This document shows, one piece after another, positions 1 to 64,000 of a stretch of 64,000 nucleotides of DNA (the first letter of the stretch is position 1; every line of letters starts with the position of its first letter). Source of the DNA: a virus. The notes beneath the pieces are model-generated. The model was not told where the DNA came from. It saw nothing but the letters and a program-made list of their open reading frames with translations, and made no database searches. The stretch is taken from positions 91,523 to 155,522 of the IMG/VR virus record IMGVR_UViG_3300045988_125846; one strand, given 5' to 3'. The translations under genes and the position numbers were made by a program.

Positions 1-107
1 CGTGAAATATAATCCGTTTCCATTTTGCCGGTAAATCCTTCTGCGTTCCGTGCTTCCTGCATTTCCATTTCTGCTTCTTTTGCTGTTAAATAAACTCTCT
101 TACACAT
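1..107 (-). CDS. hypothetical protein, N-terminal part only (runs off window)
   Basis: ATG at 107 preceded by AGGAGG (rc of 113-118); frame open to window edge (MCKRVYLTAKEAEMEMQEARNAEG...). Confidence 0.4.
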   Translation of the reverse strand, partial: MCKRVYLTAKEAEMEMQEARNAEGFTGKMETDYIS

Positions 108-135
108 AATTGCGTCCTCCTAGTAGTTTTTTGCA

Positions 136-167
136 TTAAAATAGCGACTACTTATTTCGCAGTCGCT
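136..167 (-). terminator. intrinsic terminator (minus strand)
   Basis: 7-bp stem AGCGACT/AGTCGCT (143-149/161-167) followed on the minus strand by a U-tract (ATTTTAA). Confidence 0.5.
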
Positions 168-289
168 TTGATTTCTCTTGCCTTTACCATTGCATTATTC
201 ATTTCAATACAAATTCCATGACAAATTCTCCTGTCTCCACATCGCTTGCATAGTGAAACGAACAATGTTTCCTTAATTTCCTTTGCCAT
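152..289 (-). CDS. 45-aa Cys-rich small protein
   Basis: Below the track cutoff. ATG abuts the upstream stop (TAAATG). CxxC...CxxxC pattern. Sits in a tight operon. Confidence 0.4.
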   Translation of the reverse strand: MAKEIKETLFVSLCKRCGDRRICHGICIEMNNAMVKAREIKATAK

Positions 290-403
290 TTAGACCTCTT
301 CTCTCTCTAAAAGTGTTTCGTAATATTGGCTTTCGCTTTCAAAAAGCTGGTATTTTCCATTGATCCAACCCATATAACCATCCGGTACTTCATATCCTTT
401 CAT
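290..403 (-). CDS. 37-aa small protein
   Basis: ATG at 403 immediately follows the stop of ORF 404-595; its own stop abuts the next ATG. Confidence 0.35.
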   Translation of the reverse strand: MKGYEVPDGYMGWINGKYQLFESESQYYETLLEREEV

Positions 404-595
404 TTATTTTTTCGCCTCTCTTTCTGTTCTCCTTGCTAAATTATTTTCGCTATCTGGGCAAATTCCCATAGCTAATAATGCGTCTTTCGCTGTGCATCCT
501 GTAATAATCGCATAGAATAATGCGTCCCATGGTGCTTGATTATCCCGTAATGTTCTTGCCATGATTTTCACTCTCCCTTCTATAACAGTCCACAT
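404..595 (-). CDS. hypothetical small protein (63 aa)
   Basis: Track ORF, part of a back-to-back minus-strand operon. Confidence 0.5.
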   Translation of the reverse strand: MWTVIEGRVKIMARTLRDNQAPWDALFYAIITGCTAKDALLAMGICPDSENNLARRTEREAKK

Positions 596-756
596 GCGGC
601 TAATAATTTCTTTGCAAATGGATGCTTGTTTGCTTCCAATTTGCGTTTCAACTCTCTGTTGTAACGCTCCTCAAAATAATCACGCTCTGATTGTGCGATT
701 TCTGCTTCTGGACGATTATCAATAACATCATAACCATCCTTAATGATAATTATCAT
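580..756 (-). CDS. 58-aa small protein
   Basis: ATG at 756 with GGAGGAG 8 nt upstream (rc of 765-771); overlaps the next gene by 16 nt. Confidence 0.45.
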   Translation of the reverse strand: MIIIIKDGYDVIDNRPEAEIAQSERDYFEERYNRELKRKLEANKHPFAKKLLAACGLL

Positions 757-781
757 TTGACTTTTCTCCTCCTTTTGTGCA

Positions 782-955
782 TTAAAAAAGCGATGCTAAC
801 GTCTGCGCTAACATCGCTTTACTCATGTTGTTGGTTTTGATACCATGGTTTCGTTTTACTTCTGCCCGGACTGAATAGATCCGTGGTGGTCTGCTTGCTT
901 TTGCAATTTCATAATCACAATAAGCATTGTGAATTTGTTTTGCTTTCTCTGACAT
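782..955 (-). CDS. 57-aa small protein
   Basis: ATG at 955 preceded by AAGGAGG; the 3' end runs into the terminator hairpin. Confidence 0.45.
   Translation of the reverse strand: MSEKAKQIHNAYCDYEIAKASRPPRIYSVRAEVKRNHGIKTNNMSKAMLAQTLASLF
783..818 (-). terminator. intrinsic terminator (minus strand)
   Basis: Stem AGCGATG/CATCGCT (789-795/812-818) with a U-run on the minus strand (plus-strand A-run 784-788). Confidence 0.55.
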
Positions 956-974
956 GGTGATTCCTCCTTATTAT

Positions 975-1472
975 TTACCACTCTGCACCGCTATATCTGA
1001 CCTGTAAGATAATATCATCGGTTATCTTTTCTGTTCCGTTACTATCCATGAGCATAGATACTACATCTTCATCTTCATAGTCTTCACAGCCACGAAATTT
1101 CCATTTGTTTCCGCTATAATCCTGTACAGTGACAACGTTTTGCTTTTTGTTTGCCCTTATTACTTTCGCTGTCAAAGGATATGTTTTGTTTTCATCTAAA
1201 TCTTTAAGATGCGGAAGTTTCTCACAGATTTTTGAATACGAATATCCATCTGCCTTATTGAACTGCTTTGTTGTATCGCCAAGCTCAAAGCAGAGATATC
1301 CATATTTGTCATAGAAATAACCAGCAATGTCACAGATTGGGATTGCATTTGTTACACTGATCTGCTTTGGAGTTGAGGCATTGACTGTTTGCGTTTGTTG
1401 CATTGTGCCTACTGTGTAGGATGTAAGGATTGTTGCTGTTGTAAGAATGAGTGATAATAATTTCTTTTTCAT
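975..1472 (-). CDS. secreted or lipoprotein-like protein (165 aa from the internal ATG)
   Basis: Start moved to MKKKLLSLILTTATIL... (RBS AAGGAGAA). The N-terminus looks like a signal peptide. No recognisable domain. Confidence 0.55.
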   Translation of the reverse strand: MKKKLLSLILTTATILTSYTVGTMQQTQTVNASTPKQISVTNAIPICDIAGYFYDKYGYLCFELGDTTKQFNKADGYSYSKICEKLPHLKDLDENKTYPLTAKVIRANKKQNVVTVQDYSGNKWKFRGCEDYEDEDVVSMLMDSNGTEKITDDIILQVRYSGAEW

Positions 1473-1503
1473 ATTTGTTCTCCTTTTCTGATTGTTTTTG
1501 GGT

Positions 1504-1533
1504 ATAAAAAATAGCACCCGGAAATTGGGTGCT
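1504..1533 (-). terminator. intrinsic terminator after the XRE gene
   Basis: Stem AGCACCC/GGGTGCT (1513-1519/1527-1533); the minus strand reads stem + TATTTTTT. Confidence 0.6.
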
Positions 1534-1562
1534 TGATTGGTGCTGTGGTTATATTTGACGCA

Positions 1563-1853
1563 TTATTTGCCTTGTAATTGCTTTTTCTTTGCCTCAAGTT
1601 CTGCTATTTGTTGCTCTATTGAGGCAATTGCTTCGTTTGCCTTGTTATATTTTTCATCTGGTATCCATTCCATAATTTCCCCTGGTTGGACTTGGAGATA
1701 TTCGCAGATACGATTTAATGTATCTGTTTTAAATACTTCATTTTTACTTATTTTAGACACAACATTAGTGCTAATTCCTGTATCTTTACATAGTTGTGTT
1801 TTTGTTATTTTGCGTTCGCTTAAAAGTGTATCAAGTTTATAATATACTATCAT
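1563..1853 (-). CDS. XRE/Cro-CI family helix-turn-helix regulator
   Basis: LDTLLSERKITKTQLCKDTGISTNVVSKISKNE... is a classic HTH_3 pattern, with a C-terminal coiled coil. Confidence 0.8.
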   Translation of the reverse strand: MIVYYKLDTLLSERKITKTQLCKDTGISTNVVSKISKNEVFKTDTLNRICEYLQVQPGEIMEWIPDEKYNKANEAIASIEQQIAELEAKKKQLQGK

Positions 1854-1922
1854 ATAATTTTCGCCTCCTTTTATATATTCAAAGATAGCATATTATTTGA
1901 CTTTTTTCAAGTGCTATCATTT

Positions 1923-2090
1923 TTATTTACCATATGTCAATGCATATGGTTTTGCCTTGAACCATTTACGTATATTGTCAGTAAGTCCCCATGAAGTTTG
2001 TGCAAAGTCGTTTTGATCGTTTAGCACTTCTTTCATTGCTTCTTTTTTCGCTTTTGCATGTTTAATTGCCATGCTTCTATCTTTTCCCAT
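1923..2090 (-). CDS. hypothetical small basic protein (55 aa)
   Basis: Start moved to the internal MGKD..., which is preceded by AAGGAGG. Confidence 0.45.
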   Translation of the reverse strand: MGKDRSMAIKHAKAKKEAMKEVLNDQNDFAQTSWGLTDNIRKWFKAKPYALTYGK

Positions 2091-2107
2091 GATTTTATCC
2101 TCCTTTT

Positions 2108-2335
2108 TTAGAATCTCCAATGATGCTTGAATTTATCAGGTATAGCAGTTGCAGTTACAGTTCTACCCCAGCAGTCGGAAATTTTCCCTTCCATTAGACA
2201 ACCAAACTCATTTGCAGAGTTTGACAGTGTTACTAGCTGAGAAGTAACGGAGCAAATTTCATCTCCGAAAAGCTCAGAGTTGGCTGTGAGCTGATTTGCA
2301 AGTGCATGGATTTCATTTTTTCTGAATTTCAACAT
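2108..2335 (-). CDS. hypothetical protein (75 aa)
   Basis: Start moved to MLKFRK..., preceded by AAGGAGGG. Confidence 0.45.
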   Translation of the reverse strand: MLKFRKNEIHALANQLTANSELFGDEICSVTSQLVTLSNSANEFGCLMEGKISDCWGRTVTATAIPDKFKHHWRF

Positions 2336-2370
2336 GTCAATTCCCTCCTTAATTTTAAAAATGCACACTA

Positions 2371-2399
2371 TAAAAAGGGCAAAGTATTTGCCTTGCCCT
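2371..2399 (-). terminator. intrinsic terminator after the 222-aa gene
   Basis: Stem GGGCAA/TTGCCC (2377-82/2393-98) followed by a U-run on the minus strand. Confidence 0.55.
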
Positions 2400-2427
2400 C
2401 TCTAACTATGCATTTTATGGTTGCATA

Positions 2428-3096
2428 CTATTTGTTGTTTTTCTTAGATTTTTTTGTGTACTTGTCAGTTAATACGCTAGGAATATCGGCAGGTTTAATA
2501 GTTCCTGCTTCTACCATCCACTCAAAGCCTACACCGTAAAGGTTTTTAAGCGCATTTGTTACGTCATACTTGAGAGCCTTTGTACCGTTAGACTTTACAA
2601 CGGTTTTCGTGTCAATCTTCTTACCGATTGATTCCAGAACGGCAGTTTCAAATGTTGTACCTGCTACATCAAGTTTGTAAACTTTGTAGAAGTTCTCTAC
2701 TGCTGTCTTGACATCTTCTAAGCACTTAGCATCTTTCATAGCTTTGCGGAATTTTTTGTCGTGTTCGTTGTATTCAAAAGAAGCTTGTTCTTTGAGCAAC
2801 TTATCCCACTCAACCTTTAAGCCTTCATTGATAGTTACATAATTAGTACGCATCCGGTTCAGATCCTCAACTGTAATGTCAAGATTTCCCGAACCTTTTT
2901 CGAGCATGTCGTCAATGGCTGCAATACTGTTATTATTAGCATCAATTTTTGAGCCATAGATTGTATTCAGTTCGGCTTTTTTGATGATGCAACGGAAAAA
3001 TTCAGAAGTCCGTGTTGATAATGTGCGTGCTGACTGGAAAAAGTCAACTTTAGTGTTGTTTGTTGCTACTGTTGTGTTAGTTGTTGTTTTACTCAT
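2428..3096 (-). CDS. hypothetical protein (222 aa), first gene of the leftward operon
   Basis: Long ORF with RBS GGAGAAAGAG upstream. No recognisable motif. Confidence 0.6.
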   Translation of the reverse strand: MSKTTTNTTVATNNTKVDFFQSARTLSTRTSEFFRCIIKKAELNTIYGSKIDANNNSIAAIDDMLEKGSGNLDITVEDLNRMRTNYVTINEGLKVEWDKLLKEQASFEYNEHDKKFRKAMKDAKCLEDVKTAVENFYKVYKLDVAGTTFETAVLESIGKKIDTKTVVKSNGTKALKYDVTNALKNLYGVGFEWMVEAGTIKPADIPSVLTDKYTKKSKKNNK

Positions 3097-3640
3097 AATG
3101 TTCTCTTTCTCCGACTTGACGCAATCGGTGCTATGTATTTTTATTGTGTACGTTGTTATCCTCAGCTTTTAACAGACTTGGAACTGTCAATCTTTGCAGA
3201 CTGGTAGCTTTATAACGTCCTCCTCACCTTACCTAGTGCACCTCACACCGTTGTACTTTCGTACGCCCCTAAAGAGTATTCATGCTTAGTCTTGAGCATT
3301 CATGACCTCTAACCCCTTTAGGATATAGATACAGACCTCAATATTCAATTCCTACGAGTTGGGGAACGTAGGCACTCTATTTTCACCCCGAATTGCAATG
3401 CAAATAGTTAGAATACAAGCCGTAACTTATTTTCGTAGTGTGGTTTGTGCCGTAACACTTGCCACCTATCCGCAAAGGCATTTTTAAAGATATGCAAACT
3501 TTTTGTGGAATTTTTGCATGAAATATGCTAAGATATGTAATGCTATGGTGTAGCGTTTCATGCGTTCCACTATGTAAGGGTGTAAGGTGTGATAGACTTT
3601 GCACCCTATTTATAGGTTGCTACCCTATATATAAGCTATA
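3097..3640 (-). promoter_or_regulatory. long ORF-free, GC-richer 5' leader or ncRNA downstream of the three promoters
   Basis: No credible ORF. Minus-strand GAAA-capped hairpin GTAC-GAAA-GTAC (3253-3264), 6-bp hairpin CCTACG/CGTAGG (3351-3372), palindrome ATGCAAA/TTTGCAT (3492-3519). Confidence 0.35.
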
Positions 3641-3677
3641 AGTTTGAACATTTAAGTCAATCGCTTGACTTGTTTAA

Positions 3678-3706
3678 AGTATATCATGTTACTTGTCTGT
3701 TGTCAA
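3678..3706 (-). promoter_or_regulatory. sigma-A/sigma-70 type promoter P1 (leftward)
   Basis: Minus strand reads TTGACA (3706-3701), 17-nt spacer, TATACT (3683-3678). Confidence 0.7.
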
Positions 3707-3779
3707 GTATTATTTTAGGATTGCTTGCAAAGAAGTTTAAAGTCTTGTTACTTCCTAATTATTCACTTGACTTAATACA

Positions 3780-3808
3780 AGTATATCAGATATTCTTTTG
3801 CTTGTCAA
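3780..3808 (-). promoter_or_regulatory. sigma-A/sigma-70 type promoter P2 (leftward)
   Basis: Minus strand reads TTGACA (3808-3803), 17 nt, TATACT (3785-3780). Confidence 0.7.
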
Positions 3809-3858
3809 GAGTCAATCTCTAATTTCTTAAAAATTGTTTGTTCTCTTGACTTGATTAT

Positions 3859-3887
3859 ATACTATCACATGAATTGTCTAAAGTCAA
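3859..3887 (-). promoter_or_regulatory. sigma-A/sigma-70 type promoter P3 (leftward, extended -10)
   Basis: Minus strand reads TTGACT (3887-3882), 17 nt ending in TGA, TAGTAT (3864-3859). Confidence 0.55.
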
Positions 3888-4083
3888 GTATTATTTTTCA
3901 AAAAATACGATAAATTATAATACAAACATATGTTCTACTTGGATAATCCAGATCTGATTTTATAGAACGTTTGTTCTATCCAAAAACAATGTATAATATA
4001 TATCTATTATCCACTGTTTTTGCCTAACCCGGGGTAGTTAAAACTAATTAGATGGGCTGGAAATGTAGTAAACCTTATAGCTG

Positions 4084-4302
4084 ATTCATCCACACACCAA
4101 CTCAAAAATCTAACCCTTCCCAATATTCAAAATCCCAACAAAATCAAGCAAAATCCAAAATTTCACCCTTCAAACCACTTATCGTACCCCATATCGTCAA
4201 ATTCCACTAAAATCAAGCATTTCAGCCACTTCAACCCCAAAAAATTAAATTCCTATCTCACCAAAAATTCACCCATAATTTCAAAATTATCCTTATTTAT
4301 AA
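4084..4302 (+). other. G-depleted C/A-rich tract
   Basis: I counted 5 G in 219 nt on the plus strand. AAAATCAAGCA occurs twice (4141-4151, 4210-4220). Confidence 0.8.
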
Positions 4303-4481
4303 GCACTTTTGCCGATAACGATTTTTCCATCAAAAGTCACACTCAAGAATCTCAACATATGGGGGTATTAAAACCTTCGCACAAATCACCTTTTAAATAG
4401 AGATATCCATATATAAAACAGCAATAAAAAGGACTATAGCCAAAGCCATAGTCCAATAAACAAATATTCAACAATATACAA

Positions 4482-5357
4482 CTAATATAAATAAATTTCA
4501 ATTCTCTCAATATCATATTTTTCTTTCATATCCAATAAATAACGATCAGATATTTTTATTTTTTCACATGCTGGTATTTTATTTGTTTTTATACTATAAG
4601 AAGTATTTATGCAAATTGGTTTATTATCGCTATTGTAATACAATATAGAGCATAATGCTAATTGATTACGATTTGAATTATTACTAAATATAATATCTCT
4701 ATATTCAAAGTTTCCATTAGTATATGGATTAGATACGCTATACTCTATATCTATAGGATCGGCTCTATAAACATTGCTTAAGTTTATTCTTGTATATTCA
4801 TCATATGATATTGGAATAATAATATACCTGTTAGAATTTACAACACCTCTAATTTCACCACTTCCAATATAAAATCCGTCTTTATCGTAACGTTTACATT
4901 TAATTCTAGCTTCAACAGTAATATCATTGTTATTTATTATCTTAATAGCATTAGTATTATTTCTATTAAAATCTTTGTTTTCAGGAATATCAATCAACTC
5001 ATAACTTACATGATCTTTTAAAGCATCCTTAACAGTAACCTTACAAACATAATTTTTATCATTATATTTTGCGGTTATTTTAACAGAACCAGGTTTTAAT
5101 GCTTCTATATGCCCATAATTAGTAACTTTCACAACATTTTTATTAGAAGAAGACCATCTGGCAGAATATATTTCAGTTTTCCCTTCATATATTTTCAAAT
5201 TTTTTACTTCTCCAGCATACAAAGTAATTTTTGTATAATTCAATTTAACCTTCTTGGCAGCATAGGTATTTTGTGGTGCTAATTGAATAATGGTAATAGT
5301 CATTACAACACATAACACAAAACTAAATACCCTCTTTAATCTCTTTGATTTCTTCAT
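4482..5357 (-). CDS. secreted protein with a bacterial Ig-like (Big_2) domain
   Basis: Signal-like N-terminus (FSFVLCVVMTITIIQLA...AYA). KLNYTKITLYAGEVKNLKI...VVKVTNYGHIEALKPGSVKITA matches the Big_2 pattern. Confidence 0.65.
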   Translation of the reverse strand: MKKSKRLKRVFSFVLCVVMTITIIQLAPQNTYAAKKVKLNYTKITLYAGEVKNLKIYEGKTEIYSARWSSSNKNVVKVTNYGHIEALKPGSVKITAKYNDKNYVCKVTVKDALKDHVSYELIDIPENKDFNRNNTNAIKIINNNDITVEARIKCKRYDKDGFYIGSGEIRGVVNSNRYIIIPISYDEYTRINLSNVYRADPIDIEYSVSNPYTNGNFEYRDIIFSNNSNRNQLALCSILYYNSDNKPICINTSYSIKTNKIPACEKIKISDRYLLDMKEKYDIERIEIYLY

Positions 5358-5854
5358 AAATAAAAACCTCCTATATAAAATATTTGATTTAATTGTACTC
5401 TTATATAAAAAGAATTACAATAAGTATGTTTCAATATAAATGTTTTCATAAAATAAAATCTCACTAATATAATTCCTCAAAAATATTATATATCATTCTA
5501 ACGTATTTAAAAGCCGAAATAAGGCTTTTTAATTTTTACCCCAACAAGTTATCATAAAAGCAATAAAAAACATTTCTAGGGCTATTCTACGCTGTCAAAA
5601 ATGCATCTACTTAAGTTACTCATTGTAGATTTTTACCAAAATTATTTTCAGTACAAAACATTATTTTATACATAATTGCCAAATTATACATCAGATAATG
5701 TGCGTAGCACAAGATGTAGTCCCTTGATAGGGACGGTCTTTTCGCAGCGTTAGCAAGAAAAGAACATCTCTAGGGTAGACATATATAAAATAAACCAATA
5801 AATAGCAATCCTAACAGAGAATAATATATTATCAATCAAGAAAGGAATTATATC

Positions 5855-6271
5855 ATGAACAATACAAACAATATAACCAATTCAGAGACACCAAAGTACC
5901 TCAAACATAAAGAAAGTAATATATCCAAAGCAAAGAAGAAATCTAAGCATAAACATCAATATGAAGAATGTTTAATTCAATACAGATGGAATTTTAAAAG
6001 TAATGTATTTACACAAGAAGAAAAAGATAAAATTTACACATCATTGAGCAGTTACTGTGCCGTATGCGGAAAAATCAAAGGATATTTGCAAAACGGAAAA
6101 TATCATACTGAGATTGAAGAATTACAAAAAGAAAGACAAAAATGGAAACCGTATTGGGTTGGAATACCAGACGAAGAAATATATGAAAGATATCATGATA
6201 AATTACCAGTATTCTTTGTAGAGGATTATTGGAAAGACAGCTATGTGAATTTGGATGAGAATAAAAAATAG
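5855..6271 (+). CDS. hypothetical protein (138 aa)
   Basis: RBS AAAGGAA upstream. Basic N-terminus with one CxxC. No family recognised. Confidence 0.5.
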   Translation: MNNTNNITNSETPKYLKHKESNISKAKKKSKHKHQYEECLIQYRWNFKSNVFTQEEKDKIYTSLSSYCAVCGKIKGYLQNGKYHTEIEELQKERQKWKPYWVGIPDEEIYERYHDKLPVFFVEDYWKDSYVNLDENKK

Positions 6272-6387
6272 AAAAGAGAATAATCATATATGTACACTTC
6301 ATTGCCTACGGCGTTGTTGGTCAATCGCTTCTTACGAAGCTCATGCCCTTGTGTCCTGCTTACGCAGTCCACAAATATAAGAATTTT

Positions 6388-6526
6388 AATTTTAGAACTT
6401 TTATTATATCTTTTATAAGGGATAGCCCTAAAAACCCTTGATTTATAAGGCTTTTTTTTCAATTTTAGAACTTTTGCAAATTTGGCATATTTTTGCAAAA
6501 ACTTCAAAAACCCTTAATTTATAAGG
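6388..6526. repeat. cluster of direct repeats upstream of the ATPase gene
   Basis: AAAAACCCTT(G/A)ATTTATAAGG at 6430-6450 and 6506-6526 (20/21). AATTTTAGAACTTTT at 6388-6402 and 6461-6475 (15/15). TTTTGCAAA occurs twice. Confidence 0.8.
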
Positions 6527-6657
6527 GAAAAATCCAAGAACTTATTTTTTGAAAATGGTGTTAAAATTTTATGCCAAGCCAAACGGCAGTTGGAGGGATT
6601 TTTGTCGTTAAGTGGAGAATATAGTTATATACAAGTATTTAGAAAGGAGATTTTATA

Positions 6658-7911
6658 TTGGAATTTAATTGTAAAGTTAATATTGTAGATGCCATTATGG
6701 GTGCTGGTAAAACTCAGTCAATAATGAATTATATTAATCAATCAGATGAAGATGAGAAATTTTTGGTAATAACACCTTTCCTTGATGAAATAACCAGATA
6801 TAGGACGTATTGTAATGGTAAGAATTTTAAAGCACCTACATTTTTAAAAGATGAAAAGGATGATAGGGGCAGTAAACTTAGAGATCTTAAGAGATTGATC
6901 GGCAATGGTAATAACATAGTGTCAACCCATGCTCTATTTCAAAAATTCGACAATGAACTGATTGATTTATGTAGAGCGCAAAATTATACGCTTATAATGG
7001 ATGAAGTTGCAAATGTTATAGAAGAATATGATATTACCAAACAGGATTTTGAGATATTAAAAAATACATATGTTGAAATCAATCCTGATACAAAGCAGCT
7101 TACATGGAAAGATGAATATTCTGATTATCATGGTAAATTTGATAATGAAAAGCGTTTATGTGAGTTAGGAAGTCTTGTATGTTATGGAGACAACTTAATG
7201 GTATGGTTATTTCCTATAGAGACATTTAATTCATTTAGGAATATCTATATTCTTACATATTATTTTGATATGCAAATGCAGAAATATTACTATGACTATT
7301 ATGGAGTTCAATATACATACTGGTCTGTTCAAGGCGATTCTATGGAAAATTATCATCTTATTCCATATAGCTCAAATATCAGATATACATCTTATGATTA
7401 TAGTAAGCTAATTCATATTTGTGAGAATGAAAAATTAAATATGATTGGCGATAGAGATTCTGACTTGTCTTTTTCTTGGTATTCTCGAAATAAAAACAAC
7501 GCATCAATGAAGATATTAAAAAAGAATATATATAATTTCTTCCATAATGTGCGAAATACAAATTCAAATGACTACATATGGACTACATTTAAAGAATACC
7601 AACAAATATTAAAAGGGAAAGGATATACAAAAGGATATCTATCATGTAATTGCAGAGCCACCAATGAATATCGAGACAGAACTTCTGTAGCATATCTTAT
7701 AAATCGTTACCTCAATCCATTTATTAAAAATTTTTTCACAACAAATCATATTAGTGTAGACGAGAATGGTTATGCACTTTCTGAAATGCTTCAGTTTATA
7801 TGGCGATCAGCTATTCGTGATGGCAAGGAAATTTGGGTATATATCCCAAGTATACGAATGCGAAATCTTCTAAAAAAATGGATCAAAGACAATTCACCAC
7901 AAAATTCCTAA
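6658..7911 (+). CDS. P-loop NTPase, SF2 helicase-like
   Basis: TTG start after AAAGGAG. Walker A AIMGAGKTQS and Walker B-like LIMDEV. Confidence 0.5.
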   Translation: MEFNCKVNIVDAIMGAGKTQSIMNYINQSDEDEKFLVITPFLDEITRYRTYCNGKNFKAPTFLKDEKDDRGSKLRDLKRLIGNGNNIVSTHALFQKFDNELIDLCRAQNYTLIMDEVANVIEEYDITKQDFEILKNTYVEINPDTKQLTWKDEYSDYHGKFDNEKRLCELGSLVCYGDNLMVWLFPIETFNSFRNIYILTYYFDMQMQKYYYDYYGVQYTYWSVQGDSMENYHLIPYSSNIRYTSYDYSKLIHICENEKLNMIGDRDSDLSFSWYSRNKNNASMKILKKNIYNFFHNVRNTNSNDYIWTTFKEYQQILKGKGYTKGYLSCNCRATNEYRDRTSVAYLINRYLNPFIKNFFTTNHISVDENGYALSEMLQFIWRSAIRDGKEIWVYIPSIRMRNLLKKWIKDNSPQNS

Positions 7912-8007
7912 TAAATAGAGAATAAACATATGTAACCAATTAACACAGCACTTAAAAGGAGCTGATTACAATGAATAAAATTTTAAAAATCAAAGGAGAA
8001 CAATTAA

Positions 8008-8226
8008 ATGAACAAAACAGTAACAATCGAATCAAAGAATCATAAATACGCAAATACATACGGTGGGCTTATCTGTCAGTCCGATTTTTGTACTGACTAT
8101 GAAGGAAGTAAAAATATTGCAGATAAAATCGCTTCTGCTTGGAGATTTGATAGATCATGTAACATGCAAATGAAAAATAGTATTAGAAGTTATAAAGAAA
8201 AGGTTACAAATAATAAAAATAACTGA
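8008..8226 (+). CDS. hypothetical protein (72 aa)
   Basis: RBS AAAGGAGAA upstream. Confidence 0.45.
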   Translation: MNKTVTIESKNHKYANTYGGLICQSDFCTDYEGSKNIADKIASAWRFDRSCNMQMKNSIRSYKEKVTNNKNN

Positions 8227-8362
8227 GATACCATTTCTAGCTGAGAATTTATTATTCTGACAGTGCACAGAAAATTCTACACCATTCGGTGAACAAATAC
8301 TCGCCTAAAAATTATAACTGAAAAATTTACACAACTGTATTAAAGGAGAATGGAATAACTAT

Positions 8363-8599
8363 ATGTGTAGTCTATGTAACAGATATGATGGTACGCACGA
8401 TCCACGATGTCCTTACTATTCTCCTACTCGCCCAAGAATAACTTGCTGCTATTGCAACGAAGGAATTTATCAAGGCGAAAGGTATCTTGATAATGAACAA
8501 GGAGAATATATACATGAGGATTGCGTTGGATCTGCTGGAATTAATTGGATGATTAATTGGTTAGGATTTAGATATGAAACGGAGGAGAACGATGAATAA
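8363..8599 (+). CDS. Cys-rich zinc-finger-like small protein
   Basis: CSLCN...CPYY...CCYCNEG...C pattern; RBS AAAGGAGAA. Confidence 0.5.
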   Translation: MCSLCNRYDGTHDPRCPYYSPTRPRITCCYCNEGIYQGERYLDNEQGEYIHEDCVGSAGINWMINWLGFRYETEENDE

Positions 8600-8867
8600 G
8601 ATTATTAGAAAAATCAAGAAGATGTTCTGTAAATCTGGACAAGTATATAAGGTAAATATCAAAGACATTATTATATCAGAAGAATTCAGGGCTACTCACC
8701 CTAGATTCAAGAAAATGGTACAAAAACGTGAATTTTACCGTAAGAATAATATGTATGAGTCGCTGGTTATACTCAACAGAGATTTTATGCTGATAGATGG
8801 ATATACTACATATTTGCTCTGTTTAGAGAATGGTGAAAAATATGTTGATGTTTATTTTATGGATTAG
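8592..8867 (+). CDS. ParB/Srx-like N-terminal domain protein
   Basis: Start moved to the ATG after GGAGGAG. ...LVILNRDFMLIDGYTTYLLCLENG... resembles the ParB-N 'DGhHR' region, though weakly. Confidence 0.4.
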   Translation: MNKIIRKIKKMFCKSGQVYKVNIKDIIISEEFRATHPRFKKMVQKREFYRKNNMYESLVILNRDFMLIDGYTTYLLCLENGEKYVDVYFMD

Positions 8868-8937
8868 GAATAAATAGAAATTTCATTTGGAGAATATATA
8901 AGTGAAACATAATAAATAAAAGATAAAAGGAGGATTT

Positions 8938-9402
8938 ATGGCTGGTACAGTTGAAAAAGAAACCAATTTTTATCTATATAAGATTATAGATAAAGACGAA
9001 TTAGTGTATATTGGGAAGTCAACTAATATTGATAATAGAATTGAAGTTCATAGCGTTATAAATAATCATTTTGATAAAAACATGTATTTTACATGTAGAG
9101 GAGAAAGTATATCAAATTTAGTTATTTATATTGCCAACGTTCCTGACGAGTATCTTTTGTCAATATATGAAATAACATTAATTTCAAAATATAAACCACT
9201 ATATAATAACAGCGACAAGTATGATACAAAACATCTATTAAAGTTACCACAAATAAATTGGTTTCCATATGTATCAAAAGAAAATTGTGAAGTAATTTAT
9301 AACATGAAAACAGGCAAGATTATTGATCCTTGTTTAATAGATACACCATTAAAAAGATGGAATATTTTAAAAGATTTACATATGGAGGAAATTAAATGTT
9401 AG
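8938..9402 (+). CDS. GIY-YIG domain protein
   Basis: FYLYKIIDKDELVYIGKSTNIDNRIEVH carries GIY...YIG...R..E-type motifs. Confidence 0.6.
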   Translation: MAGTVEKETNFYLYKIIDKDELVYIGKSTNIDNRIEVHSVINNHFDKNMYFTCRGESISNLVIYIANVPDEYLLSIYEITLISKYKPLYNNSDKYDTKHLLKLPQINWFPYVSKENCEVIYNMKTGKIIDPCLIDTPLKRWNILKDLHMEEIKC

Positions 9403-12164
9403 ATACACAGATTAATATGTATTCGGTTGATACAGGTCATTTTTATAGCAATCATGAAAAATACTTACATCAAATGAACTGTAAATACAGACGTGAAAGA
9501 AATTATGTAAATAATATGCTTCCAAAATTAGAAGAAGAACTCGTAACGCAGGGTTACAACAAAGATGATTTTTCTGATTGGAAACGTTGTACCGTTGAAG
9601 ACTACTATGAACAAGAAAATGATTCTGTAAAAGAATATATGAAGTGGTGTTTGATTATAAAACACAAAAGAGAGAAAGCAAATTTATCAAAAGAAAAACT
9701 TCTGAATCTTTTATCAAATAAGACAATTCAAAAAGAGAATCTATCGAATAAAATCGAGTATTGCAAATCGCATAATATTCCATATAATAAAAAAATCGAA
9801 TTAAGAGAGTTAAGAAAAGATGAACTAAATGATAATAATATCATTTCAGTATTTGAATCTTCCCTTACACGTATTATTGGCATTAAAAAAGACGAACTAA
9901 CAGACGCTCTTATTGTAGTTCAAGTTTATTATTTTGATGTATTTAAAGATTTGTCTTTTTATGGGTTTATGTATAATGGCGAAAAATACAGATACTTTAC
10001 ATCTTCTGCTGGTCAAATCCGTAAGAAAAAAGCTGTTTTTATTAAAGAATCAGTATGGAATGAAGTTGAAAAGACAGTCATGTGTGGTCTTACTATTGAT
10101 AAAATAAACTCAAAGGGTGGAAACAATGTTAATAAACATCTTGCGTATATGGCATTGGCGAATTCAGCTACTGACCAGTGGAATGATTTTGATATAGACA
10201 GATGTATTGTTGTAGATGATTTTGAGACGAATGTGCCAGGAGAATTTGATTTTATTGATGAGACTGATTATTCGATTGAGAGAAAAACTGGTACTGTTCC
10301 GATTACTCATACTGATGGAGCTGGCATGATATTACCAAGCGTAATGACGAAAAACACAATGTTTCGTGCTCCATGGGTGAAAGGTTTATTGGGAGTATTT
10401 GATTTTAAAAAGTTTATTGAAGTAAATAATTGCTCTCCTATTATCACAGATATTTATGGGCAAGATCATGATGTAATTGCTGAAGATATTAGAATAATTT
10501 TCACAAAAAGTCAATTTAAGATGTATAAGTTTTATGATTCATGGGATGAGTATAAGACATATTTTAAGCAATATCATTGTCAAGCTGGTAGATGTAACAC
10601 TGAGGAAGATAGAATTAAAAATGCAAAAATCAATTATCAGATGTTGCAAACTCTCACAAATGTAACAGATGAAGAGATTGATTTACTTACAAAGAAGTCT
10701 GTGGAGCGAATCACAAATATCTGTAACTCTGTTGATACTATGAAAGATATTCTTGGAATTACACCTTATAATACAAATATGACAGCTTTTCAAAAAGCAG
10801 TAAAGATTTATCCTGCTCTACTCAACGATACATATGCAAAAGACGTGATCCGTGAAGTAAAGAATAGCCTTTTAAAAAAATATAGAAGTGGAAAACTTGA
10901 AATAAATGGAAAATATACTTTCTTACTTCCAGATTATTATGCAGCTTGTGAGTATTGGTTTGGACACATTGATACGCCTAAAGGATTGTTGGCAGACAAA
11001 GAGGTATTTTGTTGGTTATTTAAACAATATGATAAACTTGACTGTCTAAGAAGTCCTCACCTCTACAAAGAACATGCTATTCGTTTTAATGTAGCGAATA
11101 AAGTATATGAGGAACGAGTTGATAAAATCAGAGAATGGTTTACAACAAATGCGGTATATACAAGTACATATGACTTGATTAGTAAAATTCTTCAGTTTGA
11201 TGTTGATGGAGATAAATCATTGGTAGTTGCTGATCCTGATTTTGTAAGAATCGCAGAACGTAATATGAATGGTGTTGTACCACTCTATTATAATATGCGT
11301 AAAGCAGAGCCAAGAATTTTGAATAATCAAAGTATTTATGAAGGATTAAATGCGGCATTTACAGGTGGAAACATCGGTGTTTATAGCAACAATATTTCAA
11401 AAATCTGGAATAATGATGTATTTATCAATGGAACAGATGAGGAAAAAGAACATGCAACTAATTGTGTCAAGCGTTTATGCTGTCAGAATAATTTTGTTAT
11501 TGATTACGCTAAGACATTATACAAGCCTGAGTTTCCAGAAACAATTGGTGAAGAAATTAAAGAGTTTACCAATCAGAAACTTCCTGCATTCTTTGAATAC
11601 GCTAAAGACAAGGAAAAATCACAAGTTGATGATAGAAATGATAGTTTTGTAAATAAACTCTACTATCGTATTCCTAATAAATCAATTAATACAAGAGGTA
11701 TGAAACTTGGAGAATTAAAATATAAGGATATGATGAAAAATCCTGATATTGTATGTTCTAAAGAGGTATCTGATTTGTATGATGAATTGAACAAGAAGTA
11801 CCGCTATATGGTCAATATGAAGGATGAATATATTGATAATCTTCATTATGTGGCTTGCTCTATTAGAAATCAATTTGCAGAGCTTGGATATTCGGAAGAA
11901 ATGATTGCTGATATGCTCATTCAATATTTATATGGTGGGGAAAAACGTGCGAAACAATTGTTTTGGTTTTGTTATGGTCAGTATATTGTTACTAATTTAG
12001 AGAATAATCCAAATATCAAAAAGAAAAAGACTAAAATGATTCAATGTATTGATTGTGGTAAATGGATTGAAGTTGATTTTATGTCCAAGTCATGTAGATG
12101 TGAACTTTGTCAGCATGAATATCGAAAACAGCTTGATCGAGAAAGAAAAAGAAAAAACAAGTAA
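9396..12164 (+). CDS. single-subunit two-barrel RNA polymerase, YonO / cellular RdRP-like
   Basis: FDVDGDKSLVVADPD (DxDGD, nt 11199-11213) and an upstream YFTSSAGQIRKKK (nt 10002-10022) resembling the RdRP 'FSxSQLR' barrel motif. C-terminal Zn ribbon CIDCGK...CRCELC. 922 aa. Confidence 0.6.
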   Translation: MLDTQINMYSVDTGHFYSNHEKYLHQMNCKYRRERNYVNNMLPKLEEELVTQGYNKDDFSDWKRCTVEDYYEQENDSVKEYMKWCLIIKHKREKANLSKEKLLNLLSNKTIQKENLSNKIEYCKSHNIPYNKKIELRELRKDELNDNNIISVFESSLTRIIGIKKDELTDALIVVQVYYFDVFKDLSFYGFMYNGEKYRYFTSSAGQIRKKKAVFIKESVWNEVEKTVMCGLTIDKINSKGGNNVNKHLAYMALANSATDQWNDFDIDRCIVVDDFETNVPGEFDFIDETDYSIERKTGTVPITHTDGAGMILPSVMTKNTMFRAPWVKGLLGVFDFKKFIEVNNCSPIITDIYGQDHDVIAEDIRIIFTKSQFKMYKFYDSWDEYKTYFKQYHCQAGRCNTEEDRIKNAKINYQMLQTLTNVTDEEIDLLTKKSVERITNICNSVDTMKDILGITPYNTNMTAFQKAVKIYPALLNDTYAKDVIREVKNSLLKKYRSGKLEINGKYTFLLPDYYAACEYWFGHIDTPKGLLADKEVFCWLFKQYDKLDCLRSPHLYKEHAIRFNVANKVYEERVDKIREWFTTNAVYTSTYDLISKILQFDVDGDKSLVVADPDFVRIAERNMNGVVPLYYNMRKAEPRILNNQSIYEGLNAAFTGGNIGVYSNNISKIWNNDVFINGTDEEKEHATNCVKRLCCQNNFVIDYAKTLYKPEFPETIGEEIKEFTNQKLPAFFEYAKDKEKSQVDDRNDSFVNKLYYRIPNKSINTRGMKLGELKYKDMMKNPDIVCSKEVSDLYDELNKKYRYMVNMKDEYIDNLHYVACSIRNQFAELGYSEEMIADMLIQYLYGGEKRAKQLFWFCYGQYIVTNLENNPNIKKKKTKMIQCIDCGKWIEVDFMSKSCRCELCQHEYRKQLDRERKRKNK

Positions 12165-12204
12165 AATTCCGCATATCTTTAATGATATTTTGCACCCATT
12201 AGTA

Positions 12205-12243
12205 ATGGACTATTTTTAAATGTTATTTTTCTAAATAGTCCAT
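12205..12243. repeat. 11-bp perfect inverted repeat
   Basis: ATGGACTATTT (12205-15) / AAATAGTCCAT (12233-43) with a 17-nt loop. A third TTATGGACT lies at 12247-55. There is no U-tract. Confidence 0.8.
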
Positions 12244-12365
12244 TCATTATGGACTTTCATTTGTGTCTATATGGAGAACAACATATCATATAGGCATAAG
12301 CCTAATTTACAAATTAAGATATGTTTCTATAAACGAATTCGTGCAGTTGGGAGGAATGATTATTT

Positions 12366-12662
12366 TTGACAATTACACAGGAAAAGATTATTAAAGAAAT
12401 CGCAGAGAAGGAAGATATAAATGTAGCGACAGTCCGTAAAGTATTCAAAAGGGCAGAGAAATGTATATTCGCCTACCTATCTTCTACTACTCCCACTGAT
12501 AATACAGTGGTAAAAATTTTAGATGGATTAAGTTTGGAATGTAAATATATTCCAGAAAAAGAAATCCATACATATGATAATATCCAATGTGAGGCAAAAA
12601 TTTGGACGAAACCAAAAATAACTCGTTATTACAATAGAAAGCTAAATGGATATTTTGATTAA
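12366..12662 (+). CDS. HU/IHF-like DNA-binding protein (divergent)
   Basis: TTG start after GGGAGG. The N-terminus (KIIKEIAEKEDINVATVRKVFKRAEKCI...) parallels the HU helix-turn-helix arm layout. Confidence 0.4.
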   Translation: MTITQEKIIKEIAEKEDINVATVRKVFKRAEKCIFAYLSSTTPTDNTVVKILDGLSLECKYIPEKEIHTYDNIQCEAKIWTKPKITRYYNRKLNGYFD

Positions 12663-13068
12663 AACAATGAAATCAGCTTTTCTTGGCTGATAAAACAGAG
12701 AATATATAATTGTCGGAAGACATTAGAACAACGTCCTATACGGACGCAATATAACACAAATTAAATTCAGAACAGTGATTTAGATCTCGTATCATACTGA
12801 GGCAATAAAGTCCATAGAGACAATGTATGTGGTGCAAGCAGCCATAACTGCTAACTTTAATGTTAGGTTGGTAAACCTACGGATAATCAGCTTATTTGGT
12901 GAACTGATAAAATCTAAGAGATTCCATCGCTACTAATTCATTGGCGGTTCTGAACAATTCTAAAGATCATTTCTAAGATTGGTACATATTCATATTGTAC
13001 TCCTCTTCTTATATGTATCGGTGACTGTGCTACAATTCTTGCAGTATGGTTGCCGATTATTCTTTTAA
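12663..13068 (+). ncRNA. ORF-free structured segment upstream of tRNA-Asn (possible 5' part of a large ncRNA)
   Basis: No ORF. Hairpins at 12837-52 (AGCAG/CTGCT), 12864-79 (TAGGTT-GGTA-AACCTA) and 12886-908 (ATCAG/CTGAT). Confidence 0.3.
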
Positions 13069-13141
13069 TCTCTTATAGCTCAGTTGGTAGAGCATCGCAC
13101 TGTTAATGCGAAAGTCGTAAGTTCGAGTCTTACTGGGAGAG
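13069..13141 (+). tRNA. tRNA-Asn (GUU)
   Basis: Hand-folded cloverleaf: acceptor TCTCTTA/TGGGAGA, D arm GCTC..GAGC, anticodon loop CTGTTAA, T arm GTAAG-TTCGAGT-CTTAC. Confidence 0.85.
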
Positions 13142-13976
13142 CTTTTCTACTTTTGTAGGACTGGTTGGTTTCGGATCAGGAGATGTTAAATCTCAAAAAT
13201 AAGCATGGCGACATGTATAAAGTGGTTCTTATCGTATTATAAGGCTGCGACTGTGAAATACAGTTTAACGGAAAACACATAAAATCTACGCCCAACCTTC
13301 TATTCAAGGACAACTGTTGGCGAATATGGTTGATTGGTGGGTGTCTTGAAATAGGCACTGTAGTAACACAGAAATGTGGGTATGATTTGTGTACTATTGG
13401 TGGGAATACCGCAAGTATAACCGCTGGTAGGATTTTGGTAATATCTCTTAAGTTGAAAAACAGGGATGGAATCAAAAGGCAAGGAGATCGCAATTCGAGC
13501 AGGATGGTGATGATTGGGCTGTACTCAAAAGGTACGGATGATCAAATGTACACCTCATCGTCCATAATAAGTACATGCTTTTGAAAGAAATCAAATTATT
13601 TTAGGTAAATAATATTTAAAAGAAAATTACAAAACAGCAAAAGTGTGTGCGACCGCAAAGAGAAAAACAACTTATTCACCTGTAATATGGTGACATATAG
13701 CACTCGCAAGGTGTTATATGAGAAAGTACAAGTACGTGCAATTCTAATAGGCTGCAACCTATGAATCTCGCAAGGAAGAATGTGCCGAAAGAAAATCTAT
13801 AATACTTTGTGGTAAGAGTTTGCCGGTTATGTCAAAACTGGTGTTGTTGCTAACTACAAGTTAATCGCTTGTGTGATAAACTGTGTCCAACCACAGTAGA
13901 TGTTAGTGTATTGAGTCAAATATCTCAGCTCATATTAAGTAATGATCTCATACTTCGGTATGGGATTTTTTATTTA
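13142..13976 (+). ncRNA. candidate large structured ncRNA (about 0.83 kb, GOLLD/ROOL-like context)
   Basis: No credible ORF and visibly GC-richer. Many hairpins (13292-320, 13521-35, 13666-83, 13881-96), GCAA and UUCG loops on the plus strand. Ends in the terminator at 13947-75 and is flanked by tRNAs. Confidence 0.4.
13947..13975 (+). terminator. intrinsic terminator (UUCG-capped)
   Basis: 7-bp stem CTCATAC/GTATGGG with a TTCG loop, then ATTTTTTATTT. Confidence 0.65.
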
Positions 13977-14051
13977 GAGTGTGTAGCTCAGTTTGGCAGA
14001 GCACTCGACTTTTAATCGAGTTGTCGATGGGTTCAAATCCCTCCACGCTCA
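13977..14051 (+). tRNA. tRNA-Lys (UUU)
   Basis: Acceptor GAGTGTG/CACGCTC, D arm GCTC..GAGC, anticodon arm CTCGA-CTTTTAA-TCGAG. The T stem is imperfect (ATGGG/CCCTC). Confidence 0.65.
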
Positions 14052-14305
14052 CTCTCTTCTGCTATTCGGCAGGAAATAAATCAAGAAAGAAGTGAAAATT
14101 ATTTTATTAATTAACAAAACAGAAGCCTTTGCAATGAGGAAACTTGTTGGAAATGAGAATGTAAAAAAGACTTATAGTGGTCATTCTAAATACTATCTGG
14201 TTGAGTCTTATCAGAATTTAAAGGCTTTAAGTAATTATAGAAAAAGTAAAATCGTTGGATAGAGACGAAATCTAAAATGAAAGGTGGTCGGAAACCATCG
14301 GTACA

Positions 14306-15535
14306 ATGAAATTTTATGATACTAATGCTATTTTAAAACTACAGGACAAAATTTTTGAGGAAGATTTTATCATAAGTTCTGTAACATTACAAGAATTAGA
14401 GCATATTAAAGTATCTCGAAACAAAGATGATCATGTAAAGTATGAAGCACGAAAAGTTTTGCACCTACTTGATGATAATTCGGATAAATATGAAGTTGTT
14501 GTATATGACAACGCAATTGAAAATTACATACTTGAGAAAAATATGGAAATAACACCTGATACTAAAATAGTTGGTAGTTGTGCATTTGTAAATACAATGA
14601 AGGATGTTATTTTTATTACAGATGATATTGCTTGTAAAATGATTGCAAGTAAGATATTTAATCTTACTGTAAAAGGTGTAAATGATGAGCCAGTAGATGA
14701 TTATAGTGGATTTATTGAGAAGACACTTTCAGAGTCAGAAATGGCTTATTTTTATGAACATTTGCAGGAAAATACCTATGGATTACTTGAAAATGAGTAT
14801 CTTATCTTAAAAGATTCTAATACTCATGCCGTTGATACTCTCGTTTGGCGAGAAGGAATGTACCAAAATATTAAATTCCCTAATATTAAATCAGATTATT
14901 TTGGCGTAGTTAAACCTCTTAATGGAGATATTTATCAGCAAATGGCTTTAAATAGTTTCTCTAATAATCAAATTACTATGATTAAAGGTTCTGCTGGTAC
15001 AGGAAAATCATATCTTGCGGTTGGATATATGATGTGGTTACTCGAAAAACACAAGATTGATAAAATTGTGATTTTTGCCAACCCAACTCCTACTATGAAT
15101 TCGGCTAAGATTGGATTTCTGCCAGGAACACAGCTAGATAAGCTCGTTGATTCAAGTATTGGTAATATGCTTGCTGGAAAACTTGGAGACAAGTTTATGA
15201 TTGAACAGCTTGTGTCAAGAAACAAGCTTTCTATATTACCGATGTGTGATATTCGAGGATTTGATACAAGTGGTTTAAATTGTGCGGTCTATATTACAGA
15301 GGCGCAGAATTTAGATATATCACTCATGAAACTTGCATTACAGAGAATTGGAGAAGATTCAATCTGTATTATAGATGGCGACTATAACACTCAGGTCGAT
15401 CTCAATCAATATGCAGGCAATAATAATGGTATGAGAAGAATGTCTGAGGTATTCAGAGGACATGATTTCTATGGAGAAATTGAATTACAGAACATCTACA
15501 GAAGTAAGATTGCTGCTGTAGCTGATGACATGTAA
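14306..15535 (+). CDS. phoH: PIN domain + PhoH-like ATPase
   Basis: YDTNAIL... PIN-like N-terminus; Walker A GSAGTGKSYLAVG; PhoH-like C-terminal half (ITEAQNL..., IIDGDYNTQVDL). Confidence 0.8.
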   Translation: MKFYDTNAILKLQDKIFEEDFIISSVTLQELEHIKVSRNKDDHVKYEARKVLHLLDDNSDKYEVVVYDNAIENYILEKNMEITPDTKIVGSCAFVNTMKDVIFITDDIACKMIASKIFNLTVKGVNDEPVDDYSGFIEKTLSESEMAYFYEHLQENTYGLLENEYLILKDSNTHAVDTLVWREGMYQNIKFPNIKSDYFGVVKPLNGDIYQQMALNSFSNNQITMIKGSAGTGKSYLAVGYMMWLLEKHKIDKIVIFANPTPTMNSAKIGFLPGTQLDKLVDSSIGNMLAGKLGDKFMIEQLVSRNKLSILPMCDIRGFDTSGLNCAVYITEAQNLDISLMKLALQRIGEDSICIIDGDYNTQVDLNQYAGNNNGMRRMSEVFRGHDFYGEIELQNIYRSKIAAVADDM

Positions 15536-15558
15536 AATATTATGAAATTGGAGGCTAA

Positions 15559-16197
15559 ATGCCTATGAATAAAGATTATTTACAGTTAGAGTTTGATAGT
15601 TTAGGAAATGAAGCAAATTATAAACTTGCAGATCCGACTCTTGTTGATTATTATAAGCGATTAAATAATCGTGAAATTCTCATCAATCAAGATATTGATG
15701 ACGGAATTGTAGAATGGACTCAGGAAATAGTTGAATGGAATAGAGAAGACAAGGATATAGCAATTGCCGAAAGAAAGTCAATTAAGATTTGGATTAATTC
15801 AAATGGTGGTTCTCTTAATGCAATAAACGAGCTTATTAATATCTGTAATCTTTCTAAGACACCAGTTTATGCTATTGGAATGGGAAAATGTTACTCCGCA
15901 GGAGGGCTTTTGCTTATGGGTATCCCAAGGGGCAACAGATATATCCTGTCGTCTACCGAAGCACTTATTCATGATGGTTCTACAGGTAGTTACGGAGATA
16001 CTGGCAAGGTACTTGATGATTTAGAGAGAACTAAGAAAATCGAGGAAGACACAAAACAGTTTATTTTAAGTCATACAAAGATTATTGAGAGTGAATATGA
16101 TAAAAATTATCGTAAAAATTGGTGGCTAGACGCTAACGAGATTATTGAAAAAGGTGTAGCTGACCACATTATTACAGATATTGAGGAATTATTTTAA
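15559..16197 (+). CDS. ClpP-family (S14) serine protease-like protein
   Basis: INSNGGSLNAINELINICNLSKTPVYAIGMGKCYSAGGLLLMG...ALIHDGS matches the ClpP core. Start may be the ATG at 15565. Confidence 0.75.
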   Translation: MPMNKDYLQLEFDSLGNEANYKLADPTLVDYYKRLNNREILINQDIDDGIVEWTQEIVEWNREDKDIAIAERKSIKIWINSNGGSLNAINELINICNLSKTPVYAIGMGKCYSAGGLLLMGIPRGNRYILSSTEALIHDGSTGSYGDTGKVLDDLERTKKIEEDTKQFILSHTKIIESEYDKNYRKNWWLDANEIIEKGVADHIITDIEELF

Positions 16198-16222
16198 GGA
16201 GGGCGCACTGCTCTCCTATTTT
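16198..16222 (+). terminator. hairpin + U-tract carrying the CTCTCCTATTT element
   Basis: GGAGGGC/GCTCTCC stem (16198-204/16210-16), then TATTTT. Confidence 0.55.
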
Positions 16223-16243
16223 ATTGGAGAAAAAGGAGAAAAT

Positions 16244-16453
16244 ATGGTAGATAGTAAAATTAAGAAAGCAACTGTTAGTGCGGCTAAAAAGAATATCACA
16301 GCAAGTGGAGTAAGAATTGAAAATGGAACCTTCGTTGACGATGAAGGTTCTATTGTAGATCGTATTGCTGAGAAGTTACCAAAAGGTACAACTATCTTTG
16401 ATATTAAAATCAGTATTGAGATTTCAGATGAAGAGTCTGAGTCTGCTGAATAG
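16244..16453 (+). CDS. hypothetical protein (69 aa), acidic C-terminus
   Basis: Start moved to the ATG after AAAGGAGAA. Confidence 0.5.
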   Translation: MVDSKIKKATVSAAKKNITASGVRIENGTFVDDEGSIVDRIAEKLPKGTTIFDIKISIEISDEESESAE

Positions 16454-16460
16454 AGAGTAG

Positions 16461-17456
16461 GTGGATGTTATAATCGACTTACATAGATTAGAAAATGAAA
16501 CAGGTTTTGAATGGAAATTAAGATGTTGTCTTGCAAAGAAACGTAAAGAGACAGATATGGATTGGATTGAAATTCGAGATATGCTTGGATTGAACATTAC
16601 ACCAGATCAGCTTAGAAAACAGGCAGTCGGATATGAAGAATATGATAATTATATTCACAACTGCGAGGGTGCATCTGAAAGAATTTTATGTGTGTCAGAT
16701 GTTCATATTCCGTTTAATTTACCTATTGATATTTTTACAAGCTATAAGGGAATTGTAGATACTTTAATAGTCAATGGTGATTTATTGGATTGTTTTTCAT
16801 GTTCTGCATTTCCTAAAAAATTCAAAGTAAATCTTGATGAAGAACTTGTTTTAGGAAGACAGTATATTATTGATTTAATCAATCTGACTACACCTAAAAA
16901 GGTAATGTTTGTGATGGGAAATCATGAATACCGTATGCAAAGATACTGTTCTGATAGATTATCAAACGAATTACTTGGCATCATCCCAACAGATCCGCTA
17001 GGAATGATTGTAGACGATGGATTCAAAGTTAATGATGAAAGAAATAAAACCCAGACACAATACTCTTCTATTCGTGAAGTGTTTGAAGATTCAAATATTG
17101 AAATCGTTTATGATAAAGAATGGTGGATAAAAGAAGGTAATGTAATTTTCTGTCACCCATTAAATTATTCATCTGGTATGTTAAAAACAACAGAAAAGGC
17201 AGTCAATTATTTCTTGCGTGTAGATCGCACATTTACTGGAATCGTAATGGCTCATACCCATAAAGTAGGAAGTTTTACTCAAGGTGGAATAAAAATGTAT
17301 GAGCAAGGTTGTGTGTGTGATTTGGATAAGCTGGATTATAACAACGGTAAACTTATAATTCCAAATCAGAACGGGTTTATGTATCTTGCATTGGATTCAA
17401 ATGGTGACATTATTGATTCCAAGACAAGAATTATTACTAATTTCATGACAAAGTAG
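16461..17456 (+). CDS. calcineurin-like metallophosphoesterase
   Basis: VSDVHIPF, GDLLD, GNHEY and AHTH motifs occur in the canonical order. GTG start. Confidence 0.75.
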   Translation: MDVIIDLHRLENETGFEWKLRCCLAKKRKETDMDWIEIRDMLGLNITPDQLRKQAVGYEEYDNYIHNCEGASERILCVSDVHIPFNLPIDIFTSYKGIVDTLIVNGDLLDCFSCSAFPKKFKVNLDEELVLGRQYIIDLINLTTPKKVMFVMGNHEYRMQRYCSDRLSNELLGIIPTDPLGMIVDDGFKVNDERNKTQTQYSSIREVFEDSNIEIVYDKEWWIKEGNVIFCHPLNYSSGMLKTTEKAVNYFLRVDRTFTGIVMAHTHKVGSFTQGGIKMYEQGCVCDLDKLDYNNGKLIIPNQNGFMYLALDSNGDIIDSKTRIITNFMTK

Positions 17457-17482
17457 ACCAAGTACAAGTGACTTGGTTTTTA
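17457..17482 (+). terminator. intrinsic terminator
   Basis: ACCAAGT/ACTTGGT stem followed by TTTTT. Confidence 0.7.
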
Positions 17483-17663
17483 TATTATGCATAAGTAACT
17501 ATGAAAATTGGGCTAATTTTCTACTTTTAATTAGTCCGATTGTATAGAAATTGTGATGTTGCTGTCACAATTGTATGTATCGGAGGGAGTGTACTCAAAT
17601 GAGACACTACCTTCTTTTTGTATTAAAAAAATAAATAATTGAGAAAAAAAGGAGAAAATTAAA

Positions 17664-17948
17664 ATGACAAAGAACGAGGTATTAAAGGCAGTAGTAAATA
17701 AAGTTGAGGGAGCTTCACAGAAGGATATCGCAGTTATTCTTGATGCTTTTGCTGATGTAATCACAGAGACATTAACAGCAAACCACGCAGAATCAGTTGC
17801 AGTTGGAAAACTTGGAAAGTTTAAGGTCAAGACAGTTCCAGAGCGTAGAGGAAAAATTATGATGGGCAATCGCAAAGGTGAGGAGTATGTAACTCCACAG
17901 CATGATGAGATTTGCTTTAAGATGTCAAAGTCTGCAAAACAGCTCTAA
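17664..17948 (+). CDS. HU family DNA-binding protein
   Basis: MTKNEVLKAVVNKVEGASQKDIAVILDAFADVITETL...GKFKVKTVPERRG... is a typical HU signature. Confidence 0.85.
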   Translation: MTKNEVLKAVVNKVEGASQKDIAVILDAFADVITETLTANHAESVAVGKLGKFKVKTVPERRGKIMMGNRKGEEYVTPQHDEICFKMSKSAKQL

Positions 17949-17969
17949 TTCTAAGGTGGTGAAAATATA

Positions 17970-18644
17970 TTGAAAACATTTGGTTTTACAGATACAAATG
18001 ATTTTGCTGAATTTTTAGCAGATACTTTTGACAAGCTGGATGTTTGTACAAGAGATTATGACGATGATTGTTCAGAAATTGTAGTTGTGGCTAAGTATGA
18101 TGTGATGAAAGATGTTCTTAATTCTGTTATTAAGAATACGAATTTTAAACTTGCTTCTTGTAACGATTTGAATGATCCTTATTTGGACGGTTATGATGAT
18201 GCATTTATTCTTAGTATTGATTCTGAAATGAATGTATGTGTTCAGGTTGTTAAGTATGAGGGAAGTGATACTTATATCAATATGAATGAGACAGACATTG
18301 TGTTTATTCATGGAGATGTAAGTTCAGCTTTTGTTAAGGACAATAAAGATTCTGGATGCATTATTCATGAATTCAACATTGGTGATGACGCTGAAGATGT
18401 AGACGATGATTGTGATGGTAATTGTAAGAATTGCAGTTGCAGTGACGTAAGTGATAATTCTCATAAAAATATTACATTTGATAAAGATGAAAACGGAAAA
18501 ATTCACGGATTTACTTCTGTTAAAAGTGATGTTAATGGATATGAAAAGCGTGAATTTTATTCTAGTAAGCCGATTGATTTAAGTGATTTTGACGAATATA
18601 ATTCGGTTGGAAGATTATTTGATTTGCTTGATTTTATTTTTTAA
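17970..18644 (+). CDS. highly acidic protein (candidate DNA mimic)
   Basis: I counted 39 Asp + 11 Glu against 19 Lys/Arg in 224 aa. TTG start after AAGGTGGTG. Confidence 0.5.
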   Translation: MKTFGFTDTNDFAEFLADTFDKLDVCTRDYDDDCSEIVVVAKYDVMKDVLNSVIKNTNFKLASCNDLNDPYLDGYDDAFILSIDSEMNVCVQVVKYEGSDTYINMNETDIVFIHGDVSSAFVKDNKDSGCIIHEFNIGDDAEDVDDDCDGNCKNCSCSDVSDNSHKNITFDKDENGKIHGFTSVKSDVNGYEKREFYSSKPIDLSDFDEYNSVGRLFDLLDFIF

Positions 18645-18651
18645 ATATTTG

Positions 18652-18683
18652 GAGTGTGCGGTGTATGCTGCACACTCTTTTTT
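18652..18683 (+). terminator. intrinsic terminator
   Basis: GAGTGTGC/GCACACTC stem followed by TTTTTT. Confidence 0.75.
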
Positions 18684-18687
18684 GTAT

Positions 18688-18771
18688 GGGTAATTAAACA
18701 ACTACGGAGATTGGCGAAACTGTAAATTTCGTGGCTTTTGCATCGAGTGGGTTCGACTCCCTCATTACCCA
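18688..18771 (+). tRNA. tRNA-Tyr (GUA), long variable arm
   Basis: Acceptor GGGTAAT/ATTACCC, anticodon arm CGAAA-CTGTAAA-TTTCG, long variable arm, T arm GTGGG-TTCGACT-CCCTC (one mismatch). Confidence 0.7.
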
Positions 18772-18936
18772 CTTTTGATGTTTCTGTGAATGGAAACAGG
18801 GAATAGATATATGTGCTCATGATTAGTGTCATAGCTGATTGTGGGATTTATGATGAATATATAAAAATGCGACAAGAAGCGGTTAGTTAATGATACTACT
18901 GCTTCTTTTTTGTTATATGAAAGGAAGTGAGATTTA

Positions 18937-19971
18937 ATGGGTAGAAAAATACAGCATAACAATATTGTTACTGATGAGTTATTGGCTCAGTGCAATAAAG
19001 AGAATATAAAGTTAGGAAATGACTTTTTGGATTATCTTCGTTCAGTTGATAGATCCCCAAATACAATCAATGCGTATAGGCGTGACCTTTTTATTTTTTG
19101 GGTTTATCTGCTTCAGCATTGTGACAACAAATTCTTTATTGATTTATCTAAGAGGGATATTGCTCATTATCAGAGTTTTTGCCTTACTGAATATAAATGG
19201 TCGCCAGCTAGAATGCGTAGAGTAAAATCTACTCTTTCTTCTCTTTCAAATTATGTGGAAGCTATATTGGACGATGAGTATGAAAATTTTAAACCGATTA
19301 TACGCAAGATTGAAAATCCTGCAAATGAGAAAGTATTTACTAAAACTGTATTATCCGATGAACAAGTACAGGGTATGCTTGATTTTTGGGTTGAAAAAGG
19401 TAAATATGACAAGGCTTGTATTTTAGCATTAGCTGCATTTAGTGGCAGACGTAAGAGTGAGTTACCACGATTTAAAGTATCTTATTTCGATGATGAAAAT
19501 ATTATATACGGTTCTTTATATAAAACACCTGAAAAGATTCAAACAAAGGGAAGAGGCTCTAGGGGCAAAATGTTGACGGTATATACACTTGCAAAACCGT
19601 TTAAGCCATATTTTGATTTGTGGATGAATTATAGAAAAGAACACGGAATTGAATCAGAATGGTTATTTCCAAAGAAAGTAAATGGAGAATATATAGATGA
19701 ACCTATGGATTCAAGCACTCTTGACAGTTGGGCTGATACATTTAGTAAGCATTTAGGAGAAGACTTTTATTTTCACAGTCTTCGTCACTTCTTTACAACT
19801 TCTTGTTCTCGAAGCGGTCTTCCTGATGATGTAATTCAAATGCTAGTTGGTTGGAGTTCGCTAGATATGGTATCAGTGTACAAAGATATTGACGCTGATG
19901 AGCAATTTGCAAAATATTTTGCTGATGGAGAAATAAAACAAGTAGAACAAAAATCACTTTCTGATTTGTAG
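18937..19971 (+). CDS. tyrosine recombinase / phage integrase
   Basis: SAM-like N-terminal domain; catalytic-domain motifs ...AFSGRRKSEL..., HSLRHFFTT, LVGWSSLDMVSVY. Confidence 0.85.
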   Translation: MGRKIQHNNIVTDELLAQCNKENIKLGNDFLDYLRSVDRSPNTINAYRRDLFIFWVYLLQHCDNKFFIDLSKRDIAHYQSFCLTEYKWSPARMRRVKSTLSSLSNYVEAILDDEYENFKPIIRKIENPANEKVFTKTVLSDEQVQGMLDFWVEKGKYDKACILALAAFSGRRKSELPRFKVSYFDDENIIYGSLYKTPEKIQTKGRGSRGKMLTVYTLAKPFKPYFDLWMNYRKEHGIESEWLFPKKVNGEYIDEPMDSSTLDSWADTFSKHLGEDFYFHSLRHFFTTSCSRSGLPDDVIQMLVGWSSLDMVSVYKDIDADEQFAKYFADGEIKQVEQKSLSDL

Positions 19972-20227
19972 ACAATCCCGATGAAACTTTTGTCTAACAT
20001 TATTTTTCCACTATCAGCCATAGAAATGTTCGTGCTTCTCTGCGTTAATGAGAACCTTAATTGTCGGATGAGAGACAATAAACCTTATCAACTGGTCTTT
20101 GCTCCGAAGACTGAAAATATGTGGAGAATAATCAATAAGCATGAATGGATTGCGAAAGTTTTCTAATTTAAAACTGCATGTGTACAGTGCAATATCAGCT
20201 AGTTAGTGCTTTATGCTGATTATACTT

Positions 20228-20299
20228 GGCTCTATAGTATAAAGGTAATTATATCCGACTGTCTATCAGAAGATTTGGGTTCGATTCCCAATAGAGTCG
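20228..20299 (+). tRNA. tRNA-Asp (GUC)
   Basis: Acceptor GGCTCTA/TAGAGTC, T arm TTGGG-TTCGATT-CCCAA, anticodon loop CTGTCTA. The anticodon stem has one C.A mismatch. Confidence 0.65.
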
Positions 20300-20301
20300 C
20301 T

Positions 20302-20375
20302 GTGTTAGTAGCTTAGTAGGTTAAAGCGTCAGATTGTGGTTCTGAATATCGTGGGTTCAAATCCCACCTAACACC
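20302..20375 (+). tRNA. tRNA-His (GUG)
   Basis: Acceptor GTGTTAG/CTAACAC, D arm GCTT..AAGC, anticodon arm TCAGA-TTGTGGT-TCTGA, T arm GTGGG-TTCAAAT-CCCAC. Confidence 0.85.
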
Positions 20376-20424
20376 TAATGATTAAAAGGAAAACGAAAAA
20401 ATAAAAGAAAGGAGTGTACATACA

Positions 20425-20718
20425 ATGGCAAGTAGATTATCTATTGAAAATGATAGATTAAAAGTCGGTCAAGTAAAACGAGTAACATCGAATAATGGAA
20501 ATAAAATTGATTCTATTACTCTTCTGCTTAATGAATCTGTGGAAGTTTTATTTGCACCAAATGGAAATACATTGGAATTTACGGTATCAAATCCAAATAT
20601 TGATATGAGCAATTTGGACTGTACTATTGATAAAGAGACTTTAAGGGACTTAGTAATCAGTTTCAAAGATGCTTATAATCAGATAATTTCAAACGAAAGT
20701 GAGGGGACAAATTCATGA
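20425..20718 (+). CDS. hypothetical protein (97 aa)
   Basis: RBS AAAGGAG upstream; overlaps the next gene (ATGA). Confidence 0.5.
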   Translation: MASRLSIENDRLKVGQVKRVTSNNGNKIDSITLLLNESVEVLFAPNGNTLEFTVSNPNIDMSNLDCTIDKETLRDLVISFKDAYNQIISNESEGTNS

Positions 20719-21188
20719 AATTAGATCAGAAATTTAATGTAGAAAATGACATCGCAAGTGTAGATATTACTGTTACAAGTCTTGGCACTGCTGATTTGAC
20801 AAGTGAGCAGGAAAAAGAATTACTTGCAAATTACAATAAGTATATCGAGTATAGTAAAATACAGTTCAAGGGAAATATCAAGCTTAATAATGGTGTTCCA
20901 GAAGTAACAACAGATCCAAAAGACGATTCTACTATTGTTGAATTGGAGATTACGGATGTAACAAATGAGAGAAAACTTGTCAATGAAGATTTAGCATTTC
21001 ATTTTGAAAGAGATGTAACAAAATATCCTGATACAGTATTAAATACTGTTCTTGATAAGAAGGAACTGTATGCACAGGCTCAGTGTGTATTATTTGCTAC
21101 AAAAGTTAAGGAAGCTGTTACTGAGAAGTTAGCTGAAATTCGTGCGTTGAATAATACTTTCGAAGGAACTACAGAATATACTCTGTAA
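20715..21188 (+). CDS. hypothetical protein (157 aa)
   Basis: Translationally coupled to the previous ORF. Confidence 0.5.
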   Translation: MKLDQKFNVENDIASVDITVTSLGTADLTSEQEKELLANYNKYIEYSKIQFKGNIKLNNGVPEVTTDPKDDSTIVELEITDVTNERKLVNEDLAFHFERDVTKYPDTVLNTVLDKKELYAQAQCVLFATKVKEAVTEKLAEIRALNNTFEGTTEYTL

Positions 21189-21222
21189 AAAATAATGGGT
21201 GGTACTCTTCCACCCTAAATAT

Positions 21223-21293
21223 GGGGCATTAGTCAAAAGGTAAGACAATGGATTTTCATTCCATGAGTATCGGTTCGAGTCCGTTATGCCCTA
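21223..21293 (+). tRNA. tRNA-Glu (UUC)
   Basis: Acceptor GGGGCAT/ATGCCCT, anticodon arm ATGGA-TTTTCAT-TCCAT, T loop TTCGAGT. Confidence 0.75.
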
Positions 21294-21484
21294 TTTTTTA
21301 TGCGGTAAGCCTGATGTGAAAGCTTATCTTTTGGATGCATACGAAATTTAGTGTGTAAGTTCAACACTTACTACCGCCCTATGCCCTTTGCGGTCTTCGG
21401 ACTGGTACTGTTGTAACAATAGGATACGTCCTATGCAGTTTAGATGAAAGCTCGCCATTCGAGGATGGAATGAGAAAGGCAATA

Positions 21485-22153
21485 TCATTTTGGAATTTTA
21501 TCAAATATCAATTTTCTTAACTTGAGTTGATATTTATCATAATGAGATTCCCAATCAAATTCTTTTGTATTATCTAAGATATCTTGTTTGAGATTTTTGA
21601 GTTGTTGTTTATCTGTTTTATGCTTCATGATAATCGGTAATTCGTTAATCTCGTTCTCATAAAATAAAATGGTTGCAATAATACAATTCTTATTGGCAAA
21701 CAACGCAACTAATTCTTGTTTTGTACCCAATACAATTTCAGCCATACCTACTACTCTATTCGTAGTCATAGCTTTACGAAGAAGTTCATATTCGATTTCT
21801 GACTCCATTTCAGGAATTAAATAATATGATTTATCTATGAGTAGGTCTGATATTTCTTTTGATTTACAGAAATATTTTATTGAAAGTGTTCTATCTTTGT
21901 TTGATGTAATTGATTCTATATCATATTGTTCCAAAATAACATACTTATCTTCTGCATATTTATATCCTTTTACAATATCTTCATTGTGGATTTCTTTATT
22001 ACAAGATGGACAAAATTTGATATAACGCACTCTTTCTTTGGAGTCTTTGCAGAGTTGATTAAGTTCTATAGAACTGTTGTGTGATGTTTTTAACATTTTT
22101 ACGGGAATATATAAATCTTTGAATTGAATTGCAGTTTTATATGAAGCGTTCAT
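21485..22153 (-). CDS. ku: Ku-like DNA end-binding protein
   Basis: The N-terminus (YKTAIQFKDLYIPVKMLKTS...IELNQLCKDSKERVRYIKFCPSCNKEI..EDIVKGYKY..DKYVIL) parallels bacterial Ku (AISFGLVNIPVKLY...RIRYKRVC..CGKEV..EDIVKGYEY). Confidence 0.8.
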   Translation of the reverse strand: MNASYKTAIQFKDLYIPVKMLKTSHNSSIELNQLCKDSKERVRYIKFCPSCNKEIHNEDIVKGYKYAEDKYVILEQYDIESITSNKDRTLSIKYFCKSKEISDLLIDKSYYLIPEMESEIEYELLRKAMTTNRVVGMAEIVLGTKQELVALFANKNCIIATILFYENEINELPIIMKHKTDKQQLKNLKQDILDNTKEFDWESHYDKYQLKLRKLIFDKIPK

Positions 22154-22211
22154 GATAGTTTCTCCTTAGATACTTTTGGTTTAGTATATGGAGAAATTTG
22201 AAAAATATTAT

Positions 22212-22285
22212 CTGGATATAGGACAATTTGGTAGTCCGCTAGTTTTGGGAACTAGACGTTGTAGGTTCGAGTCCTACTATCCAGA
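22212..22285 (+). tRNA. tRNA-Pro (UGG)
   Basis: Acceptor CTGGATA/TATCCAG, D arm GGAC..GTCC, anticodon arm CTAGT-TTTGGGA-ACTAG, T arm GTAGG-TTCGAGT-CCTAC. Confidence 0.85.
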
Positions 22286-22378
22286 CTACTGCTCTATACA
22301 GTTATAACCGGTTTGGCGACTGATTGGTAAATATTGGAAGAAAGAGTCATTTCCTTTGGAGTGGCACTTTTATTATAT

Positions 22379-22451
22379 ACACCTTTAGCTTAATTGGTAG
22401 AGCAACGATCTCCAAAATCGTCAGGTCTATGTTCGAATCGTAGAAGGTGTG
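22379..22451 (+). tRNA. tRNA-Trp (CCA)
   Basis: Acceptor ACACCTT/AAGGTGT, anticodon arm ACGAT-CTCCAAA-ATCGT, T arm CTATG-TTCGAAT-CGTAG. Confidence 0.85.
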
Positions 22452-22555
22452 CTAAGTGAAGTGAACTAAATTGTCAAAACATTCAAAATATTTGTACAAA
22501 TGGTTTTATATACAAAAAATAGAGAGTATTGTCAACTCTCCATTTAATTATACTA

Positions 22556-22855
22556 TTACCATAAATCAACGGTATTTTCTTTATTTACTTCTACCAAGTA
22601 ATCTTCATCTACATTAAATGGTTCGGGTTTCTTATTGCACTCATAGCATAATGGAATTATGTACCATTTATTGCTTTCATGTGTTTTCTTAACGTGTGCT
22701 CCCACTTTTGCACGATTATAGCATTCCTCACATTGACAATATGTTGGGAATGGGAGTAAAGATTTATTTTCCCAATATGTTATCCAAGAGGAGCAACCTT
22801 TAGGATTTGAATATCTATCTTTTGATGTTCCGTTGATGTTTTTAACTTCAACCAT
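22556..22855 (-). CDS. small Cys/His-rich protein, possibly an HNH-like (beta-beta-alpha-Me) finger
   Basis: C..W...CQCEEC...GAHV...WYIIPLCYECN pattern. RBS AAAGGAGA. Confidence 0.35.
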   Translation of the reverse strand: MVEVKNINGTSKDRYSNPKGCSSWITYWENKSLLPFPTYCQCEECYNRAKVGAHVKKTHESNKWYIIPLCYECNKKPEPFNVDEDYLVEVNKENTVDLW

Positions 22856-23100
22856 TATATCATCTCCTTTTATAAGTTTGACATATTTTATCGCAATCTG
22901 TCGAATTAGTCAAGTGTAAATTGTGTAAAAGAGAATAAATATATAGCCAACTATGAGAGGATTGTTACTGTTTCGGTTGCAGGTAGTTGGATTATGGAGT
23001 GAGAAGCCTTTGACTGATCATCTTAGGTATAGTAGATACTCGCACTACTCTCTCACTCTATTTTAATTGGTTTTGCGAGTGGAAAGCGAGAAAAGAATAT

Positions 23101-24114
23101 ATGGGTAATTATAAAAGAAATGAAGAAAACAAAAAAGATAGTAATCAATGTGGAATTTATTCTATAACCAATAAATTAAATGGTAAAAGATATATAGGTC
23201 AAACCTACAATTTTAAATATAGATGGATGAGACATAGAAGTTATCTAAAGCACAATACTGAACACAATGCACATTTACAAAATGCATGGAATAAATATGG
23301 TGCAGAAAACTTTGAATTTGAAATTATTGAAAGATGTAAATTTGAACAGCTAGATGAACGAGAAATTTATTGGATAAACTATTATGATTCCAAAAATGCG
23401 GGATATAACTTTGCAGATGGTGGACTCGGATGTAAAGGTTATAAACACACTGATGAAGAAATTGCAAAAATGAGAATGATTCAAAATCCTGAACCAATTG
23501 TAATGCTTGATCTAAATGGTGAGTATATAAGAACTTTCGTCAGTGCAGGTGAAGCATGTGATTTTTTAGGCAAAAAGTCAACAAGTGGAATTAAAAGATG
23601 TTGTGAAAAAGATAAATATAAAAAGGCTTATGGATATATTTGGATCTATGAAAAAGATTATAAATCAGGAAACATAGATTGGAATTATTATTTATCTAAA
23701 AATAAAAATCTTCCTAAGCCAGTATTGCAATACAACTTTAATATGGAACTAATCAAAGAATATGCTTCTGCTTACGATACAAGCAGAGAAGGATTTAATT
23801 CTGCAACAGTATCGGCAGCTTGTAATGGTAAGTATGATACATATAAAGGTTATATTTGGATTTGGAAAGATAATCCAGAAATCTATTATAAAAATAAAGC
23901 CAAACGAAAAGAAAAGGCTTTAAATAATAAAAAAAGTAGAGAAAGAATTATTTTACAATATTCAAAAGAAATGGAATACTTAAAAGAGTGGACTTATGAT
24001 GAGATTTTAAACAATAATTTTAATTTAAGAGCAATTCAAAGCAATTGCTCTGGACATACAAAAACATCACAAGGTTATATATGGAGATATAAATCAGAAG
24101 AGTCGGTTGCTTAA
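23101..24114 (+). CDS. free-standing GIY-YIG homing endonuclease (I-TevI-like) with repeated DNA-binding modules
   Basis: GIYSITN...KRYIGQT...RWMRHRS...NAWNKYG..NFEFEIIE...EREIYWINYY, plus three (K/T/S)xxGYIW(I/R)(Y/W)K modules. Confidence 0.85.
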   Translation: MGNYKRNEENKKDSNQCGIYSITNKLNGKRYIGQTYNFKYRWMRHRSYLKHNTEHNAHLQNAWNKYGAENFEFEIIERCKFEQLDEREIYWINYYDSKNAGYNFADGGLGCKGYKHTDEEIAKMRMIQNPEPIVMLDLNGEYIRTFVSAGEACDFLGKKSTSGIKRCCEKDKYKKAYGYIWIYEKDYKSGNIDWNYYLSKNKNLPKPVLQYNFNMELIKEYASAYDTSREGFNSATVSAACNGKYDTYKGYIWIWKDNPEIYYKNKAKRKEKALNNKKSRERIILQYSKEMEYLKEWTYDEILNNNFNLRAIQSNCSGHTKTSQGYIWRYKSEESVA

Positions 24115-24158
24115 ACTACTCTTCTTTTTTATTGGAATAAAAGGAAGGAAGTGACAGA

Positions 24159-25217
24159 ATGGCTAAATTAATACAGCCTTTATCAGAACAAGAATTAAAG
24201 CAGGCTACATTAGTCAGTCTGCGCAAAGATTATGGTAAGCTATCCAATTTCTATCAAAGAATCATAAATGGGGAACTTACACTTTGTCCTAAATGCGGTC
24301 AATGGAAATCCACAAAGATAAATTTTTATCAGTCAAATACGAGTCCTGATGGCGTAGAACATTATGGATGTCGTGAATGTATCCTTAATGATTGTACAGA
24401 TTATGACAAAGCCACAGATACAAGAATTGATAACAGAGAAAAAACGATTGAAACTTTTAAGCGTCTCAATTGGTATTTTGATGAAAATGTATATAATGAC
24501 CAATTGAAAATATTAGCAGATGGTGTAGGTGAAAAGGTTCGTGGTACTGCCGCACAACAGTGGATTACTATTAGGGCTAGTCTTAATGACTATAAGTTTA
24601 AGACTTTTGCTGATTCCGTATTCTCAGATGAAGATGAAGAAACTTTGCAACTTACTTCCAAAAGATCACCTAGAAAAGAAATTATTAAAATATTCGGCTC
24701 AGGTTTTACATCGGAGGATTACTTGTATTTGCAAGATCAGTATGATGATTGGCGTAGTCGCACACAAGTTGATAGTAAATCACAGGAAACCTACATCATA
24801 CAGATATGTTTTAAGCAGTTAGAAATTTGGAAGGCGCAGAAAGTAGGAAAAGATACTGACAAATTAGTAAAATCATTAAATGACCTTATGAATGGTGCAA
24901 ATTTACAGCCACGTCAGAATGTTGGAAACGCTGCTACTGACAGTCTTACTTTTGGACAGCTCATCGAAAAATGGGAGTTGGAGTCACCTATACCAGAAGC
25001 CCAAGGTGAATTTGCTGATCCAGATCATATTGGAAAATTTTTACGAGTATGGTTCAAGGGAAGCTTAATGCGAGCCTTGGGGTTGGATGGTGGTTATTCA
25101 AAAGAGTACGATGATTATGTCCAGAAATATACAGTTGAAAAACCTCAAAATATTGATGATGACGATTCTGTTGATGAAACCATGTATGAAAAAGTATTTG
25201 GAAAAAACGAGGTCTAA
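24159..25217 (+). CDS. putative terminase small subunit / DNA-recognition protein
   Basis: Lies immediately upstream of and abutting terL. Has Zn-ribbon CPKCG...CRECI. Assigned by position only. Confidence 0.4.
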   Translation: MAKLIQPLSEQELKQATLVSLRKDYGKLSNFYQRIINGELTLCPKCGQWKSTKINFYQSNTSPDGVEHYGCRECILNDCTDYDKATDTRIDNREKTIETFKRLNWYFDENVYNDQLKILADGVGEKVRGTAAQQWITIRASLNDYKFKTFADSVFSDEDEETLQLTSKRSPRKEIIKIFGSGFTSEDYLYLQDQYDDWRSRTQVDSKSQETYIIQICFKQLEIWKAQKVGKDTDKLVKSLNDLMNGANLQPRQNVGNAATDSLTFGQLIEKWELESPIPEAQGEFADPDHIGKFLRVWFKGSLMRALGLDGGYSKEYDDYVQKYTVEKPQNIDDDDSVDETMYEKVFGKNEV

Positions 25218-26990
25218 ATGCTTATGGGTAAAAAATTAACAGATAAACAGATTAAAGAAGATCGTACTAGTAAGATTATGAATACTGTTGCTCAAAGAGC
25301 ATCCTATTACCGAGCCAACCCGCATAGATTTTGCAGTGATTATTTGTTCCCAGATACTCCAAATTTTTTAAAGACATTCCAAAAGATTTTAATTTGGGCG
25401 ATGGTACATTCAGACTCATTTTGTTTTATTGCTTGTAGAGGTATTGGAAAAACTTTCTTAGTTGCCTTGTTTTCGGTAATAAAATGTATTTTATATCCAG
25501 GTACAAAGATAGTTGTAAGTTCTGCAACTTTCAAACAAAGTAAAGAATTGGTAGGTAAGATAACTGATGATTTTATGCATAGATCAGCTATGTTAAGGTC
25601 TGAAATAGAACGAACTAGTACAGGACAAAACGATTGTGGTGTATGGTTCAAAAATGGCTCATTTCTAGTTTGTAGAGTTGCAAATGAAAATGCCAGAGGC
25701 GCAAGGTGTAACGTACTTATAATTGATGAAAGTCGGCTTGTTCCAAAGAATATTATTGATGATATTTTTGTGCCTATGTTAAATGCCCCAAGGTCGCCTG
25801 GATATTTAAGTAAACCTGAATATTCTCATCTCGCAGAAGTTGGACAAAAATTGTTTTTAAGTTCGGCTTGGTATAAGCAAAGTGAATTATACTCTATGCT
25901 TAAAGGATATACAATAAACATGTTAAAAGATAATTCTAAATTCTTTGCATGCGACCTTCCTTATCAGTTATCTATCGCATCTAACATTATGATGCGTGAA
26001 ACTATCGAAAATGTTATGGCAGATCCAGATTTTAATGATATTTCATTTATGATGGAATACGAAGGAAAATTTTATGGTTCTGGTGAAGATAGTTTATTTA
26101 AGCTTGATGTTCTTGAAAATAGAAGAAATTTAAAAACAAGTTTTAGGAGTTTAGAATATTATCGAAACACGAATACTAAACCACCTATGAAACAGGCAGG
26201 TGAAAAAAGGATTTTATCTGTGGATATTGCTTTGTTAGCTTCACGAAAACATAACAACGATGCTTCTTGTTTTATAATCAATCAGCTTCTTCCAAATGGA
26301 GAAATGGATTATATAAGTAATATTGTTTATATAGATACTGCTGAAGGTCTTGTTACAGATGAACTTGGAATTATGATTATGAGATATTTTTATCAGTATG
26401 ATTGTGATTATTTGTCTTTAGATGCAAATGGTGTTGGGCAGTCGTGTTTGGATTTCTGTTTTGCAGATAGATATGATGCCATATATGGATGTACATACCC
26501 TGCTATTCAAACAGTTAATTCAGAAGATTTAAATGAACGATGTAAAATTAAGAATGCACCAAAAGTCATTTATGCTATTAAAGCAAATGCTAAATCAAAT
26601 AATGATATGGCACTCGCATTAAGAGCAGGTTTTCAAAATGGAAACATCAATCTTCTTATTAGCGAAAACAATATTGAAGATGAATTATCTAATGTTATTA
26701 AAGGGTATAATAAATTATCCATTCCGCAACAAGTCAGAGAAAAAATCCCATATTTGCAAACAACATTTTTAATAGAGGAACTTATCAATCTTGAACATGA
26801 TATTGTAAATGGCTTAGTAAAAGTCAAAGAAAAATCAGGTATGAGAAAAGATAGATATAGTTCTCTTGAATATAATTATTTTGTTGCACAAGAATTGGCG
26901 AGAAAACTAAAGCCTAAGAAAAACAATTTTGACATCACCAAAATGGTCGGTGTCTCAAAACGCCCTAAAAAATGGGGATTCTATAACTAA
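25218..26990 (+). CDS. terL: terminase large subunit
   Basis: Walker A-like ACRGIGKTF, Walker B LIIDES, C-terminal nuclease-like half. Size and position precede the portal. Confidence 0.8.
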   Translation: MLMGKKLTDKQIKEDRTSKIMNTVAQRASYYRANPHRFCSDYLFPDTPNFLKTFQKILIWAMVHSDSFCFIACRGIGKTFLVALFSVIKCILYPGTKIVVSSATFKQSKELVGKITDDFMHRSAMLRSEIERTSTGQNDCGVWFKNGSFLVCRVANENARGARCNVLIIDESRLVPKNIIDDIFVPMLNAPRSPGYLSKPEYSHLAEVGQKLFLSSAWYKQSELYSMLKGYTINMLKDNSKFFACDLPYQLSIASNIMMRETIENVMADPDFNDISFMMEYEGKFYGSGEDSLFKLDVLENRRNLKTSFRSLEYYRNTNTKPPMKQAGEKRILSVDIALLASRKHNNDASCFIINQLLPNGEMDYISNIVYIDTAEGLVTDELGIMIMRYFYQYDCDYLSLDANGVGQSCLDFCFADRYDAIYGCTYPAIQTVNSEDLNERCKIKNAPKVIYAIKANAKSNNDMALALRAGFQNGNINLLISENNIEDELSNVIKGYNKLSIPQQVREKIPYLQTTFLIEELINLEHDIVNGLVKVKEKSGMRKDRYSSLEYNYFVAQELARKLKPKKNNFDITKMVGVSKRPKKWGFYN

Positions 26991-27015
26991 GGAAAGGAGG
27001 AAATCAGAAATATAA

Positions 27016-28608
27016 ATGACAACACAGAAAACAAATAATTCTGCAAAGAAATCAGTACAGACAGAACCATCGCCAACTCGTAAAAATGAGCTGACTACTT
27101 CTACTCAGAAGTATGCACAGATGATTAACTTTCAGGAATTACAACGTATCTTACAGCAGAATATATCCAAAGGTACATCGAAGACATATACTCAATACAC
27201 AAAAGAAAAATTACAATCATACATAAAAAGTCCTCTTGCCAATATTGACAATCTTCGTGATATATCTGCTTTCTTATATCGTATCAGTCATAACTATAAA
27301 AAGATTATAGAATATTATGCTTACACTCCTATCTTTAGTTATAACGTATCTTACAATACTCCCGATTGGGCAAATCCCCCACAGGATGCATCTGAATATA
27401 TTAAAGGATATCAAGAACTCTGTACTCGATTAGAAAATATGGATTTGAAAGAAATGGGTTCGCAAATGATTGCCACTTGTCTAAGAGATGGTATTTATTG
27501 TGGATTTTGTTATGATGATGGAGATTCGTTCTTTATACATCCACTTGATCCAAAATATTATAAAATCGGTTCTCGTGCAGAAAAAGATACATGGATTGTA
27601 AAATTCGATGCCTCTTATTTTGATTCTGGTAACAACAAGGATTTCTTATATGGTACTGGTAGTGAAACAGATTCAGAGGAAGGATTATGGGATGATGTTT
27701 TTGTAGAAGGCTACGAAACATATAAATCAAAAGGTAATGATTATAAATGGTTTGAATTACCACCAGAAAAAACTATATGTATTATATGTGGTGATGATCC
27801 AGTTGTACCACTGCCCTACTTCCTACCTGTATTCGTATCTCTCTTAGATTTGCTTGATTACGAAGCTCTTATTCGTTCTAAAACAGAACTTGAAAATTAT
27901 GTTCTTCTCTTATCAAAAATCCCTATGAATGAAAATTCAGGCGAAGTAAATGACTTTGCTGTAGACCTTGAAATTGTACAAGCTACTCAAGCTGCAATTG
28001 ATGAAGTATTACCAAGTCTTGTTGGTTCAGCATGGACTCCATGTGAAGTTGAAAAAATTGAGTTTGGTAATAAAAATCAGGTTGATGATACCAATGTATA
28101 TTCACAGGCAATTAAGAACTTGTTCTCTTCTCTCGGTATATCTGAAATGATATTCAATGGTCAAAAATCAGGTTCTGTTGGTCTTAAACATTCTATCACA
28201 GTTGATATGACTCTTCCTATGGAGTTATTAAAAAGAATCGAAGCGAATATTCAAAGATATGTCAAATTAAATATCACAGAGGATTTTGAATTTTATTTCC
28301 ATTATGTATCTGTATTTGACCTTGATGAAAAGATGTCTCAAAGAAAAGATAAAGCTACGTTGGGTATAGATACAATGGATTATGCAACGTTGGATGGTTC
28401 TTCACCTTCAAGAGTTGTTAATAACGCTTTTATGATGAGGTCATTAGGATTAATGAATTACTTTACTCCTCTCTCATCTTCGTATACGCAAAGTGGCATG
28501 GGTGATAATGAAGGTGGTGGTCAGACTAAGAATGAAGATGACCTTTCAGATGAGGGACTTGCTACCAGAGAGGGTGAAAAAGATGTTGGCACACAAGCTG
28601 GTAATTAA
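27016..28608 (+). CDS. portal protein
   Basis: 530 aa directly after terL, with an acidic/Gly-rich C-terminus. Assigned by position and size. Confidence 0.6.
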   Translation: MTTQKTNNSAKKSVQTEPSPTRKNELTTSTQKYAQMINFQELQRILQQNISKGTSKTYTQYTKEKLQSYIKSPLANIDNLRDISAFLYRISHNYKKIIEYYAYTPIFSYNVSYNTPDWANPPQDASEYIKGYQELCTRLENMDLKEMGSQMIATCLRDGIYCGFCYDDGDSFFIHPLDPKYYKIGSRAEKDTWIVKFDASYFDSGNNKDFLYGTGSETDSEEGLWDDVFVEGYETYKSKGNDYKWFELPPEKTICIICGDDPVVPLPYFLPVFVSLLDLLDYEALIRSKTELENYVLLLSKIPMNENSGEVNDFAVDLEIVQATQAAIDEVLPSLVGSAWTPCEVEKIEFGNKNQVDDTNVYSQAIKNLFSSLGISEMIFNGQKSGSVGLKHSITVDMTLPMELLKRIEANIQRYVKLNITEDFEFYFHYVSVFDLDEKMSQRKDKATLGIDTMDYATLDGSSPSRVVNNAFMMRSLGLMNYFTPLSSSYTQSGMGDNEGGGQTKNEDDLSDEGLATREGEKDVGTQAGN

Positions 28609-28620
28609 GGAGAAAAAAGG

Positions 28621-28800
28621 ATGAAACAGAATTTTATAAAGACATCAGATTCTGAAACAGCTTCTAAGATGACAAATCTTGGCTTTCAGAAAATTGATGA
28701 ACAAAATGGTATTTATACTTTTCTGAATACTGATAAATTGATGTTTTCAGATGATATAGATAAATCAAAGATTCAGTATAGTAATATGCTGAACATTTAG
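28621..28800 (+). CDS. 59-aa small protein
   Basis: Below the track cutoff. ATG follows GGAGAAAAAAGG; the stop abuts the terminator. Confidence 0.45.
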   Translation: MKQNFIKTSDSETASKMTNLGFQKIDEQNGIYTFLNTDKLMFSDDIDKSKIQYSNMLNI

Positions 28801-28831
28801 CCACTCTCCTATTTCGAGTGGTTTTATTTTT
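28801..28831 (+). terminator. intrinsic terminator containing CTCTCCTATTT
   Basis: CCACTC/GAGTGG stem followed by TTTTATTTTT. Confidence 0.65.
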
Positions 28832-28859
28832 GCCTAAATTTTGAAGAAAGGAGAAGAAA

Positions 28860-30566
28860 ATGGCTAAGAAAAGACTTCGTTATATAGAAGATTTGTATGA
28901 TTTCTATTCAAATAAATACAAACGTTCTACGAAATTCAGTGCCGAAAAAACTGGTGAACCATTGGTTGTTCAAGTACATGGGCGTATAAATTTTGATGAG
29001 TCAAACAAGAACAAAGATGGGCTTCTTCCAGTTCATTTACAGTCATGCCATACAGATTTAAATGTAAACGGCTCTAATATTGAATCTTCTGTCATGGAAG
29101 CTGCTCTTCCATCTTTTAGCAATCGTCCTATTCTTGGATACATTCACAAGGTAACAACCGATGAAAATCCAGAAGGTCAGTGGGAATTTTATTCTCATAA
29201 TATGCATGAAGACGAGAATGGTGATGTGGTTTATGATGAATATCCTATTGGAATCATACCTGAAAGTTGTAATGCACAGTTAGTTTATGATGAAGAAAAA
29301 AAGAAAACTTATTGTGAAGTCGATGGATATATTTTTGAGGAATATTCTAAAGCTGCTGAAATTTTACAGCGTGAAGAAGAATGCTCTGTATCAGTCGAAT
29401 TGTCAATCCGAGAACTCAGTTATGACGCAAAGCAGAAGTTTTTAAATATTGAAGATTTTTGGTTTTCTGGTGTGACAATTCTAGGAAAAACACCTCAAGG
29501 CAATGAAGTAAAGCCTGGAATGACTGGTTCAAATATTAAGTTGGCAGATTTCAGTTCTAAGAATAACAGTTTATTTGAAGATTATGAGTCAAAAATGGTT
29601 GAACTACAAGCACGAATTGAAAATTTAGAGACTGCTTGTTTCAATAAAGAACAGAATTCTTCTGTTCGCACATTATCAAAGGAAGGAGGAAATAAAGAAA
29701 GTATGACAAAATTTGAAAAGTTACTTGCTAAATACAATAAAACAGTTGAAGATGTAACCTTTGATTATTCAGAATTATCAGACGAAGAATTAGAGGCTAA
29801 ATTTGCAGAAGTGTTTGGTGAAGACAATAATACAGATGGTGACAATTCTGGTGACAATACAGTGAATGAACCTTCTAATGATAATGAAGGTGATGAAGAA
29901 AACACTACTGAGCCAGAAGGAACTACTGATGGAGATAATGAGGGCGAAGGTCAGAATTTTGAGAATATGACAAAGACATTTGAAATTTCTCATGATGACA
30001 TTCGTTATGCTTTATATAATCTCTTGTCTTCTTATGAAGACGCAGATAATGAGTGGTATTACATTACTGGTGTATATGATTCTTACTTTGTTTATGAAAG
30101 TTGGGATGGCGGTAAAATCTATGGTCAGAAATATACAAAAGATAATGACAATGTATCATTTGATGGCGAACGCTATAATCTGCACAAAGAATATCTTACC
30201 GATTCAGAATATACAGAAATTCAGGATATGCGTTCCAACTACTCTTCTGTTGTAGAGGAATTAAACACATATAAATCTGCTGAAGTATTTGCAGACAAGA
30301 TGACTGTATTTGATGACGAAGCATATTCAGAATATCTTGATACAGATGAGTTCAAAGCACTTATGTCTGAGGATTCTGTAAACAAATATTCTAAGGAAGA
30401 GTTATCTGAGAAGGCTGATGCTACTCTTGGAAAACTTGTTAAAAAGAATAAGACATTCTCTTTTGCAGGTGAAACACCACAAAAGAAACATGTGAGCAGA
30501 GTTGCATTTAATGCAGAAAAAGAAACGGAAGATACATATAAACCATATGGCGATCTGTTTGATTAA
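28860..30566 (+). CDS. putative prohead protease/scaffold-type head morphogenesis protein
   Basis: Lies between the portal and capsid genes. Has a long acidic low-complexity middle and helical C-terminal half. The N-terminal domain is unassigned. Confidence 0.4.
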   Translation: MAKKRLRYIEDLYDFYSNKYKRSTKFSAEKTGEPLVVQVHGRINFDESNKNKDGLLPVHLQSCHTDLNVNGSNIESSVMEAALPSFSNRPILGYIHKVTTDENPEGQWEFYSHNMHEDENGDVVYDEYPIGIIPESCNAQLVYDEEKKKTYCEVDGYIFEEYSKAAEILQREEECSVSVELSIRELSYDAKQKFLNIEDFWFSGVTILGKTPQGNEVKPGMTGSNIKLADFSSKNNSLFEDYESKMVELQARIENLETACFNKEQNSSVRTLSKEGGNKESMTKFEKLLAKYNKTVEDVTFDYSELSDEELEAKFAEVFGEDNNTDGDNSGDNTVNEPSNDNEGDEENTTEPEGTTDGDNEGEGQNFENMTKTFEISHDDIRYALYNLLSSYEDADNEWYYITGVYDSYFVYESWDGGKIYGQKYTKDNDNVSFDGERYNLHKEYLTDSEYTEIQDMRSNYSSVVEELNTYKSAEVFADKMTVFDDEAYSEYLDTDEFKALMSEDSVNKYSKEELSEKADATLGKLVKKNKTFSFAGETPQKKHVSRVAFNAEKETEDTYKPYGDLFD

Positions 30567-30664
30567 ATCAAAAACTAAATAACTTTATGAATTAGCACTT
30601 ATGGAAAATCCATAGGTGTTTTTTATTGCACAAAAATTAGAAATTTTAAGGAGGAAATAAAACT

Positions 30665-31186
30665 ATGGCTAGTAATTTCATTTCATATACTAAGCACGGT
30701 GTTGCTGAGTCAACTTTACTTAAGGCTACAAAAGTTGGTCATCACTACAACTTAGTAAATGAGTCTAAGGATATTGACAATGGTTCTGTTGCTGTAATTG
30801 GTGACAGAAAGAAAGCAGATGTGTTTGAAGCAAAAGTTCCTGCAAAGGGAGACAAAATTGTTCTCATTTTAACTGCTCCAAAGATTTATGAGGAATATAC
30901 AACAAAGATGCAGGAGGAATCTAACTTCTACAACGGTAAGGGTGAAGTTATGAGAGCTTACGAGATTCAGGACACTGATAGATTCACACTTTCTACAGAA
31001 GCTTTCAATTCTGATGCAGAATTAGCTGTTGGAAAATATGTATTTGTAGATGGTACAGACTTCAAGCTTACAACTGGTGAGAAACCAAGTATGACTGAGT
31101 ATGGTTTTGTGGGACATATCTACGAAGTTGCTGCAAATGGAAATTATCGTATTTGGGTAGATAAGAATGCCCAGGTATATGCGTAA
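30665..31186 (+). CDS. head-associated protein (decoration or scaffold-like)
   Basis: Lies directly upstream of the capsid gene with a strong RBS. Confidence 0.35.
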   Translation: MASNFISYTKHGVAESTLLKATKVGHHYNLVNESKDIDNGSVAVIGDRKKADVFEAKVPAKGDKIVLILTAPKIYEEYTTKMQEESNFYNGKGEVMRAYEIQDTDRFTLSTEAFNSDAELAVGKYVFVDGTDFKLTTGEKPSMTEYGFVGHIYEVAANGNYRIWVDKNAQVYA

Positions 31187-31213
31187 TTCGGTAGAAAGGA
31201 GGATTAATATACT

Positions 31214-32314
31214 ATGCAGAGATTAAGATTTAATGAAATGAGCGATGTAATCGTTGAAAAGTTTGATGAGACAAAATATAAGAACTTCTCTCGTCTGTGT
31301 GTTGACACAGCAAAAGGTACTGTAAAGCAGTATTCTATCGAAGAAGCAAATGATAAGATTCGTAAGACAATTATCGAGATGGCAGGTCTTTCTGAGACTC
31401 CGACTCCTAATGAGGTAAGAAAGGCATTTAAGAAACAGTCTGTAAGAGAAGCCGTATTCGAGGTTATCGAGGAGACTGTTGAAGATACTCTTGTATCTGG
31501 TTGGACAAGCTCACCTGTATTCCAGAAGTATGTAGAGGTTAAGACTCTTGCTCTTGGACAGACAAATAAGTTCTATACAAAAGATCCTTGCATTATCACT
31601 GTTGCTGAGATTGCTGATGGTCATCACAGCATTGAGAGACAGAGACTTGGTGCTGGTAAGGAATTCGGTGTAACTGTTAAGTCTTATGGCGCAAAGGTTT
31701 ACATGGAAATGTCAAGATTCCTTCAGGGCGTTGAGGATTGGAGCGAGTTAATCAATAAGATTGCAGAAGCTTTCACAAGATTAATCAATACTCTTCTTCA
31801 TGAAGCTGTTATGAGTGCTGGTACTTCTCTTCCTGTTCCTACTAAGTGGAATATCCGTGGTGAGTTAAATGCAGCTAACCATGATAAGTTTGTAAAGCTT
31901 ATTTCTGATGTTCAGCTTGCTACAGGTGGTGTTGCTACTATCGTTGGTACAAAGGTTGCTCTTGCAGGATTAAAGAACCTTGGAGATATTCAGTGGGTTT
32001 CTGAAGCTGCAAAGAACGATGTTTATAACACTGGTAGAATTGGTACATTTGAGGGTACTCAGATTATCGAGCTTCCACAGGCATTTAAGGAGAATGACGT
32101 AGAACATTATCTTGAAGATGATACAAAGCTTCTTATTCTTCCATCTAACATTGACAAGTTTGTTAAGATGTACTATGAGGGAATGGATGAGACTAAGGAA
32201 GTATCTGAGTCTGGTGATAATGCCGATGATACAAAAGAGTACGAGTTCAAGTCTCGTTTTGGTATCAAGACTATGACTAACACAAGATTTGGTACTTGGA
32301 CAATCGGTGCGTAA
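31214..32314 (+). CDS. major capsid protein
   Basis: 366 aa in the expected position, with a strong RBS (AAAGGAGGA) and a strong terminator directly after it. Confidence 0.6.
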   Translation: MQRLRFNEMSDVIVEKFDETKYKNFSRLCVDTAKGTVKQYSIEEANDKIRKTIIEMAGLSETPTPNEVRKAFKKQSVREAVFEVIEETVEDTLVSGWTSSPVFQKYVEVKTLALGQTNKFYTKDPCIITVAEIADGHHSIERQRLGAGKEFGVTVKSYGAKVYMEMSRFLQGVEDWSELINKIAEAFTRLINTLLHEAVMSAGTSLPVPTKWNIRGELNAANHDKFVKLISDVQLATGGVATIVGTKVALAGLKNLGDIQWVSEAAKNDVYNTGRIGTFEGTQIIELPQAFKENDVEHYLEDDTKLLILPSNIDKFVKMYYEGMDETKEVSESGDNADDTKEYEFKSRFGIKTMTNTRFGTWTIGA

Positions 32315-32329
32315 TCCATAGAAATATTG

Positions 32330-32363
32330 GGACTGTATATCTAAATGATATGCAGTCCTTTTT
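32330..32363 (+). terminator. intrinsic terminator after the capsid gene
   Basis: GGACTGTATAT.../...ATATGCAGTCC stem followed by TTTTT. Confidence 0.7.
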
Positions 32364-32387
32364 GATTGAGTGAAAGGAGAAATATAA

Positions 32388-32957
32388 ATGCCATATCAGA
32401 AAAAAGCTACAACTACTTCTGCTACAAAAACAAAGGCAGAAGATACAAAGGTTGAAAAAGATACGATAAAGGAAACAGTTGCAGAGGTTAAGAAACCTAA
32501 GAAGTATGAACCAGATGATTTAATTCCATGTCGCTCTATGTACGCAGGTACTCTTCTATTTACTGGTGATAAGACAAAGATTACATATGAGTTTAGTAAC
32601 ATGGGTGATTTCAGATATATTGAGTATCAGGACTTACTCTCAGCTTTACTTGTTCGTAAGAAGTCTTTATTTGCACCTTATATCATTATTGAGGACGAAG
32701 AGTTACTTGAAAATGTACATTGGCAGGAAGTTAAAAAAGTATATGATGGTTTATATGATAGAGAGGATTTAATAAATCTTATCAATCTTCCGACTATGCG
32801 TTTTAGTGAAGAGTTTAGAAAACTTCCATCTGGTTTCAAAAATACAATCGCAACAATGGTTTCTGAAATGATTTCAGAAGGAACTTTTGACAGTATGAAT
32901 AAAATCAAGATTATTGATGAGGAATGTGGTACTGATTTAAAGTTACTTGCTGAGTAA
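32388..32957 (+). CDS. hypothetical structural-module protein (189 aa)
   Basis: RBS AAAGGAGAA. Lys/Thr-rich N-terminus. Confidence 0.45.
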   Translation: MPYQKKATTTSATKTKAEDTKVEKDTIKETVAEVKKPKKYEPDDLIPCRSMYAGTLLFTGDKTKITYEFSNMGDFRYIEYQDLLSALLVRKKSLFAPYIIIEDEELLENVHWQEVKKVYDGLYDREDLINLINLPTMRFSEEFRKLPSGFKNTIATMVSEMISEGTFDSMNKIKIIDEECGTDLKLLAE

Positions 32958-32974
32958 TATATTGGAGGTGTTAT

Positions 32975-33430
32975 ATGAATATCTCCTACGAAAAAGTATT
33001 TGACAGATACTTTGGTTTAATTGATGATGTCAAAGAATTGTCTTTAAAAGAGTCTGATTTGCATGAAATATTAGCAGAACGTTTACATTCTACTATCTCT
33101 AGTCCATTTATTCGTAGATTATTTTCCACATTAAAACTTGATGATGAAATGGAACAGTTTGAATTTGAATTAACAACTTCTGTTGATGAGTATTCTGACG
33201 AAGAATTTGTTATTGAACTATTTAGCAAAGGTATGGCTATAAAATGGCTTGAGCCAAAAGTTAAATCATTGGAAAATACTGTGAAGTTTTTCGGTGGAAA
33301 AGAAGAGAAAAAATTGAAAGACGATTTTTCACTAAATAAGGCATTGCTGAAAGAAATGAAAATTGAACAGCAGAAACTTATTCGTGATTATGGTTTTGCT
33401 TTTAAACCATATTCGTCAACGGAGTCTTAA
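32975..33430 (+). CDS. putative head-tail connector/adaptor
   Basis: Assigned by position and size only. Confidence 0.35.
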   Translation: MNISYEKVFDRYFGLIDDVKELSLKESDLHEILAERLHSTISSPFIRRLFSTLKLDDEMEQFEFELTTSVDEYSDEEFVIELFSKGMAIKWLEPKVKSLENTVKFFGGKEEKKLKDDFSLNKALLKEMKIEQQKLIRDYGFAFKPYSSTES

Positions 33431-33431
33431 T

Positions 33432-33797
33432 ATGCAATACATATATGGAGACTTCACAGATAAGCAAATCAATGAAGCAGTTCGTGCAATGCATGGTGAT
33501 ATTCACAAACTACTGCTCTATAAAGACAAGACAATTGAAGAGAAAATATTTGAAGATGATGAAGCATTTCTCGTCTTCTTTAAAAACGTTATGTTTAAAT
33601 TAGGTGGCACAAAAACCTTATTTAATGATAACGGACTTATGGTTACTCTTATTGCAACCTTACAAGGTGCTATGGATAATTTCAAGAGCGACCATTTTAG
33701 TTACAAAAAATTCCGTAGGGCAATCTTAGATTCTCACGGATATATTAAGCAGATGTTTGAAGGAGGTGTAAGCGATGCCGAGTCTACAAACAGCTAG
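33432..33797 (+). CDS. putative head-tail joining protein
   Basis: Start moved to MQYIYGDF..., directly after the previous stop. Confidence 0.35.
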   Translation: MQYIYGDFTDKQINEAVRAMHGDIHKLLLYKDKTIEEKIFEDDEAFLVFFKNVMFKLGGTKTLFNDNGLMVTLIATLQGAMDNFKSDHFSYKKFRRAILDSHGYIKQMFEGGVSDAESTNS

Positions 33798-35037
33798 GCG
33801 TGTCGCAAATGCCAAGAACAACGGTGCTAAAACGATTGGTCAGATTTATAAGGAACAGTCTGATTGGGCGATGGAACAGACATTTGAAAACGACATCGCT
33901 ACAAAGACTTGTTACATCTATGACTATTTTCATGACGATTTTTTCACAGATGAACATGGAATTACACGTTCACTTGCTGAAGGTATGACTTATGAAAATA
34001 CTAATAAGACAAAAATAGATGCAAAGTTTATTGTCAAATCTTATCAGTCAATGGACAAAGATCAAGTGGAATACTATCTTATGTTTCGTCCAAGTCAGCC
34101 TGTAAGATTTAATGAGGGCGATGACCTTTATTATTATGAGACTGATTTCAGGAAACGCTATGGAGCGACATTTCCGATAGGACTTTTCGTGGACGTTCCA
34201 GATGATAGAGGAATTTATCATAAGTGGATTGTCTGTCGTGATGAACCTGCAAATCAGTTTCCAAAGTATCTGATTTTACCAGTAAATTATGAACTTACAT
34301 GGATTGAAAAGAATGATGATAAACGTATCAAGAGACGTATGTGGTGTTGTTTAAGACAACAGAATTCTTACACGATTGGAACTTACACAGACCGATATTT
34401 TACACATACAGATAATCAGGATAAGATATGGTTGCCAATGAACTCTATTACAGAGAAGTTTTGGTACACTTCTGAAGATTCTAAAAATATGCGAGTTGTA
34501 GTAAGTGCTTTGACAGAACATCCTACAGTATGGACAGTGACCAAGGTTGAAAATTCAATGCCATTTGGCATTCAAAAGCTTACTATATATACAGCATTTT
34601 GGAACGAGCATACTGATTATGTCAATCTTGAAACAGGCGAAATGTATGCGAACTATTTCGATTCAGAAATTGCCCCAACCGATCCATCCACACCAATTCC
34701 TGCTCCATCTTCTATCACAGCTAAGATTTCTGCATCCACTTCAACAATCAAAGTAGGTGGCTCTTATAAAAATTTTACCGTAAATTTCTACAACGATTCC
34801 AATGAAGATATTACAACTGAATATGCTGATGCAACCTTTACATGGACTTGCTTTATTGATAATGAAGATTGGACTGATAAAGTCACATGGCGAACTGGTA
34901 CAGAGTACAACCAAAAGAAAGCAAAGTTTCCTAACGACACTTCTACTATCGGCAAAATATTGTCTATTAAGTGTGAAATTGTTAAGGATAGCTTGCCGAT
35001 TAAATCCGAAATTTTGTCGTTAGAATTAACTGAATAG
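33775..35037 (+). CDS. structural protein with a C-terminal Ig-like domain
   Basis: RBS GGAGGTG. The C-terminus (...ITAKISASTSTIKVGGSYKNFTVNF...KCEIV) looks Ig-like. Confidence 0.4.
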   Translation: MPSLQTARRVANAKNNGAKTIGQIYKEQSDWAMEQTFENDIATKTCYIYDYFHDDFFTDEHGITRSLAEGMTYENTNKTKIDAKFIVKSYQSMDKDQVEYYLMFRPSQPVRFNEGDDLYYYETDFRKRYGATFPIGLFVDVPDDRGIYHKWIVCRDEPANQFPKYLILPVNYELTWIEKNDDKRIKRRMWCCLRQQNSYTIGTYTDRYFTHTDNQDKIWLPMNSITEKFWYTSEDSKNMRVVVSALTEHPTVWTVTKVENSMPFGIQKLTIYTAFWNEHTDYVNLETGEMYANYFDSEIAPTDPSTPIPAPSSITAKISASTSTIKVGGSYKNFTVNFYNDSNEDITTEYADATFTWTCFIDNEDWTDKVTWRTGTEYNQKKAKFPNDTSTIGKILSIKCEIVKDSLPIKSEILSLELTE

Positions 35038-35047
35038 GAGGTGTTTT

Positions 35048-35698
35048 ATGGCAGAAAAATTAGTTACAAAGAATGATTTGTTAAATAAGCTTCGTGCATA
35101 TAGAATTACTCCTGACGATGAAAATATTCAGTATAAGAAAAAGATTGAAAAAGCACTTATGCTTAATCCATGTCTTTTATATGCACTCAATGAGAAGTCA
35201 TTAGAGTCTGAACTTTTCGATGATGATGGAAATATCAACTGGGAATGGAACGAAGATACAAAAGAGTATGAACCTCTTGGGGAATGGGATAGATATTTTG
35301 GTGGAACTTCTAATATTCGTCCTTATTTATTTATTCCTGATACTCAGACTGAGGTAAAACATTATATCTGTTACCAAGTATCTTTTGATGAAATGCCTCG
35401 TTATCAAGATACATTAAAGTACACAAATATTACATTTACAATATTTGTTCACGGTAATGACAGAAATGACAAATTAACAGGTATTCCAAGGCATGATCTT
35501 ATTGCTTCTATTATAAGAGAGCGATTTAATTGGTCTAATATATTTGGAATGCAAACACATCTTGTATCATCAAAGGAATCTACAACAGATAATAATTATC
35601 TTGTTCGCACTCTCGTATTCCAAGTTGTTGACACTAATGGAATTCATAAAACAACAGATAAAAAATCTTCTATCATGAATTACGGTATAAGGCGGTGA
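35048..35698 (+). CDS. putative tail completion / neck protein
   Basis: Assigned by position only. Confidence 0.3.
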   Translation: MAEKLVTKNDLLNKLRAYRITPDDENIQYKKKIEKALMLNPCLLYALNEKSLESELFDDDGNINWEWNEDTKEYEPLGEWDRYFGGTSNIRPYLFIPDTQTEVKHYICYQVSFDEMPRYQDTLKYTNITFTIFVHGNDRNDKLTGIPRHDLIASIIRERFNWSNIFGMQTHLVSSKESTTDNNYLVRTLVFQVVDTNGIHKTTDKKSSIMNYGIRR

Positions 35699-35702
35699 TT
35701 AT

Positions 35703-36536
35703 TTGGATGTATTAGAAACGTTAAATAATCTTCAATCTGCTGCTGAAGAAGATATAAAAAAGAAACAAGAAAAAAGTCATAATCCAGAATACCATTTTGA
35801 CAAACTTAAAATGTATTTTGGTGAGGATTATACAATAAATGGTATAACTGTTTCAATTCCAACCATAGGAGATATTTTAAATATTGGCGAATCAAAATTT
35901 TACCAAGCAATCTCTCCTTTTCTGAGTAATTCTACTTCTATTCGAGTTCTTCTTTATGATGTATTTAAAAAGGATTGGAACAAAACAAAAGATATTGAAG
36001 TGTTTTATATCTTATATCAATTGCTCGAAGATAAAGAGCCGTTAAAGCTACTATTCAAAGATTTTAGTTTTGATGGTTTTGAGCTGATTCAAGCAAGAAA
36101 AAATGTTGACGATCCAGAATACAATCATCTTGCGCTTTTAAATCAAGATAAAAATATGATTATTTATGATGACGAATATATGGAAATTGCCGAATTTATT
36201 CGAGCGATGATGAATGTTCATCCAAAGGTGGAAAAAGCAAAAGGTAAAACAACAAAACAATGGATACTACAGGAAGATAGAATGAAAGCTGAACAGGATG
36301 ATAAAAAGAAGGGCGTATCGACTCTTTTACCACTTGTTTCGAGTTGTATAAATCATCCTGGGTTTAAATATAAGTTGGAAGAATTAAAACAAGTGAATAT
36401 ATGTCAGTTTATGGATTCTGTAAACAGAATTCAAAAATACGAACAGGGAACGGCTGCTCTACACGGAATTTACGGTGGTATGGTGTCAGCCAAAGACATT
36501 CCTGAAGATTTAATCAATTTTATGGGCGATATTTAA
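35703..36536 (+). CDS. hypothetical tail-module protein
   Basis: TTG start after GGCGGTG. Assigned by position only. Confidence 0.3.
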   Translation: MDVLETLNNLQSAAEEDIKKKQEKSHNPEYHFDKLKMYFGEDYTINGITVSIPTIGDILNIGESKFYQAISPFLSNSTSIRVLLYDVFKKDWNKTKDIEVFYILYQLLEDKEPLKLLFKDFSFDGFELIQARKNVDDPEYNHLALLNQDKNMIIYDDEYMEIAEFIRAMMNVHPKVEKAKGKTTKQWILQEDRMKAEQDDKKKGVSTLLPLVSSCINHPGFKYKLEELKQVNICQFMDSVNRIQKYEQGTAALHGIYGGMVSAKDIPEDLINFMGDI

Positions 36537-36588
36537 TCGCTCATTTTTTATTGCATAAAAATAACAATTTTAAAGGAGGAAAATAATT

Positions 36589-37437
36589 ATGGCATTTAAA
36601 TTAGGTGACGTAATCGTAGATAGACTTCAGTTTGGTTACGGTGCAAAGTCTAATGGTACACCTCTGTACGCTTTAACACAGCTTACACAGGCAAATATTG
36701 ATATTACTGCTGACTCAACAGATATCAATGATAAGGATGGAAACCTTGTATATCGTAAGTATACAGGTAAGAAAGGTGAGGTTACTGCAACTAATGCATT
36801 CCTTAACCTCGCTGTTGTAGAAGCTATTTCTGCTACTGATGCTGAGATTGCAACCGCAGATAAGGGTATTGTTATGCCAATGATTCAGATTGTAAAAGCT
36901 GGCGAGACACTTGATATTACTGATTATGTAGATGGTTCAATCCATGTAAATGCCCTTTCACCAAAGGGATCTATGGGCAAGGATGAGTTTGCAAAAGGAT
37001 CTAAATCATCTGCTACAGAGTACGGAATTACACATACTGATGAGGTAAAAGATCCAGGAGATCAGCATGTAATAACTCCTGCGAGTGATGTTTTAACACC
37101 GCCTACAGCAGATGGTGAAACTCAGTATATTGTCAAGTATAAAAAGACAGTTACAAGCGGTGCAAAAATTACTAACTCTGGTAAGAAATTTCCAAAAGCA
37201 CATGAGTTATTCTTCAAAGCTCTTGTAGTAGATAAATGTGAGAACGAAGTGCTTAAAGCAGCAATTATTCATATTCCATCATTTATGCCTTCACCAGAAT
37301 TCACTCTGGCATTACAGGGTGGAGACTCACAGACTATGGATTATAAGGGCGCAATGATGCTTAATGCTTGCTCTACAGATGCAGAACTTTTCTCTATTTA
37401 TTACATTGATGAGGAAGAGGACGACATCGAATTATAA
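36589..37437 (+). CDS. major tail (tube) protein
   Basis: Strong RBS and a terminator after the gene. The N-terminus resembles siphophage major tail proteins. Acidic C-terminal tail. Confidence 0.5.
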   Translation: MAFKLGDVIVDRLQFGYGAKSNGTPLYALTQLTQANIDITADSTDINDKDGNLVYRKYTGKKGEVTATNAFLNLAVVEAISATDAEIATADKGIVMPMIQIVKAGETLDITDYVDGSIHVNALSPKGSMGKDEFAKGSKSSATEYGITHTDEVKDPGDQHVITPASDVLTPPTADGETQYIVKYKKTVTSGAKITNSGKKFPKAHELFFKALVVDKCENEVLKAAIIHIPSFMPSPEFTLALQGGDSQTMDYKGAMMLNACSTDAELFSIYYIDEEEDDIEL

Positions 37438-37444
37438 GGACATG

Positions 37445-37473
37445 TAGGGCAGTTAAATTACTGCCCTATTCTT
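37445..37473 (+). terminator. intrinsic terminator
   Basis: 9-bp stem TAGGGCAGT/ACTGCCCTA followed by a T-rich tail. Confidence 0.6.
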
Positions 37474-37486
37474 ACAAGGAGGAATA

Positions 37487-37852
37487 ATGTCAAAGAAAGA
37501 ATTGAGAACTTGTGTGCTTTGCGGTAAAACTTATTCGTTTTGTCCAGTTTGTAATCCAGAAGACCGTTTGAAGCCAACATGGTATTTTTGTTGGTGTTCA
37601 GATAATTGTCATGAAATTGACGAAGTGGCTTCCGCATTTGAAGATGGACGCATGACAGATATCGAAGCAAAAGCAAAATTAGAAAAATTAGATTTAAGCA
37701 GAAAAGAATACTTTGGCGAAAGTTATAAGAATTCTATCGTTTCTATCATGAAGGCAAAAGCACAAGTTATGAAGAAAGAAAATAAAAAGACAGATGCTAA
37801 ATCTGTCAAAAAGGATATTGTTACAAAAGTCGAAAAAGAGGCTGAAAAGTAA
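37487..37852 (+). CDS. zinc-ribbon protein (121 aa)
   Basis: CVLCGK...CPVCN...CWCSDNCH pattern. RBS AAGGAGGA. Confidence 0.5.
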   Translation: MSKKELRTCVLCGKTYSFCPVCNPEDRLKPTWYFCWCSDNCHEIDEVASAFEDGRMTDIEAKAKLEKLDLSRKEYFGESYKNSIVSIMKAKAQVMKKENKKTDAKSVKKDIVTKVEKEAEK

Positions 37853-37875
37853 TGTTGAATAGTGATTTTAAATAA

Positions 37876-37921
37876 GGGATTATAACATACCACTATTCAA
37901 TGTTGTAATCCCTATTTTTTA
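37876..37921 (+). terminator. intrinsic terminator
   Basis: 13-bp stem GGGATTATAACAT/ATGTTGTAATCCC followed by TATTTTTT. Confidence 0.75.
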
Positions 37922-37948
37922 CGCTATTCAACCGAGGAATAAAAAAGG

Positions 37949-38173
37949 ATGATAATTGAAAGTAATTTAAAACCAAGAAATTACACCGAAAAAGAAGTTG
38001 TTCGTATATATAATCGAGATCAACAAACTTTTTACATCGACTCTAATGTTTATCCAGTGGATGTATATACGAGTTATAGCCCCAAATGTGAAAAGAAAAT
38101 TATAATAATGACTTTTATTAGAAACGACACAAAAGACGTTTATAAGAAATGGTGTAATTATGAATTAACATAG
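37949..38173 (+). CDS. hypothetical protein (74 aa)
   Basis: Track ORF with a weak RBS. Confidence 0.4.
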   Translation: MIIESNLKPRNYTEKEVVRIYNRDQQTFYIDSNVYPVDVYTSYSPKCEKKIIIMTFIRNDTKDVYKKWCNYELT

Positions 38174-38189
38174 GAAGGAGGAAACTATT

Positions 38190-38939
38190 ATGGCAGTAAC
38201 CGAAAAAGATATTACAATCAGTGGTCACGGATCAGGAACTCCGTCTACTAAAAATATGTACGCATATCTTGAAAGCCGATATAAAAGTATTGCTCCAAAC
38301 GGAAAACATAAAGGCGTTGTTGCAGTAAGACGATTAAAGAAAATTACCGATTCTGGACGTAAAAAGTTCCATGACACATATAAAACTATTCTAGGTCGGA
38401 ACTCATATAATCAGTCGTTACGATCATATGTATATACTCCATATAAGGGGAAGTATTATTCAGACTGCTCTTCTAGTGGATGTGCTACGTTTAAGAAAAT
38501 TGGATATAATGTACCATTATTAAACACGGCAGGAATTTATACAAGTTCATTGTTTGAAACTGTTCAAGTAAAGATTAAAAATGGTCATATTACAAATCCT
38601 GAAATTTTAAAGGTTGGAGATGCAATATTGTTTGTTGGATCTGATCCGTCTCGTCCAAAACAAATCGGGCATGTTGAGTATATCTATTCTATCAACAAAG
38701 AAACAACCACAACAAAACCATCTTCTACTTCTACAAGCAATTCAGCTTATTATCCAAAATGTAATAAATCATATACAACTCTTGCAAAAGCCTTAGAGTC
38801 TGTGCATATTGATTCTTCTAAAGAAACAAGAACAAAGATTGCAAAGGCAAACGAAATTAAAGATTACAAATTTACGGCAGAACAGAATAATCAGATGTTA
38901 ATTCTTCTGAAAGCTGGCAAGTTAAAAAAGTTTAAATAA
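38190..38939 (+). CDS. endolysin, NlpC/P60- or CHAP-type cysteine peptidase
   Basis: YYSDCSSSGCATF (catalytic Cys context) ... GDAILFVG...IGHVEYI. Lies immediately upstream of the holin. Confidence 0.6.
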   Translation: MAVTEKDITISGHGSGTPSTKNMYAYLESRYKSIAPNGKHKGVVAVRRLKKITDSGRKKFHDTYKTILGRNSYNQSLRSYVYTPYKGKYYSDCSSSGCATFKKIGYNVPLLNTAGIYTSSLFETVQVKIKNGHITNPEILKVGDAILFVGSDPSRPKQIGHVEYIYSINKETTTTKPSSTSTSNSAYYPKCNKSYTTLAKALESVHIDSSKETRTKIAKANEIKDYKFTAEQNNQMLILLKAGKLKKFK

Positions 38940-38953
38940 AAGGAGGAAAAATT

Positions 38954-39211
38954 ATGGATGTAACATTTTTAACAAATTTTGCAGTGCCAATTATTGTTGG
39001 TATTTGCTTATGTATTGGATATGTATTAAAGAACATTGTAACAACTGACGCTGTAAATAAATATATTCCACTTATTATGGCTGTTTTAGGCGTTATATTA
39101 AATTCATGGATTAACATGTCTTTTACACCGGAAATTTTATTAGGCGGTTTGTTTAGTGGTTTGGCTAGTACCGGATTATATGAAGCATTTAAACAGCTTA
39201 TTAAGAATTAG
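38954..39211 (+). CDS. holin (phi LC3 / Phage_holin_1-like)
   Basis: 85 aa with two or three TM segments. KYIPLIMAVLGVILN...GLASTGLYEAFK matches the family pattern. Confidence 0.75.
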   Translation: MDVTFLTNFAVPIIVGICLCIGYVLKNIVTTDAVNKYIPLIMAVLGVILNSWINMSFTPEILLGGLFSGLASTGLYEAFKQLIKN

Positions 39212-39228
39212 AAGGGATGATTATATGA

Positions 39229-39753
39229 ATGGAAGCGATAGAAGAATTAAGTAAAATTGATTTTAATTATTTTATCCTAACTTGTTTTATAATTATGTCT
39301 GGATCTATTTCTATATTTGCAATTATTGGAAAATTTTCTGAGATGATCGGAAGACCTGTAAAATGGCTTAGGCAAAAAAAAGAAGACCATGATCTTTTAG
39401 TTAAAACGGCAGAAAATCTTAGCATATTACAAAGTAAAGAGCTTGAAGATGTAAAACAGTCAATTCGACATGATGAAATGATTAAAAGAGATATTACAAA
39501 GTTATCAGAAACGGTCGAAGGAATTGCTGCGACTCTCAATGATATGAAAGAAAAAGATAATATCACCGAAGTTAAAAAATTAAAAGAGAAACTTGTTGGA
39601 TATTATAATAAGTATAAAAATTCTGATGGATGGACGAAGGTTGAAAAGGATGTCTTTTGGGATTTGTTTGAAGAGTATGAAAATCGCGGAGGTGATGGCT
39701 ATATTCACTCAATTGTCGAACCAGTTATGAGAGAATTAAAAGAAATTGATTAA
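39229..39753 (+). CDS. membrane-anchored coiled-coil protein (lysis accessory?)
   Basis: N-terminal TM segment followed by a helical charged region. Adjacent to the holin. Confidence 0.35.
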   Translation: MEAIEELSKIDFNYFILTCFIIMSGSISIFAIIGKFSEMIGRPVKWLRQKKEDHDLLVKTAENLSILQSKELEDVKQSIRHDEMIKRDITKLSETVEGIAATLNDMKEKDNITEVKKLKEKLVGYYNKYKNSDGWTKVEKDVFWDLFEEYENRGGDGYIHSIVEPVMRELKEID

Positions 39754-39854
39754 CCCATATTCCTCTATTATACCAAATATTTCATAAACCATGCTTATAT
39801 ATTTTTCCATTATTATACAGTTATAAAAGAATAACTTATACACATACTTATTGT

Positions 39855-40052
39855 ATGGATAATAAAATCGGAGAATATCGGTATAAAAATGACCTAACCC
39901 TCAAAGAACTATCTATACGAAGTGGAATATCTACTACAACTCTTTCTAATTTAGAAAATGGATTAACAAAGGATATATTACTTAGTCATGCCATTACATT
40001 ATCAAGGGTATTACATGTAGATTTGTATGAACTATTCTGTATAAGGAGATGA
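39855..40052 (+). CDS. XRE-family HTH protein (65 aa)
   Basis: LTLKELSIRSGISTTTLSNLENG pattern. No obvious SD, so possibly leaderless. Confidence 0.7.
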   Translation: MDNKIGEYRYKNDLTLKELSIRSGISTTTLSNLENGLTKDILLSHAITLSRVLHVDLYELFCIRR

Positions 40053-40065
40053 GGAGGCGAGGTTT

Positions 40066-40236
40066 ATGACGTATTTTAATTTAATTTGTGAGGAACATGA
40101 AATTACAGGAGGCAAGGTTATTCATATTGATAAAAATGTTGAAAATATGAATGACGTACATAAAATTGTAATCGAAAATGTAGATAAGTATCCCAACGCC
40201 AAATGGGAACTTTATCCAATGATTATTAACAACTAA
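40066..40236 (+). CDS. 56-aa small protein
   Basis: Below the track cutoff. ATG lies 5 nt after GAGGAGGCGAGG. Confidence 0.5.
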   Translation: MTYFNLICEEHEITGGKVIHIDKNVENMNDVHKIVIENVDKYPNAKWELYPMIINN

Positions 40237-40273
40237 CCAAATACATATGACAATTAAATATAAGAATTATGAA

Positions 40274-40303
40274 AGAGCGGTTTCTTCGGGAACTGCTCTT
40301 TTT
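40274..40303 (+). terminator. intrinsic terminator (UUCG tetraloop)
   Basis: 11-bp stem AGAGCGGTTTC/GGAACTGCTCT around TTCG, then TTTTT. Confidence 0.8.
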
Positions 40304-40317
40304 ATATTGGAGGAATA

Positions 40318-40887
40318 ATGGGAAATATTTTAAAACTTACTTCTCCTCTCCCGCCTTCGGTCAATCATTACACTTCAGTTAGAACTATAATGAAAAATGG
40401 TAGACCTATGGCTATGGTATATGAAACGAAGGAAGCAAAAGATTATAAAAAGAAATTTAAGAAAATAATTGAAGAACAAGTTAAATTACAAAATTGGGAT
40501 TTGGAAGTAAACAGTACACAGCATTTTAATATAGATGCTGTTTTTTATTTTGACAGAATTGACAAGGATTGTGCGAACTATGAAAAGTGTTTAGATGACA
40601 CTATTACTGAAACACAATTAATCTGGAAAGATGACAATGTAGCTTTATTTAGACCACATAGAATTTATTATGATTCAGAGAATCCTAGAATTGAACTGAC
40701 TATCTATCCTGTTGACTATATTGGAGTTTTTGACAATGCTTCACAGTTTGATGAATTTAAATCTCACTGCATCGGATGTAAAAGATACAAACGAAACTGT
40801 AGTCTTCTAAAAAAAGCTATAGAAGGTCGAATTCAGAGTGAAATAAATAATGGAGAATGCAATAAATTCTCACCAATAAATGATTAA
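40318..40887 (+). CDS. rusA: RusA-like Holliday junction resolvase with a C-terminal Zn-finger extension
   Basis: LPPSVNHYT... start plus a D-rich catalytic region (DKDCANYEKCLDD). CIGCKRYKRNC tail. Confidence 0.6.
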   Translation: MGNILKLTSPLPPSVNHYTSVRTIMKNGRPMAMVYETKEAKDYKKKFKKIIEEQVKLQNWDLEVNSTQHFNIDAVFYFDRIDKDCANYEKCLDDTITETQLIWKDDNVALFRPHRIYYDSENPRIELTIYPVDYIGVFDNASQFDEFKSHCIGCKRYKRNCSLLKKAIEGRIQSEINNGECNKFSPIND

Positions 40888-40904
40888 AAGGAGAAAAAGG
40901 AATT

Positions 40905-41492
40905 ATGACAATTAAAGAATTTTGTGAAAAGTATAATAATATTGCTAATCAGAAACTTAAGGATGATTTTATTAAGAGTAATGTCAAGATTACACCTTAT
41001 GTACCATTTGTTAAGAAGGATGCTCTTATTAGTAATTTACTCAAAGCAACTATGATTGACAAAGAGACAGGAAATGTAAAAGTAAACTCTTCTGCTGAGT
41101 ATTTACTTAAAACAAGAATTTTCGTTGAACAGTATACAAACCTTACTGTAGAGACCGATGGATTCTTTGAAGAATATGATGAGTTAAAGAAATCAGGATT
41201 ATTTGACATTTTATTTATTGGAAATGGTGCAGAAGATATTCCACCAATGATTCCATTTGCAGAAATGGCTGAATTCAATCATCTTTTGGAAGCAAAGAAA
41301 AATGATTTACTTGTCAATAAGTACGAGATTCACAGTTTTATCACAGAACAGGTAGATAGATTCAAGGCTCTTGGCGAAGCTACTCTCACACCGCTTATGG
41401 ACGTTGTAAGTAAGAAACTCGATGAGATTCCAAAGGAAGATTTAGATAAGATTGTTGAGATTGCTAAGAATGGTGGATTTAAAGAAGTCTAA
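40905..41492 (+). CDS. putative tail assembly chaperone
   Basis: Lies upstream of the tape-measure gene and is acidic. Assigned by position only. Confidence 0.4.
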   Translation: MTIKEFCEKYNNIANQKLKDDFIKSNVKITPYVPFVKKDALISNLLKATMIDKETGNVKVNSSAEYLLKTRIFVEQYTNLTVETDGFFEEYDELKKSGLFDILFIGNGAEDIPPMIPFAEMAEFNHLLEAKKNDLLVNKYEIHSFITEQVDRFKALGEATLTPLMDVVSKKLDEIPKEDLDKIVEIAKNGGFKEV

Positions 41493-41521
41493 GTAAATTC
41501 AAATTTCTTTGGAGGATTTAT

Positions 41522-41698
41522 ATGATTGAAGGAATAATTTATGGACTTATTGGTGCATGGTTTCTCAGTCTATTTGGAGTTGATAATATCTTTGTAGAAG
41601 CGTTGCAGTCGTTTGTGAATTTCACATTAACAACAAGTCATTATTATTTCGTATTTGGATTTGTAGGGTTAATATACGGAATTATACATAATTATTAA
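41522..41698 (+). CDS. 58-aa two-TM membrane protein
   Basis: Below the track cutoff. RBS GGAGGA upstream; two hydrophobic stretches. Confidence 0.45.
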   Translation: MIEGIIYGLIGAWFLSLFGVDNIFVEALQSFVNFTLTTSHYYFVFGFVGLIYGIIHNY

Positions 41699-41705
41699 AT
41701 ATTAG

Positions 41706-41772
41706 GCTCTATACGTGTCAAAGCGTATAGGGCTTTTCTTATGGAGAGTGGTTACTACTGCTCTCCTATTTT
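41706..41772 (+). terminator. tandem hairpins; the second carries CTCTCCTATTT
   Basis: GCTCTATACG/CGTATAGGGC + TTTT, then GGAGAG/CTCTCC + TATTTT. Confidence 0.6.
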
Positions 41773-41814
41773 AGTTTTAGTGTAAAAATAGTGAAATTTT
41801 TGGAGGTGAGATGA

Positions 41815-42237
41815 ATGGGATTAAATAAAGACACTATTAAATATTTGGGAAAACAGGCTCAGAAAAAAGCTTCTGAATTAGCACATGAAGCTCAACAGAG
41901 ATTAACAGATGGTTACGTGTCATTTATTGATTTATATTATAGCGATTACACGCCACAACAATATGTAAGAACGCATAACTTATATAGATCTTATAACAAA
42001 TTTTATAAAAATAGCCACGGTACTATTTTTTATGGTGGTGTAGAAGTAACACCTGAAAGAATGTTTGATAACTATGATCAAATCACACCTTCAGATCTTA
42101 TGTCAGATTTTATTTACAATCCAAAAGGTACTTATCATGGTTGGTATAACATTCCTGCTAGTTTCAGTGTGTATAGAGAAATGCATAAGTATCATGAACG
42201 ATTAAAGGATGAGTATAGAAAACGTTGCACAATTTAG
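41815..42237 (+). CDS. hypothetical protein upstream of the tape-measure gene (140 aa)
   Basis: RBS GGAGGTGAG. Assigned by position only. Confidence 0.4.
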   Translation: MGLNKDTIKYLGKQAQKKASELAHEAQQRLTDGYVSFIDLYYSDYTPQQYVRTHNLYRSYNKFYKNSHGTIFYGGVEVTPERMFDNYDQITPSDLMSDFIYNPKGTYHGWYNIPASFSVYREMHKYHERLKDEYRKRCTI

Positions 42238-42251
42238 AAAGGATGTGAATT

Positions 42252-43981
42252 ATGGCAAGTTCAGATATTATCAAGATTGGTTTTGATTACAGATCCAGTC
42301 TTGCACAATTTGAAAAAGATACAAATGGTGTATTTGACGGAATTAGTTCTAAGGCTGGTAAACAGAAAATTACAATTCAGTTAGATGCAAAAGATGATAA
42401 GGTAATTGATAAAATTAAGGAATTACAGAAACTTAAATTAGATAAATTCACATTCGAGTTTGGTAATTCTGGATTAAAAGAACAGTTACAAACATTTGAC
42501 AAATTAGAGAATAAGATAAATGAGATTATTAATTTATCAAAAGGAATTGGAAACTCTTCTGCTCCTATTGTTGATGTTAATAAATCGTCAAAGGAAATTG
42601 ATAAACTAGAGAATAAAATCTCAGAATTAAATAAGAAATATGACGAATTACAAAAGAAATCTGCTACTGGCGGTATTTCTGGTAAAGAAGTTAATCTTGT
42701 TGACAATGATGAATTTAAGAAATTATCACAAGAAGTATCTGAATTAAAAGATCAGTTTGATGATTTAAAAACTCATATGAGTTTACTTGACGATTATACT
42801 GTTCCTACTGATAGATTCTTTGAACTTCAAACGCAAGTTGAGGCTACATCTGTCAAGGTTTCTAATTTAGTTGATGAAATGACCAGATTATCCAATGTTC
42901 AGAAAAATATTGGGGTTGAAACGAATATTTCATCTACTTCTACAGAATCTGTTACCAATTCCATCAAAGAAGAGAATAATGTATTAGAACAGAACACTCA
43001 GAAAGTTAAGGAAAATACACAGGCAAAAAAACAGAATGCAAATGTAAATCTTAATAAGTATGATAAACGGTTAGATTCATATAACGGCAAAATTGACAAA
43101 TATAAAACAACTATTGACAGATTTAATGATGGTGGTTGGACAAGTAGTACATATTTAGAAAATGTACAGGCTGTCAAGAATGCTGTTAAAGAGTATGAAA
43201 CTCTGCTTAATGAATTAAAGGGTAAAGATGCTAGTTTGGTGACGAGTGATGATATCAACCGATTAGATAACTATGAAAAGAAAATCAAAGATACTATCGC
43301 TACTGTTACCAATATGTCGGCTTCTGAGAAGGGATATAACTTTGTTTCAGGTCAGAAAGAATTAGACAAGATTCATAAGCTTCTCAATGAAAATAGCAAG
43401 ATGTCTTCTGAGGCAAAAGCTAAGATTAAAGCTTACTATGCGGAAATTGAAAGTGGTAATCCTAGCATGAGTCTTGACAAGATTCATGGTGAAATCTTAA
43501 AGATTTATAATGCCGAAGTCGAAGCTGGTCGTGCTGGCAGAACATTGTTTGACACTTTAAAGAATAGCGGATTCCATCAAATTGCTGCACAGATGGCAGG
43601 AATGGTTGGTGTTTATGATGTTATTAATGTAATCAAGCAAGCTGCGTCTACTGTGACTGAGTTGAATACACAGATTACAGAACTTGCGAAAGTATCTGAA
43701 CAGTCATCAAAACAGATTTATGCCGACTTTGACAGTTATGCAGATATTGCAAAAGAAGTCAGAGGTACAATTTCTGATACTATTGCTGCCACTGCGGATT
43801 GGTCTAAAAATGGATATAGTATTCCAGACGCTAAACAATTAGCAGAAATCTCACAGCTTTATAAAAATGTTGGTGATGGAATTGACATTGATACAGCTAA
43901 CGAGTCACTTATCTCAACCTTAAAAGGTTTTCAGCTTGAAGCAGATCAAGCAGAACACATTGTAGACGTATTTAATGAGGT
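42252..43981 (+). CDS. tail tape-measure protein, exon 1
   Basis: Coiled-coil N-terminus, then the TMP core ...ADWSKNGYSIPDAKQLAEISQLYKNVGDGI...AEHIVDVFNEV. The frame decays after 43981. Confidence 0.8.
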
Positions 43982-44129
43982 AGACTTACTTGCCTCCTAT
44001 TACAGTAATGTAATAGCTTTATGCATTTACATGCATATTGACAGTAACTATATAGGTTAAAGTCCTGAGAAGGATAAGACCTAGGAAAGATTGCAATATT
44101 ATTTTTCATATATGGGGATATATGAATGA

Positions 44130-44300
44130 ATGGAAAAAATTAAAATTAAAAATAAACGATTAGCAAAGTATCTATATTCTCTTGGATTTGATCGAGAATG
44201 TGGATTTGACAAAAATGAATATTGGTTATTTTCGAAATCAAGTGAATTAGATGAGGCACTTGATTTTTATTTTTATATGAGAAAGAAAAACAGAGAATAA
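44130..44300 (+). CDS. 56-aa intron-internal small ORF
   Basis: MEKIKIKNKRLAKYLYSLGFDRE...; below the track cutoff; function unknown. Confidence 0.35.
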   Translation: MEKIKIKNKRLAKYLYSLGFDRECGFDKNEYWLFSKSSELDEALDFYFYMRKKNRE

Positions 44301-44322
44301 CTAATAATAAGGAGATGTTATT

Positions 44323-45519
44323 ATGACAAAAGAAGATTATATAAAATTAGACAATGATACAAAAATAATGTGTAATGATTGTGGTAAGATTTTACATAAA
44401 GAATACTTTTCGTGCAAAAATATTTTTAAAAATCTAACCGGAAGATGTTGTGTATGTGATTGGATAAAGAGACATAATGGTGTTCCGCTTATAGAAGGAT
44501 TTACTCAAGATCAAATACATAAAACACTTGAATTTATTCTTTATAATAAATCTGCTTATATAAACGATTTGGCAAAATATTTAAATATTGATTTAGATGA
44601 TTCAATGGAGCTTTTTCGTAGATTAAAAATTGGTAATAGAAAAATGAGAATCTTGTCTAATTGTGATTATTGTGGAAGACAAATAGAAGATTTTTTAAGT
44701 ACAAACAAAATTAATTCACATAATTATTGTTCAAGAGAATGTTATTGGAAACATAAGAAAATTATAATAGGAAAAGGTAAAAATAATAAACAATACAATA
44801 GAATAAAAGTATTATGTACGAATTGTGGAAAAGAAATGGAAATTATTCCATATGATTATAACAAAGTAAATTCAAAAGGTGACAATCACAACTTTTGCTC
44901 ACAAGAATGTTATTGGGAATTTCGTAAGAGATATTATGTAGGCGAAAATGGAGCAATGTATAACTATAAATTTTCAGATGAACAAAAAGAACATTCAAGA
45001 ACAAAATTATTAGAACGGTTAAAAAATGATAATAGACTAGAAACAGGAATTCAATTAAAAGTCAATTCTATGCTGGATAACTTAAATATTAAATATGAAA
45101 GAGAAAAAGTGTTTGATTATTATGCTGTTGATAATTATATTCCTACATATAATGGTATCATTGAAGTAATGGGTGATTATTGGCACGTTTCTCCATTACG
45201 TTATAATGAAGAAAAATATTTTATGAATGAGATGCAACAAAAACAACTACATAGAGATAAAATAAAATATTCTTATATTATAAATCATTATAAAATTCCT
45301 ATTTTATATTTGTGGGAAACAGATATAAACAATAATCCAAATCTTTGTATTAAATTAATTGATAAATATATACAAAATGGTAAAATTCTTGAAAATTATC
45401 ATTCTTTCAATTGGCAATTAGAAAACGACACTTTATCTATTAAGGAAGATATTATTATCCCTTATCAAAATATATCTGTTAATGAATACAGGCATTTAAT
45501 TAAAAAGAAAGTAGGATAA
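44323..45519 (+). CDS. intron-encoded homing endonuclease: Zn fingers + Vsr-like (PD-(D/E)xK, EDxHD-type) nuclease
   Basis: Several CxxC...CxxxC(Y)W modules. The C-terminus IEVMGDYWH...LHRDKIK...IPILYLWETD parallels Vsr FVHGCFWH...RD...VLIVWE. Confidence 0.65.
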   Translation: MTKEDYIKLDNDTKIMCNDCGKILHKEYFSCKNIFKNLTGRCCVCDWIKRHNGVPLIEGFTQDQIHKTLEFILYNKSAYINDLAKYLNIDLDDSMELFRRLKIGNRKMRILSNCDYCGRQIEDFLSTNKINSHNYCSRECYWKHKKIIIGKGKNNKQYNRIKVLCTNCGKEMEIIPYDYNKVNSKGDNHNFCSQECYWEFRKRYYVGENGAMYNYKFSDEQKEHSRTKLLERLKNDNRLETGIQLKVNSMLDNLNIKYEREKVFDYYAVDNYIPTYNGIIEVMGDYWHVSPLRYNEEKYFMNEMQQKQLHRDKIKYSYIINHYKIPILYLWETDINNNPNLCIKLIDKYIQNGKILENYHSFNWQLENDTLSIKEDIIIPYQNISVNEYRHLIKKKVG

Positions 45520-45748
45520 TCCCCAATCCATAAAATAATATTGCAAAATCCTTAACGACTGCGGTGGAGTATATAGTAATATATATTCCGAAGTTACTCT
45601 CCTACTCTACTATTTTTAGAAGAAAGAGGATGAATATACAGTCTGACCTCACGAAATAATCTAACAGCGAAACGTGAGACATAGCTAGAAATGACTATGC
45701 GCCATAGAAATATGGTCAGTAGGCTTACAACCGAAAGTAACAGATGTG

Positions 45749-46483
45749 AAGTAATAACGAAGCTATATCAAGCGGAGGCATAGGCGAAGCCCTTCAGCGT
45801 TCTGCCGCTTCATTTAACGCTGCTTCCACCTCACTTGAAAAGTCAGTTTCGCTCGTAACGGCAACGAACTCAGTTTTGCAGAACCCAGAAAAGGTTGGAA
45901 ATATGTGGCGTACAGTTTCAGCCAGATTGCGTGGATCAGAAACAGAGCTTAAAGAGATGGGCGAAGACACAGATGGTCTTGTAACTTCTACATCAAAACT
46001 ACAAGCACTTGTAAAAGGAATTACAGGTTTTGATATTATGAAGGACAAAGATACTTATAAGGATATATATGATATTGTCCTTGGTATTGGAGAAAAATGG
46101 AAGGATCTTAGTGACATTGATCGTGCTTCGCTTTTAGAGGCTTTGGCAGGTAAGCAGCAAAGTAATGCCCTAGCTGCCGCCCTTAGTAATATTGATATCC
46201 TTAAGAAGAGCTACGAAGAAGCAACACATGCAGAAGGTTCAGCTCGTGAGGAAAATGAAGAATATAGTAAATCAATTCGGGCTTCAATTGACTTAGCTCA
46301 GGCAAAGTTGGAACAGCTTGCGAATGACACTTTAAATTCGAATTTCCTTAAAGGTGCAATTGACGCAGGTGGAAAATTAATTGAAGTTTTAGATGGTATT
46401 GTAAAAAGTGGTAATGCAATACCTACTTTATTAGCTGCTATTGGAGCAGGTCTTAGTTTTAAAAACATCGGTAAATGTTACGT
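45749..46483 (+). CDS. tail tape-measure protein, exon 2
   Basis: Frame open from 45750: SNNEAISSGGIGEALQRSAASFNAA...VLQNPEKVGNMWRTVSARLRG... (conserved TMP core), ending in the hydrophobic AIPTLLAAIGAGLSFKNIGKCYV. Confidence 0.75.
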
Positions 46484-47341
46484 GAGTGCGTAATTTTTCA
46501 AATTATTGTTATTGTTTTGAATATGCCCACCTAACTCAAGACAACAATCAAGAGTTGGGAAGATTAGGTCTAGTCAACCTATAGATGTTTCAAAATAAAT
46601 CGTAATTGTGAGTTGCTATCTCACAGTGCTGGGAAGAAATAAAATATACCGTATATATAAAATAACACACTACAACGTGGCTAGAAATGGCGAACGTGAA
46701 TGTATTCCGAAAGGATGTTGGTAACAACAAGAAAAGTCAAATCCAGAAATGGAGGTTATTTGGGTATATGGGGAAACCCTAAGTATCATGTCCTTAATGG
46801 ACTAAATCGGCAATCAGCAACGGATTCTATTGTAATAGAGAATATTATAGTGGAGGTGTTCAGAGAGTCTAAACGATTTTGAGTTATTACAAAATAGCTT
46901 GTAAAAGGGACTCCATACGTAGTTATCGCACTACTCTCGTGACTGAGATATAAAAGCGTAAAAGAGTGTTGCTACTCTAACCCTATTAAATAGCACATTG
47001 TTAATAGGACAACAGCAGGGTTCGTGTGTACCGTAAGTTTGAAGAAACACACAAAACCAAGAATTCTTGATTTCAATCGAGTAAAATAGAGAATAATAAA
47101 ATAGCACCACAAGTTGCTGTTCTTGTAGTGCTAATGTCTTTGAGATTATTGAAAATCAAAGACTCCCTATATTGTAACATTGGGGTAGTACATAAAAATA
47201 AAATTGGTTGTATGTACAAATTTATTGTATCAAACATCAATGATTATTTCAACAGTAAAAAGAGAATAAATAAAATGAGGACTGTCGTGATGACCAGCCC
47301 TTGTATATAAAGTGATATAATATTCCCTCACTAGATATCAA

Positions 47342-47419
47342 TTAAAACTTAAGTACAGCAACAAAAACCGTAAGTGCAATTACAAGCCTTGTTAAACTGT
47401 CTATGTTGATATTCAACAT
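47342..47419 (-). CDS. 25-aa hydrophobic peptide (type I toxin-like)
   Basis: GGAGGTG lies 5 nt before the ATG. MLNINIDSLTRLVIALTVFVAVLKF. Confidence 0.35.
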   Translation of the reverse strand: MLNINIDSLTRLVIALTVFVAVLKF

Positions 47420-47742
47420 ATTCACACCTCCTTTTAATATGCATGTAATAAACACACATATCCAAATAGATATGTTTATACATATACTAGAAGAGTGAAC
47501 TTAAGACCTAGTAAATAGCGACCGTAACTGATATCTAGTTCCCATTTCGCACTGTTTTCAGTGCATCCACCTCAAAGCTTATTGTACCACTTTACCATAA
47601 TTTTACAATCCAGAACGTAAGTTTGTCGAATAATGCAGAAAGAAAAATATTCAAATTTTGAATAATTCTATTTACAAAATTTTACAATTATGCTATTGTG
47701 AAAATATAAAAATTTTTGCATTTTTTGAAGGAGGCAAACTGG

Positions 47743-48753
47743 ATGGAAGATATTAAAACAAGTCCGAAAAGTTTAAGATCGTTGGTTGGTGAAATCAATA
47801 AGGGAAAATATAATTTTGACTTACCAATTCAACGTAGAGCTGGTATTTGGAAACCAAAAGAGAAGTCATTGTTTATTGATACTTTGTTAAGAAACTACCC
47901 TATTTACCCTGCACTTGTGAATAAACACAGTGACACAAAAGAGATTGATGTAGTTGATTTTAAGCAACGTTTTACTACAATCGCAGCCTTTGCTAATGAC
48001 GAATTTAAATTATCAAAGAATTTAAAACCATTAACAATTGATGGGACTGAATACGAAATCGCAGGAAAGAAATTTTCTAAGCTTGACGAAGCTGTTCAGT
48101 CAAGATTTAATGACAGAGATATTTCTATTATAACAATGACAGATGCAACCGAAGAAGAAATTGTTGATATTTTTGAAAGAATAAATATGGGACACCAACT
48201 TTCAAACGGACAGAAAAGAAGCACTATTGAAAGCAATGAAGTTAGAAAAATTATTTACTCTATTGCTGATCATCCATTCTTTGAAAAAGTTTTATCTCCT
48301 GCTCAGTTTAAAAAGAACCTTGACAGAGATATTGTTATTCAATGTTTAATGCTTACAGAAAAGACAGATAAAAACAATTTTACTTCATTTAGAGATGTAG
48401 ATATGAATAAATTTATTATGTATTATAATGATAAGATTGCAGATCCAAATGAAAAACAATTTGCAGAAAAGAAAATTGAAAATCTGCGCAAAGCATTAGA
48501 TAAGTTGAATGAAGAACTTCCAGAAGATGTAAAAATAAAAGCAAGTACAATTCCAATGTGCATTTATGGAATGTACCGTATGGTTAGAGATTCTAAATCT
48601 ACTTCTAAATATATGGAATGGTTGAACAAATTTTTAGCATCATATGATACGAACTTGGATTATTTGCAATACTGCTCTAATGGAACATCTAATAGCGATA
48701 TGGTAAATGGACGATTGCAGTTCTTTAAAGATGCTATAAAGGAAATTGGATAA
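47743..48753 (+). CDS. DUF262 (ParB-like NTPase/nuclease superfamily, GmrSD N-terminal type) protein
   Basis: Start moved to the ATG after AGGAGG. FDLPIQRRAGIWKPKEKSLFIDTLLRNYPIYP and VVDFKQRFTTI (DGQQR-like) motifs. No DUF1524/HNH half. Confidence 0.6.
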   Translation: MEDIKTSPKSLRSLVGEINKGKYNFDLPIQRRAGIWKPKEKSLFIDTLLRNYPIYPALVNKHSDTKEIDVVDFKQRFTTIAAFANDEFKLSKNLKPLTIDGTEYEIAGKKFSKLDEAVQSRFNDRDISIITMTDATEEEIVDIFERINMGHQLSNGQKRSTIESNEVRKIIYSIADHPFFEKVLSPAQFKKNLDRDIVIQCLMLTEKTDKNNFTSFRDVDMNKFIMYYNDKIADPNEKQFAEKKIENLRKALDKLNEELPEDVKIKASTIPMCIYGMYRMVRDSKSTSKYMEWLNKFLASYDTNLDYLQYCSNGTSNSDMVNGRLQFFKDAIKEIG

Positions 48754-48760
48754 AAGATAA

Positions 48761-48788
48761 AGAGTAGTCGATTGACTACTCTTTTAAT
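48761..48788. terminator. bidirectional terminator between convergent genes
   Basis: 9-bp stem AGAGTAGTC/GACTACTCT with loop GATT; A/T runs on both sides. Confidence 0.65.
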
Positions 48789-48808
48789 ATGTATGTGTTT
48801 TATTAAAT

Positions 48809-49381
48809 TTATGGGTTACAAACACTACAAGGTTCATATCCTTCTGCTATAGCATCGTTTATATCAATTGCAATTTTACTATTCCATAAATATCTACATC
48901 CATCTTTATGATATTTTGAGCCATTTTCGGTGATATAAACTGTATATGTATTATTTTCTTCAGAATAATCATTATTATAATAATCACTGTCATAATAAGC
49001 ATCTTCATATGATTTATAAGATTCTATTTGTTTTTTAAGATCAGAAATTGTATCATCTTTTTCGTCAAGAAGCTTATTTAGATCATCTATTGTAGATTGT
49101 TTGTCTTTTAAATTAGACAGTTGCTTATCCTTTTCGTTTAATTTTATTTCTAATCCAATTCTATTGTTTGTTAATTCTTTTATTCTGGACAAATATTCAT
49201 TGTTTTTTGATTTTAAATTCGATTTTTCTTTTTGTAACTTTGAATTTTTTGATTTAAGTTCAATTATTTGATTATTTTCTGAATTTAATTCGTATAAAGA
49301 GTAAATATCTGTACCAGTTAATATAGTGATAATTAAAAGTAGAAAAATTACAAGCTTCTTTTCTTTTGTGAATTTTTTCAT
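48809..49381 (-). CDS. membrane-anchored coiled-coil protein with a C-terminal Cys/His metal-binding motif
   Basis: N-terminal TM segment, long Lys/Glu/Asn coiled coil, C-terminus GSKYHKDGCRYL...GYEPCSVCNP. Confidence 0.55.
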   Translation of the reverse strand: MKKFTKEKKLVIFLLLIITILTGTDIYSLYELNSENNQIIELKSKNSKLQKEKSNLKSKNNEYLSRIKELTNNRIGLEIKLNEKDKQLSNLKDKQSTIDDLNKLLDEKDDTISDLKKQIESYKSYEDAYYDSDYYNNDYSEENNTYTVYITENGSKYHKDGCRYLWNSKIAIDINDAIAEGYEPCSVCNP

Positions 49382-49532
49382 AATTAAAACTTCCTTATAA
49401 CTGTTGAAATAAATATATCTAAAAAGAGAATATATAAATATGAGGATAACATAATGTCATCCTCATACCATTGTGCACCGTGTTACACTAAACACTCAAA
49501 TTTTCTAGCAGAAATTAAAATAATTATGTAAG

Positions 49533-49706
49533 TTATTTGCGTTTAATTTTGAACCAGAGATGTTTGCCAGCATGTAGTTCAAAATACTTTACACTTCTTA
49601 CAACATTGCAAGCTAATAATATCGCAATTATTGCAAGTAAGGTAAACGCAAAGGCAATTGCGATCGTGCAAAAACACGAAAGCAAAATTGTAAAAATCTG
49701 TTCCAT
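49533..49706 (-). CDS. 57-aa membrane protein
   Basis: GGGAGGTGAG RBS. One long hydrophobic stretch then a basic tail. Preferred over track ORFs 49537-49731(+) and 49579-49887(-). Confidence 0.5.
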   Translation of the reverse strand: MEQIFTILLSCFCTIAIAFAFTLLAIIAILLACNVVRSVKYFELHAGKHLWFKIKRK

Positions 49707-49915
49707 ATCTCACCTCCCTTCTGATTATTAAGTAATCGTCTGGGGAAGTTATATGGGACAGAACGTCCAGAATTGTATAAACTTCTGATGTGAATACACC
49801 TTCGCTTTCTATGGTTCTAAGCCATTGGTGTATGGTTAATGAGTTACATCTGTATATATACAGGTTAAATTTATTGTAGCACAGCATTACATATTATGAT
49901 AGTCTGAACATATGT

Positions 49916-50386
49916 TTACCATTTTGCTCCACAATTTTTACAGTGCATTGTGTTTCTTACATCTGAACTGAACAATCCAAATATTACACCGCCAAATATT
50001 TTCTTACCAGTTGAAATCTTTTCTACATTAAGTGAGCCACAGGTAGGGCATTTTGGCATGTTCTTACCACCATTGCGAAAAGCTGTTTTAACATCCGCAC
50101 CTTGACGTATTGCATCACCGATAGCCATATCTCGTTCATATTCGGCAGATTTTTGTGCTTTGATTCTGTCTCGATTATTAAAGAGATATTCATCAAATTC
50201 TGGTGAAGATTTTATGCACTCTTCTATGAATTGGTCTTTTTTGTTTTCATTCAAATTATTTTTATAAATTTTTCCATTATATAGTAATAGATATTCTTCA
50301 GGAACTTCATATGTTATAGAGTTGCAAATGTCACATTTTTTTGAATCTATAATTGTTCTTCCACATTTTTTACAATACATTAACAT
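49916..50386 (-). CDS. double zinc-ribbon protein (156 aa)
   Basis: Start moved to MLMYCKKCG... after GGAGGTG. CKKCG..CDIC at the N-terminus, CPTCGS...CKNCG at the C-terminus, with a hydrophobic segment between. Confidence 0.55.
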   Translation of the reverse strand: MLMYCKKCGRTIIDSKKCDICNSITYEVPEEYLLLYNGKIYKNNLNENKKDQFIEECIKSSPEFDEYLFNNRDRIKAQKSAEYERDMAIGDAIRQGADVKTAFRNGGKNMPKCPTCGSLNVEKISTGKKIFGGVIFGLFSSDVRNTMHCKNCGAKW

Positions 50387-50467
50387 GATGACACACCTCC
50401 AATTTATGAAAATTGTATCACATATAATAAAATTCAACAAGTCCTCAAACAACTTGTAATAAAATAG

Positions 50468-53400
50468 TATGATATTCAAAACATTTGACAGTGATAAAGA
50501 TACATTTTCATCGAAATTTGGAATATTGGGGAAATCATTTGAAGATATTGGGAATAGATTTAAAAAAGTTTCTGATGAATTAATTGTGACAAATGATTAT
50601 ACAATATCTAATATTGCAAATGCGTGGAGAAATTCTTCCGTTAAGAAAGACTTAAGTGATAAATTTATTATTACTAAATCTGATATACAAGATAAATTAA
50701 AAGATCTTTCTGTTTATGAAAAAAATCCGCAAGGTATTTTAGATAATCTATTGGAACAAAAAGAATTAGTTGATTCTAATCAGTCTAGTTGGCAAAAATA
50801 CTTTGAAGGATTATCAGAAGGTGAAAAATGGCAAACAAAATTCGTTCAAGAAAATGACTTGACCAAAGTATCTCTTGATGATGTAAAAAATGCTCAGAAT
50901 GCAGCAAAACAGTCTGCTATTGCTTACAATAATGGATTAGAGCAAATGACCATTAGTGCTAAAACTGCTAACATTGCTTTAGAAGGATTAAAGATGGCAG
51001 CAAATATGATTGTTGGTATGCTTGTCGCAGAAGGCATCAAACTGGCTATCACAGCAATAGATAACTGGATTCATCGTGTAGAAAAAGCAAATGACGCAAT
51101 GGATGAAGCTGTAAGTAAGTATGATTCTGCTAAAACAGCATTAAAAGATACAACCTCTCAATTAGAAGAACAAAATAAACGTATTGATGAACTCAATAAA
51201 AAAGATAAACTCACATACGTTGAACAGGAAGAATTAGACAAATTAAAAGAAGCTACTCGACAGTTAGAACTTCAAAAAAATATTGAAGAAAAAGAGAAGG
51301 CTAATTCTGCACGAGAGGCGGCAGATAAAACAGTAACTGCATTTAATAAACAATATGGGAAAGGTGATATTGATAAAAATGCGGTTGATACTCAACTTGC
51401 TCAGTCAAAAGCAACTGGTGTATTTCAGGAAGCTCGAAACAGCGATGATATTGTTGGCAATTTAGCATCTTTTGAATATTATACGGAGCAGATGGAAAAG
51501 ACACAAAAGAGATATAACAAAGCCTTGAAATCTGGTTCTAAGGATGATATTAAGTATTATGAAGAGAATTTACAAGATTATATTGATACTGTAGATGAAT
51601 ATACAACATCATTAAATAATAATATTGAAGATCTCACAAAGAAGAAGAACAATCTTCAAGATGCCTATGATAATGCTGTCAAAAAGAAGTCTAATGGAGA
51701 ATCTTTGTCTTCCGATGAAAAAAATACAATTTCAAAATATCAAGAAATTGCAGACATAATTAAGTTAATCTACTCTTACACTGACGAAGCAGGATGGAAT
51801 AATTCTCAGATTTCAGAAATTTTCAATACAAACGGAATTGAAAAATCAAAAGAAGATCTTCAACAATTGGCACAAGAAGGTAAGCTTACAGAGGAAGAAT
51901 TACAAAAATATCCTAACCTCATAAATGCGATTAATAGCGCAGAGTTTTTAGGAGAAAAAGATTCTAATCTTAAAGTTTTCTGTAATGATTTGAACGCTGG
52001 TGTAGATGCCATTGAAGATACGGGTAATGCTGCTGATTCTGCTACCCCATCTATCGCTTCTTTTGACGAAGCATGGCTCAATCTCAAAAATACAGACAAC
52101 TCAGATTTAAAAGGTGCGGCAGATGACCTTCTTGACCTTGCAAATGCAGGACAATTAACAGGAAACGCACTTGAAAGTTTGGCTGGTGGTCAGCAGTTGA
52201 TGAATGAAACAGGTTTATCAGCAGAGGCACTTGCACAAAAAATTAACGGTCTTGTAAACGCTTCTACACAACTCTCTTCTATGTCTGCACAGATTTCTAA
52301 GATGTCTGATATGCTTGCTGACAAGAAGAATGGTACAGTTGCATCCGCTTCTGATTTAGCAGGATTTGATGTTTCAGTCCGTGGTCTTGAATCTTGGGAT
52401 AAGTTTGAAGAGGTAATGGGTAGTTCTGAATCTAGCATGGATCAGTGCCAGAAAGCTGCCAATGCTCTTGCTACTGAATGGGTAAACGATGGCAATTTCT
52501 TGGCAAACCTTACTGATGAAAACAAACAGTATTATATCACTCAGCTTGAAGATATGGGTGTTAAAAATGCCGAGCAAATTGTAACAGAGGCTTTGACAAA
52601 AAAGGAAGAAGAACTTAGATTTGAAAAACTTCTTTCTGCCGATGCATCCACAGATTTGCAAAATGCCACAGTTGCTGATATTCTTAAACTTCAAAATCTT
52701 GGTGATATTACAGAACAGGAAAAAGCAAAACTTGCAGCTTTCACATTAGAAAAACAGTATTGTAACAAAAACACTATTGTAACTGATGCAGATTGTCAAA
52801 ATATTTACACTCTTGCTAAAATGGCTGGCGCAGGTACAGAAGCTTTAAATAAACTTGCAGCATTAAAACAAAGACTATCAGACAATCCAATTATGTCTAA
52901 TGAAATGCGCAACAATATTAACAGTGCAATTCAAGGCATTGTAAATGGTGTAACAACTTCTGCTGGTGCAAAGTTAGATATACCACAAGTGAAAGTAAAT
53001 TCTTCTGGTTCATCAAGTTATAAATCTCCGTCATCAAAAAAATCAAAATCTAAATCAAAAACAAAGTCTGACGCTGCCGAAGTATTTGATTTTATTGAGA
53101 TTAAACTTAACAATCTTACAGACAAGGCTTCAAAAGCAAAGGATAAAATTGATGATCTTCTCACATTTGGTCAGAAGAAAAATCAAACCAAAAAAGCTAT
53201 TGAAGCTACTACCAAAGCTATTACTGCACAGGAAAAAGCATACAAGAAATACATGGCATATGCCAATAAAGCTGCGAAAACACAGAACAGTAAAAAGACA
53301 ACTTCTTCATCCTCCTCATCTTCTTCAGGTGGAAACGCTGTATATGATACTGCTACAGATTATCTTGGGCTGAAATATGTTTGGGGTGGAGCAAGTCTTA

Positions 53401-56400
53401 CGAAAGGTGCTGACTGTTCTGGATTTACACAGCAGATTTATAAGAAGTTTGGTGTAAGTTTACCACATCATGCGGCTGACCAGGCTAAGATGGGAACAAA
53501 AATCACATCGAAGAAAAATTTGCAAGCTGGTGACTTAGTATTCTTTGGTAGTAAGAGCAACATCACACATGTAGGTATTTATGGTGGAGACGATAAGTTT
53601 ATTGAATCCCCTCATACTGGTGCATCTGTAAGAGTTTCCAAGCTTTCATCTCGTAAGGATTTTGTATCTGGTTCACGTTTTAGTGGAATAAGTGGTTCTA
53701 CAAAGACAAGCGGAAAGAATGTAAAAAAGGTCAAAGGTGTATCATCCAAGACACTTGAACATTATAAGAGACTTATCCGTGAAGGAACACTTGGTTCAGA
53801 TGGTATTGCTTCTATTAAGAATGAAAACCTGAAAAATGCATTAAAGGATTATCAGACCTATTATGAGAAAGCAAAAGCTTGTAAGGAACAAGTTGCCAGT
53901 CTTACGGATCAATTAAAGGATTTATATGAGACTTTAGCGAACAACCCGGTTGACAATGCTTCTGATAAGATTGAAAAACTTGGAACTAAGATGGATATTC
54001 TGAATGCCAAGGTAGGTAATCTTACATTTAATCCAACAAAGAAAATCAGTACATCTGACATTGATGATTTGTATAAACAGATTATTAAGAACTACGATAG
54101 TCAGTTGTCAGCTTCAAAAACTGCTTATACTGGTGCAACAAAGAGTTATAAATCCAATAAGAGTTCTCTTACAAAGTCTCTTAAAAAAACAAAAGCTAAA
54201 AACATTGGTCTTACTCAAAAGGAATTTAATTCTATTAAGAGTAATTTAAAATCCAATAAGTCAATTTCGTATAATCTTATTAACAAGATTGAAAATGACA
54301 GTCTTAGGGAAAAGTGCATAGCACATAATGAATATCTTCTTGCAAAGAATACCGCAACTGATAATTATAATCAGGCTAAAGAGGATCACACTTCTAATGT
54401 GCGTCAGGTTAGAAAAGACCGCTTTGATGATGTACAGGAACGGTACGACAATAAAGCTGGGCTGATTGAGCAGAGAAAGAACGCTGTCTCCAATTCTCTT
54501 AATATAGCTGAAGCAAAAGGTCAGTTGATTGGTGAGGCTTACTATACACGTCAGGCAAATGCTGTCAAATCTGACATGAAGCTTAAACAAGAAGAAGCTG
54601 GAAAACTTGCAAAGAAATTATCTACAATTAAGTTTGGCAGTAATGAATGGTATGAAGCGCAAGAAGCTTTAAATGGTGTCTATGAAGCCATTCAACAGGA
54701 CGAACAGGAACTTGCAGAGTTTCAAAAATCTATCAATGAGTTGAAGTTTGACCGTTTTGACGAGTTACTTAATAAGCTTGGAGACATCACAGACGAGACG
54801 GATTTCTTAATTGATATGCTTGATTCTGACAATCTGTTTGACAGTGATACAGGAATGATTACGCAGGATGGCATTACTGCTATGGGATTGACTGCACAGA
54901 ATTATGATACATATCTTGCGGAGGCTCAAAAGTACAAAGATGCTATTGCTGATCTGAATGAGATGTATAATAGTGGAAAAATTGGTCTTACTGATTATAA
55001 CTCTAAACTTCGTGAATATCAGCAAGGTCAACGTGATTCTATTAAGTCCGCAAATGAAGCGAAGAAGTCGTTAGTTGCTTATGTAAAGCAAGGATTAGAT
55101 GCGCAGAATGATGCTTTGGAAGAAGCAATTTCGAAGAAAAAGGAATTGTTAGAAACAGAGAAGGACTTAAAGGATTTTCAGGATAAGATTGCTGATCAAA
55201 ACAAGAACATTGCTAATTTGCGCAAGCAGATTGCGGCACTGGAAGGTGATTCATCAGAATCGAATCGTAAAAGGCTTCAGCAATTGAAATCCGATTTGAA
55301 AGATGCCGAAAAAGAACAGTCAGATACTTTGTACGATCGTTCCGTATCCGACCAAGAAAAAGCTCTCGATGATATGCTCACCAAGAGTAAAGAGTCTGCC
55401 GAAAGTTATTTAAAGGATACCAATAAGGTATTCTCTGATGCTCTCACATATGTTAATGCTAACTCTTCACAGGTTGCATCAAACATTGAGAAAATTGCAA
55501 AGGATACTGGATATGATGTATCTACTTATATTGTGAATGCTTGGAAAGACGGTGGAAACGCTGTAGGCGATTATGCAAGCACATTATCGTCTAACGTATC
55601 TGGTATTACAGCACAACTTAGTTTGATTGCATCTTCATGGCAATCTATTTGTGATGCTGCTGACAGAGCCGCTGAAGCAAGTGCCAAGTATGCAGAGACA
55701 AAAGTTACAGACACACAAGGCATTGGATCGCCAAACGATTCAGGAACTTCAAGCGGAAACGGTTCTGTTTCTTCTGGAAGTAATGATGATGACAAGCAAC
55801 AGGAATTGAATAAACTCAGAAAGAAAGCAAATGATATTACAGAATGGATATCTAAGCATTCAGTATCGGCAACACACAAGAAATCGTATTACGGTGCTCT
55901 TAATCAGTACCTTTATGAGAAACAGCATAAACAAGTTCTAAGTAAGGCTAATGAAGTTGCTCTTGCGAAGAAACTTGGTGTATCTGTAAAAAGTGATTTG
56001 TCTGGTAAAAACGATAGAGAGAAAATTACTTCAGCTCTCAAGAAACTTATAAAAGACGCTTCGTTCTCAACTGGCGGTGTGATTAAGGATCTTGTTAAAC
56101 TTTCTGGTGAAGATGGTATTAGTTTCTTACAACGTGGCGAAGCTGTACTTTCTAAGGAACAGACACAAGCATTGTTGAATTTTAAGCCTGTTATTCCACA
56201 GATTAACTCTATTATTGGCAATCTGAAGAACATTCCAGAGAAAGTTTCATCACAATCTCCTACTTATCAAATCGACAACAGAACTATTGTTGAAGGTGTC
56301 GCTACAGACCAGATTGTTAAACAAATGGAAGGTGTTGCTCAGAAACAGGCTGAAAATGTTGTAAGAAAGATCAACCAAGCAACTTATGCCAAAGGTGTAA

Positions 56401-56408
56401 GAAAATAA
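50468..56408 (+). CDS. tail tape-measure protein, exon 3 (with an embedded NlpC/P60 peptidase domain)
   Basis: No RBS before the ATG at 50469. Long coiled-coil protein. YLGLKYVWGGASLTKGADCSGF...GDLVFF...HVGIYGG at about 53.35-53.68 kb. Confidence 0.75.
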
Positions 56409-56413
56409 TTTAT

Positions 56414-56442
56414 GGAGAGGATGTAATAGTCCTCTCCTATTT
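56414..56442 (+). terminator. intrinsic terminator carrying CTCTCCTATTT
   Basis: GGAGAGGA/TCCTCTCC stem followed by TATTT. Confidence 0.65.
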
Positions 56443-56458
56443 GATTGGAGGAAAACAT

Positions 56459-56713
56459 ATGTCAGAAGTGACTAATGAAAGAAAAGTAAGTATTCTCGAA
56501 AAACTGCTTCTTGAACGTGATGAACAGATTCGGAAGTTACAGGAAGAGAACACTGAATTAGAGAAAGAAATTGAAAGTTTTGGAAATGATATTCAGGAAT
56601 TACAAGATATTATTTCTGAGACACAAAAGTTAAATAGAGAGTTTTCTGGCACTAACAGAGAAATGAAAAAACTCAAAAAGAAATATGAAAAAGAAATGAA
56701 GAAAATGATGTAA
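56459..56713 (+). CDS. coiled-coil small protein (84 aa)
   Basis: Start moved to the ATG after GGAGGAAAA. Confidence 0.5.
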   Translation: MSEVTNERKVSILEKLLLERDEQIRKLQEENTELEKEIESFGNDIQELQDIISETQKLNREFSGTNREMKKLKKKYEKEMKKMM

Positions 56714-56730
56714 AAAGAAAGGAGGTTACC

Positions 56731-57528
56731 ATGACAATTCAAACTCGTGGTTTTACTTTTGATAATAAGACATCCGATGAGTATGGACTGATGGTATGTG
56801 AATTTGACGGGAATACTCCATCTGATACAATAGGTGGCAATATTGAATTTACACTAACCTCCTCTCCTATTCAAAATAGATGGTGTAAAAATGGAAATGC
56901 AAATTATTCAGAAGCGATTAAGTTTGAATTCCAAGTTATGAAACAGAATTTTGAGCCAATTGATTCATATGAGTATTCTGCAATTGCTCGATGGTTACAG
57001 AGGAAAGATGATTATAAGGAATTCACAGTTACACGATTAGATTATGATACAGTTCATTTTAACGCACAATTAAATGTATCCCCTATTTCTATAGCTGGTG
57101 ATATTATGGGAATTGCAATCACAGGGATAACCGATGCTCCATTTGGATTTGGACAGTTAATAACATTAAAAGCAACAACAGAAAATGGTATTGGTGTGCT
57201 AAAACTTGTAGATATGAGTGATGAAATTGGTTATATTTATCCCGATATAGAAATCGACATTTCCAGTGATTGTAACCTTAAAATTACCAATGAAACATCG
57301 GGTGAATTTTTTAAGCTGGATAATTGCATAAATAATGAAGTTATAAAAATTGATGGAACAATCTTAGAAATCACTTCTACAGCTATATCCCATAAAATCT
57401 ATAATGATACAAACTACAAAATACCACGTATTGTAAACGACTTAAATAAAAGGACAAATATATTTAAAATTGATGGTAATTGCACTCTTACGATGAAATA
57501 TAGACCAATAAGGAAGGTGGTGATCTGA
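56731..57528 (+). CDS. distal tail protein (Dit)
   Basis: Lies immediately after the TMP. The N-terminus (RGFTFDNKTSDEYGLMV) is typical of siphophage Dit. Confidence 0.6.
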   Translation: MTIQTRGFTFDNKTSDEYGLMVCEFDGNTPSDTIGGNIEFTLTSSPIQNRWCKNGNANYSEAIKFEFQVMKQNFEPIDSYEYSAIARWLQRKDDYKEFTVTRLDYDTVHFNAQLNVSPISIAGDIMGIAITGITDAPFGFGQLITLKATTENGIGVLKLVDMSDEIGYIYPDIEIDISSDCNLKITNETSGEFFKLDNCINNEVIKIDGTILEITSTAISHKIYNDTNYKIPRIVNDLNKRTNIFKIDGNCTLTMKYRPIRKVVI

Positions 57529-60440
57529 TGGCAGTTCAATCATTCAATTTACCAGTTGATTTTTTGAATAATCTTGAAAAACCAATTATCTACATTGCTA
57601 AAAAGGATAAAACTTTTCTTGGTGCAGTAAGTATTTATGATGATTTATCTCTTACTTTTAATCTAAATTCTTATCAGACTGCTTCTTTTAAAATCTATAG
57701 AGACATCAATGGTAAGAAATATGAACATTATGACGATTTTCAAGAAGACCGTCTGATTATGATTCAGGGTATTGGTTGGTACAAAATTCATGTGGAGACT
57801 AATATTGAGAACACTGGTATTTCGAAAAATATTACTGCAAACTCATTGGAATGTACTTTATGTAATAAGCGACTTATTGATTTTGAATGTAATACAGGGG
57901 AGATTTTGTATGATGATTATGTAAAGACCATCTTCTACGATCCTGCCAACCCAAAGGGAAGTCTGTTGAATCGAGTATTAAATGTTGCTCCAAGTTGGTC
58001 AGTTGGTCATGTAGATGCTACTCTTGCTAACAAACAGAGAAGTTTTGATATTGACGATACTGATGTATATTCATTTCTTACAGGTGACGTTTCTGAGGCT
58101 TTTAATTGTCTGTTCGTATTTGACACGTTCAATCAGACCATAAATGCATATGACCTGGATAATTATGGTGAAGATACGAGCATTTATGTATCTATGGATA
58201 ACTTGGCTCAGTCAATGACAGAAACTATTGATGAAAATAGTATTATCACATGCTATCGTGTAAATGGCGGTGATGGAATTTATATCAATGAAGTCAACCC
58301 AAATAGCACAAATAAGATTTACAATTTTGAGTATTATCTACCAGAAATGGAAGAATCTATTCAGAATAAGGTGAAGGCATATAATGAAAAATATCAGTCT
58401 TTGAAACCACAATATGAAGAAATTATGAAACGTCTTGGTGATCAGATTAGCGTAATCCAGGATCTCGAAACACGATTACCTGATAGTTTGGATTCTAAGG
58501 ATTGGACTAAATATGGATTAGAGTTTTTGGATTCTAAGGTTAAATCATTCAAGAATACAGATGAAGTTTATTGTGCCCAAGGCATGAACAAACCAGACTC
58601 TTTTAACTATAATCTATATCAACAGAACCTTGAAAATTTGAATAGTGTTACTGCCGAATACAACAAAAGAAAAACCGAGGTTGATTCTGCTACAGAAGTT
58701 TATAATTCTATTATCGCAGAAAGAAATACTGTTCAATCTCAGTTAGCTATGGATAAATGGTTTACTAAGGATGAATGGAAAACACTTGATTCTTATGTTG
58801 TAGAAGAAACATATAGTAATGATAACTATATCACCACAGATAATACAACAGACACAGAAAGATTTGATATTGAGCGACAGTTATATGATGTTGCATGGAA
58901 GGATTTATCTAAAAAATGTAGACCACAATATCAATACTCTTCTACTCTTTCTAATGTTCTTACTATTCCTCAGTTCAAAGGATTCTTGAAGTATTTTCAA
59001 CTTGGCAACTTCATAAGAATGGCTACTGATTACGACACCATTATTAAACTGAGGCTAATTAGTTTTACAGTTGATTATAATGACACGAGTAAGATTGATG
59101 TAACATTCTCTGATGCTATTCGTGTACACGATATTTATGAAGATGCATCTAGTATTCAAGCGCAAGCTAATTCGGCTGCTATGAGTTTTCAATTTAATAA
59201 AGATCAATATGATAAGTCTGTAAATCAAAGTAATTTTGTCGAAGAAATGCGGAAATATGGATTGGATGTTGCAACTGTCCAGATTCAAAATGCAAAAAAT
59301 CAGAGTCAAGTCTGGGATGAAACTGGTATGACTTTCAGACAGTGGAATGATCAAAGAAATGACTTCGATCCTGAACAGATTAAGATTATCAACAATCTTA
59401 TGGCTTTTACAGATAGTGATGGACAAGTCAGAATGGCTATCGGAAAGATTCCAATAGATAAAAATGGCAATACTGCCTTTGGATTTAATGCAGAAGTTTT
59501 GTTTGGTAAAGCAATTTTTGGCGAAAATCTTACTATTCAGAATGACTCTGGCAAGTTTTTATTTGATAATAATGGATTCTCTGCTACAAGTGGAAATAAT
59601 TCAGTAAGAATCAATCCTGATAAATCGGGTGAGTTGTTTTCAATATATAAAGGATCGAGTAGGCAGTTTTATGTTGACTCAGATGGTAATGTTCATTTCA
59701 AAGGCGATTTGACTGGTTCTTCTGGCATTTTCAGCGGTCAGTTAAAAGGTGGTTCTATTAACATCGGTAATGGAACGTTTATGGTTGATAAAGATGGTAA
59801 TTTGACCGCTAACAAAGGTACATTTAGTGGAGATATTATTGGTGGAAGCATCAATATAAACAATGGCAATTTTCTTGTAGACAAATATGGAAATATGAAA
59901 GCAAATGCAGGGTTAATTGGTGACTGGGGAATCACAAATGGATATTTGTGGTATGACGGTAGCTATGGAACAAGTATAATATCTCCAAGCTTAATACAGT
60001 TACTATCTAACGGAAGTAATAGTGGAACAATAATAAGCAATAATAGTATATTCTCTAATTCTATGAATTGTAATTATATAAATGGTTCTAACGAATTAAA
60101 TATTCGATCAAATGTTATCAATCTAAATGGAACAATTTTTGCAAATGGCGAACAACTTATCACTTCTTCTTCACTTCCTAAAAGTACAGAAGACATTGAA
60201 GCATCTTATTCTAGTGCGATAGGAACATATGGTGTGGGGGCTAGACTTATTATTTTTTCGAATTGTAAGTCTGGTATTTTAACAGGAGCGACAGCAGACT
60301 ATGTACAGACATATGTTAATGAATATGTTGCAGCTAAATTAAGTGATATATATAGAAAATTTGATAATTATGTTACGTCTTCAAGATTGAGTAACTATGC
60401 AACAAAATCATGGTGTAACAGTACATTTAAAAAGAAGTAA
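57528..60440 (+). CDS. tail-associated lysin / Tal-type baseplate protein with C-terminal repeats
   Basis: 970 aa following Dit (ATGA overlap). Two tandem copies of G.FSG...GGSINI.NG.F.VDK.GN. Confidence 0.6.
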   Translation: MAVQSFNLPVDFLNNLEKPIIYIAKKDKTFLGAVSIYDDLSLTFNLNSYQTASFKIYRDINGKKYEHYDDFQEDRLIMIQGIGWYKIHVETNIENTGISKNITANSLECTLCNKRLIDFECNTGEILYDDYVKTIFYDPANPKGSLLNRVLNVAPSWSVGHVDATLANKQRSFDIDDTDVYSFLTGDVSEAFNCLFVFDTFNQTINAYDLDNYGEDTSIYVSMDNLAQSMTETIDENSIITCYRVNGGDGIYINEVNPNSTNKIYNFEYYLPEMEESIQNKVKAYNEKYQSLKPQYEEIMKRLGDQISVIQDLETRLPDSLDSKDWTKYGLEFLDSKVKSFKNTDEVYCAQGMNKPDSFNYNLYQQNLENLNSVTAEYNKRKTEVDSATEVYNSIIAERNTVQSQLAMDKWFTKDEWKTLDSYVVEETYSNDNYITTDNTTDTERFDIERQLYDVAWKDLSKKCRPQYQYSSTLSNVLTIPQFKGFLKYFQLGNFIRMATDYDTIIKLRLISFTVDYNDTSKIDVTFSDAIRVHDIYEDASSIQAQANSAAMSFQFNKDQYDKSVNQSNFVEEMRKYGLDVATVQIQNAKNQSQVWDETGMTFRQWNDQRNDFDPEQIKIINNLMAFTDSDGQVRMAIGKIPIDKNGNTAFGFNAEVLFGKAIFGENLTIQNDSGKFLFDNNGFSATSGNNSVRINPDKSGELFSIYKGSSRQFYVDSDGNVHFKGDLTGSSGIFSGQLKGGSINIGNGTFMVDKDGNLTANKGTFSGDIIGGSININNGNFLVDKYGNMKANAGLIGDWGITNGYLWYDGSYGTSIISPSLIQLLSNGSNSGTIISNNSIFSNSMNCNYINGSNELNIRSNVINLNGTIFANGEQLITSSSLPKSTEDIEASYSSAIGTYGVGARLIIFSNCKSGILTGATADYVQTYVNEYVAAKLSDIYRKFDNYVTSSRLSNYATKSWCNSTFKKK

Positions 60441-60454
60441 AGAAAGGGCTTAGT

Positions 60455-60658
60455 ATGGAACAAGAACAAAATAACACACAAGAACAGGAAGTTGTTTCTT
60501 ATTCAAAAGATAAGATTCAGCTTCTTTTTAATATACTGAACTCTATGAGTTTTACAGGGATTCAGCAAGCACAGGGAATTGCACAGATTAGTGTAATTCT
60601 GAACAATCCAATTGTAAAGGACAAAACAAAAAATGTAACAAAGGAGTCACAAGAATAA
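60455..60658 (+). CDS. hypothetical protein (67 aa)
   Basis: Track ORF in the tail-tip module. Confidence 0.4.
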   Translation: MEQEQNNTQEQEVVSYSKDKIQLLFNILNSMSFTGIQQAQGIAQISVILNNPIVKDKTKNVTKESQE

Positions 60659-60670
60659 TGAGGTAATCAA

Positions 60671-61024
60671 ATGTCATGCGAAGTATTTAATAATTCAGAC
60701 TTTGGTATGATTGAAGGATCACAACAGACAATTACGCTAGATTTATATACAATTCTTGGAGAAGAATTTAAAAATGTAGCAATAGAATCTGTTGAATGGC
60801 GAATGAGTAGCTACGGAGAAACAGAATGTTTGGCATCTAAAACTTCAACAGATAGTCCAGATGAAGTCAAATATGAGGAAAATGTAATTACTATTACTCT
60901 TCTCCCATCAGACACTATGAACTTATTTGGGAAATTCACACATCAAATCATAATTCGAGATATTCACAATTCTATCTTTGTTGCTGATCTCGGCAAAATT
61001 TCAATCAAACCTTTAATCAAATAA
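60671..61024 (+). CDS. hypothetical tail-tip module protein (117 aa)
   Basis: Assigned by position only. Confidence 0.4.
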   Translation: MSCEVFNNSDFGMIEGSQQTITLDLYTILGEEFKNVAIESVEWRMSSYGETECLASKTSTDSPDEVKYEENVITITLLPSDTMNLFGKFTHQIIIRDIHNSIFVADLGKISIKPLIK

Positions 61025-61048
61025 TTAAAAATAAGGAGGAAAGCTATT

Positions 61049-61468
61049 ATGGCAATGACCACATATTTAAAAAATAAAACACTTGATAATCAGTTCAGAG
61101 GAGAAAGTTATACTCCACCAAGCATTATTTACGTTGCGTTGAGTAAATCAGCTCCTGCAAGCAATGGATCAAATTGTACTGAACCAGACGCAGCAAGTTA
61201 TAAACGATTAGCCATTTCTTCTAATTCCGTAAATTGGAACGCAGCTAATGGTGGAAGTATTTCAAATTCTAGTACACTTCGTTTTGCTGAGGCAGAAGAA
61301 TCATGGACAACACAAGCCGCACCAATTACTCACTGGGCTATGTTCGATCAAGAAACTGGTGGCAATATGCTTTTTTATGGACAGCTTACTAAAACACAGG
61401 AAGTTCCAAGAGGTGCAATTTTAGAGTTTCCTGAGAATGGATTGACCACCACTATTCTTGATAATTAA
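61049..61468 (+). CDS. conserved phage tail-fibre-associated protein (tail-collar-like)
   Basis: LKNKTLDNQFRG...YVALSKSAP...EP..ASYKR...F.EA...W....THWAMFD...GGNMLFYGQL resembles a family seen next to fibre genes (from memory). Confidence 0.45.
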   Translation: MAMTTYLKNKTLDNQFRGESYTPPSIIYVALSKSAPASNGSNCTEPDAASYKRLAISSNSVNWNAANGGSISNSSTLRFAEAEESWTTQAAPITHWAMFDQETGGNMLFYGQLTKTQEVPRGAILEFPENGLTTTILDN

Positions 61469-61488
61469 AAAAGATGTGAGGTAATAAT

Positions 61489-62106
61489 ATGAGAAGTAAT
61501 TACCATAGCATCAAGGCTATTATAAATAATTCACATGGTTATTCTGAGATGATACATGGAATTACTGCTTATACTCAAGGATTGTTTAGGGCGAATGTCA
61601 TTAAAATTAAAAATACAGTTGTAACAAGACTGAGACTTGGATTAAAAACAAAACCAAATGTCATTAAAATTACAACCAAAACCGTTGACAGTTCTCTTAA
61701 AATTTATCCTAAGATAACAGAAAACAATATCATTGTAAAGAATAACTTTTTAAACAAACTGATGGTAAAATTACATCCATCAGAATCAAATCTAAAAATC
61801 GTAAACACTTTCTGGATCTATATTGCCAAAGTTTCCGAGATGATTAATGAAGTAAAAATTAAAAACGATGTAAAACATAATGTTGCTATTCCTGAGAAAA
61901 TGAAAGATAATTCTATCATTTTCGATGGAGTGGCTAACACTTCTGTTAGCAGTGTACTTCGTATTGCAAATAATGATATTTCAATTGATAATCCACCTGT
62001 AAATTCAGCGGCTTGGTATTTTTTAAAGTTAGGAAATTTATCTGGTACTTTAGGCGAAATCCCAAATGAATCAATAGAAACTTTGGGAAGAAAGAAAGCA
62101 ATTTAA
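61489..62106 (+). CDS. hypothetical protein (205 aa)
   Basis: Track ORF between fibre-module genes. Confidence 0.4.
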   Translation: MRSNYHSIKAIINNSHGYSEMIHGITAYTQGLFRANVIKIKNTVVTRLRLGLKTKPNVIKITTKTVDSSLKIYPKITENNIIVKNNFLNKLMVKLHPSESNLKIVNTFWIYIAKVSEMINEVKIKNDVKHNVAIPEKMKDNSIIFDGVANTSVSSVLRIANNDISIDNPPVNSAAWYFLKLGNLSGTLGEIPNESIETLGRKKAI

Positions 62107-62121
62107 TGAAAGGAGAATTAA

Positions 62122-63642
62122 ATGTCTGAAATATTACAGAATACTGGTGTAACATTGTGGTCTATTAGAGATGACTATGATGAGTTACAGACAAGTGTGT
62201 TTGAAGCCTTAACTGGTACTGGTGGCAAAAGTAACATTCGGCTGATTGACGAAGCTATTGGAAATATTAATAGCAAGCTAAATGGATATTACTTTGAATA
62301 CTCAGATGATAGATTGTATATTTGTAAGAAAAGTGAAAATGAGAATATAAAAAGATATCCTGTTACTCTTGATGATAATAATGGACATATTGCATCCAAA
62401 GTAGATGGAAGCACAATTACTATTGACGAGAATGGCATTGTTAGAGGATTGCCTGTTGATGATGCTCTCTCTTCTATCTCAACAAATCCGATTCAGAATA
62501 AAGTCGTAAAGGCAAAAGTTGATGAAATTGAGAAAAATGTGTCAAAGAATACAGAAGATATTTCAAAAAATGGCACAAATATCTCAAACAATACCCAAAA
62601 AATCACCTCACTTGAAACAGCGGTTTCTTCGGAAAAAACACGAGCAGAAATTGTGGAAAATCAACTAAAAACAGACCTTGAAAATGGAAAAAAGGTTTGG
62701 GATGACAAATATACCAAATCTGAGGTAGATAACAAGTTTTCTACTTTCGAAACCAATATCGAATGGAAAGATGCTGTTAGTACTTTTGATGACATTGCAA
62801 CTACATATCCTGCTCCAAATGACGGATGGACGGTTAATGTAAAAGACACTGATTATACATATCGTTATAATGGTACTAAATGGGTTGCAATTTCTGCTAA
62901 CGCCATTCCAAAGGCTACAAATGAAGTCGATGGACTTATGACAAAGGAATACGCAAAGAAGTTAGATGGACTGACAAAATATACACCTGACGGTACTACT
63001 ATCACTGCTGACGAAGACGGAACTCTTCATGGTGCAGACACAATTCAAGTTGACGGAATCACAATCACAAGAGACGATGCTACAAAAGTAATTGCCCTAG
63101 CTAAAACATTGCAAGATAAAATAGCCTTGGTTGATAATAAGATTGATAAAGCTAATGTTGCAAATAATCTTACTACAACCGAGGCTAATTTTGTATTGGA
63201 TGCAAGACAGGGCAAGGCTTTACAGGATCAATTAATTTCTTTAAACGGCAGTCTAAATAGTAAGAAAGTACCGACAATCGGCATCGAAAACATATTTACT
63301 GGAAATCCGTTTGCTGTCATAGTCGATAGTGGTGGTTTGGCAACTGTTGGCGGTACAAAATGGGAACAAGATAATGGCGGGTATCACGTTGAAGATATAA
63401 AATATCCTGCCGGCGGATCAGTATCTCTAACTGTTAGTATGACATTGCCGGCTAATAGCATTGTGTTAATCGATGTAAATACGTTAAATTATGAAAATAT
63501 TAAACTACAGGGTACGTGTATAAAATACAATTTAACAAGCAGCCCGTCCAATACTAGTTTGTCGATATTTTTTAGCGGAAGAAATGCAATTGTAACAGTA
63601 TCAACAATTAGATATATGCCGTTAGTTATTCATTTAGGTTAA
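62122..63642 (+). CDS. tail fibre / receptor-binding protein
   Basis: Coiled-coil repeats (NVSKNTEDISKNGTNISNNTQKITSLE) and the fibre motif ATNEVDGLMTKEYAKKLDGL. Last late gene. Confidence 0.65.
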   Translation: MSEILQNTGVTLWSIRDDYDELQTSVFEALTGTGGKSNIRLIDEAIGNINSKLNGYYFEYSDDRLYICKKSENENIKRYPVTLDDNNGHIASKVDGSTITIDENGIVRGLPVDDALSSISTNPIQNKVVKAKVDEIEKNVSKNTEDISKNGTNISNNTQKITSLETAVSSEKTRAEIVENQLKTDLENGKKVWDDKYTKSEVDNKFSTFETNIEWKDAVSTFDDIATTYPAPNDGWTVNVKDTDYTYRYNGTKWVAISANAIPKATNEVDGLMTKEYAKKLDGLTKYTPDGTTITADEDGTLHGADTIQVDGITITRDDATKVIALAKTLQDKIALVDNKIDKANVANNLTTTEANFVLDARQGKALQDQLISLNGSLNSKKVPTIGIENIFTGNPFAVIVDSGGLATVGGTKWEQDNGGYHVEDIKYPAGGSVSLTVSMTLPANSIVLIDVNTLNYENIKLQGTCIKYNLTSSPSNTSLSIFFSGRNAIVTVSTIRYMPLVIHLG

Positions 63643-63717
63643 AGAAAGGAAGGTAATAAACAGAGAATAGACGAAAATGGAACGGACAAATGTTGTAATA
63701 TGATGTAATAATAATTT

Positions 63718-63756
63718 AGGGACAAGTAGATGAATTTCTACCTGTCCCTATTTTTT
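63718..63756 (+). terminator. intrinsic terminator ending the late operon
   Basis: AGGGACAAGTAG/CTACCTGTCCCT stem followed by ATTTTTT. Confidence 0.7.
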
Positions 63757-63797
63757 ACGATTTTGCAAAAGTTCTTTGCGGCAAAACTGTTATATTA

Positions 63798-63843
63798 TTT
63801 TGTCTCCATTTGATTTTTCAGGAATCTCCATTTTGTCTCCATT
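63798..63843. repeat. direct repeat TTTTGTCTCCATT x2
   Basis: Exact 13-mers at 63798-810 and 63831-843. ATATCAA repeats follow at 63857 and 63877. Confidence 0.8.
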
Positions 63844-63936
63844 GATATATAAAACTATATCAATTTATACGAAAATATATCAACTTATCTTGGTTTTCAC
63901 GATTTTTAAAATTATTGTCAAGCCCTTTAAATACCG

Positions 63937-64000
63937 CTATTTCCCAATGATTTCATCGGTATTGATAAACTCATACGGTGTCTGCTGGTAAACGTAATAA
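63937..64000 (-). CDS. C-terminal end of a minus-strand ORF that starts beyond the window
   Basis: Frame open from the window edge (...YYVYQQTPYEFINTDEIIGK*). Only 20 codons are visible. Confidence 0.25.
   Translation of the reverse strand, partial: YYVYQQTPYEFINTDEIIGK

Follow-up and report, generated by a model that had tools for sequence, protein, structure and literature searches.

A YonO-family two-barrel RNA polymerase gene, with a candidate promoter downstream, in a probable SPbeta-like phage of Lachnospiraceae

Introduction

The 922-residue open reading frame described here, located in a window of 64,000 nucleotides of viral DNA (the whole stretch that was analysed), very probably encodes a YonO-family two-barrel DNA-dependent RNA polymerase (RNAP) that transcribes the downstream gene cluster of an SPbeta-like Lachnospiraceae phage. 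This reading is built on the family membership of the protein, its fold, its intact catalytic residues and the synteny of its locus. The enzyme family is already known (2003-2017), and the gene adds a member to it and nothing new in kind. To our knowledge, YonO is the only characterised single-chain, DNA-transcribing relative of the universal multisubunit RNAP, and it bears on how transcription originated and is of interest, too, as an orthogonal polymerase of compact size. SPbeta-like prophages of gut Lachnospiraceae carry the family in abundance, and a comparison of the numerous diverged copies from this clade reveals a non-sigma-A motif that is strand-specific, has covarying repeats beside it and keeps a constant position after yonO. 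Since the diverged copies expose such a motif, the promoter question becomes a direct experiment; cultured carriers of relatives include Lachnospiraceae bacterium A4 and 28-4 and Faecalicatena contorta NLAE-zl-C134.

The yonO-family gene and its relatives

9384..9388, + strand: GGAGG ribosome-binding site, 7 nt 5' of the yonO-family ATG (direct sequence reading)
9396..12164, + strand: yonO-family gene, single-subunit two-barrel RNA polymerase, 922 aa (ORF, Pfam, homology, model)

The reading frame is intact and starts with an ATG that overlaps the stop codon of the preceding GIY-YIG ORF (ATGTTAG). A profile search assigns its product to the Pfam family RdRP (PF05183) at 46.2 bits in two stretches, above the curated cut-off of 23.8 bits, and phrog_8308 matches it with an E-value of 4e-247. 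SPbeta YonO shares 44% identity with the protein over residues 129-906, or 84% of its length (tblastn, E=0), and in the alignment the N-terminal MxxQIxxYSxDT, residues 1-45 and the C-terminus are also kept. Homologues number more than 3800 at 90% clustering and form 1192 clusters at 50% identity, and close relatives occur in the genomes of 44 species, mostly Lachnospiraceae. The SPbeta-clade protein is named 'DNA-directed RNA polymerase YonO' by NCBI, and 'RNA-dependent RNA polymerase' is the name used for the family by Pfam and several database records; NCBIfam holds no model for the 922-aa protein. Searches of the PDB sequences, both with the single sequence and with a 47-sequence profile, gave no polymerase match, and a megablast of window positions 1-25000 against phage genomes returned no match.

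The first-pass annotation, made from the DNA letters and their translations, had proposed a YonO- or cellular-RdRP-like enzyme, an identity now borne out by Pfam, by the identity to SPbeta YonO, by the fold and by the alignment of the catalytic triad. It had also reported the absence of a multisubunit or T7-like RNAP, and among the larger ORFs of the window, which is part of the phage genome, we likewise found no other RNA polymerase; because the window covers just 64 kb of the phage, a second polymerase or a sigma factor could sit outside it.

Catalytic motifs and domains

9450..9770, + strand: N-terminal long-helix region, residues 19-125 (alignment insertion; model)
9993..10031, + strand: YFTSSAGQIRKKK, residues 200-212, conserved motif (RdRP domain, N-terminal part)
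10308..10382, + strand: putative first-barrel catalytic segment H305-T-D307-G-A-G ... R324 ... K329 (pattern and spacing)
11049..11057, + strand: R552-S-P554, the universal R-x-P (invariant in the alignment of 47)
11196..11213, + strand: F601-D-V-D-G-D606, predicted catalytic Mg-binding aspartate triad (alignment with SPbeta QFDNDGDK)
12045..12110, + strand: C-terminal zinc ribbon C884-x2-C887-N14-C902-x2-C905 (alignment, model)

Eight residues are universal in two-barrel RNA polymerases, namely D; R/K-x4-K; R-x-P; and D-x-D-x-D (PMC2919709). All eight are present in the 922-aa protein (D307, R324, K329, R552, P554, D602, D604 and D606) and invariant in an alignment of 47 homologues that spans identities down to 43%. 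FDVDGD aligns with the FDNDGD triad of SPbeta, and G605 is as invariant as the three aspartates. The first-pass annotation had placed this motif in the 922-aa ORF correctly, although its interval, nt 11199-11213, is exactly DVDGD, and FDVDGD occupies 11196-11213. The 3D>3N mutagenic primer used in SPbeta encodes exactly the QFDNDGDK segment, and Asn substitution of the aspartate triad inactivates SPbeta YonO (Forrest 2017, PMC5467207). R552-S-P554, whose equivalents are R962/P964 in QDE-1 and R446/P448 in Rpb1 (PMC2919709), lies 48 residues ahead of the Asp triad, compared with 43 in QDE-1. D307, R324 and K329, assigned by pattern without superposition, appear to be the universal first-barrel catalytic residues: the R324-x4-K329 spacing is that of R738/K743 in QDE-1, and D307 stands ahead of the pair as D709 does in QDE-1. 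By this assignment D602, D604 and D606 would hold the catalytic Mg, and D307, R324, K329 and R552/P554 would complete the universal active centre.

The motif YFTSSAGQIRKKK lies inside the best Pfam RdRP stretch (residues 178-318), and its residues S203, S204, A205, Q207, I208, R209 and K211 are invariant in the 47 sequences. It had earlier been likened to the first-barrel FSxSQLR motif of cellular RdRPs; its position some 400 residues upstream of FDVDGD and its conservation hold, but it is not among the eight universal residues, the first-barrel ones being D307, R324 and K329. The C-terminal Zn ribbon, also foreseen, is upheld by four Cys that are invariant in the 47 homologues and present in SPbeta YonO too, and by a region modelled as two beta hairpins, with strands at 879-883 and 890-894. 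The N-terminal helices of the model span residues 19-51 (H19-51) and 76-125 (H76-125).

Predicted fold

The AlphaFold model of the 922-aa protein has a pLDDT of 88.7 and a pTM of 0.82. A Foldseek search of the PDB returned ten significant matches, all of them RDR2 or QDE-1 (E 2e-14 to 7e-9, TM ~0.5), and nothing else below E=3, be it a primase-polymerase, another fold or a multisubunit polymerase; the fold check proposed in the first-pass annotation thus led to two-barrel RdRPs. These matches support an overall fold of two double-psi beta-barrels, as in RDR2 and QDE-1, and the alignment and the global fold match together suggest that DVDGD sits on a barrel loop. The fold assignment depends on the predicted model because the PDB sequence and profile searches gave no match, and the link to the RdRPs therefore runs by two routes only, Pfam and the fold search.

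Genome context and host

12366..12662, + strand: orf98, small conserved protein with a TTG start, always adjoining yonO in the Lachnospiraceae clade
13143-13976: GOLLD-like RNA, 834 nt, 1 kb downstream of the yonO-family gene, between tRNA-Asn and tRNA-Lys
17664..17948, + strand: canonical HU-like gene, counterpart of SPbeta yonN (tblastn with HU of the relative L004, 43%, E 1e-15)
24159..28608, + strand: start of the morphogenesis genes: YonG-like, large terminase, portal (homology, PHROGs)

Nearly all genes downstream of the yonO-family gene are carried on the + strand, and the window holds several SPbeta-like genes, including those for a YonV-like protein, HU, a YonG-like protein (39% identity to SPbeta YonG, E 4e-32), and the terminase and portal, the large terminase and the portal being identified by PHROGs matches. 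The Pfam families YonK, YonJ, YonD and YonG are present in close relatives whose polymerases are 80-84% identical, and yonK and yonJ, which in SPbeta are located 3' of the mapped start site, are absent from the 64-kb window. The gene order GIY-YIG, yonO, HU, PhoH, ClpP also occurs in Bacillus-clade loci. Most likely, the carrier of the 922-aa gene is a temperate, tailed, SPbeta-like phage or prophage of a Lachnospiraceae bacterium.

The gene that follows yonO, orf98, has 416 homologues, with identities of 72-98% among the 120 matches listed. A Pfam search assigned it to no family; its matches to HU-HIG (E 0.16) and to Sigma70_r4_2 (E 0.014) fell short of the cut-off. Its model has an HU-like alpha-alpha-beta-beta-beta-alpha topology, and HU and histone-like proteins head its PDB matches, with a probability of 0.9 but weak E-values of 0.25-0.9; judging from the model, orf98 is possibly a DNA-binding partner. 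We rejected it as the yonN orthologue given the canonical HU gene at 17664-17948 and the lack of similarity in a BLAST comparison of orf98 with YonN.

The RNA at 13143-13976 scores 100.1 bits against the GOLLD covariance model (Rfam RF02032), which is below the gathering score of 150, yet the match has a strong E-value of 1.5e-26 and covers all 416 model positions, and we therefore name it 'GOLLD-like'. Its folding z-score is -6.7, it is kept over its full length in the related locus L010, and it has the GOLLD trait of a large structured phage RNA of ~800 nt adjoining tRNA genes. The idea that GOLLD always accompanies yonO was rejected: only the window and L010 carry the RNA, which is absent in SPbeta, D-1873, Perkons, L004, L007 and L009. 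Downstream tRNAs are likewise found at a minority of yonO loci.

A conserved element downstream of yonO

12196..12252, + strand: inverted 13-mer pair with complementary inner extension, CCATTAGTAATGG at 12196-12208 and CCATTCATTATGG at 12240-12252
12260..12279, + strand: TTTGTG-TC-TATATGG-AGAAC, candidate phage-specific promoter core (pattern and PWM counts)

The inverted 13-mers are conserved across 31 aligned loci. Pairing is maintained in 78% of cells when they are read as a long-range pair and in 87.5% when they are read as local palindromes, both values exceeding all shuffles and slid controls, and these counts fit an RNA or DNA hairpin and paired protein-binding sites alike. RNAalifold predicts two small local palindromes and nothing more. 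The type of the 13-mer, CCAT or CCGT, covaries perfectly with the type of small protein encoded downstream.

In ~800 kb of related loci, TTTRTGnnTATAWRG has 29 occurrences, all on the + strand and none on the - strand, and PWM matches of at least 14 bits are divided 42 to 0 in the same sense; the additional copies lie after terminators or are accompanied by similar upstream sites. The motif was not found in D-1873 and Perkons in its TTTGTGnnTATAWGG form. A sigma-A promoter was considered at 12260-12279 and rejected. Judged against a -10 TATAAT whose second base (A) and sixth base (T) are invariant, together with a -35 or a TGn at the right spacing, the site has a TATAWR lacking the final T (the sixth base is never T in 26 instances of the hexamer), a TGTG one base too far upstream and no -35.

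The first-pass annotation had called the promoters of the enzyme unknown, and no YonO promoter is described in the literature searched. As a sequence pattern, the TTTGTGnnTATAWGG element after yonO is a testable promoter candidate, and a better one than the CTCTCCTATTT elements, which are the 3' arms of short GGAGRG...CTCTCC hairpins between genes of the late cluster. In SPbeta, the start site (genome position 2225998) is bounded by the primer-extension primers to positions 9114-9307 of L001, and a layout comparable to that after the window's yonO is formed by inverted 15-mers, (C/A)TAATnnTCATTTAT, situated at this interval and around it. When the SPbeta start-site region was compared with the corresponding intergenic DNA of the window, D-1873, Perkons and relatives, no meaningful shared 9-mers came to light. 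Tentatively, and with the odds against it, the whole element (inverted 13-mers, a spacer of 8-10 nt and TTTGTGnnTATAWGG) might be the YonO promoter, with initiation at the GG after TATA and with orf98 binding the repeats as an architectural or specificity factor.

Proposed function and alternative explanations

[quoted passage not shown] By orthology, the 922-aa enzyme would also be a processive, DNA-dependent RNAP; we infer this choice of DNA over RNA as template because identity to the characterised YonO is just 44%. The polymerase would be produced from early or middle messages of host transcription and would then, with no need of the host polymerase, read the + strand cluster that runs from ~12.3 kb past 64 kb. 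Transcription would start at the conserved element (12196-12279) or close to it, and the cluster comprises tRNAs, the GOLLD-like RNA, PhoH, ClpP, HU, terminase, portal and tail genes. By analogy with SPbeta, the enzyme presumably transcribes the phage late genes, including the morphogenesis genes from 24159.

Alternatively, the structural genes could be read by the host polymerase. In SPbeta, a long non-coding stretch that bears no annotation begins at the YonO start site (PMC5467207), in the window yonO-orf98 is followed by tRNA-Asn, the GOLLD-like RNA and tRNA-Lys, and the related locus L050 has another copy of the candidate promoter motif, which seems to drive a ~125-nt unit with a terminator at its end. 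We nevertheless regard a host-read structural cluster as improbable, given the silence of the 37 genes in SPbeta lacking YonO (PMC5467207) and the lack of both tRNA and GOLLD after yonO in most relatives. That the enzyme is mainly RNA-dependent, copying or extending phage or host RNAs such as the neighbouring large non-coding RNA, would agree with the significant structural matches, all of which are RNA-dependent enzymes, with the name carried by the Pfam family and several records, and with the GOLLD-like RNA 1 kb away. It is very improbable in our estimation, as the only characterised close relative, SPbeta YonO, is a DNA-dependent RNAP (PMC5467207), synteny with the late cluster is kept and most relatives lack GOLLD.

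There is next to no chance that the protein has a different fold or activity (a primase-polymerase or nuclease) with a fortuitous DxDGD match, or that it is an inactive relic. No direct support was found for either, beyond the empty PDB sequence and profile searches and a fold taken from a predicted model. Against a different fold stand a Pfam score above the cut-off, a confident model, significant fold matches that are all two-barrel RdRPs, and eight universal residues invariant in 47 sequences with identities down to 43%; against a relic stand the intact ORF and its good ribosome-binding site.

Comparison with known systems

A YonO-type DNA-dependent RNAP is the reading carried forward here. 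The 922-aa protein shares with SPbeta YonO (PMC5467207) the N-terminal motif, the DxDGD triad, the R-x-P and the C-terminal zinc ribbon, and it is longer by 83 residues, the N-terminal helices accounting for ~45 of them and a site near residue 680 for 10. In both genomes yonO stands upstream of a one-directional late cluster with YonV, HU, YonG and terminase. The two differ in host (most likely Lachnospiraceae for the window phage and Bacillus for SPbeta), in the gene after yonO, which is orf98 in the window and HU directly in SPbeta, and in the conserved downstream DNA element of the window clade, which is unlike the SPbeta start-site region in sequence.

The closest proteins in isolated phages are CLG_B2308 of Clostridium phage D-1873 (49.5% identity) and ORF215 of Psychrobacillus phage Perkons (42.5% identity over the full length), annotated merely as hypothetical protein or 'RNA-dependent RNA polymerase'. 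Downstream of both polymerase genes lies an HU gene, and in D-1873 PhoH and a tRNA as well. Another phage two-barrel polymerase is crAss-like gp66.

The eukaryotic RdRPs QDE-1 and RDR2 have the same single-chain two-barrel fold (TM ~0.5 over ~800 columns), the eight active-site residues and an FSxSQLR-like motif in common with the 922-aa protein; they are 11-13% identical to it and copy RNA in silencing pathways. The multisubunit RNA polymerases share the DxDGD loop, the R-x-P and the basic pair, contributed by two double-psi beta-barrels (PMC2919709), whereas the 922-aa protein would combine both barrels in one ~105-kDa chain that lacks the clamp, flap and other domains.

The polymerase gene and its family

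The gene for the polymerase is an uninterrupted ORF whose ATG start lies 7 nt downstream of a GGAGG and overlaps the stop codon of the preceding ORF. The first-pass annotation had described it as a phage YonO-type RNA polymerase, and each of its coordinates for the ORF and its motifs proved correct when re-read:

9396-12164, + strand, yonO, 922 aa (ORF listing)
Residues 200-212, + strand, YFTSSAGQIRKKK, about 400 residues before FDVDGD
Residues 601-606 (nt 11196-11213), + strand, FDVDGD
C884, C887, C902 and C905, + strand, CxxC-N14-CxxC at the C-terminus

The 922-aa protein scores 46.2 bits with the Pfam RdRP family (PF05183), for which the curated cut-off is 23.8 bits, and it also matches the PHROGs family phrog_8308 of unknown function (E 4e-247). 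Amongst isolated phages, the tblastn alignments with SPbeta YonO and its Bacillus relatives cover 84-88% of the query at about 44% identity (E=0); CLG_B2308 of Clostridium phage D-1873 is 49.5% identical, and ORF215 of Psychrobacillus phage Perkons 42.5% over the full length. A three-way alignment reveals features common to the window protein and SPbeta YonO, namely an N-terminal MxxQIxxYSxDTxxFY, the DxDGD region and the four C-terminal cysteines; the window protein is, however, about 45 residues longer in the N-terminal helical region and carries 10 extra residues near its position 680. Clustered at 90%, the family still counts more than 3800 proteins; at 50% identity it forms 1192 clusters, 372 of them below 1e-30. 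In NCBI the SPbeta-clade protein is called 'DNA-directed RNA polymerase YonO'. The first-pass reading is supported; the window enzyme is a new member of a known family, and Lachnospiraceae-type YonO-like proteins were noted already in 2010. The gene itself is of modest interest; the conserved element downstream of it is the part worth an experiment.

Fold and active site

An AlphaFold2 model built from 47 homologues (43-96% identity) is confident (pLDDT 88.7, pTM 0.82). Foldseek returned ten significant matches in the PDB, every one a cellular two-barrel RdRP (RDR2 or QDE-1; E 1.9e-14 to 6.7e-9, TM about 0.4-0.5 across some 800 columns); beyond these ten, the first match has E=3. This supports the two-barrel fold proposed earlier, with no primase-polymerase or other fold amongst the significant matches. 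Amongst predicted viral structures, the best matches are to phage proteins that carry the name RNA-dependent RNA polymerase (E 3e-27). No YonO structure was found in the PDB copy searched, and sequence and profile searches of PDB sequences with the window protein gave no match.

Eight residues are common to all two-barrel polymerases, in QDE-1 D709, R738, K743, R962, P964, D1007, D1009 and D1011 (Ruprich-Robert and Thuriaux, PMC2919709). Their counterparts here are D307 (in HTDGAG), R324, K329, R552-S-P554, D602, D604 and D606, all eight invariant in the 47-sequence alignment; the R-x4-K spacing equals that of QDE-1, whereas the aspartate triad follows the proline by 48 residues rather than 43. 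The primer for the inactive YonO 3D>3N mutant encodes ISKLLQF-N-N-N-G-N-KALIISD (Forrest et al., PMC5467207), and the SPbeta segment that it changes, FDNDGD, aligns column for column with FDVDGD, which, together with the invariance of the triad, upholds the reading of FDVDGD as the catalytic DxDGD. The proposal that YFTSSAGQIRKKK is a first-barrel motif stands in part: it is strongly conserved and lies within the N-terminal Pfam RdRP match, but it is not among the eight universal residues, and the first-barrel catalytic residues are located about 100 residues C-terminal of it. The catalytic residues would sit on barrel loops, a placement taken from the alignment and the global fold match.

Genomic neighbourhood and probable role

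From yonO to the end of the window almost all genes are on the + strand, and the neighbourhood is as follows:

6658-7911, YonV-like gene upstream of yonO, 82% identical to a YonV_C-bearing protein of a relative
8938-9402, + strand, ORF with a GIY-YIG nuclease domain (Pfam E 5e-7), its stop overlapping the yonO start
12366-12662, + strand, orf98, an ORF encoding a small conserved protein
13069-14052, + strand, tRNA-Asn, an 834-nt structured RNA and tRNA-Lys (tRNA and Rfam searches)
After tRNA-Lys and before the HU gene: PhoH, a ClpP-like protease and a metallophosphoesterase
17664-17948, + strand, canonical HU gene, then more tRNAs
24159-25217, + strand, YonG-like gene (39% identity to SPbeta YonG)
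After the YonG-like gene: large terminase, portal, tape measure and tail genes

Contigs with an 80-84% identical polymerase carry the Pfam families YonK, YonJ, YonD and YonG, and the same order is seen in Bacillus-clade loci (GIY-YIG, yonO, HU, PhoH, YonK/J, ClpP). Close relatives (54-80% identity) occur in the genomes of 44 species, mostly Lachnospiraceae (Lachnospira, Roseburia, Blautia, Acetatifactor, Faecalicatena and others). Together with the SPbeta-like neighbourhood, this marks the element as an SPbeta-like phage or prophage whose host is most likely one of the Lachnospiraceae.

SPbeta YonO is a processive DNA-dependent RNA polymerase without which 37 late genes stay silent (Forrest et al., PMC5467207). 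Judged by orthology and synteny, the window enzyme most probably fills this role for the + strand cluster that begins directly 3' of yonO. Neither a second RNA polymerase nor a sigma factor was seen among the larger ORFs of the window, whose 64 kb are part of the genome only; the first-pass annotation had likewise seen no multisubunit or T7-like RNA polymerase.

A Metabacillus prophage has a SegE-type GIY-YIG gene at the equivalent position, and in several SPbeta-like Bacillus phages an inserted ORF splits yonO in two. GIY-YIG neighbours and split genes therefore suggest that yonO is a hot spot for homing endonucleases. Further observations concern a tyrosine-recombinase-like gene in the middle of the + strand cluster (18937-19971), a Ku homologue on the - strand (21485-22153, Pfam E 6e-36) and a gene with a GmrSD_N domain amongst the tail genes (47716-48753). 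Positions 1-6000 have a GC content of 0.36 with negative skew (elsewhere 0.28-0.34, positive) and their ORFs, one of which encodes a Big_2 Ig-like domain, are on the - strand; this left end may be a separate module or mark the border of the element.

A conserved element downstream of yonO

The promoter of SPbeta YonO is unknown (Forrest et al., PMC5467207) and a literature search found no later work identifying it, in agreement with the first-pass annotation. Amongst relatives, the 200 nt 3' of the yonO stop codon are conserved, and an alignment of 31 loci resolves two inverted 13-mers (CCGTTATTTACGG and CCGTAAATAACGG in other loci) and a candidate promoter motif:

12196-12208, 13-mer CCATTAGTAATGG
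12240-12252, 13-mer CCATTCATTATGG
12260-12279, TTTGTGnnTATAWGGgAA, 8-10 nt after the second 13-mer

The + strand of about 800 kb of loci has 29 occurrences of TTTRTGnnTATAWRG, nearly all of them about 100 nt 3' of yonO, and the - strand has none; a weight matrix at >=14 bits finds 42 matches on + and 0 on -. Additional copies, some with similar upstream sites, are present in three relatives (loci L047, L033 and L050). In L050 (13857-14000), a second copy, TTTTGTGTCTATATGG, directly follows an intrinsic terminator, and about 125 nt past it lies another terminator (AGAGATAAC...GTTATCTCT plus a T run); this unit may be a small RNA under the control of the motif. The motif does not match a sigma-A promoter: the last base of its hexamer, TATAWR, is never T, TGTG lies one base further upstream than an extended -10 would require, and a -35 is absent.

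The 13-mers could form a hairpin or cruciform, or be paired protein sites. Pairing between the two is seen in 78% of cells and pairing as local palindromes in 87.5%, both values above the shuffled and slid controls, so that these readings are not separated. The four half-sites, all in either the CCAT or the CCGT state, covary perfectly with two types of the orf98 C-terminal half, which could reflect recognition or merely two clades. The orf98 protein is highly conserved, with 416 homologues (72-98% identical among the 120 listed), and has no Pfam family; its predicted structure has an alpha-alpha-beta-beta-beta-alpha topology, and its best PDB matches are HU-type proteins with E-values that are not significant. 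That the conserved element is the YonO promoter with orf98 as its factor is a tentative proposal, which we consider rather unlikely as it stands.

At 12280-12300, and equivalently in relatives, an nnCACA 20-30 nt downstream is complementary to the TGTGnn of the motif with compensating changes (TGTGGC...GCCACA, TGTGCG...CGCACA), and in the window CATATAG pairs with CTATATG; a second hairpin enclosing TATAWGG is possible.

Structured RNAs and intergenic hairpins

The 834-nt RNA after yonO is GOLLD-like:

13069-13142, + strand, tRNA-Asn
13143-13976, + strand, GOLLD-like RNA (Rfam RF02032)
13977-14052, + strand, tRNA-Lys

All 416 positions of the RF02032 model are matched at 13502-13931 (E 1.5e-26), at 100 bits, whereas the gathering score is 150; folding of the RNA gives a z-score of -6.7. 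A Lachnospira MAG (L010, 9330-10132) has a full-length homologue in the same place after yonO, and most other relatives lack it. Between 13069 and 22452, dispersed among the genes that follow yonO, are eight tRNA genes (Asn, Lys, Tyr, Asp, His, Glu, Pro, Trp). Within the tail-gene region, 1.2 kb on the + strand (46494-47715) are devoid of ORFs; a weaker copy of the candidate promoter, TTATTTGGGTATATGGGGAA at 46756 (15.5-15.9 bits), precedes ORF-free sequence (46775-47715) with a folding z-score of -4.05 and no Rfam match. The region may be another large non-coding RNA.

The motif CTCTCCTATTT, which had been linked to the polymerase, has four exact copies (16211, 28804, 41761, 56432), all intergenic and on the + strand. 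Their sites lie between late genes, about 13 kb apart:

16198-16221, + strand
28804-28814, + strand
41743-41771, + strand
56414-56442, + strand

At three of the four sites, a hairpin (TTAtGGAGrG, a 7-12 nt loop, CTCTCC, TATTT) has the motif as its 3' arm. The hairpins start within a few bases of the previous stop codon or terminator, and the next ribosome-binding site follows 15-45 nt 3' of them. Relatives carry CTCTCCTAT on the + strand (L004 16853, L007 14447 and 14630, L008 22468). The hairpins may serve in processing or stability, in pausing or termination, or as secondary promoters; alternatively, CTCTCC might pair with the GGAG of the Shine-Dalgarno that follows.

Comparison with the SPbeta start region

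In SPbeta, YonO initiates 5' of yonK, where a non-coding RNA that lacks annotation begins (Forrest et al., PMC5467207). The yonN-yonK gap of SPbeta spans 1.68 kb without an ORF (L001 8830-10510) and parts of it recur, in unchanged order, in a B. altitudinis prophage (L054 9041-10156); the sole Rfam match in the SPbeta gap is a DUF3800-VIII motif (L001 10189-10254). This unusually long gap presumably corresponds to the 'unannotated non-coding RNA' of Forrest 2017. The primers used for primer extension confine the start site to L001 9114-9307. Inverted 15-mers, (C/A)TAATnnTCATTTAT, are located at L001 9053(+)/9084(-) and 9210(+)/9269(-) and are partly conserved in a B. altitudinis phage. The SPbeta start region and the element downstream of the window yonO are similar in layout but different in sequence.

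Follow-up and report, generated by a model that had tools for sequence, protein, structure and literature searches.

Organization of the locus

The window analysed here, which is the whole stretch of 64,000 nt taken from an IMG/VR virus record, encodes tRNA-Asn and tRNA-Lys on the plus strand. Both genes are found by ARAGORN and Rfam, as had been proposed in an earlier reading made from the letters of this DNA alone (hereafter the sequence-only reading). The space between them measures 834 nt (13143-13976, plus strand) and is filled exactly by an RNA element of the GOLLD family. The region is organized as follows.

12683-12710, plus strand: candidate sigma-70-like promoter (TTGGCT, 16-nt spacer, TATAAT; 10/12 matches in a consensus scan)
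12711-13011, plus strand: leader; mosaic and variable over 12712-12950, conservation starts near 12952, no conserved ORF
13017-13057, plus strand: long conserved hairpin with many G-U pairs, shortly before the slot's first tRNA
13069-13142, plus strand: tRNA-Asn (GTT), ARAGORN, Rfam 70.3 bits; CCA not encoded; GOLLD begins directly after its 3' end
13143-13501, plus strand: GOLLD 5' domain, 359 nt, about 13 helices, a reduced form of the canonical domain
13197-13249, plus strand: 5' core motif, consisting of AAAUAA, a GNRA hairpin (loop GCGA, 13208-11), AUAAAGUGG, a hairpin and CUGCG
13176-13493 (minus), 13300-13482 (minus) and 13330-13584 (plus): internal ORFs, short and overlapping, on both strands
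13502-13931, plus strand: GOLLD 3' domain, full-length match to RF02032; 35 pairs with compensatory changes
13525-31, plus strand: UCAAAAG loop on the long first hairpin of the 3' domain
13564-13637, plus strand: variable A/U-rich linker J13/15, weakly conserved, with indels in columns 495-600 of alignment A1
13636-44, plus strand: junction AGCAAAAGU within the 3' domain
13652-60 with 13805-13, plus strand: long-range helix (Rfam alignment of the 3' domain)
13703-11 and 13767-75, plus strand: loops CUCGCAAGG within the 3' domain
13752-57, plus strand: CUGCAA loop within the 3' domain
13923-29, plus strand: UCUCAGC terminal loop within the 3' domain
13946-13975, plus strand: UUCG-capped hairpin and U-tract, terminator-like (scan), adjoining tRNA-Lys; 8 pairs, 4 with compensatory changes
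13977-14052, plus strand: tRNA-Lys (TTT), ARAGORN, Rfam 59.8 bits
14092-14262, plus strand: conserved small ORF, 56 aa from GTG or 42 aa from ATG at 14134

Several observations of the sequence-only reading are borne out. The inter-tRNA stretch is indeed richer in GC (0.39-0.40 over 13000-13600 and 13750-14050, compared with about 0.29-0.32 in the flanks), and CTCGCAAGG can be read from the sequence twice, at 13703-13711 and 13767-13775. In the Rfam alignment both copies correspond to two of the CGCAA/GCAA-type hairpin loops of the GOLLD family. The UUCG-capped terminator that had been suggested is present as the hairpin with U-tract listed above, and a scan of the region finds 4 terminator-like sites where 0.9 are expected. 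That reading had also described the interval 12663-14305 as devoid of a credible ORF, which holds for 13143-13976, where all ORFs are broken in homologues, but not for 14092-14262. Thirteen further distinct homologues, 87-97% identical in nucleotides (blastn), retain the latter frame, and the changes among them are mostly synonymous or conservative. Its product has no Pfam or PHROG match, and the ORF is a neighbour that lies outside the RNA.

The roughly 0.4 kb upstream of tRNA-Asn, which had been counted as a possible part of the large RNA, is a separate leader element outside GOLLD. A 32-nt promoter-like block at its start is kept in 11/12 relatives, even where the sequence downstream differs, and the middle of the leader occurs as three alternative segments among relatives (blastn, alignment). 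The last ~115 nt before the tRNA are again conserved and end in the long G-U-rich hairpin, which occurs in the window as a single copy (78.7 bits) and has 98.5% of cells paired, compared with at most 58% in slid controls (alignment A4, model R2). In L085, L065 and L233, relatives whose slot contains either ROOL or no large RNA, the same hairpin stands ahead of the tRNA. In relatives without a large RNA it abuts tRNA-Lys (L043-48) or lies about 7 nt away from it (L065). Therefore, tRNA-Asn and GOLLD behave as an insertable cassette.

The 3' half matches the GOLLD family

A search with Rfam models in E-value mode recovers RF02032 (GOLLD) at 13502-13931 on the plus strand, covering model positions 1-416 of 416 with 100.1 bits and an E-value between 6e-27 (901 nt searched) and 4.3e-25 (whole window). 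The Rfam model spans only the conserved 3' half of GOLLD, and the curated gathering cut-off of the family is 150 bits, which is an annotation threshold and not a biological feature. Since 100 bits fall under this cut-off, a routine Rfam scan misses the element, and in gathering mode the window indeed yields the tRNAs alone. By Rfam's operational rule the window element is thus no annotated GOLLD member. The same model search, which had been part of the checks suggested for this locus, gave no match in the window to ROOL (RF03087), HEARO, raiA or intron models. For ROOL, this applies to the window at the gathering cut-off and to 12400-14500 at E-values up to 10. Comparison of the whole region with 50,697 phage genomes (INPHARED) by blastn matched the two tRNAs and nothing else, hence there is no close relative among deposited phage genomes from culture.

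The hallmarks of the 3' domain follow in the order of the Rfam alignment. The UCAAAAG hairpin comes first, then CCAUAAU, the A/U-rich linker, AGCAAAAGU and the long-range helix, after which three hairpins with CGCAA or GCAA loops and finally the UCUCAGC loop are found. The linker at 13564-13637 is the counterpart of the unstructured linker of the Rfam model and of the J13/15 linker that is disordered in env-38 (PMC12286853). Over 13502-13931, the helices predicted by RNAalifold agree with those of the Rfam consensus line. The dinucleotides of J13/15 and of the L20 loop, which together form bridge B7 in env-38, are complementary in the window (GC:GC) and covary across lineages, being GG:CC in L131, L141, L126 and L122, and GA:UC in env-38.

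A conserved, strand-specific fold

Covariation, which the sequence-only reading had named as a test, was analysed in an alignment of 15 non-redundant window-type copies with 70-98% pairwise identity (A1). RNAalifold predicts 197 pairs on A1, and 98.3% of cells pair. Compensatory double changes are found in 81/197 pairs, compared with 45.1 +/- 3.2 in shuffled alignments (0/500 reach 81) and with 6-13 in slid controls, in which the partners were moved by 1-3 columns. These 81 pairs are distributed over 13143-13501 (41), 13502-13931 (35), the terminator hairpin (4) and one rejected helix (1). The rejected helix is a 4-bp pairing of 13157-60 with the terminator U-tract, predicted by RNAalifold and not credible with its single compensatory change and 89.7% of cells paired. 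A predicted helix that closes the linker (13572-83/13638-49) has zero compensatory changes and is not credible either. Two of the helices proposed by eye, 13521-35 and 13881-96, are supported by covariation as the hairpins 13519-37 and 13880-97. The two others, 13292-320 and 13666-83, do not agree with the supported pairing, which is 13289-97/13328-39 and 13676-93. The preference for the plus strand that had been deduced from the loop types is clear in the folding energies: compared with shuffled sequence, the plus strand folds with -230.3 kcal/mol (z -6.7) and the minus strand with -156.4 kcal/mol (z -0.33).

It could be argued that the region represents decayed protein-coding genes or unannotated small genes, because the window copy has ORFs of 84 aa on the plus strand and of 105, 60 and 53 aa on the minus strand. 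A conserved ORF in homologues was therefore looked for inside the RNA, and every internal ORF was found to be interrupted by stops or frameshifts. Furthermore, substitutions are compensatory in helices and have no third-codon-position bias, and the region matches an RNA family significantly. Covariation together with the broken internal ORFs excludes decayed genes and chance hairpins, and we regard the probability of a coding origin as practically nil. The element is a conserved, strand-specific and heavily base-paired RNA of two domains.

The 5' domain is a reduced GOLLD 5' domain

The GOLLD alignment in the supplement of Kretsch et al. (PMC12286853) contains the 3' domain only. In a joint alignment we find the window-type 5' domain to be colinear with the 5' domains of seven canonical GOLLDs and of env-38. 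The shared anchors are, in order, the first hairpin with the core motif, CCUU..AGG(A/G)YAAC, a GNRA hairpin, CUUAA, a hairpin with a GAAA loop, ARG, and the final hairpin ahead of the 3' domain. Within the 5' domain, the 41 pairs that show compensatory changes belong to helices 2-16. A Smith-Waterman comparison of the 5' half with env-38 was not significant (score 23, shuffles 20 +/- 2.5).

A pattern search finds the core motif only once in the window (0.00 chance matches expected), and env-38 has the same ordered series of elements, including AUAAAGUGG. It was found in more than 119 IMG/VR contigs. We examined 13 unrelated motif-bearing contigs from other metagenome samples, and in 8/13 a GOLLD 3' domain with 231-322 bits follows 318-340 nt downstream on the same strand; in the window, 253 nt separate the two. 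R1, a covariance model built for the window-type 5' core, weakly matches two GOLLDs that occupy the same intergenic slot in related phages and score above the Rfam cut-off (L056, 8161-8243, 18.7 bits; L076, 7587-7669, 15.5 bits). These scores are at background level, and the matches fall at the expected positions.

Relative to canonical sequences, the window 5' domain lacks a hairpin of ~22 nt and a segment of ~65-78 nt, together ~90 nt of canonical sequence. The env-38 text that was recovered from the PDF comprises 816 nt and not 833, and because it is 17 nt short, the mapping of residues to env-38 bridges is approximate. According to this approximate mapping the missing segments contain both partners of bridges B4 and B5, and the motifs of B1, B2, B3 (loop), B6, B7, B8 and B9 are present in the window, as judged on primary sequence.

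A shortened domain raises the question whether the element is a relic, in which a 3' domain derived from GOLLD is joined to a degenerate 5' half and drifts as a non-functional spacer of a tRNA operon. The loss of about 60-70 nt with both partners of two bridges would fit such a chimera, as would the lower score of the 3' domain compared with other lineages and the relatives L043-48, which have no large RNA in the slot at all and indicate that it is dispensable. Against drift stand the dense compensatory changes in both halves (41 and 35 pairs) across about 40 loci with 72-99% identity, and the invariant loop and junction motifs. Compensatory changes in both halves and invariant motifs indicate purifying selection on the structure and not drift, and we consider a relic very improbable.

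One intergenic slot with alternative large RNAs

Two queries, the PIN-PhoH protein encoded in the neighbourhood and the RdRP-like protein of 922 aa, yielded 112 loci in IMG/VR. Of these, 56 have a GOLLD 3' domain and ~40 carry the window-type element with 72-99% identity. The slot is bounded by the PIN-PhoH gene on one side and, on the other, by a 98-aa ORF that neighbours the RNA polymerase gene. In every locus tRNA genes bound the element within 0-2 nt, and their identity varies, with Asn or Met on the 5' side and Lys, Thr, Ile, Pro, Arg or Asn on the 3' side. Four GOLLDs in this same slot score above the Rfam cut-off (L069 193, L076 172, L056 168 and L006 159 bits). They have no blastn similarity to the window element and fall by blastn into three further lineages. 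Phages with 95-98% identical polymerase differ in their GOLLD lineage or have none, and some close relatives (L043-48) contain no large RNA in the slot. In a more distant relative (L085, polymerase 74%), a ROOL RNA that scores 286.7 bits against a cut-off of 99.1 lies after the 98-aa ORF and ahead of the leader hairpin and tRNA-Lys. An nhmmer search with this ROOL revealed no further copy among the 112 viral or 44 genomic loci. In this clade at least four GOLLD lineages occur in the slot; a given phage carries one of them, a ROOL or neither, and the slot is always associated with tRNA genes of varying identity.

These loci also bear on the proposal that the element might equally be a new class of large structured RNA, GOLLD-like by size and context only. 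Such a class would be in line with a GOLLD score below the gathering cut-off, with blastn hits in INPHARED phages that are confined to tRNAs, and with the non-significant primary-sequence alignment to env-38. It is, however, contradicted by the full-length covariance-model match (E about 1e-25) with the hallmark loops and junctions in the right order, by a 5' core motif common to GOLLDs above the cut-off, by canonical GOLLDs in the same slot of relatives, and by the compatible J13/15:L20 dinucleotides. We regard this explanation as effectively refuted. What had been proposed from the letters as a giant structured RNA of GOLLD or ROOL type between tRNAs is specifically GOLLD, as seen from the RF02032 match, covariation, the 5' core and the GOLLDs in the same slot. 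The element is a diverged lineage of the known GOLLD family and no new RNA class.

It has long been noted that GOLLD and ROOL share genomic contexts (PMC5737381). A literature search, limited in reach, returned no report of GOLLD and ROOL alternating in one slot of a phage clade and nothing relevant on GOLLD in Lachnospiraceae. Tentatively, and at somewhat less than even odds, we suggest that GOLLD and ROOL are interchangeable in this slot and serve the same accessory, tRNA-linked task, with the window element belonging to a lineage that has a reduced cap and maybe another subunit number. If the two RNAs are interchangeable, near-isogenic natural variants would exist for testing.

Phage and host

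The window encodes a terminase and an RNA polymerase homologue of SPbeta type. The large terminase subunit TerL is 39-42% identical to that of SPbeta-family Bacillus phages, and the 922-aa protein (Pfam RdRP) about 44%, and the phage is SPbeta-like. Relatives of the polymerase in genomic sequences (54-80% identity) stem almost all from Lachnospiraceae, including isolates with megabase scaffolds, and are likely prophages. The slot of the closest one, which comes from a Lachnospira MAG, likewise contains a GOLLD 3' domain, and the host is probably a gut Lachnospiraceae bacterium. Taken as a whole, we are highly confident that 13143-13976 (plus strand) is a GOLLD RNA of ~830 nt and that it belongs to an SPbeta-like phage or prophage whose hosts are gut Lachnospiraceae. 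Because Lachnospiraceae isolates carry related prophages, culturable hosts likely exist.

Proposed transcription, processing and assembly

The arrangement suggests that one transcript covers GOLLD and the tRNAs on either side, that it probably starts at the promoter-like site 12683-12710 and runs through the structured leader, and that the ends of GOLLD would be cut by tRNA-processing enzymes. RNase Z cleavage at 13142, behind the discriminator base of tRNA-Asn (which has no encoded CCA), would generate the 5' end. The 3' end might be set by the hairpin and U-tract at 13946-75, by RNase P cleavage at 13977, or by both. Simple co-transcription with tRNA-Lys does not sit easily with a terminator-like hairpin immediately ahead of it. 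The UUCG hairpin also ends one canonical GOLLD lineage (L056/L006). In the L069 and L076 lineages a hairpin with U-tract before the next tRNA was looked for and none was found; L069 has a short hairpin without U-tract. These lineages support co-transcription and a release of GOLLD by tRNA processing. The window's own hairpin and U-tract may serve for partial termination or may protect the 3' end.

Solved GOLLD structures are a 14-mer for env-38 and 8- to 12-mers for the 3' domain from Streptococcus agalactiae. By homology, the window RNA would form a closed, protein-free homo-oligomeric cage by self-assembly. Contacts within such a cage would use the retained loops, namely the 5' GNRA loop, the AGG..AAC ring motif, the UCAAAAG loop, the J13/15 GC with the L20 GC, and the two GC-containing CGCAA-type loops. 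Because the segments of the cap bridges B4 and B5 are absent here, subunit number or cap geometry may differ. Given the tRNA linkage, a role connected to tRNA or translation late in infection would fit best.

Comparison with known systems

GOLLD is one of the largest non-coding RNAs of bacteria and phages, and its cage structures were solved in 2025. The locus described here leaves what GOLLD is unchanged. However, ~40 gut-phage loci of this lineage escape the Rfam cut-off, and GOLLD diversity in gut viromes is therefore under-annotated. The lineage is also a natural variant with a reduced 5' domain, useful for asking which contacts set the size of the cage. The most useful by-product is the slot itself: related phages in which it contains different GOLLD lineages, ROOL or no large RNA represent a ready comparative set for the study of function.

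The window element has the two-domain architecture of GOLLD (RF02032; Weinberg et al., 2009; env-38, Kretsch et al., 2025, PMC12286853), in which a less conserved 5' domain of about 400 nt stands ahead of the 3' domain, and nearly the same size, 834 nt compared with 833 nt in env-38 (PMC12286853). Its 3' domain has the same helices, UCAAAAG, CCAUAAU, AGCAAAAGU, CUCGCAAGG, GCAA loops and UCUCAGC as that of other GOLLDs, and the variable internal linker, the 5' core with AUAAAGUGG, the location in a phage or prophage and the adjoining tRNA genes are likewise shared. One difference from canonical GOLLD is the 3' domain, which is AT-rich and whose helices are shorter (13676-93 is an example). The 5' domain is reduced by about 60-70 nt (about 359 nt compared with about 420 nt), and the window element ends in a terminator-like UUCG hairpin. 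ROOL (RF03087) is also a large ornate RNA that is associated with phages, lies beside tRNAs and forms RNA-only cages, as is predicted by homology for the window RNA. In sequence and fold ROOL is unrelated to the window GOLLD, and in L085 it lies upstream of the conserved leader hairpin, while GOLLD is found downstream of that hairpin. A parallel in terms of tRNA context is the GOLLD in a tRNA array of Mycobacterium (Morgado et al., 2020, cited in PMC12990946), which is likewise embedded among tRNA genes. This arrangement implies co-transcription and processing of the tRNA type, and a tRNA can sit inside the J13/15 linker in Mycobacterium. In contrast, the window linker at 13564-13637 is free of tRNA and the tRNA genes flank the element.

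Large phage RNAs and their neighbouring tRNA genes

The intergenic slot that holds the giant folded RNA GOLLD in the window, extending from a 98-aa ORF beside the polymerase gene to the PIN-PhoH gene, is occupied differently in related phages. In L085 (IMGVR_UViG_3300006217_000006), a relative with a polymerase 74% identical to that of the window, the same slot carries another large phage RNA, ROOL (286.7 bits). Both GOLLD and ROOL are absent from L043-L048 and L065 (e.g. L043:7267-7680), whose polymerases are 82-97% identical. Common to these arrangements is a conserved, G-U pair-rich leader hairpin of about 41 nt, present as a single copy in the window and always placed just 5' of the slot's first tRNA, irrespective of the downstream cassette. 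Because in L043-48 this leader directly abuts tRNA-Lys, with neither GOLLD nor ROOL, the large RNA is dispensable in the clade. The hairpin may be a processing site, a leader stabiliser or a phage promoter element.

RNA features of the window, of L085 and of three tmRNA-bearing phage contigs
Window 13017-13057 (+): leader hairpin
Window 18688-22452 (+): second tRNA cluster, loosely arranged with interleaved ORFs (Tyr, Asp, His, Glu, Pro, Trp)
L085:7318-7932: ROOL
L085:7959-8006: conserved leader hairpin, after ROOL
L085:8006-8080: tRNA-Lys
L119:8589-8940: tmRNA
L132:5794-6173 (-): tmRNA
L125:2717-3112: tmRNA

The second tRNA cluster gave no further large-RNA match in E-value mode. In the three unrelated contigs, which were found via the GOLLD 5' motif, the tmRNA gene lies 0.7-2.6 kb from GOLLD, with tRNA arrays alongside. 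A tRNA-like stretch containing GGTTCGATTCC lies 5' of one canonical GOLLD lineage (approximately L056:8068-8140 and L006:2688-2760); ARAGORN made no tRNA call on this stretch, which may represent a tRNA of degenerate or unusual form.

A twister-P1-like element and protein genes

When the whole window was searched, 3155-3216 (-) matched the full twister-P1 ribozyme model (RF03160, 1-68) at 48.3 bits (E 1.1e-7), below the cut-off of 67.2 bits. A P1 pairing is possible (GUUAU/AUAAC), and by eye the element contains GUUCCAAGUCUG and AAAAGCUGAGG, which resemble twister core motifs. It lies 59 nt upstream of a minus-strand ORF (2428-3096).

Between tRNA-Lys and the PIN-PhoH gene, a small ORF (14092-14262, +; 56 or 42 aa) has a frame conserved in 13 further distinct homologues, and its product had no match in Pfam or PHROG. 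The 922-aa polymerase-like protein (9396-12164, +) matches Pfam RdRP (PF05183) and shares ~44% identity with a protein of an SPbeta-family phage, the single-subunit RNA polymerase YonO. Genomic relatives occur in Lachnospiraceae, and the similarities of the 922-aa protein and of TerL place the phage near SPbeta-like phages.

Follow-up and report, generated by a model that had tools for sequence, protein, structure and literature searches.

A group I intron with a variable cargo of accessory genes probably interrupts the tail tape-measure gene of a phage

IStrons are the closest precedent for the element described here; in these, a 5′ ribozyme splices in cis over about 2 kb of cargo (PMC10690162). 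Within a 64,000-nt stretch of viral DNA (the window; positions 91,523 to 155,522 of IMG/VR record IMGVR_UViG_3300045988_125846), nucleotides 46473–50471 most likely form a group I intron that interrupts the tail tape-measure (TMP) gene and combines a ribozyme with a variable cargo of accessory genes, a reading to which we assign a probability of about 0.8 (Table 1). An initial annotation of the same DNA had suggested a group I ribozyme in the TMP gene with a cargo of several genes, most of them antisense. The TMP gene is indeed interrupted, this central reading is supported, and comparison with related phages documents the identity of the intron, its junction geometry, its core structure and the variability of its cargo, whereas the splice sites and the P1 helix given at the time were wrong.

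Table 1. Features of the interrupted TMP gene, with coordinates in the window
Feature	Coordinates	Strand	Remarks
TMP exon 1	42252–43981	+	577 codons, ends ...VDVFNEV
Intron 1	43982–45748	+	classical group I intron within TMP
DUF5659 ORF	44130–44300		inside intron 1
Zn-finger/HNH-like ORF	44323–45519		398 aa, inside intron 1; PHROG 559 (HNH), E = 8e-6
TMP exon 2	45749–46472	+	ends ...AIGAGLSFKNIG; last codon GGU 46470–72
Intron 2	46473–50471	+	3,999 nt, probable group I; P1/P10 geometry, U at −1, 3′ G
P1	46470–46527	+	exon GGU and intron AAAU (46470–76) with AUAUGCC (46521–27)
P1-loop hairpin	46478–46493	+	UUACGU GAGU GCGUAA; present in W type
P10 guide segment	46513–46524	+	UGUUUUGAAUAU; exact complement of exon 3 nt 50472–83; abuts GCC
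P2 hairpin	46530–46559	+	CCUAACUC / GAGUUGGG; RNAalifold prediction and pair count
P3 5′ strand	46597–46602	+	AAAUCG; pairs with 46874–79
Extra hairpin P3-P4	46607–46625	+	UGUGAG...CUCACA; atypical for group I
P4 5′ strand	46627–46631	+	UGCUG, then GGAAG ('P' element); pairs with CAGCA 46815–19
Large P5 extension	46637–46811	+	several hairpins, 2 GAAA-capped; helices 8–15, several compensatory pairs
Q element	46812–46821	+	AAUCAGCAAC; P4 3′ strand 46815–19; matches consensus AAUCCGCAGC
P6 stem-loop	46820–46859	+	helix 16: 16 pairs, 3 compensatory
R element	46858–46879	+	GUUCAGAGAGUCUAAACGAUUU; J6/7, P7 5′ (46865–70), J7/3 UAAA, P3 3′ (46874–79)
P8 hairpin	46880–46901	+	UGAGUUAU / AUAGCUUG; helix 18, 1 compensatory pair
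S element	46907–46914	+	GGGACUCC; P7 3′ strand 46908–13
P9 and 3′ peripheral hairpins	46919–47052	+	P9 46919–34; helices 19–23
GUUUGA	47037–47042	+	candidate 5′ strand of helix closing cargo as loop
44-aa hydrophobic ORF	47349–47483	−	strong RBS; type I toxin-like; no family match
336-aa ParB-DUF262 protein	47743–48753	+	GmrSD_N, NsnA-like; Pfam PF03235, 6e-15
11-bp hairpin	48759–48784	.	between convergent cargo genes
190-aa membrane-anchored coiled-coil protein	48809–49381	−	weak DivIC and coiled-coil matches only
57-aa transmembrane ORF	49533–49706	−	no family match
156-aa zinc-ribbon protein	49916–50386	−	last gene before 3′ splice site; weak Zn-ribbon matches only
UCAAAC	50445–50450	+	candidate 3′ strand; 21–26 nt before 3′ splice site
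Intron 2 3′ end	50466–50471	+	AGUAUG, terminal G = G50471; conserved as AGUA[U/C]G
TMP exon 3	50472–56408	+	1,978 codons and stop; NlpC/P60 domain; first 12 nt form P10

In a tblastn comparison with an uninterrupted 824-aa relative (P0054), residues 1–577 correspond to 42252–43982 (99.7%) and residues 578–824 to 45750–46490 (100%); the exon 1 boundary was refined to U43981. The intron between these exons, which is context rather than our main finding, is missing in more than 100 relatives with a TMP-N of 771–863 aa. Exon 1 ends in GAGGU, the guide sequence of intron 1 (UUACUU followed by GCCUC) lies at about 43987–97, and the intron ends in GAUGUG, with exon 2 beginning AAGUAA. When exons 1, 2 and 3 are joined, one uninterrupted ORF of 2,796 codons results.

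As noted initially, the TMP frame entering intron 2 ends at a TAA (46491–93, after ...FKNIGKCYVSA), and the downstream frame, open from 50463 over 1,979 codons, has an ATG at 50469 with no Shine-Dalgarno sequence and an in-frame TAA at 50460–62. The boundaries then proposed (46483/46484 and 50467/50468, with G50467 as the last intron nucleotide) have to be moved to 46472/46473 and 50471/50472. The 5′ splice site thus shifts upstream by 11 nt, to just behind GGU 46472, and with G50471 as the terminal nucleotide, what looks like an ATG start for the downstream ORF belongs to the intron as its final three bases. An alternative junction offered at the time, 46487/50472, was correct in its 3′ boundary, and its GAATAT segment falls within the guide. 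In relatives, the C-terminal tails diverge directly past the final Gly codon of exon 2, and in L030 a stop codon follows GGT immediately. At the 3′ end of the intron, L004, L005, L018, L027 and L038 carry the triplet ACG, which is no start codon; the exon 3 'start' is ACG or missing in L004, L005, L018, L027, L029, L031 and L013, and a Shine-Dalgarno sequence precedes exon 3 in none of the loci examined. In many relatives exon 3 cannot be translated by itself, and despite the missing start codons the residues just past the junction are conserved.

A sister phage provides the exact junction. The interrupted L031 and the uninterrupted L032 share 99.5% identity over 8.6 kb upstream, and the uninterrupted allele delimits in L031 a precise insertion into a continuous ORF: exon 2 ends ...CAUGGU, the insert runs from G to ...ACAG, and exon 3 begins GCAGUA, so that the intron ends in G and U stands at −1. 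The L031 guide, UUGUACUGC followed by GCC, pairs with exon 3 GCAGUACAA and exon 2 GGU. The TMP is likewise continuous across the site in phiCD211, L033 and L045, and the phiCD211 alignment runs unbroken over the exon 2/exon 3 junction.

The pairing of intron with exons points to the same boundaries. The 12-mer ATATTCAAAACA occurs exactly twice when both strands of the 64-kb window are counted, once at the start of exon 3 (its first 12 nt) and once as the guide complement, with about 0.12 matches expected by chance. These first ~12 nt of exon 3 (I-F-K/R/T-T) are conserved at the nucleotide level among relatives, while the codons beyond diverge completely. In 40 related phage contigs, at least 8 types of intron found at this single site show P1 and P10 changing in step with the exons; all are in frame, with G as the last intron nucleotide and U (C-A in L002) at −1. 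P10 comprises 6–19 bp in the other types, and their P1 helices read GUCGGU/GCCGAC, GUGGGU/GCCCAC, CUGAGU/GCUCAG, AUAGGU/GCUUAU and UCUGGAU/GUUCAGA. A U46472-G46525 wobble marks the cleavage site, and all six P1 pairs are kept in 8/8 sequences of the core alignment (helix 1). The P1 of the window is weak, with three exon pairs followed by C-C and A-C mismatches; its guide GCCCAC would suit GUGGGU, but the exon reads AUCGGU, which counts against the intron reading. TTACGT/GCGTAA (46478–93), initially taken for P1, is a real hairpin within the loop of P1; L002 has the covariant form AUACGU/GCGUAU, and in L029, whose ribozyme is 71% identical, the hairpin is wholly deleted.

By its sequence, the 590-nt ribozyme (46473–47062) has P1–P9, the Q, R and S elements and a P3/P7 pseudoknot, and its end is put near 47062, where homology to relatives is lost. 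The Q, R and S elements agree with the group I consensus. In the core alignment 97.3% of cells are paired, compared with 35–46% when the partners are slid. Compensatory changes, found in 25 pairs (a number reached by 0/500 shuffles; three of the pairs are in P3 and two in P7), maintain the helices at 71–97% identity. The six pairs of the P3 pseudoknot (helix 5) are 100% paired, three of them compensatory (AAGCCA/UGGCUU in L029), and P7 (helix 17) covaries as GAGUC/GACUC, GAGUA/UACUC and GAGCA/UGCUC, with GACUA/UAGUC in L035 and GACUC/GAGUC in L044 between types. P4 (helix 7) is invariant in 8/8 sequences and resembles the RF00028 consensus UGCGGGAAA. The order GACUA-AA-P3′ in the R region is also that of RF00028, and the R-like element seen earlier at 46858–75 (GTTCAGAGAGTCTAAACG) is confirmed. 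The extra hairpin between P3 and P4 has compensatory changes in 4/6 pairs (AGCGG/CCGCU in L029), and P2 differs from that of L029 (CUUACCU/AGGUAGG) at four compensatory positions by eye, some of which the automatic alignment shifts. In the last peripheral hairpin, GUGUGU (47024–29) pairs with ACACAC (47047–52) around a 17-nt loop, ACCGUAAGUUUGAAGAA, and is compensated in L029 (CUAUAU/AUAUGG; by eye). The earlier description of about 46.49–47.10 kb as ORF-poor and structured agrees with an RNAfold z of −3.06 for 46.49–47.06 kb and with its GAAA-capped hairpins. Rfam returned no RF00028 match at the gathering score for intron 2, only a partial alignment at 46769–46866 (17.1 bits, E = 0.07); the classical intron of phiCD211, used as control, scored 41.7 bits.

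The cargo consists of one gene on the + strand and four ORFs on the − strand, as first counted, and none of them matches a known homing-endonuclease family, in keeping with the initial annotation. The 336-aa protein matches PADLOC NsnA over its full length (1e-34). Intron size ranges from 2 to 7 kb among relatives, and their cargo falls into 53 ORF families, of which only two recur: the ParB-DUF262 (NsnA-like) gene is the first + strand gene in 13/19 introns, and the zinc-ribbon family (F01) is present in 15/19, nearly always antisense and adjoining the 3′ splice site. The cargo comes with ribosome-binding sites and minus-strand terminators of its own; at 48759–84, where a bidirectional terminator had been proposed, the terminator call is on the minus strand only.

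We propose that the ribozyme occupies the first ~590 nt, with about 3.3 kb of cargo in its 3′ tail after the P9-type hairpins and the 3′ splice site within the last ~45 nt. The guide, 5′-UGUUUUGAAUAU continued by GCC-3′ (46513–27), would align the GGU at the end of exon 2 (through the U-G wobble) with the first 12 nt of exon 3. Guanosine-initiated, two-step transesterification would then excise 3,999 nt and join U46472 to A50472, giving the predicted RNA junction AAAAACAUCGGU-AUAUUCAAAACA. The product would be a single TMP of 2,796 aa with the junction peptide ...FKNIG-IFKTFDSD..., so that NIG-IFK replaces the KCYV-MIFK predicted earlier. We infer that splicing happens, and that it acts in cis, on a late transcript that reads through the element. 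Transcription of such a precursor would have to continue for 4 kb, past a strong hairpin and across three or four genes of antisense orientation, and antisense transcripts could interfere. A long-range helix between GUUUGA and UCAAAC probably encloses the cargo as its loop. The two motifs occur together in 12/12 loci of four ribozyme types and are both missing in 7/7 loci of five others; this co-occurrence, as distinct from nucleotide covariation, weakly suggests that they pair, and the 5′ UTR of the zinc-ribbon gene, on the other strand, could equally explain the conservation of the sites.

It is conceivable, if unlikely, that the same ribozyme acts in trans. Exons 1 and 2, the ribozyme and the + strand cargo gene would lie on transcript A. 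Transcript B would begin within the cargo, immediately 5′ of UCAAAC, and comprise exon 3 with the 3′ tail ahead of it; the unusually long P10 (9–19 bp) and the GUUUGA/UCAAAC helix would bring the two together. The usual group I P10 has a few pairs only, far fewer than the 12 bp of the window, 18 of L029 and 19 of L019, and two transcripts would also fit the second conserved long-range complementarity and the cargo, whose genes converge on a strong central hairpin, three or four of them being antisense. A TATAAT hexamer at 50423–28, 17 nt upstream of UCAAAC, might serve transcript B, but −10-like hexamers are expected by chance in AT-rich DNA, promoter-like matches are no commoner than in shuffled sequence, and no + strand terminator is predicted in intron 2. 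We are aware of no natural group I intron that splices in trans in bacteria or phages, and a search found none. The layout does not differ in the smallest relative (L031, 2.06 kb), over a distance easily spanned in cis, and the 5′ ribozyme of IStrons acts in cis over a cargo of about 2 kb (PMC10690162).

We consider it improbable that the intron is dead, with a TMP-N (...KCYVSA) and a TMP-C (from ATG 50469) made separately and assembling non-covalently. The weak P1 of this type, the ATG exactly at the intron end and the stop codon six codons past the 5′ splice site would agree with separate proteins, as would the outcome of our searches of IMG/VR, JGI metagenomes and a 5.8-billion-cluster protein set, in which the window's own type was represented by neither an intron-less allele nor a spliced transcript or cDNA-like contig. 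Against this, L004, L005, L018 and L038 share the ribozyme, the weak P1 and exon 2 and have ACG with no other start codon, ATG 50469 lacks a Shine-Dalgarno sequence, ribozyme helices are kept by compensatory change, and the P10 nucleotides are preserved while the exon beyond diverges. The genuinely split TMP that the initial annotation had left as an alternative is likewise unlikely on the present evidence. An ordinary moron island between two separate tail genes, with another role for the 590-nt RNA, for instance as a large regulatory ncRNA or 3′ UTR element, would match the resemblance of the cargo to a typical variable accessory-gene hotspot and the lack of an Rfam family at the gathering score. 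Large phage ncRNAs such as ROOL and GOLLD are represented in Rfam, but only tRNA reached the gathering score and nothing meaningful appears at E ≤ 10 in 43800–50800. This highly improbable reading is already contradicted by the precise insertion in L031/L032 and by the P1/P10 covariation, U/G splice-site rule, Q/R/S elements and P3/P7 pseudoknot.

Under the cis-spliced intron that we favour, the cargo genes, which have their own expression signals, are presumably expressed independently of splicing, in the manner of morons, so that intron 2 would be a tolerated slot for a fast-changing island of accessory genes. The ribozyme here would thereby shelter a changeable gene island inside an essential gene.

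The tail tape-measure protein (TMP) is encoded in the window as three coding blocks (42252-~43982, ~45750-46493 and 50469-56408). The middle block ends at a TAA (46491-93) after the residues ...FKNIGKCYVSA, and the last block is open from 50463, with an ATG at 50469 that has no Shine-Dalgarno sequence; between the two lie about 1.2 kb without convincing ORFs and a set of cargo genes. The initial annotation described this interruption correctly, including its five ORFs, four of them on the minus strand, and attributed it to a group I-like element. Its observations were borne out in part and its interpretation holds in substance, except for the splice sites. An alignment with the TMP of Clostridium phage phiCD211 runs unbroken across the break (24% identity, E = 6e-14), and three of the 40 related IMG/VR loci compared (L032, L033 and L045) carry an uninterrupted TMP here. 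Gut metagenomes supply over 100 proteins, 771-863 aa long, that match exon 2 with 100% identity and terminate at the same position; in those relatives, a gene island of 2-7 kb comes next and then an ORF of more than 1,900 aa, so the split is conserved in the lineage and the content of the island is not. Exon-2 proteins identical to that of the window are found on hundreds of human-gut contigs. In every lineage, the C-terminal tails of the upstream ORF part ways directly after one Gly codon, continuing as KCYVSA-stop, IDTLVAY-stop, EWNYISK... or RDKMYSL..., or with an immediate stop in locus L030.

The borders of the insert can be read from two loci, L031 (interrupted) and L032 (uninterrupted), which are 99.5% identical across 8.6 kb upstream. 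Comparison places the borders of the L031 insert between ...CAUGGU and GAAAUUG at its 5' end and between CAUUACAG and GCAGUACAA at its 3' end, where L032 reads GGUCAUGGUGCAGUAAAA. Group I introns are preceded by a U at the 5' splice site and have G as their final base, and both features are seen at these borders. Six nucleotides inside the L031 insert, UUGUACUGC is perfectly complementary to the nine bases that open exon 3 (P10), and the GCC directly following it pairs with the GGU that terminates exon 2 (P1). Since the window shows the same P10/P1 geometry, intron 2 is placed at 46473-50471 (3,999 nt). The last nucleotide of the 5' exon is a U paired with a guide G in P1, and the intron ends in G50471, as do all 19 loci with assigned junctions. 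The P10 12-mer has only two sites in the 64 kb window, with 0.12 matches expected by chance. By this geometry, the apparent ATG (50469-71) belongs to the intron end (AGUAUG), with exon 3 starting at 50472. Joining exons 1, 2 and 3 gives an intact frame of 2,796 codons (...LSFKNIG-IFKTFDSD...), a continuous gene like those of phiCD211, L032, L033 and L045.

The junction proposed initially, 46483/50468, would likewise keep the frame and has U at -1 and a terminal G; it was rejected because its P1 has no adjoining P10 and exon conservation ends at GGU in every type. The helix on which it was based, UUACGU/GCGUAA (46478-93), is a real hairpin that covaries in L002, but it is not P1, because it lies inside the P1 loop, lacks an adjoining P10 and is absent from L029. 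No intron-less or spliced allele of the window's own type was found in any collection searched. The predicted ligated junction, AAAAACAUCGGU followed by AUAUUCAAAACAUUU, had no match in IMG/VR or JGI metagenomes, no junction-spanning protein was present among 5.8 billion clusters, and a megablast search of 42.0-51.5 kb against 50,697 phage records gave no match.

Features of the interrupted tape-measure gene and its intron in the window, and splice-site pairings of related IMG/VR loci (L handles) at the same site
Feature	Position	Sequence or strand	Remarks
TMP exon 1	42252-43981		
TMP exon 2	45749-46472		
TMP exon 3	50472-56408		
P1	46470-72 / 46525-27	GGU / GCC	wobble U46472-G46525; GCC adjoins the P10 strand
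P10	46513-24 / 50472-83	UGUUUUGAAUAU / AUAUUCAAAACA	exactly complementary
P3	46597-602 / 46874-79	AAAUCG / CGAUUU	3 compensatory pairs; AAGCCA/UGGCUU in L029
P4	46627-31 / 46815-19	UGCUG / CAGCA	invariant
P7	46865-70 / 46908-13	GAGUCU / GGACUC	2 compensatory pairs; GAGUA/UACUC, GAGCA/UGCUC
P8	46880-87 / 46894-901		1 compensatory pair
P9	46919-34		compensatory pairs
Candidate closing helix	47037-42 / 50445-50	GUUUGA / UCAAAC	5' strand in the 17-nt loop of hairpin 47024-52; 3' strand 21-26 nt before the 3' splice site
Cargo gene	47743-48753	+	ParB-DUF262; Pfam GmrSD_N; PADLOC NsnA 1e-34, full length
Exon 2 end / guide, L011 and L027		GUCGGU / GCCGAC	P10 9-12 bp
Exon 2 end / guide, L035		GUGGGU / GCCCAC	
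Exon 2 end / guide, L014 and L016		CUGAGU / GCUCAG	P10 CUUGCACA / UGUGCAAG
Exon 2 end / guide, L013		UUGGGU / GUUCAG	P10 6 bp
Exon 2 end / guide, L036 and L042		AUAGGU / GCUUAU	P10 7 bp
Exon 2 end / guide, L044		UCUGGAU / GUUCAGA	P10 7 bp
Exon 2 end / guide, L019		GGU / GCC	P10 19 bp
Exon 2 end / guide, L029		GGU / GCC	P10 18 bp, one mismatch

At least eight intron types unrelated in sequence occupy this one site, and the guide of each fits the exons of its own phage; all tabulated types are in frame and G-terminated. P1 covaries in at least six types besides that of the window, and P10 differs in sequence by type but always fits its own exon 3. Where the window's ribozyme is found with another exon 3, the first ~12 exon nucleotides can still pair (AUAUUCAGAACA, AUAUUCACAACA, AUGUUCAAAACC), while the codons beyond them are unrelated among the phages sharing this ribozyme. 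The P1 of the window is short and mismatched, because the guide GCCCAC suits GUGGGU and the exon reads AUCGGU. An automatic splice-site finder returned spurious 5' sites where P1 consists of GGU/GCC only, and the junctions at those loci were therefore set by homology. In one further type (L002, L012 and L026; 10564-10620 and 15100-15160 in L002), the 5' splice site seemingly follows a C (GGC/AUU), with a C-A pair (GUCGG-C / A-CCGAC) in place of the U-G wobble; alternatively, it lies one codon downstream, after AUU.

The ribozyme module comprises 590 nt (46473-~47062), as delimited by homology among relatives, and beyond it the elements are a mosaic of shuffled modules. Its structure was tested on an alignment of the window with seven relatives (71-99% identity), using RNAalifold helices completed by hand with P1, P3 and P4. 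Over the 143 pairs, 97.3% of the cells are paired, compared with 35-46% when the partners are slid by 1-3 columns. Compensatory changes are seen in 25 pairs, against 5.7 +/- 1.8 in shuffled alignments, none of which (0 of 500) reached 25. The fold contains the group I core of P3-P8 with the P3/P7 pseudoknot, P4-P6 and the Q, R and S elements, which in the window (AAUCAGCAAC, GUUCAGAGAGUC and GGGACUCC) fit the classical consensus; other types at the site have textbook Q/R/S, for example AAUUCGCAGC, GUUCAGAGACUA and UAUAGUCC in L035. The folding stability of the module exceeds that of shuffled sequences (z = -3.06). Three features are atypical: P3 and P4 are separated by a well-supported extra hairpin (46607-25), the P5 extension is large, and P7.1/P7.2 are absent. 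Pairing P8 as AUUUUG/CAAAAU was rejected, as relatives have UUAUUA-AUAG there; the RNAalifold helix, UGAGUUAU/AUAGCUUG, leaves CGAUUU available for P3.

A search with the Rfam model RF00028 gave no match at the gathering score for the window and eight other loci, and on the ribozyme alone it returned a partial match (17.1 bits, E = 0.07) covering P4-P6 and R. The phiCD211 TMP intron, used as a control, scored 41.7 bits and likewise fell short of the gathering score (50), which is an operational threshold and not a defining property of group I introns. The control score indicates that the search works and that the intron 2 family lies far from the RF00028 model.

A second long-range pairing is likely in this family. 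The motifs GUUUGA and UCAAAC co-occur in 12 of 12 loci of four ribozyme types, at -25 to -41 nt from the splice site, and in five other types neither occurs (7 of 7 loci). Different complementary pairs take the equivalent positions in L013/L016 (ACUUUGUA/UACAAAGU) and in L036/L042 (UGUUGGA/UCCAACA). A scan for tail-to-head complementarity yielded mostly AT-rich noise, against which only this co-occurrence and a few lineage-specific 7-8-mers, ~25 nt upstream of the 3' splice site, are conspicuous. The candidate helix would close the cargo into a loop, and group I introns usually hold their ORFs in closed loops; the motif also lies within the 5' UTR of an antisense gene. In the GUUUGA loop, UACCG (47029-47033) complements CGGU/A across the 5' splice site (46469-46473). 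This pairing was chosen by RNAalifold and would compete with P1; it shows no covariation and, at ~6% by chance alone, is not significant.

We put the probability that intron 2 is a group I intron spliced to give one TMP at about 0.8. The late transcript would run through the whole intron, the 5' module would fold, and its guide sequence would bring the two exons into register. The distant 3' splice site would be carried to the core by the long P10, probably with help from the closing helix, and two transesterifications would then cut out the 3,999 nt. Splicing in cis is clearly favoured over the same ribozyme acting in trans on two separate RNAs, which we consider unlikely. Organellar trans-splicing group I introns of fern and placozoan mitochondria are likewise broken into a ribozyme portion at the 5' end and a remote 3' portion, which meet by base pairing, but their halves are separate transcripts from distant loci (PMC10027690), whereas here the parts lie 3.4 kb apart on the same strand. 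A scan for plus-strand terminators inside the intron found none (three terminator-like hairpins are all on the minus strand), and a promoter scan gave no signal, with 25 matches against 26.9 expected in shuffled sequence.

In many of the related loci, exon 3 lacks a start of its own. The triplet before the junction is ACG in five of them (L004, L005, L018, L027 and L038), a start codon close to the junction is missing in L029, L031 and L013, and a Shine-Dalgarno sequence is present at the exon 3 junction in 0 of 19 loci. Gene callers choose starts 30-200 codons downstream and drop conserved residues, and together the missing starts and lost residues argue strongly for joining of the exons at the RNA level. 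A dead intron with a TMP made in two pieces, as the weak P1 might suggest, is very unlikely, given phages that have the same weak P1 without any exon 3 start codon. A group II intron (with GUGCG at 46487 as 5' end) was rejected, as no domain V/VI-like sequence precedes 50467-72 and Rfam gave no match, and so was a split intein, as the Cys lies five residues before the TMP-N stop and the N-intein would be far too short.

Exon 3 is hypervariable over its N-terminal 50-850 residues (50472-~53000) among phages whose exon 2 and ribozyme are identical. Downstream of the insert position, L031 and L032 share ~32% protein identity for ~700 aa and then 97% again. Judged from these comparisons, the intron marks a recombination boundary, and the hypervariable stretch beside it could be a co-conversion tract. 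On the minus strand, a promoter-like site at 50469-50497 (TTATCA and TATCAT, 17 nt apart) extends over the 3' splice site and the opening codons of exon 3. It could drive the antisense zinc-ribbon operon, in which case coding, P10 and promoter would all constrain how exon 3 begins.

The cargo starts after the last P9-type hairpin (47024-52) and consists in the window of a single plus-strand gene and four minus-strand ORFs. The 19 introns with assigned borders measure 2,058-7,081 nt, and their cargo comprises 103 ORFs of 75 aa or longer, which group into 53 families. Just two of these recur widely: the ParB-DUF262 protein is the first plus-strand gene in 13 of the 19 introns, and an antisense zinc-ribbon protein adjoins the 3' splice site in 15. 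The remainder includes DUF3800, DUF2513, DUF4145 and DUF3825 proteins, two PemK/MazF toxin families, a trypsin-like peptidase, a LytTR response regulator and a Bro-N/ANT antirepressor. Searches of Pfam, PHROGs and PADLOC found no transposase or TnpB in the window's cargo or in the other cargo-family representatives. Nor did they match any of the known homing endonuclease families (LAGLIDADG, GIY-YIG, HNH, His-Cys, PD-(D/E)xK) in intron 2, in agreement with the initial annotation. The cargo genes come with separate ribosome-binding sites and are probably expressed independently, for example in a lysogen. A hydrophobic 44-aa ORF (47349-47483, minus strand) with a strong ribosome-binding site (MLNINIDSLTRLVIALTVFVAVLKF...) and no family match is followed by a minus-strand terminator-like hairpin (47102-47133); together they look like a type I toxin module.

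The first cargo protein fits full-length NsnA (ParB-DUF262 with a C-terminal DNA-binding domain) of Menshen, an operon of NsnA, the ABC ATPase NsnB and the effector NsnC (PMC12065111). No ORF for an NsnB ATPase or an NsnC effector follows the NsnA-like gene; this protein is solitary and therefore not a Menshen system.

Intron 1 (43982-45748) is a classical group I intron, likewise missed by Rfam. Exon 1 ends in GAGGU, the guide is UUACUU/GCCUC (~43987-97), the intron ends in GAUGUG and exon 2 begins with AAGUAA, giving a P1 of GAGGU/GCCUC and a P10 of 6 bp. It encodes a 56-aa DUF5659 protein and a 398-aa Zn-finger/HNH-like protein, is absent from more than 100 relatives and occupies the same TMP site as the annotated phiCD211 intron. 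In L043, L046 and L047 (~8260-8400), the TMP-N frame breaks elsewhere, inside the PhageMin_Tail core region, and in L047 the downstream flank shares an 11-nt complement with the beginning of the next long ORF; the pattern points to further TMP intron insertion sites in this phage group. Seven tRNA genes lie upstream at 13069-22451 (Rfam RF00005, 55-72 bits), consistent with a large (~130-190 kb) siphophage akin to phiCD211/SPbeta-like phages, whose neighbours carry YomU/YomW-type tail genes. A host search against GTDB genomes gave weak matches only, to a Lachnospiraceae MAG and Diplocloster.

By analogy, the closest architectural precedent for intron 2 is the IStron (CdISt1, CboIStron), a chimera of a group I intron and an IS200-605-607 element found in Clostridia and Bacillus, with a 5' ribozyme, then tnpA/tnpB and a remote 3' splice site (PMC10690162). 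Both have the ribozyme at the 5' end, several protein genes 3' of the core and a 3' splice site kilobases away, both are associated with Firmicutes/Clostridia hosts, and precise splicing restores the broken gene in IStrons and would do so here. The IStron cargo, however, is a transposon (tnpA, tnpB, omega-RNA) whose ends are the splice sites and which transposes to many sites, whereas the intron 2 family has no IS200/605 or IS607 cargo and carries 53 variable ORF families, partly antisense, at one fixed site. IStron ribozymes are of subtype IA2 and fit the Rfam model; intron 2 falls below the threshold, lacks P7.1/P7.2 and belongs to a family with an exceptionally long P10.

With classical phage introns (T4 td/nrdB/nrdD, SPO1, Twort), intron 2 shares the ribozyme class, the splice-site rules and the location in a conserved phage gene, and the T4 nrdD (sunY) intron also places its ORF 3' of the core and depends on 3'-terminal pairings for its remote 3' splice site. 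The tape-measure gene is itself a known target, as in phiCD211 (annotated Intron_gpI) and in intron 1 here. The classical introns, however, measure 0.25-1.8 kb, carry 0-2 same-strand ORFs including the endonuclease and have a P10 of few pairs; members of the intron 2 family measure 2-7 kb, carry 2-10 ORFs on both strands without a recognisable endonuclease and form a P10 that is mostly 7-19 bp long (6 bp in L013). In its variable, modular content at a fixed position, the island resembles the moron and defence hotspots of temperate phages and satellites, with toxin-like (PemK/MazF), DUF3800, DUF4145, ParB-DUF262 and antirepressor genes and their own expression signals. Known hotspots lie between genes, whereas this island lies inside an essential structural reading frame, where it would be tolerated only because RNA splicing removes it. 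In our literature search, no account of an accessory-gene island housed by a group I intron came up. Phage structural genes, among them the tape-measure gene, are already known to carry group I introns; it is the cargo-island form that appears to have been previously unrecognised.

Whether the family has evolved as a vehicle for accessory genes, rather than as a selfish intron with passengers, is a more speculative matter, and we regard the vehicle as possible but doubtful. The long P10 and the closing helix would then be acquisitions that let the ribozyme splice over foreign genes 2-7 kb in length, perhaps even in trans, and the same-strand ParB-DUF262 protein and the antisense zinc-ribbon protein may replace a homing endonuclease. 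Were this so, gut phages would swap the intron and, with it, defence, toxin and regulator genes as well as the neighbouring hypervariable TMP segment.

If the exons are indeed joined, gene callers split this TMP into a "minor tail protein" and a truncated TMP, with false downstream starts in several relatives, and counts of such introns in gut viromes are probably too low, as Rfam misses the ribozyme. The long P10, with the candidate closing helix, may be a natural route to splicing over many kilobases, of relevance to RNA engineering by group I RNA circularisation and trans-splicing. Phage group I introns are known as compact selfish elements with one endonuclease gene; the element described here is well supported as an abundant group I intron form that turns an essential phage gene into an accessory-gene slot. 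If it is spliced as proposed, the phage could keep a fast-changing multi-gene island of toxin-like, ParB-DUF262, DUF3800 and regulator genes inside an essential structural gene without harm to the encoded protein.
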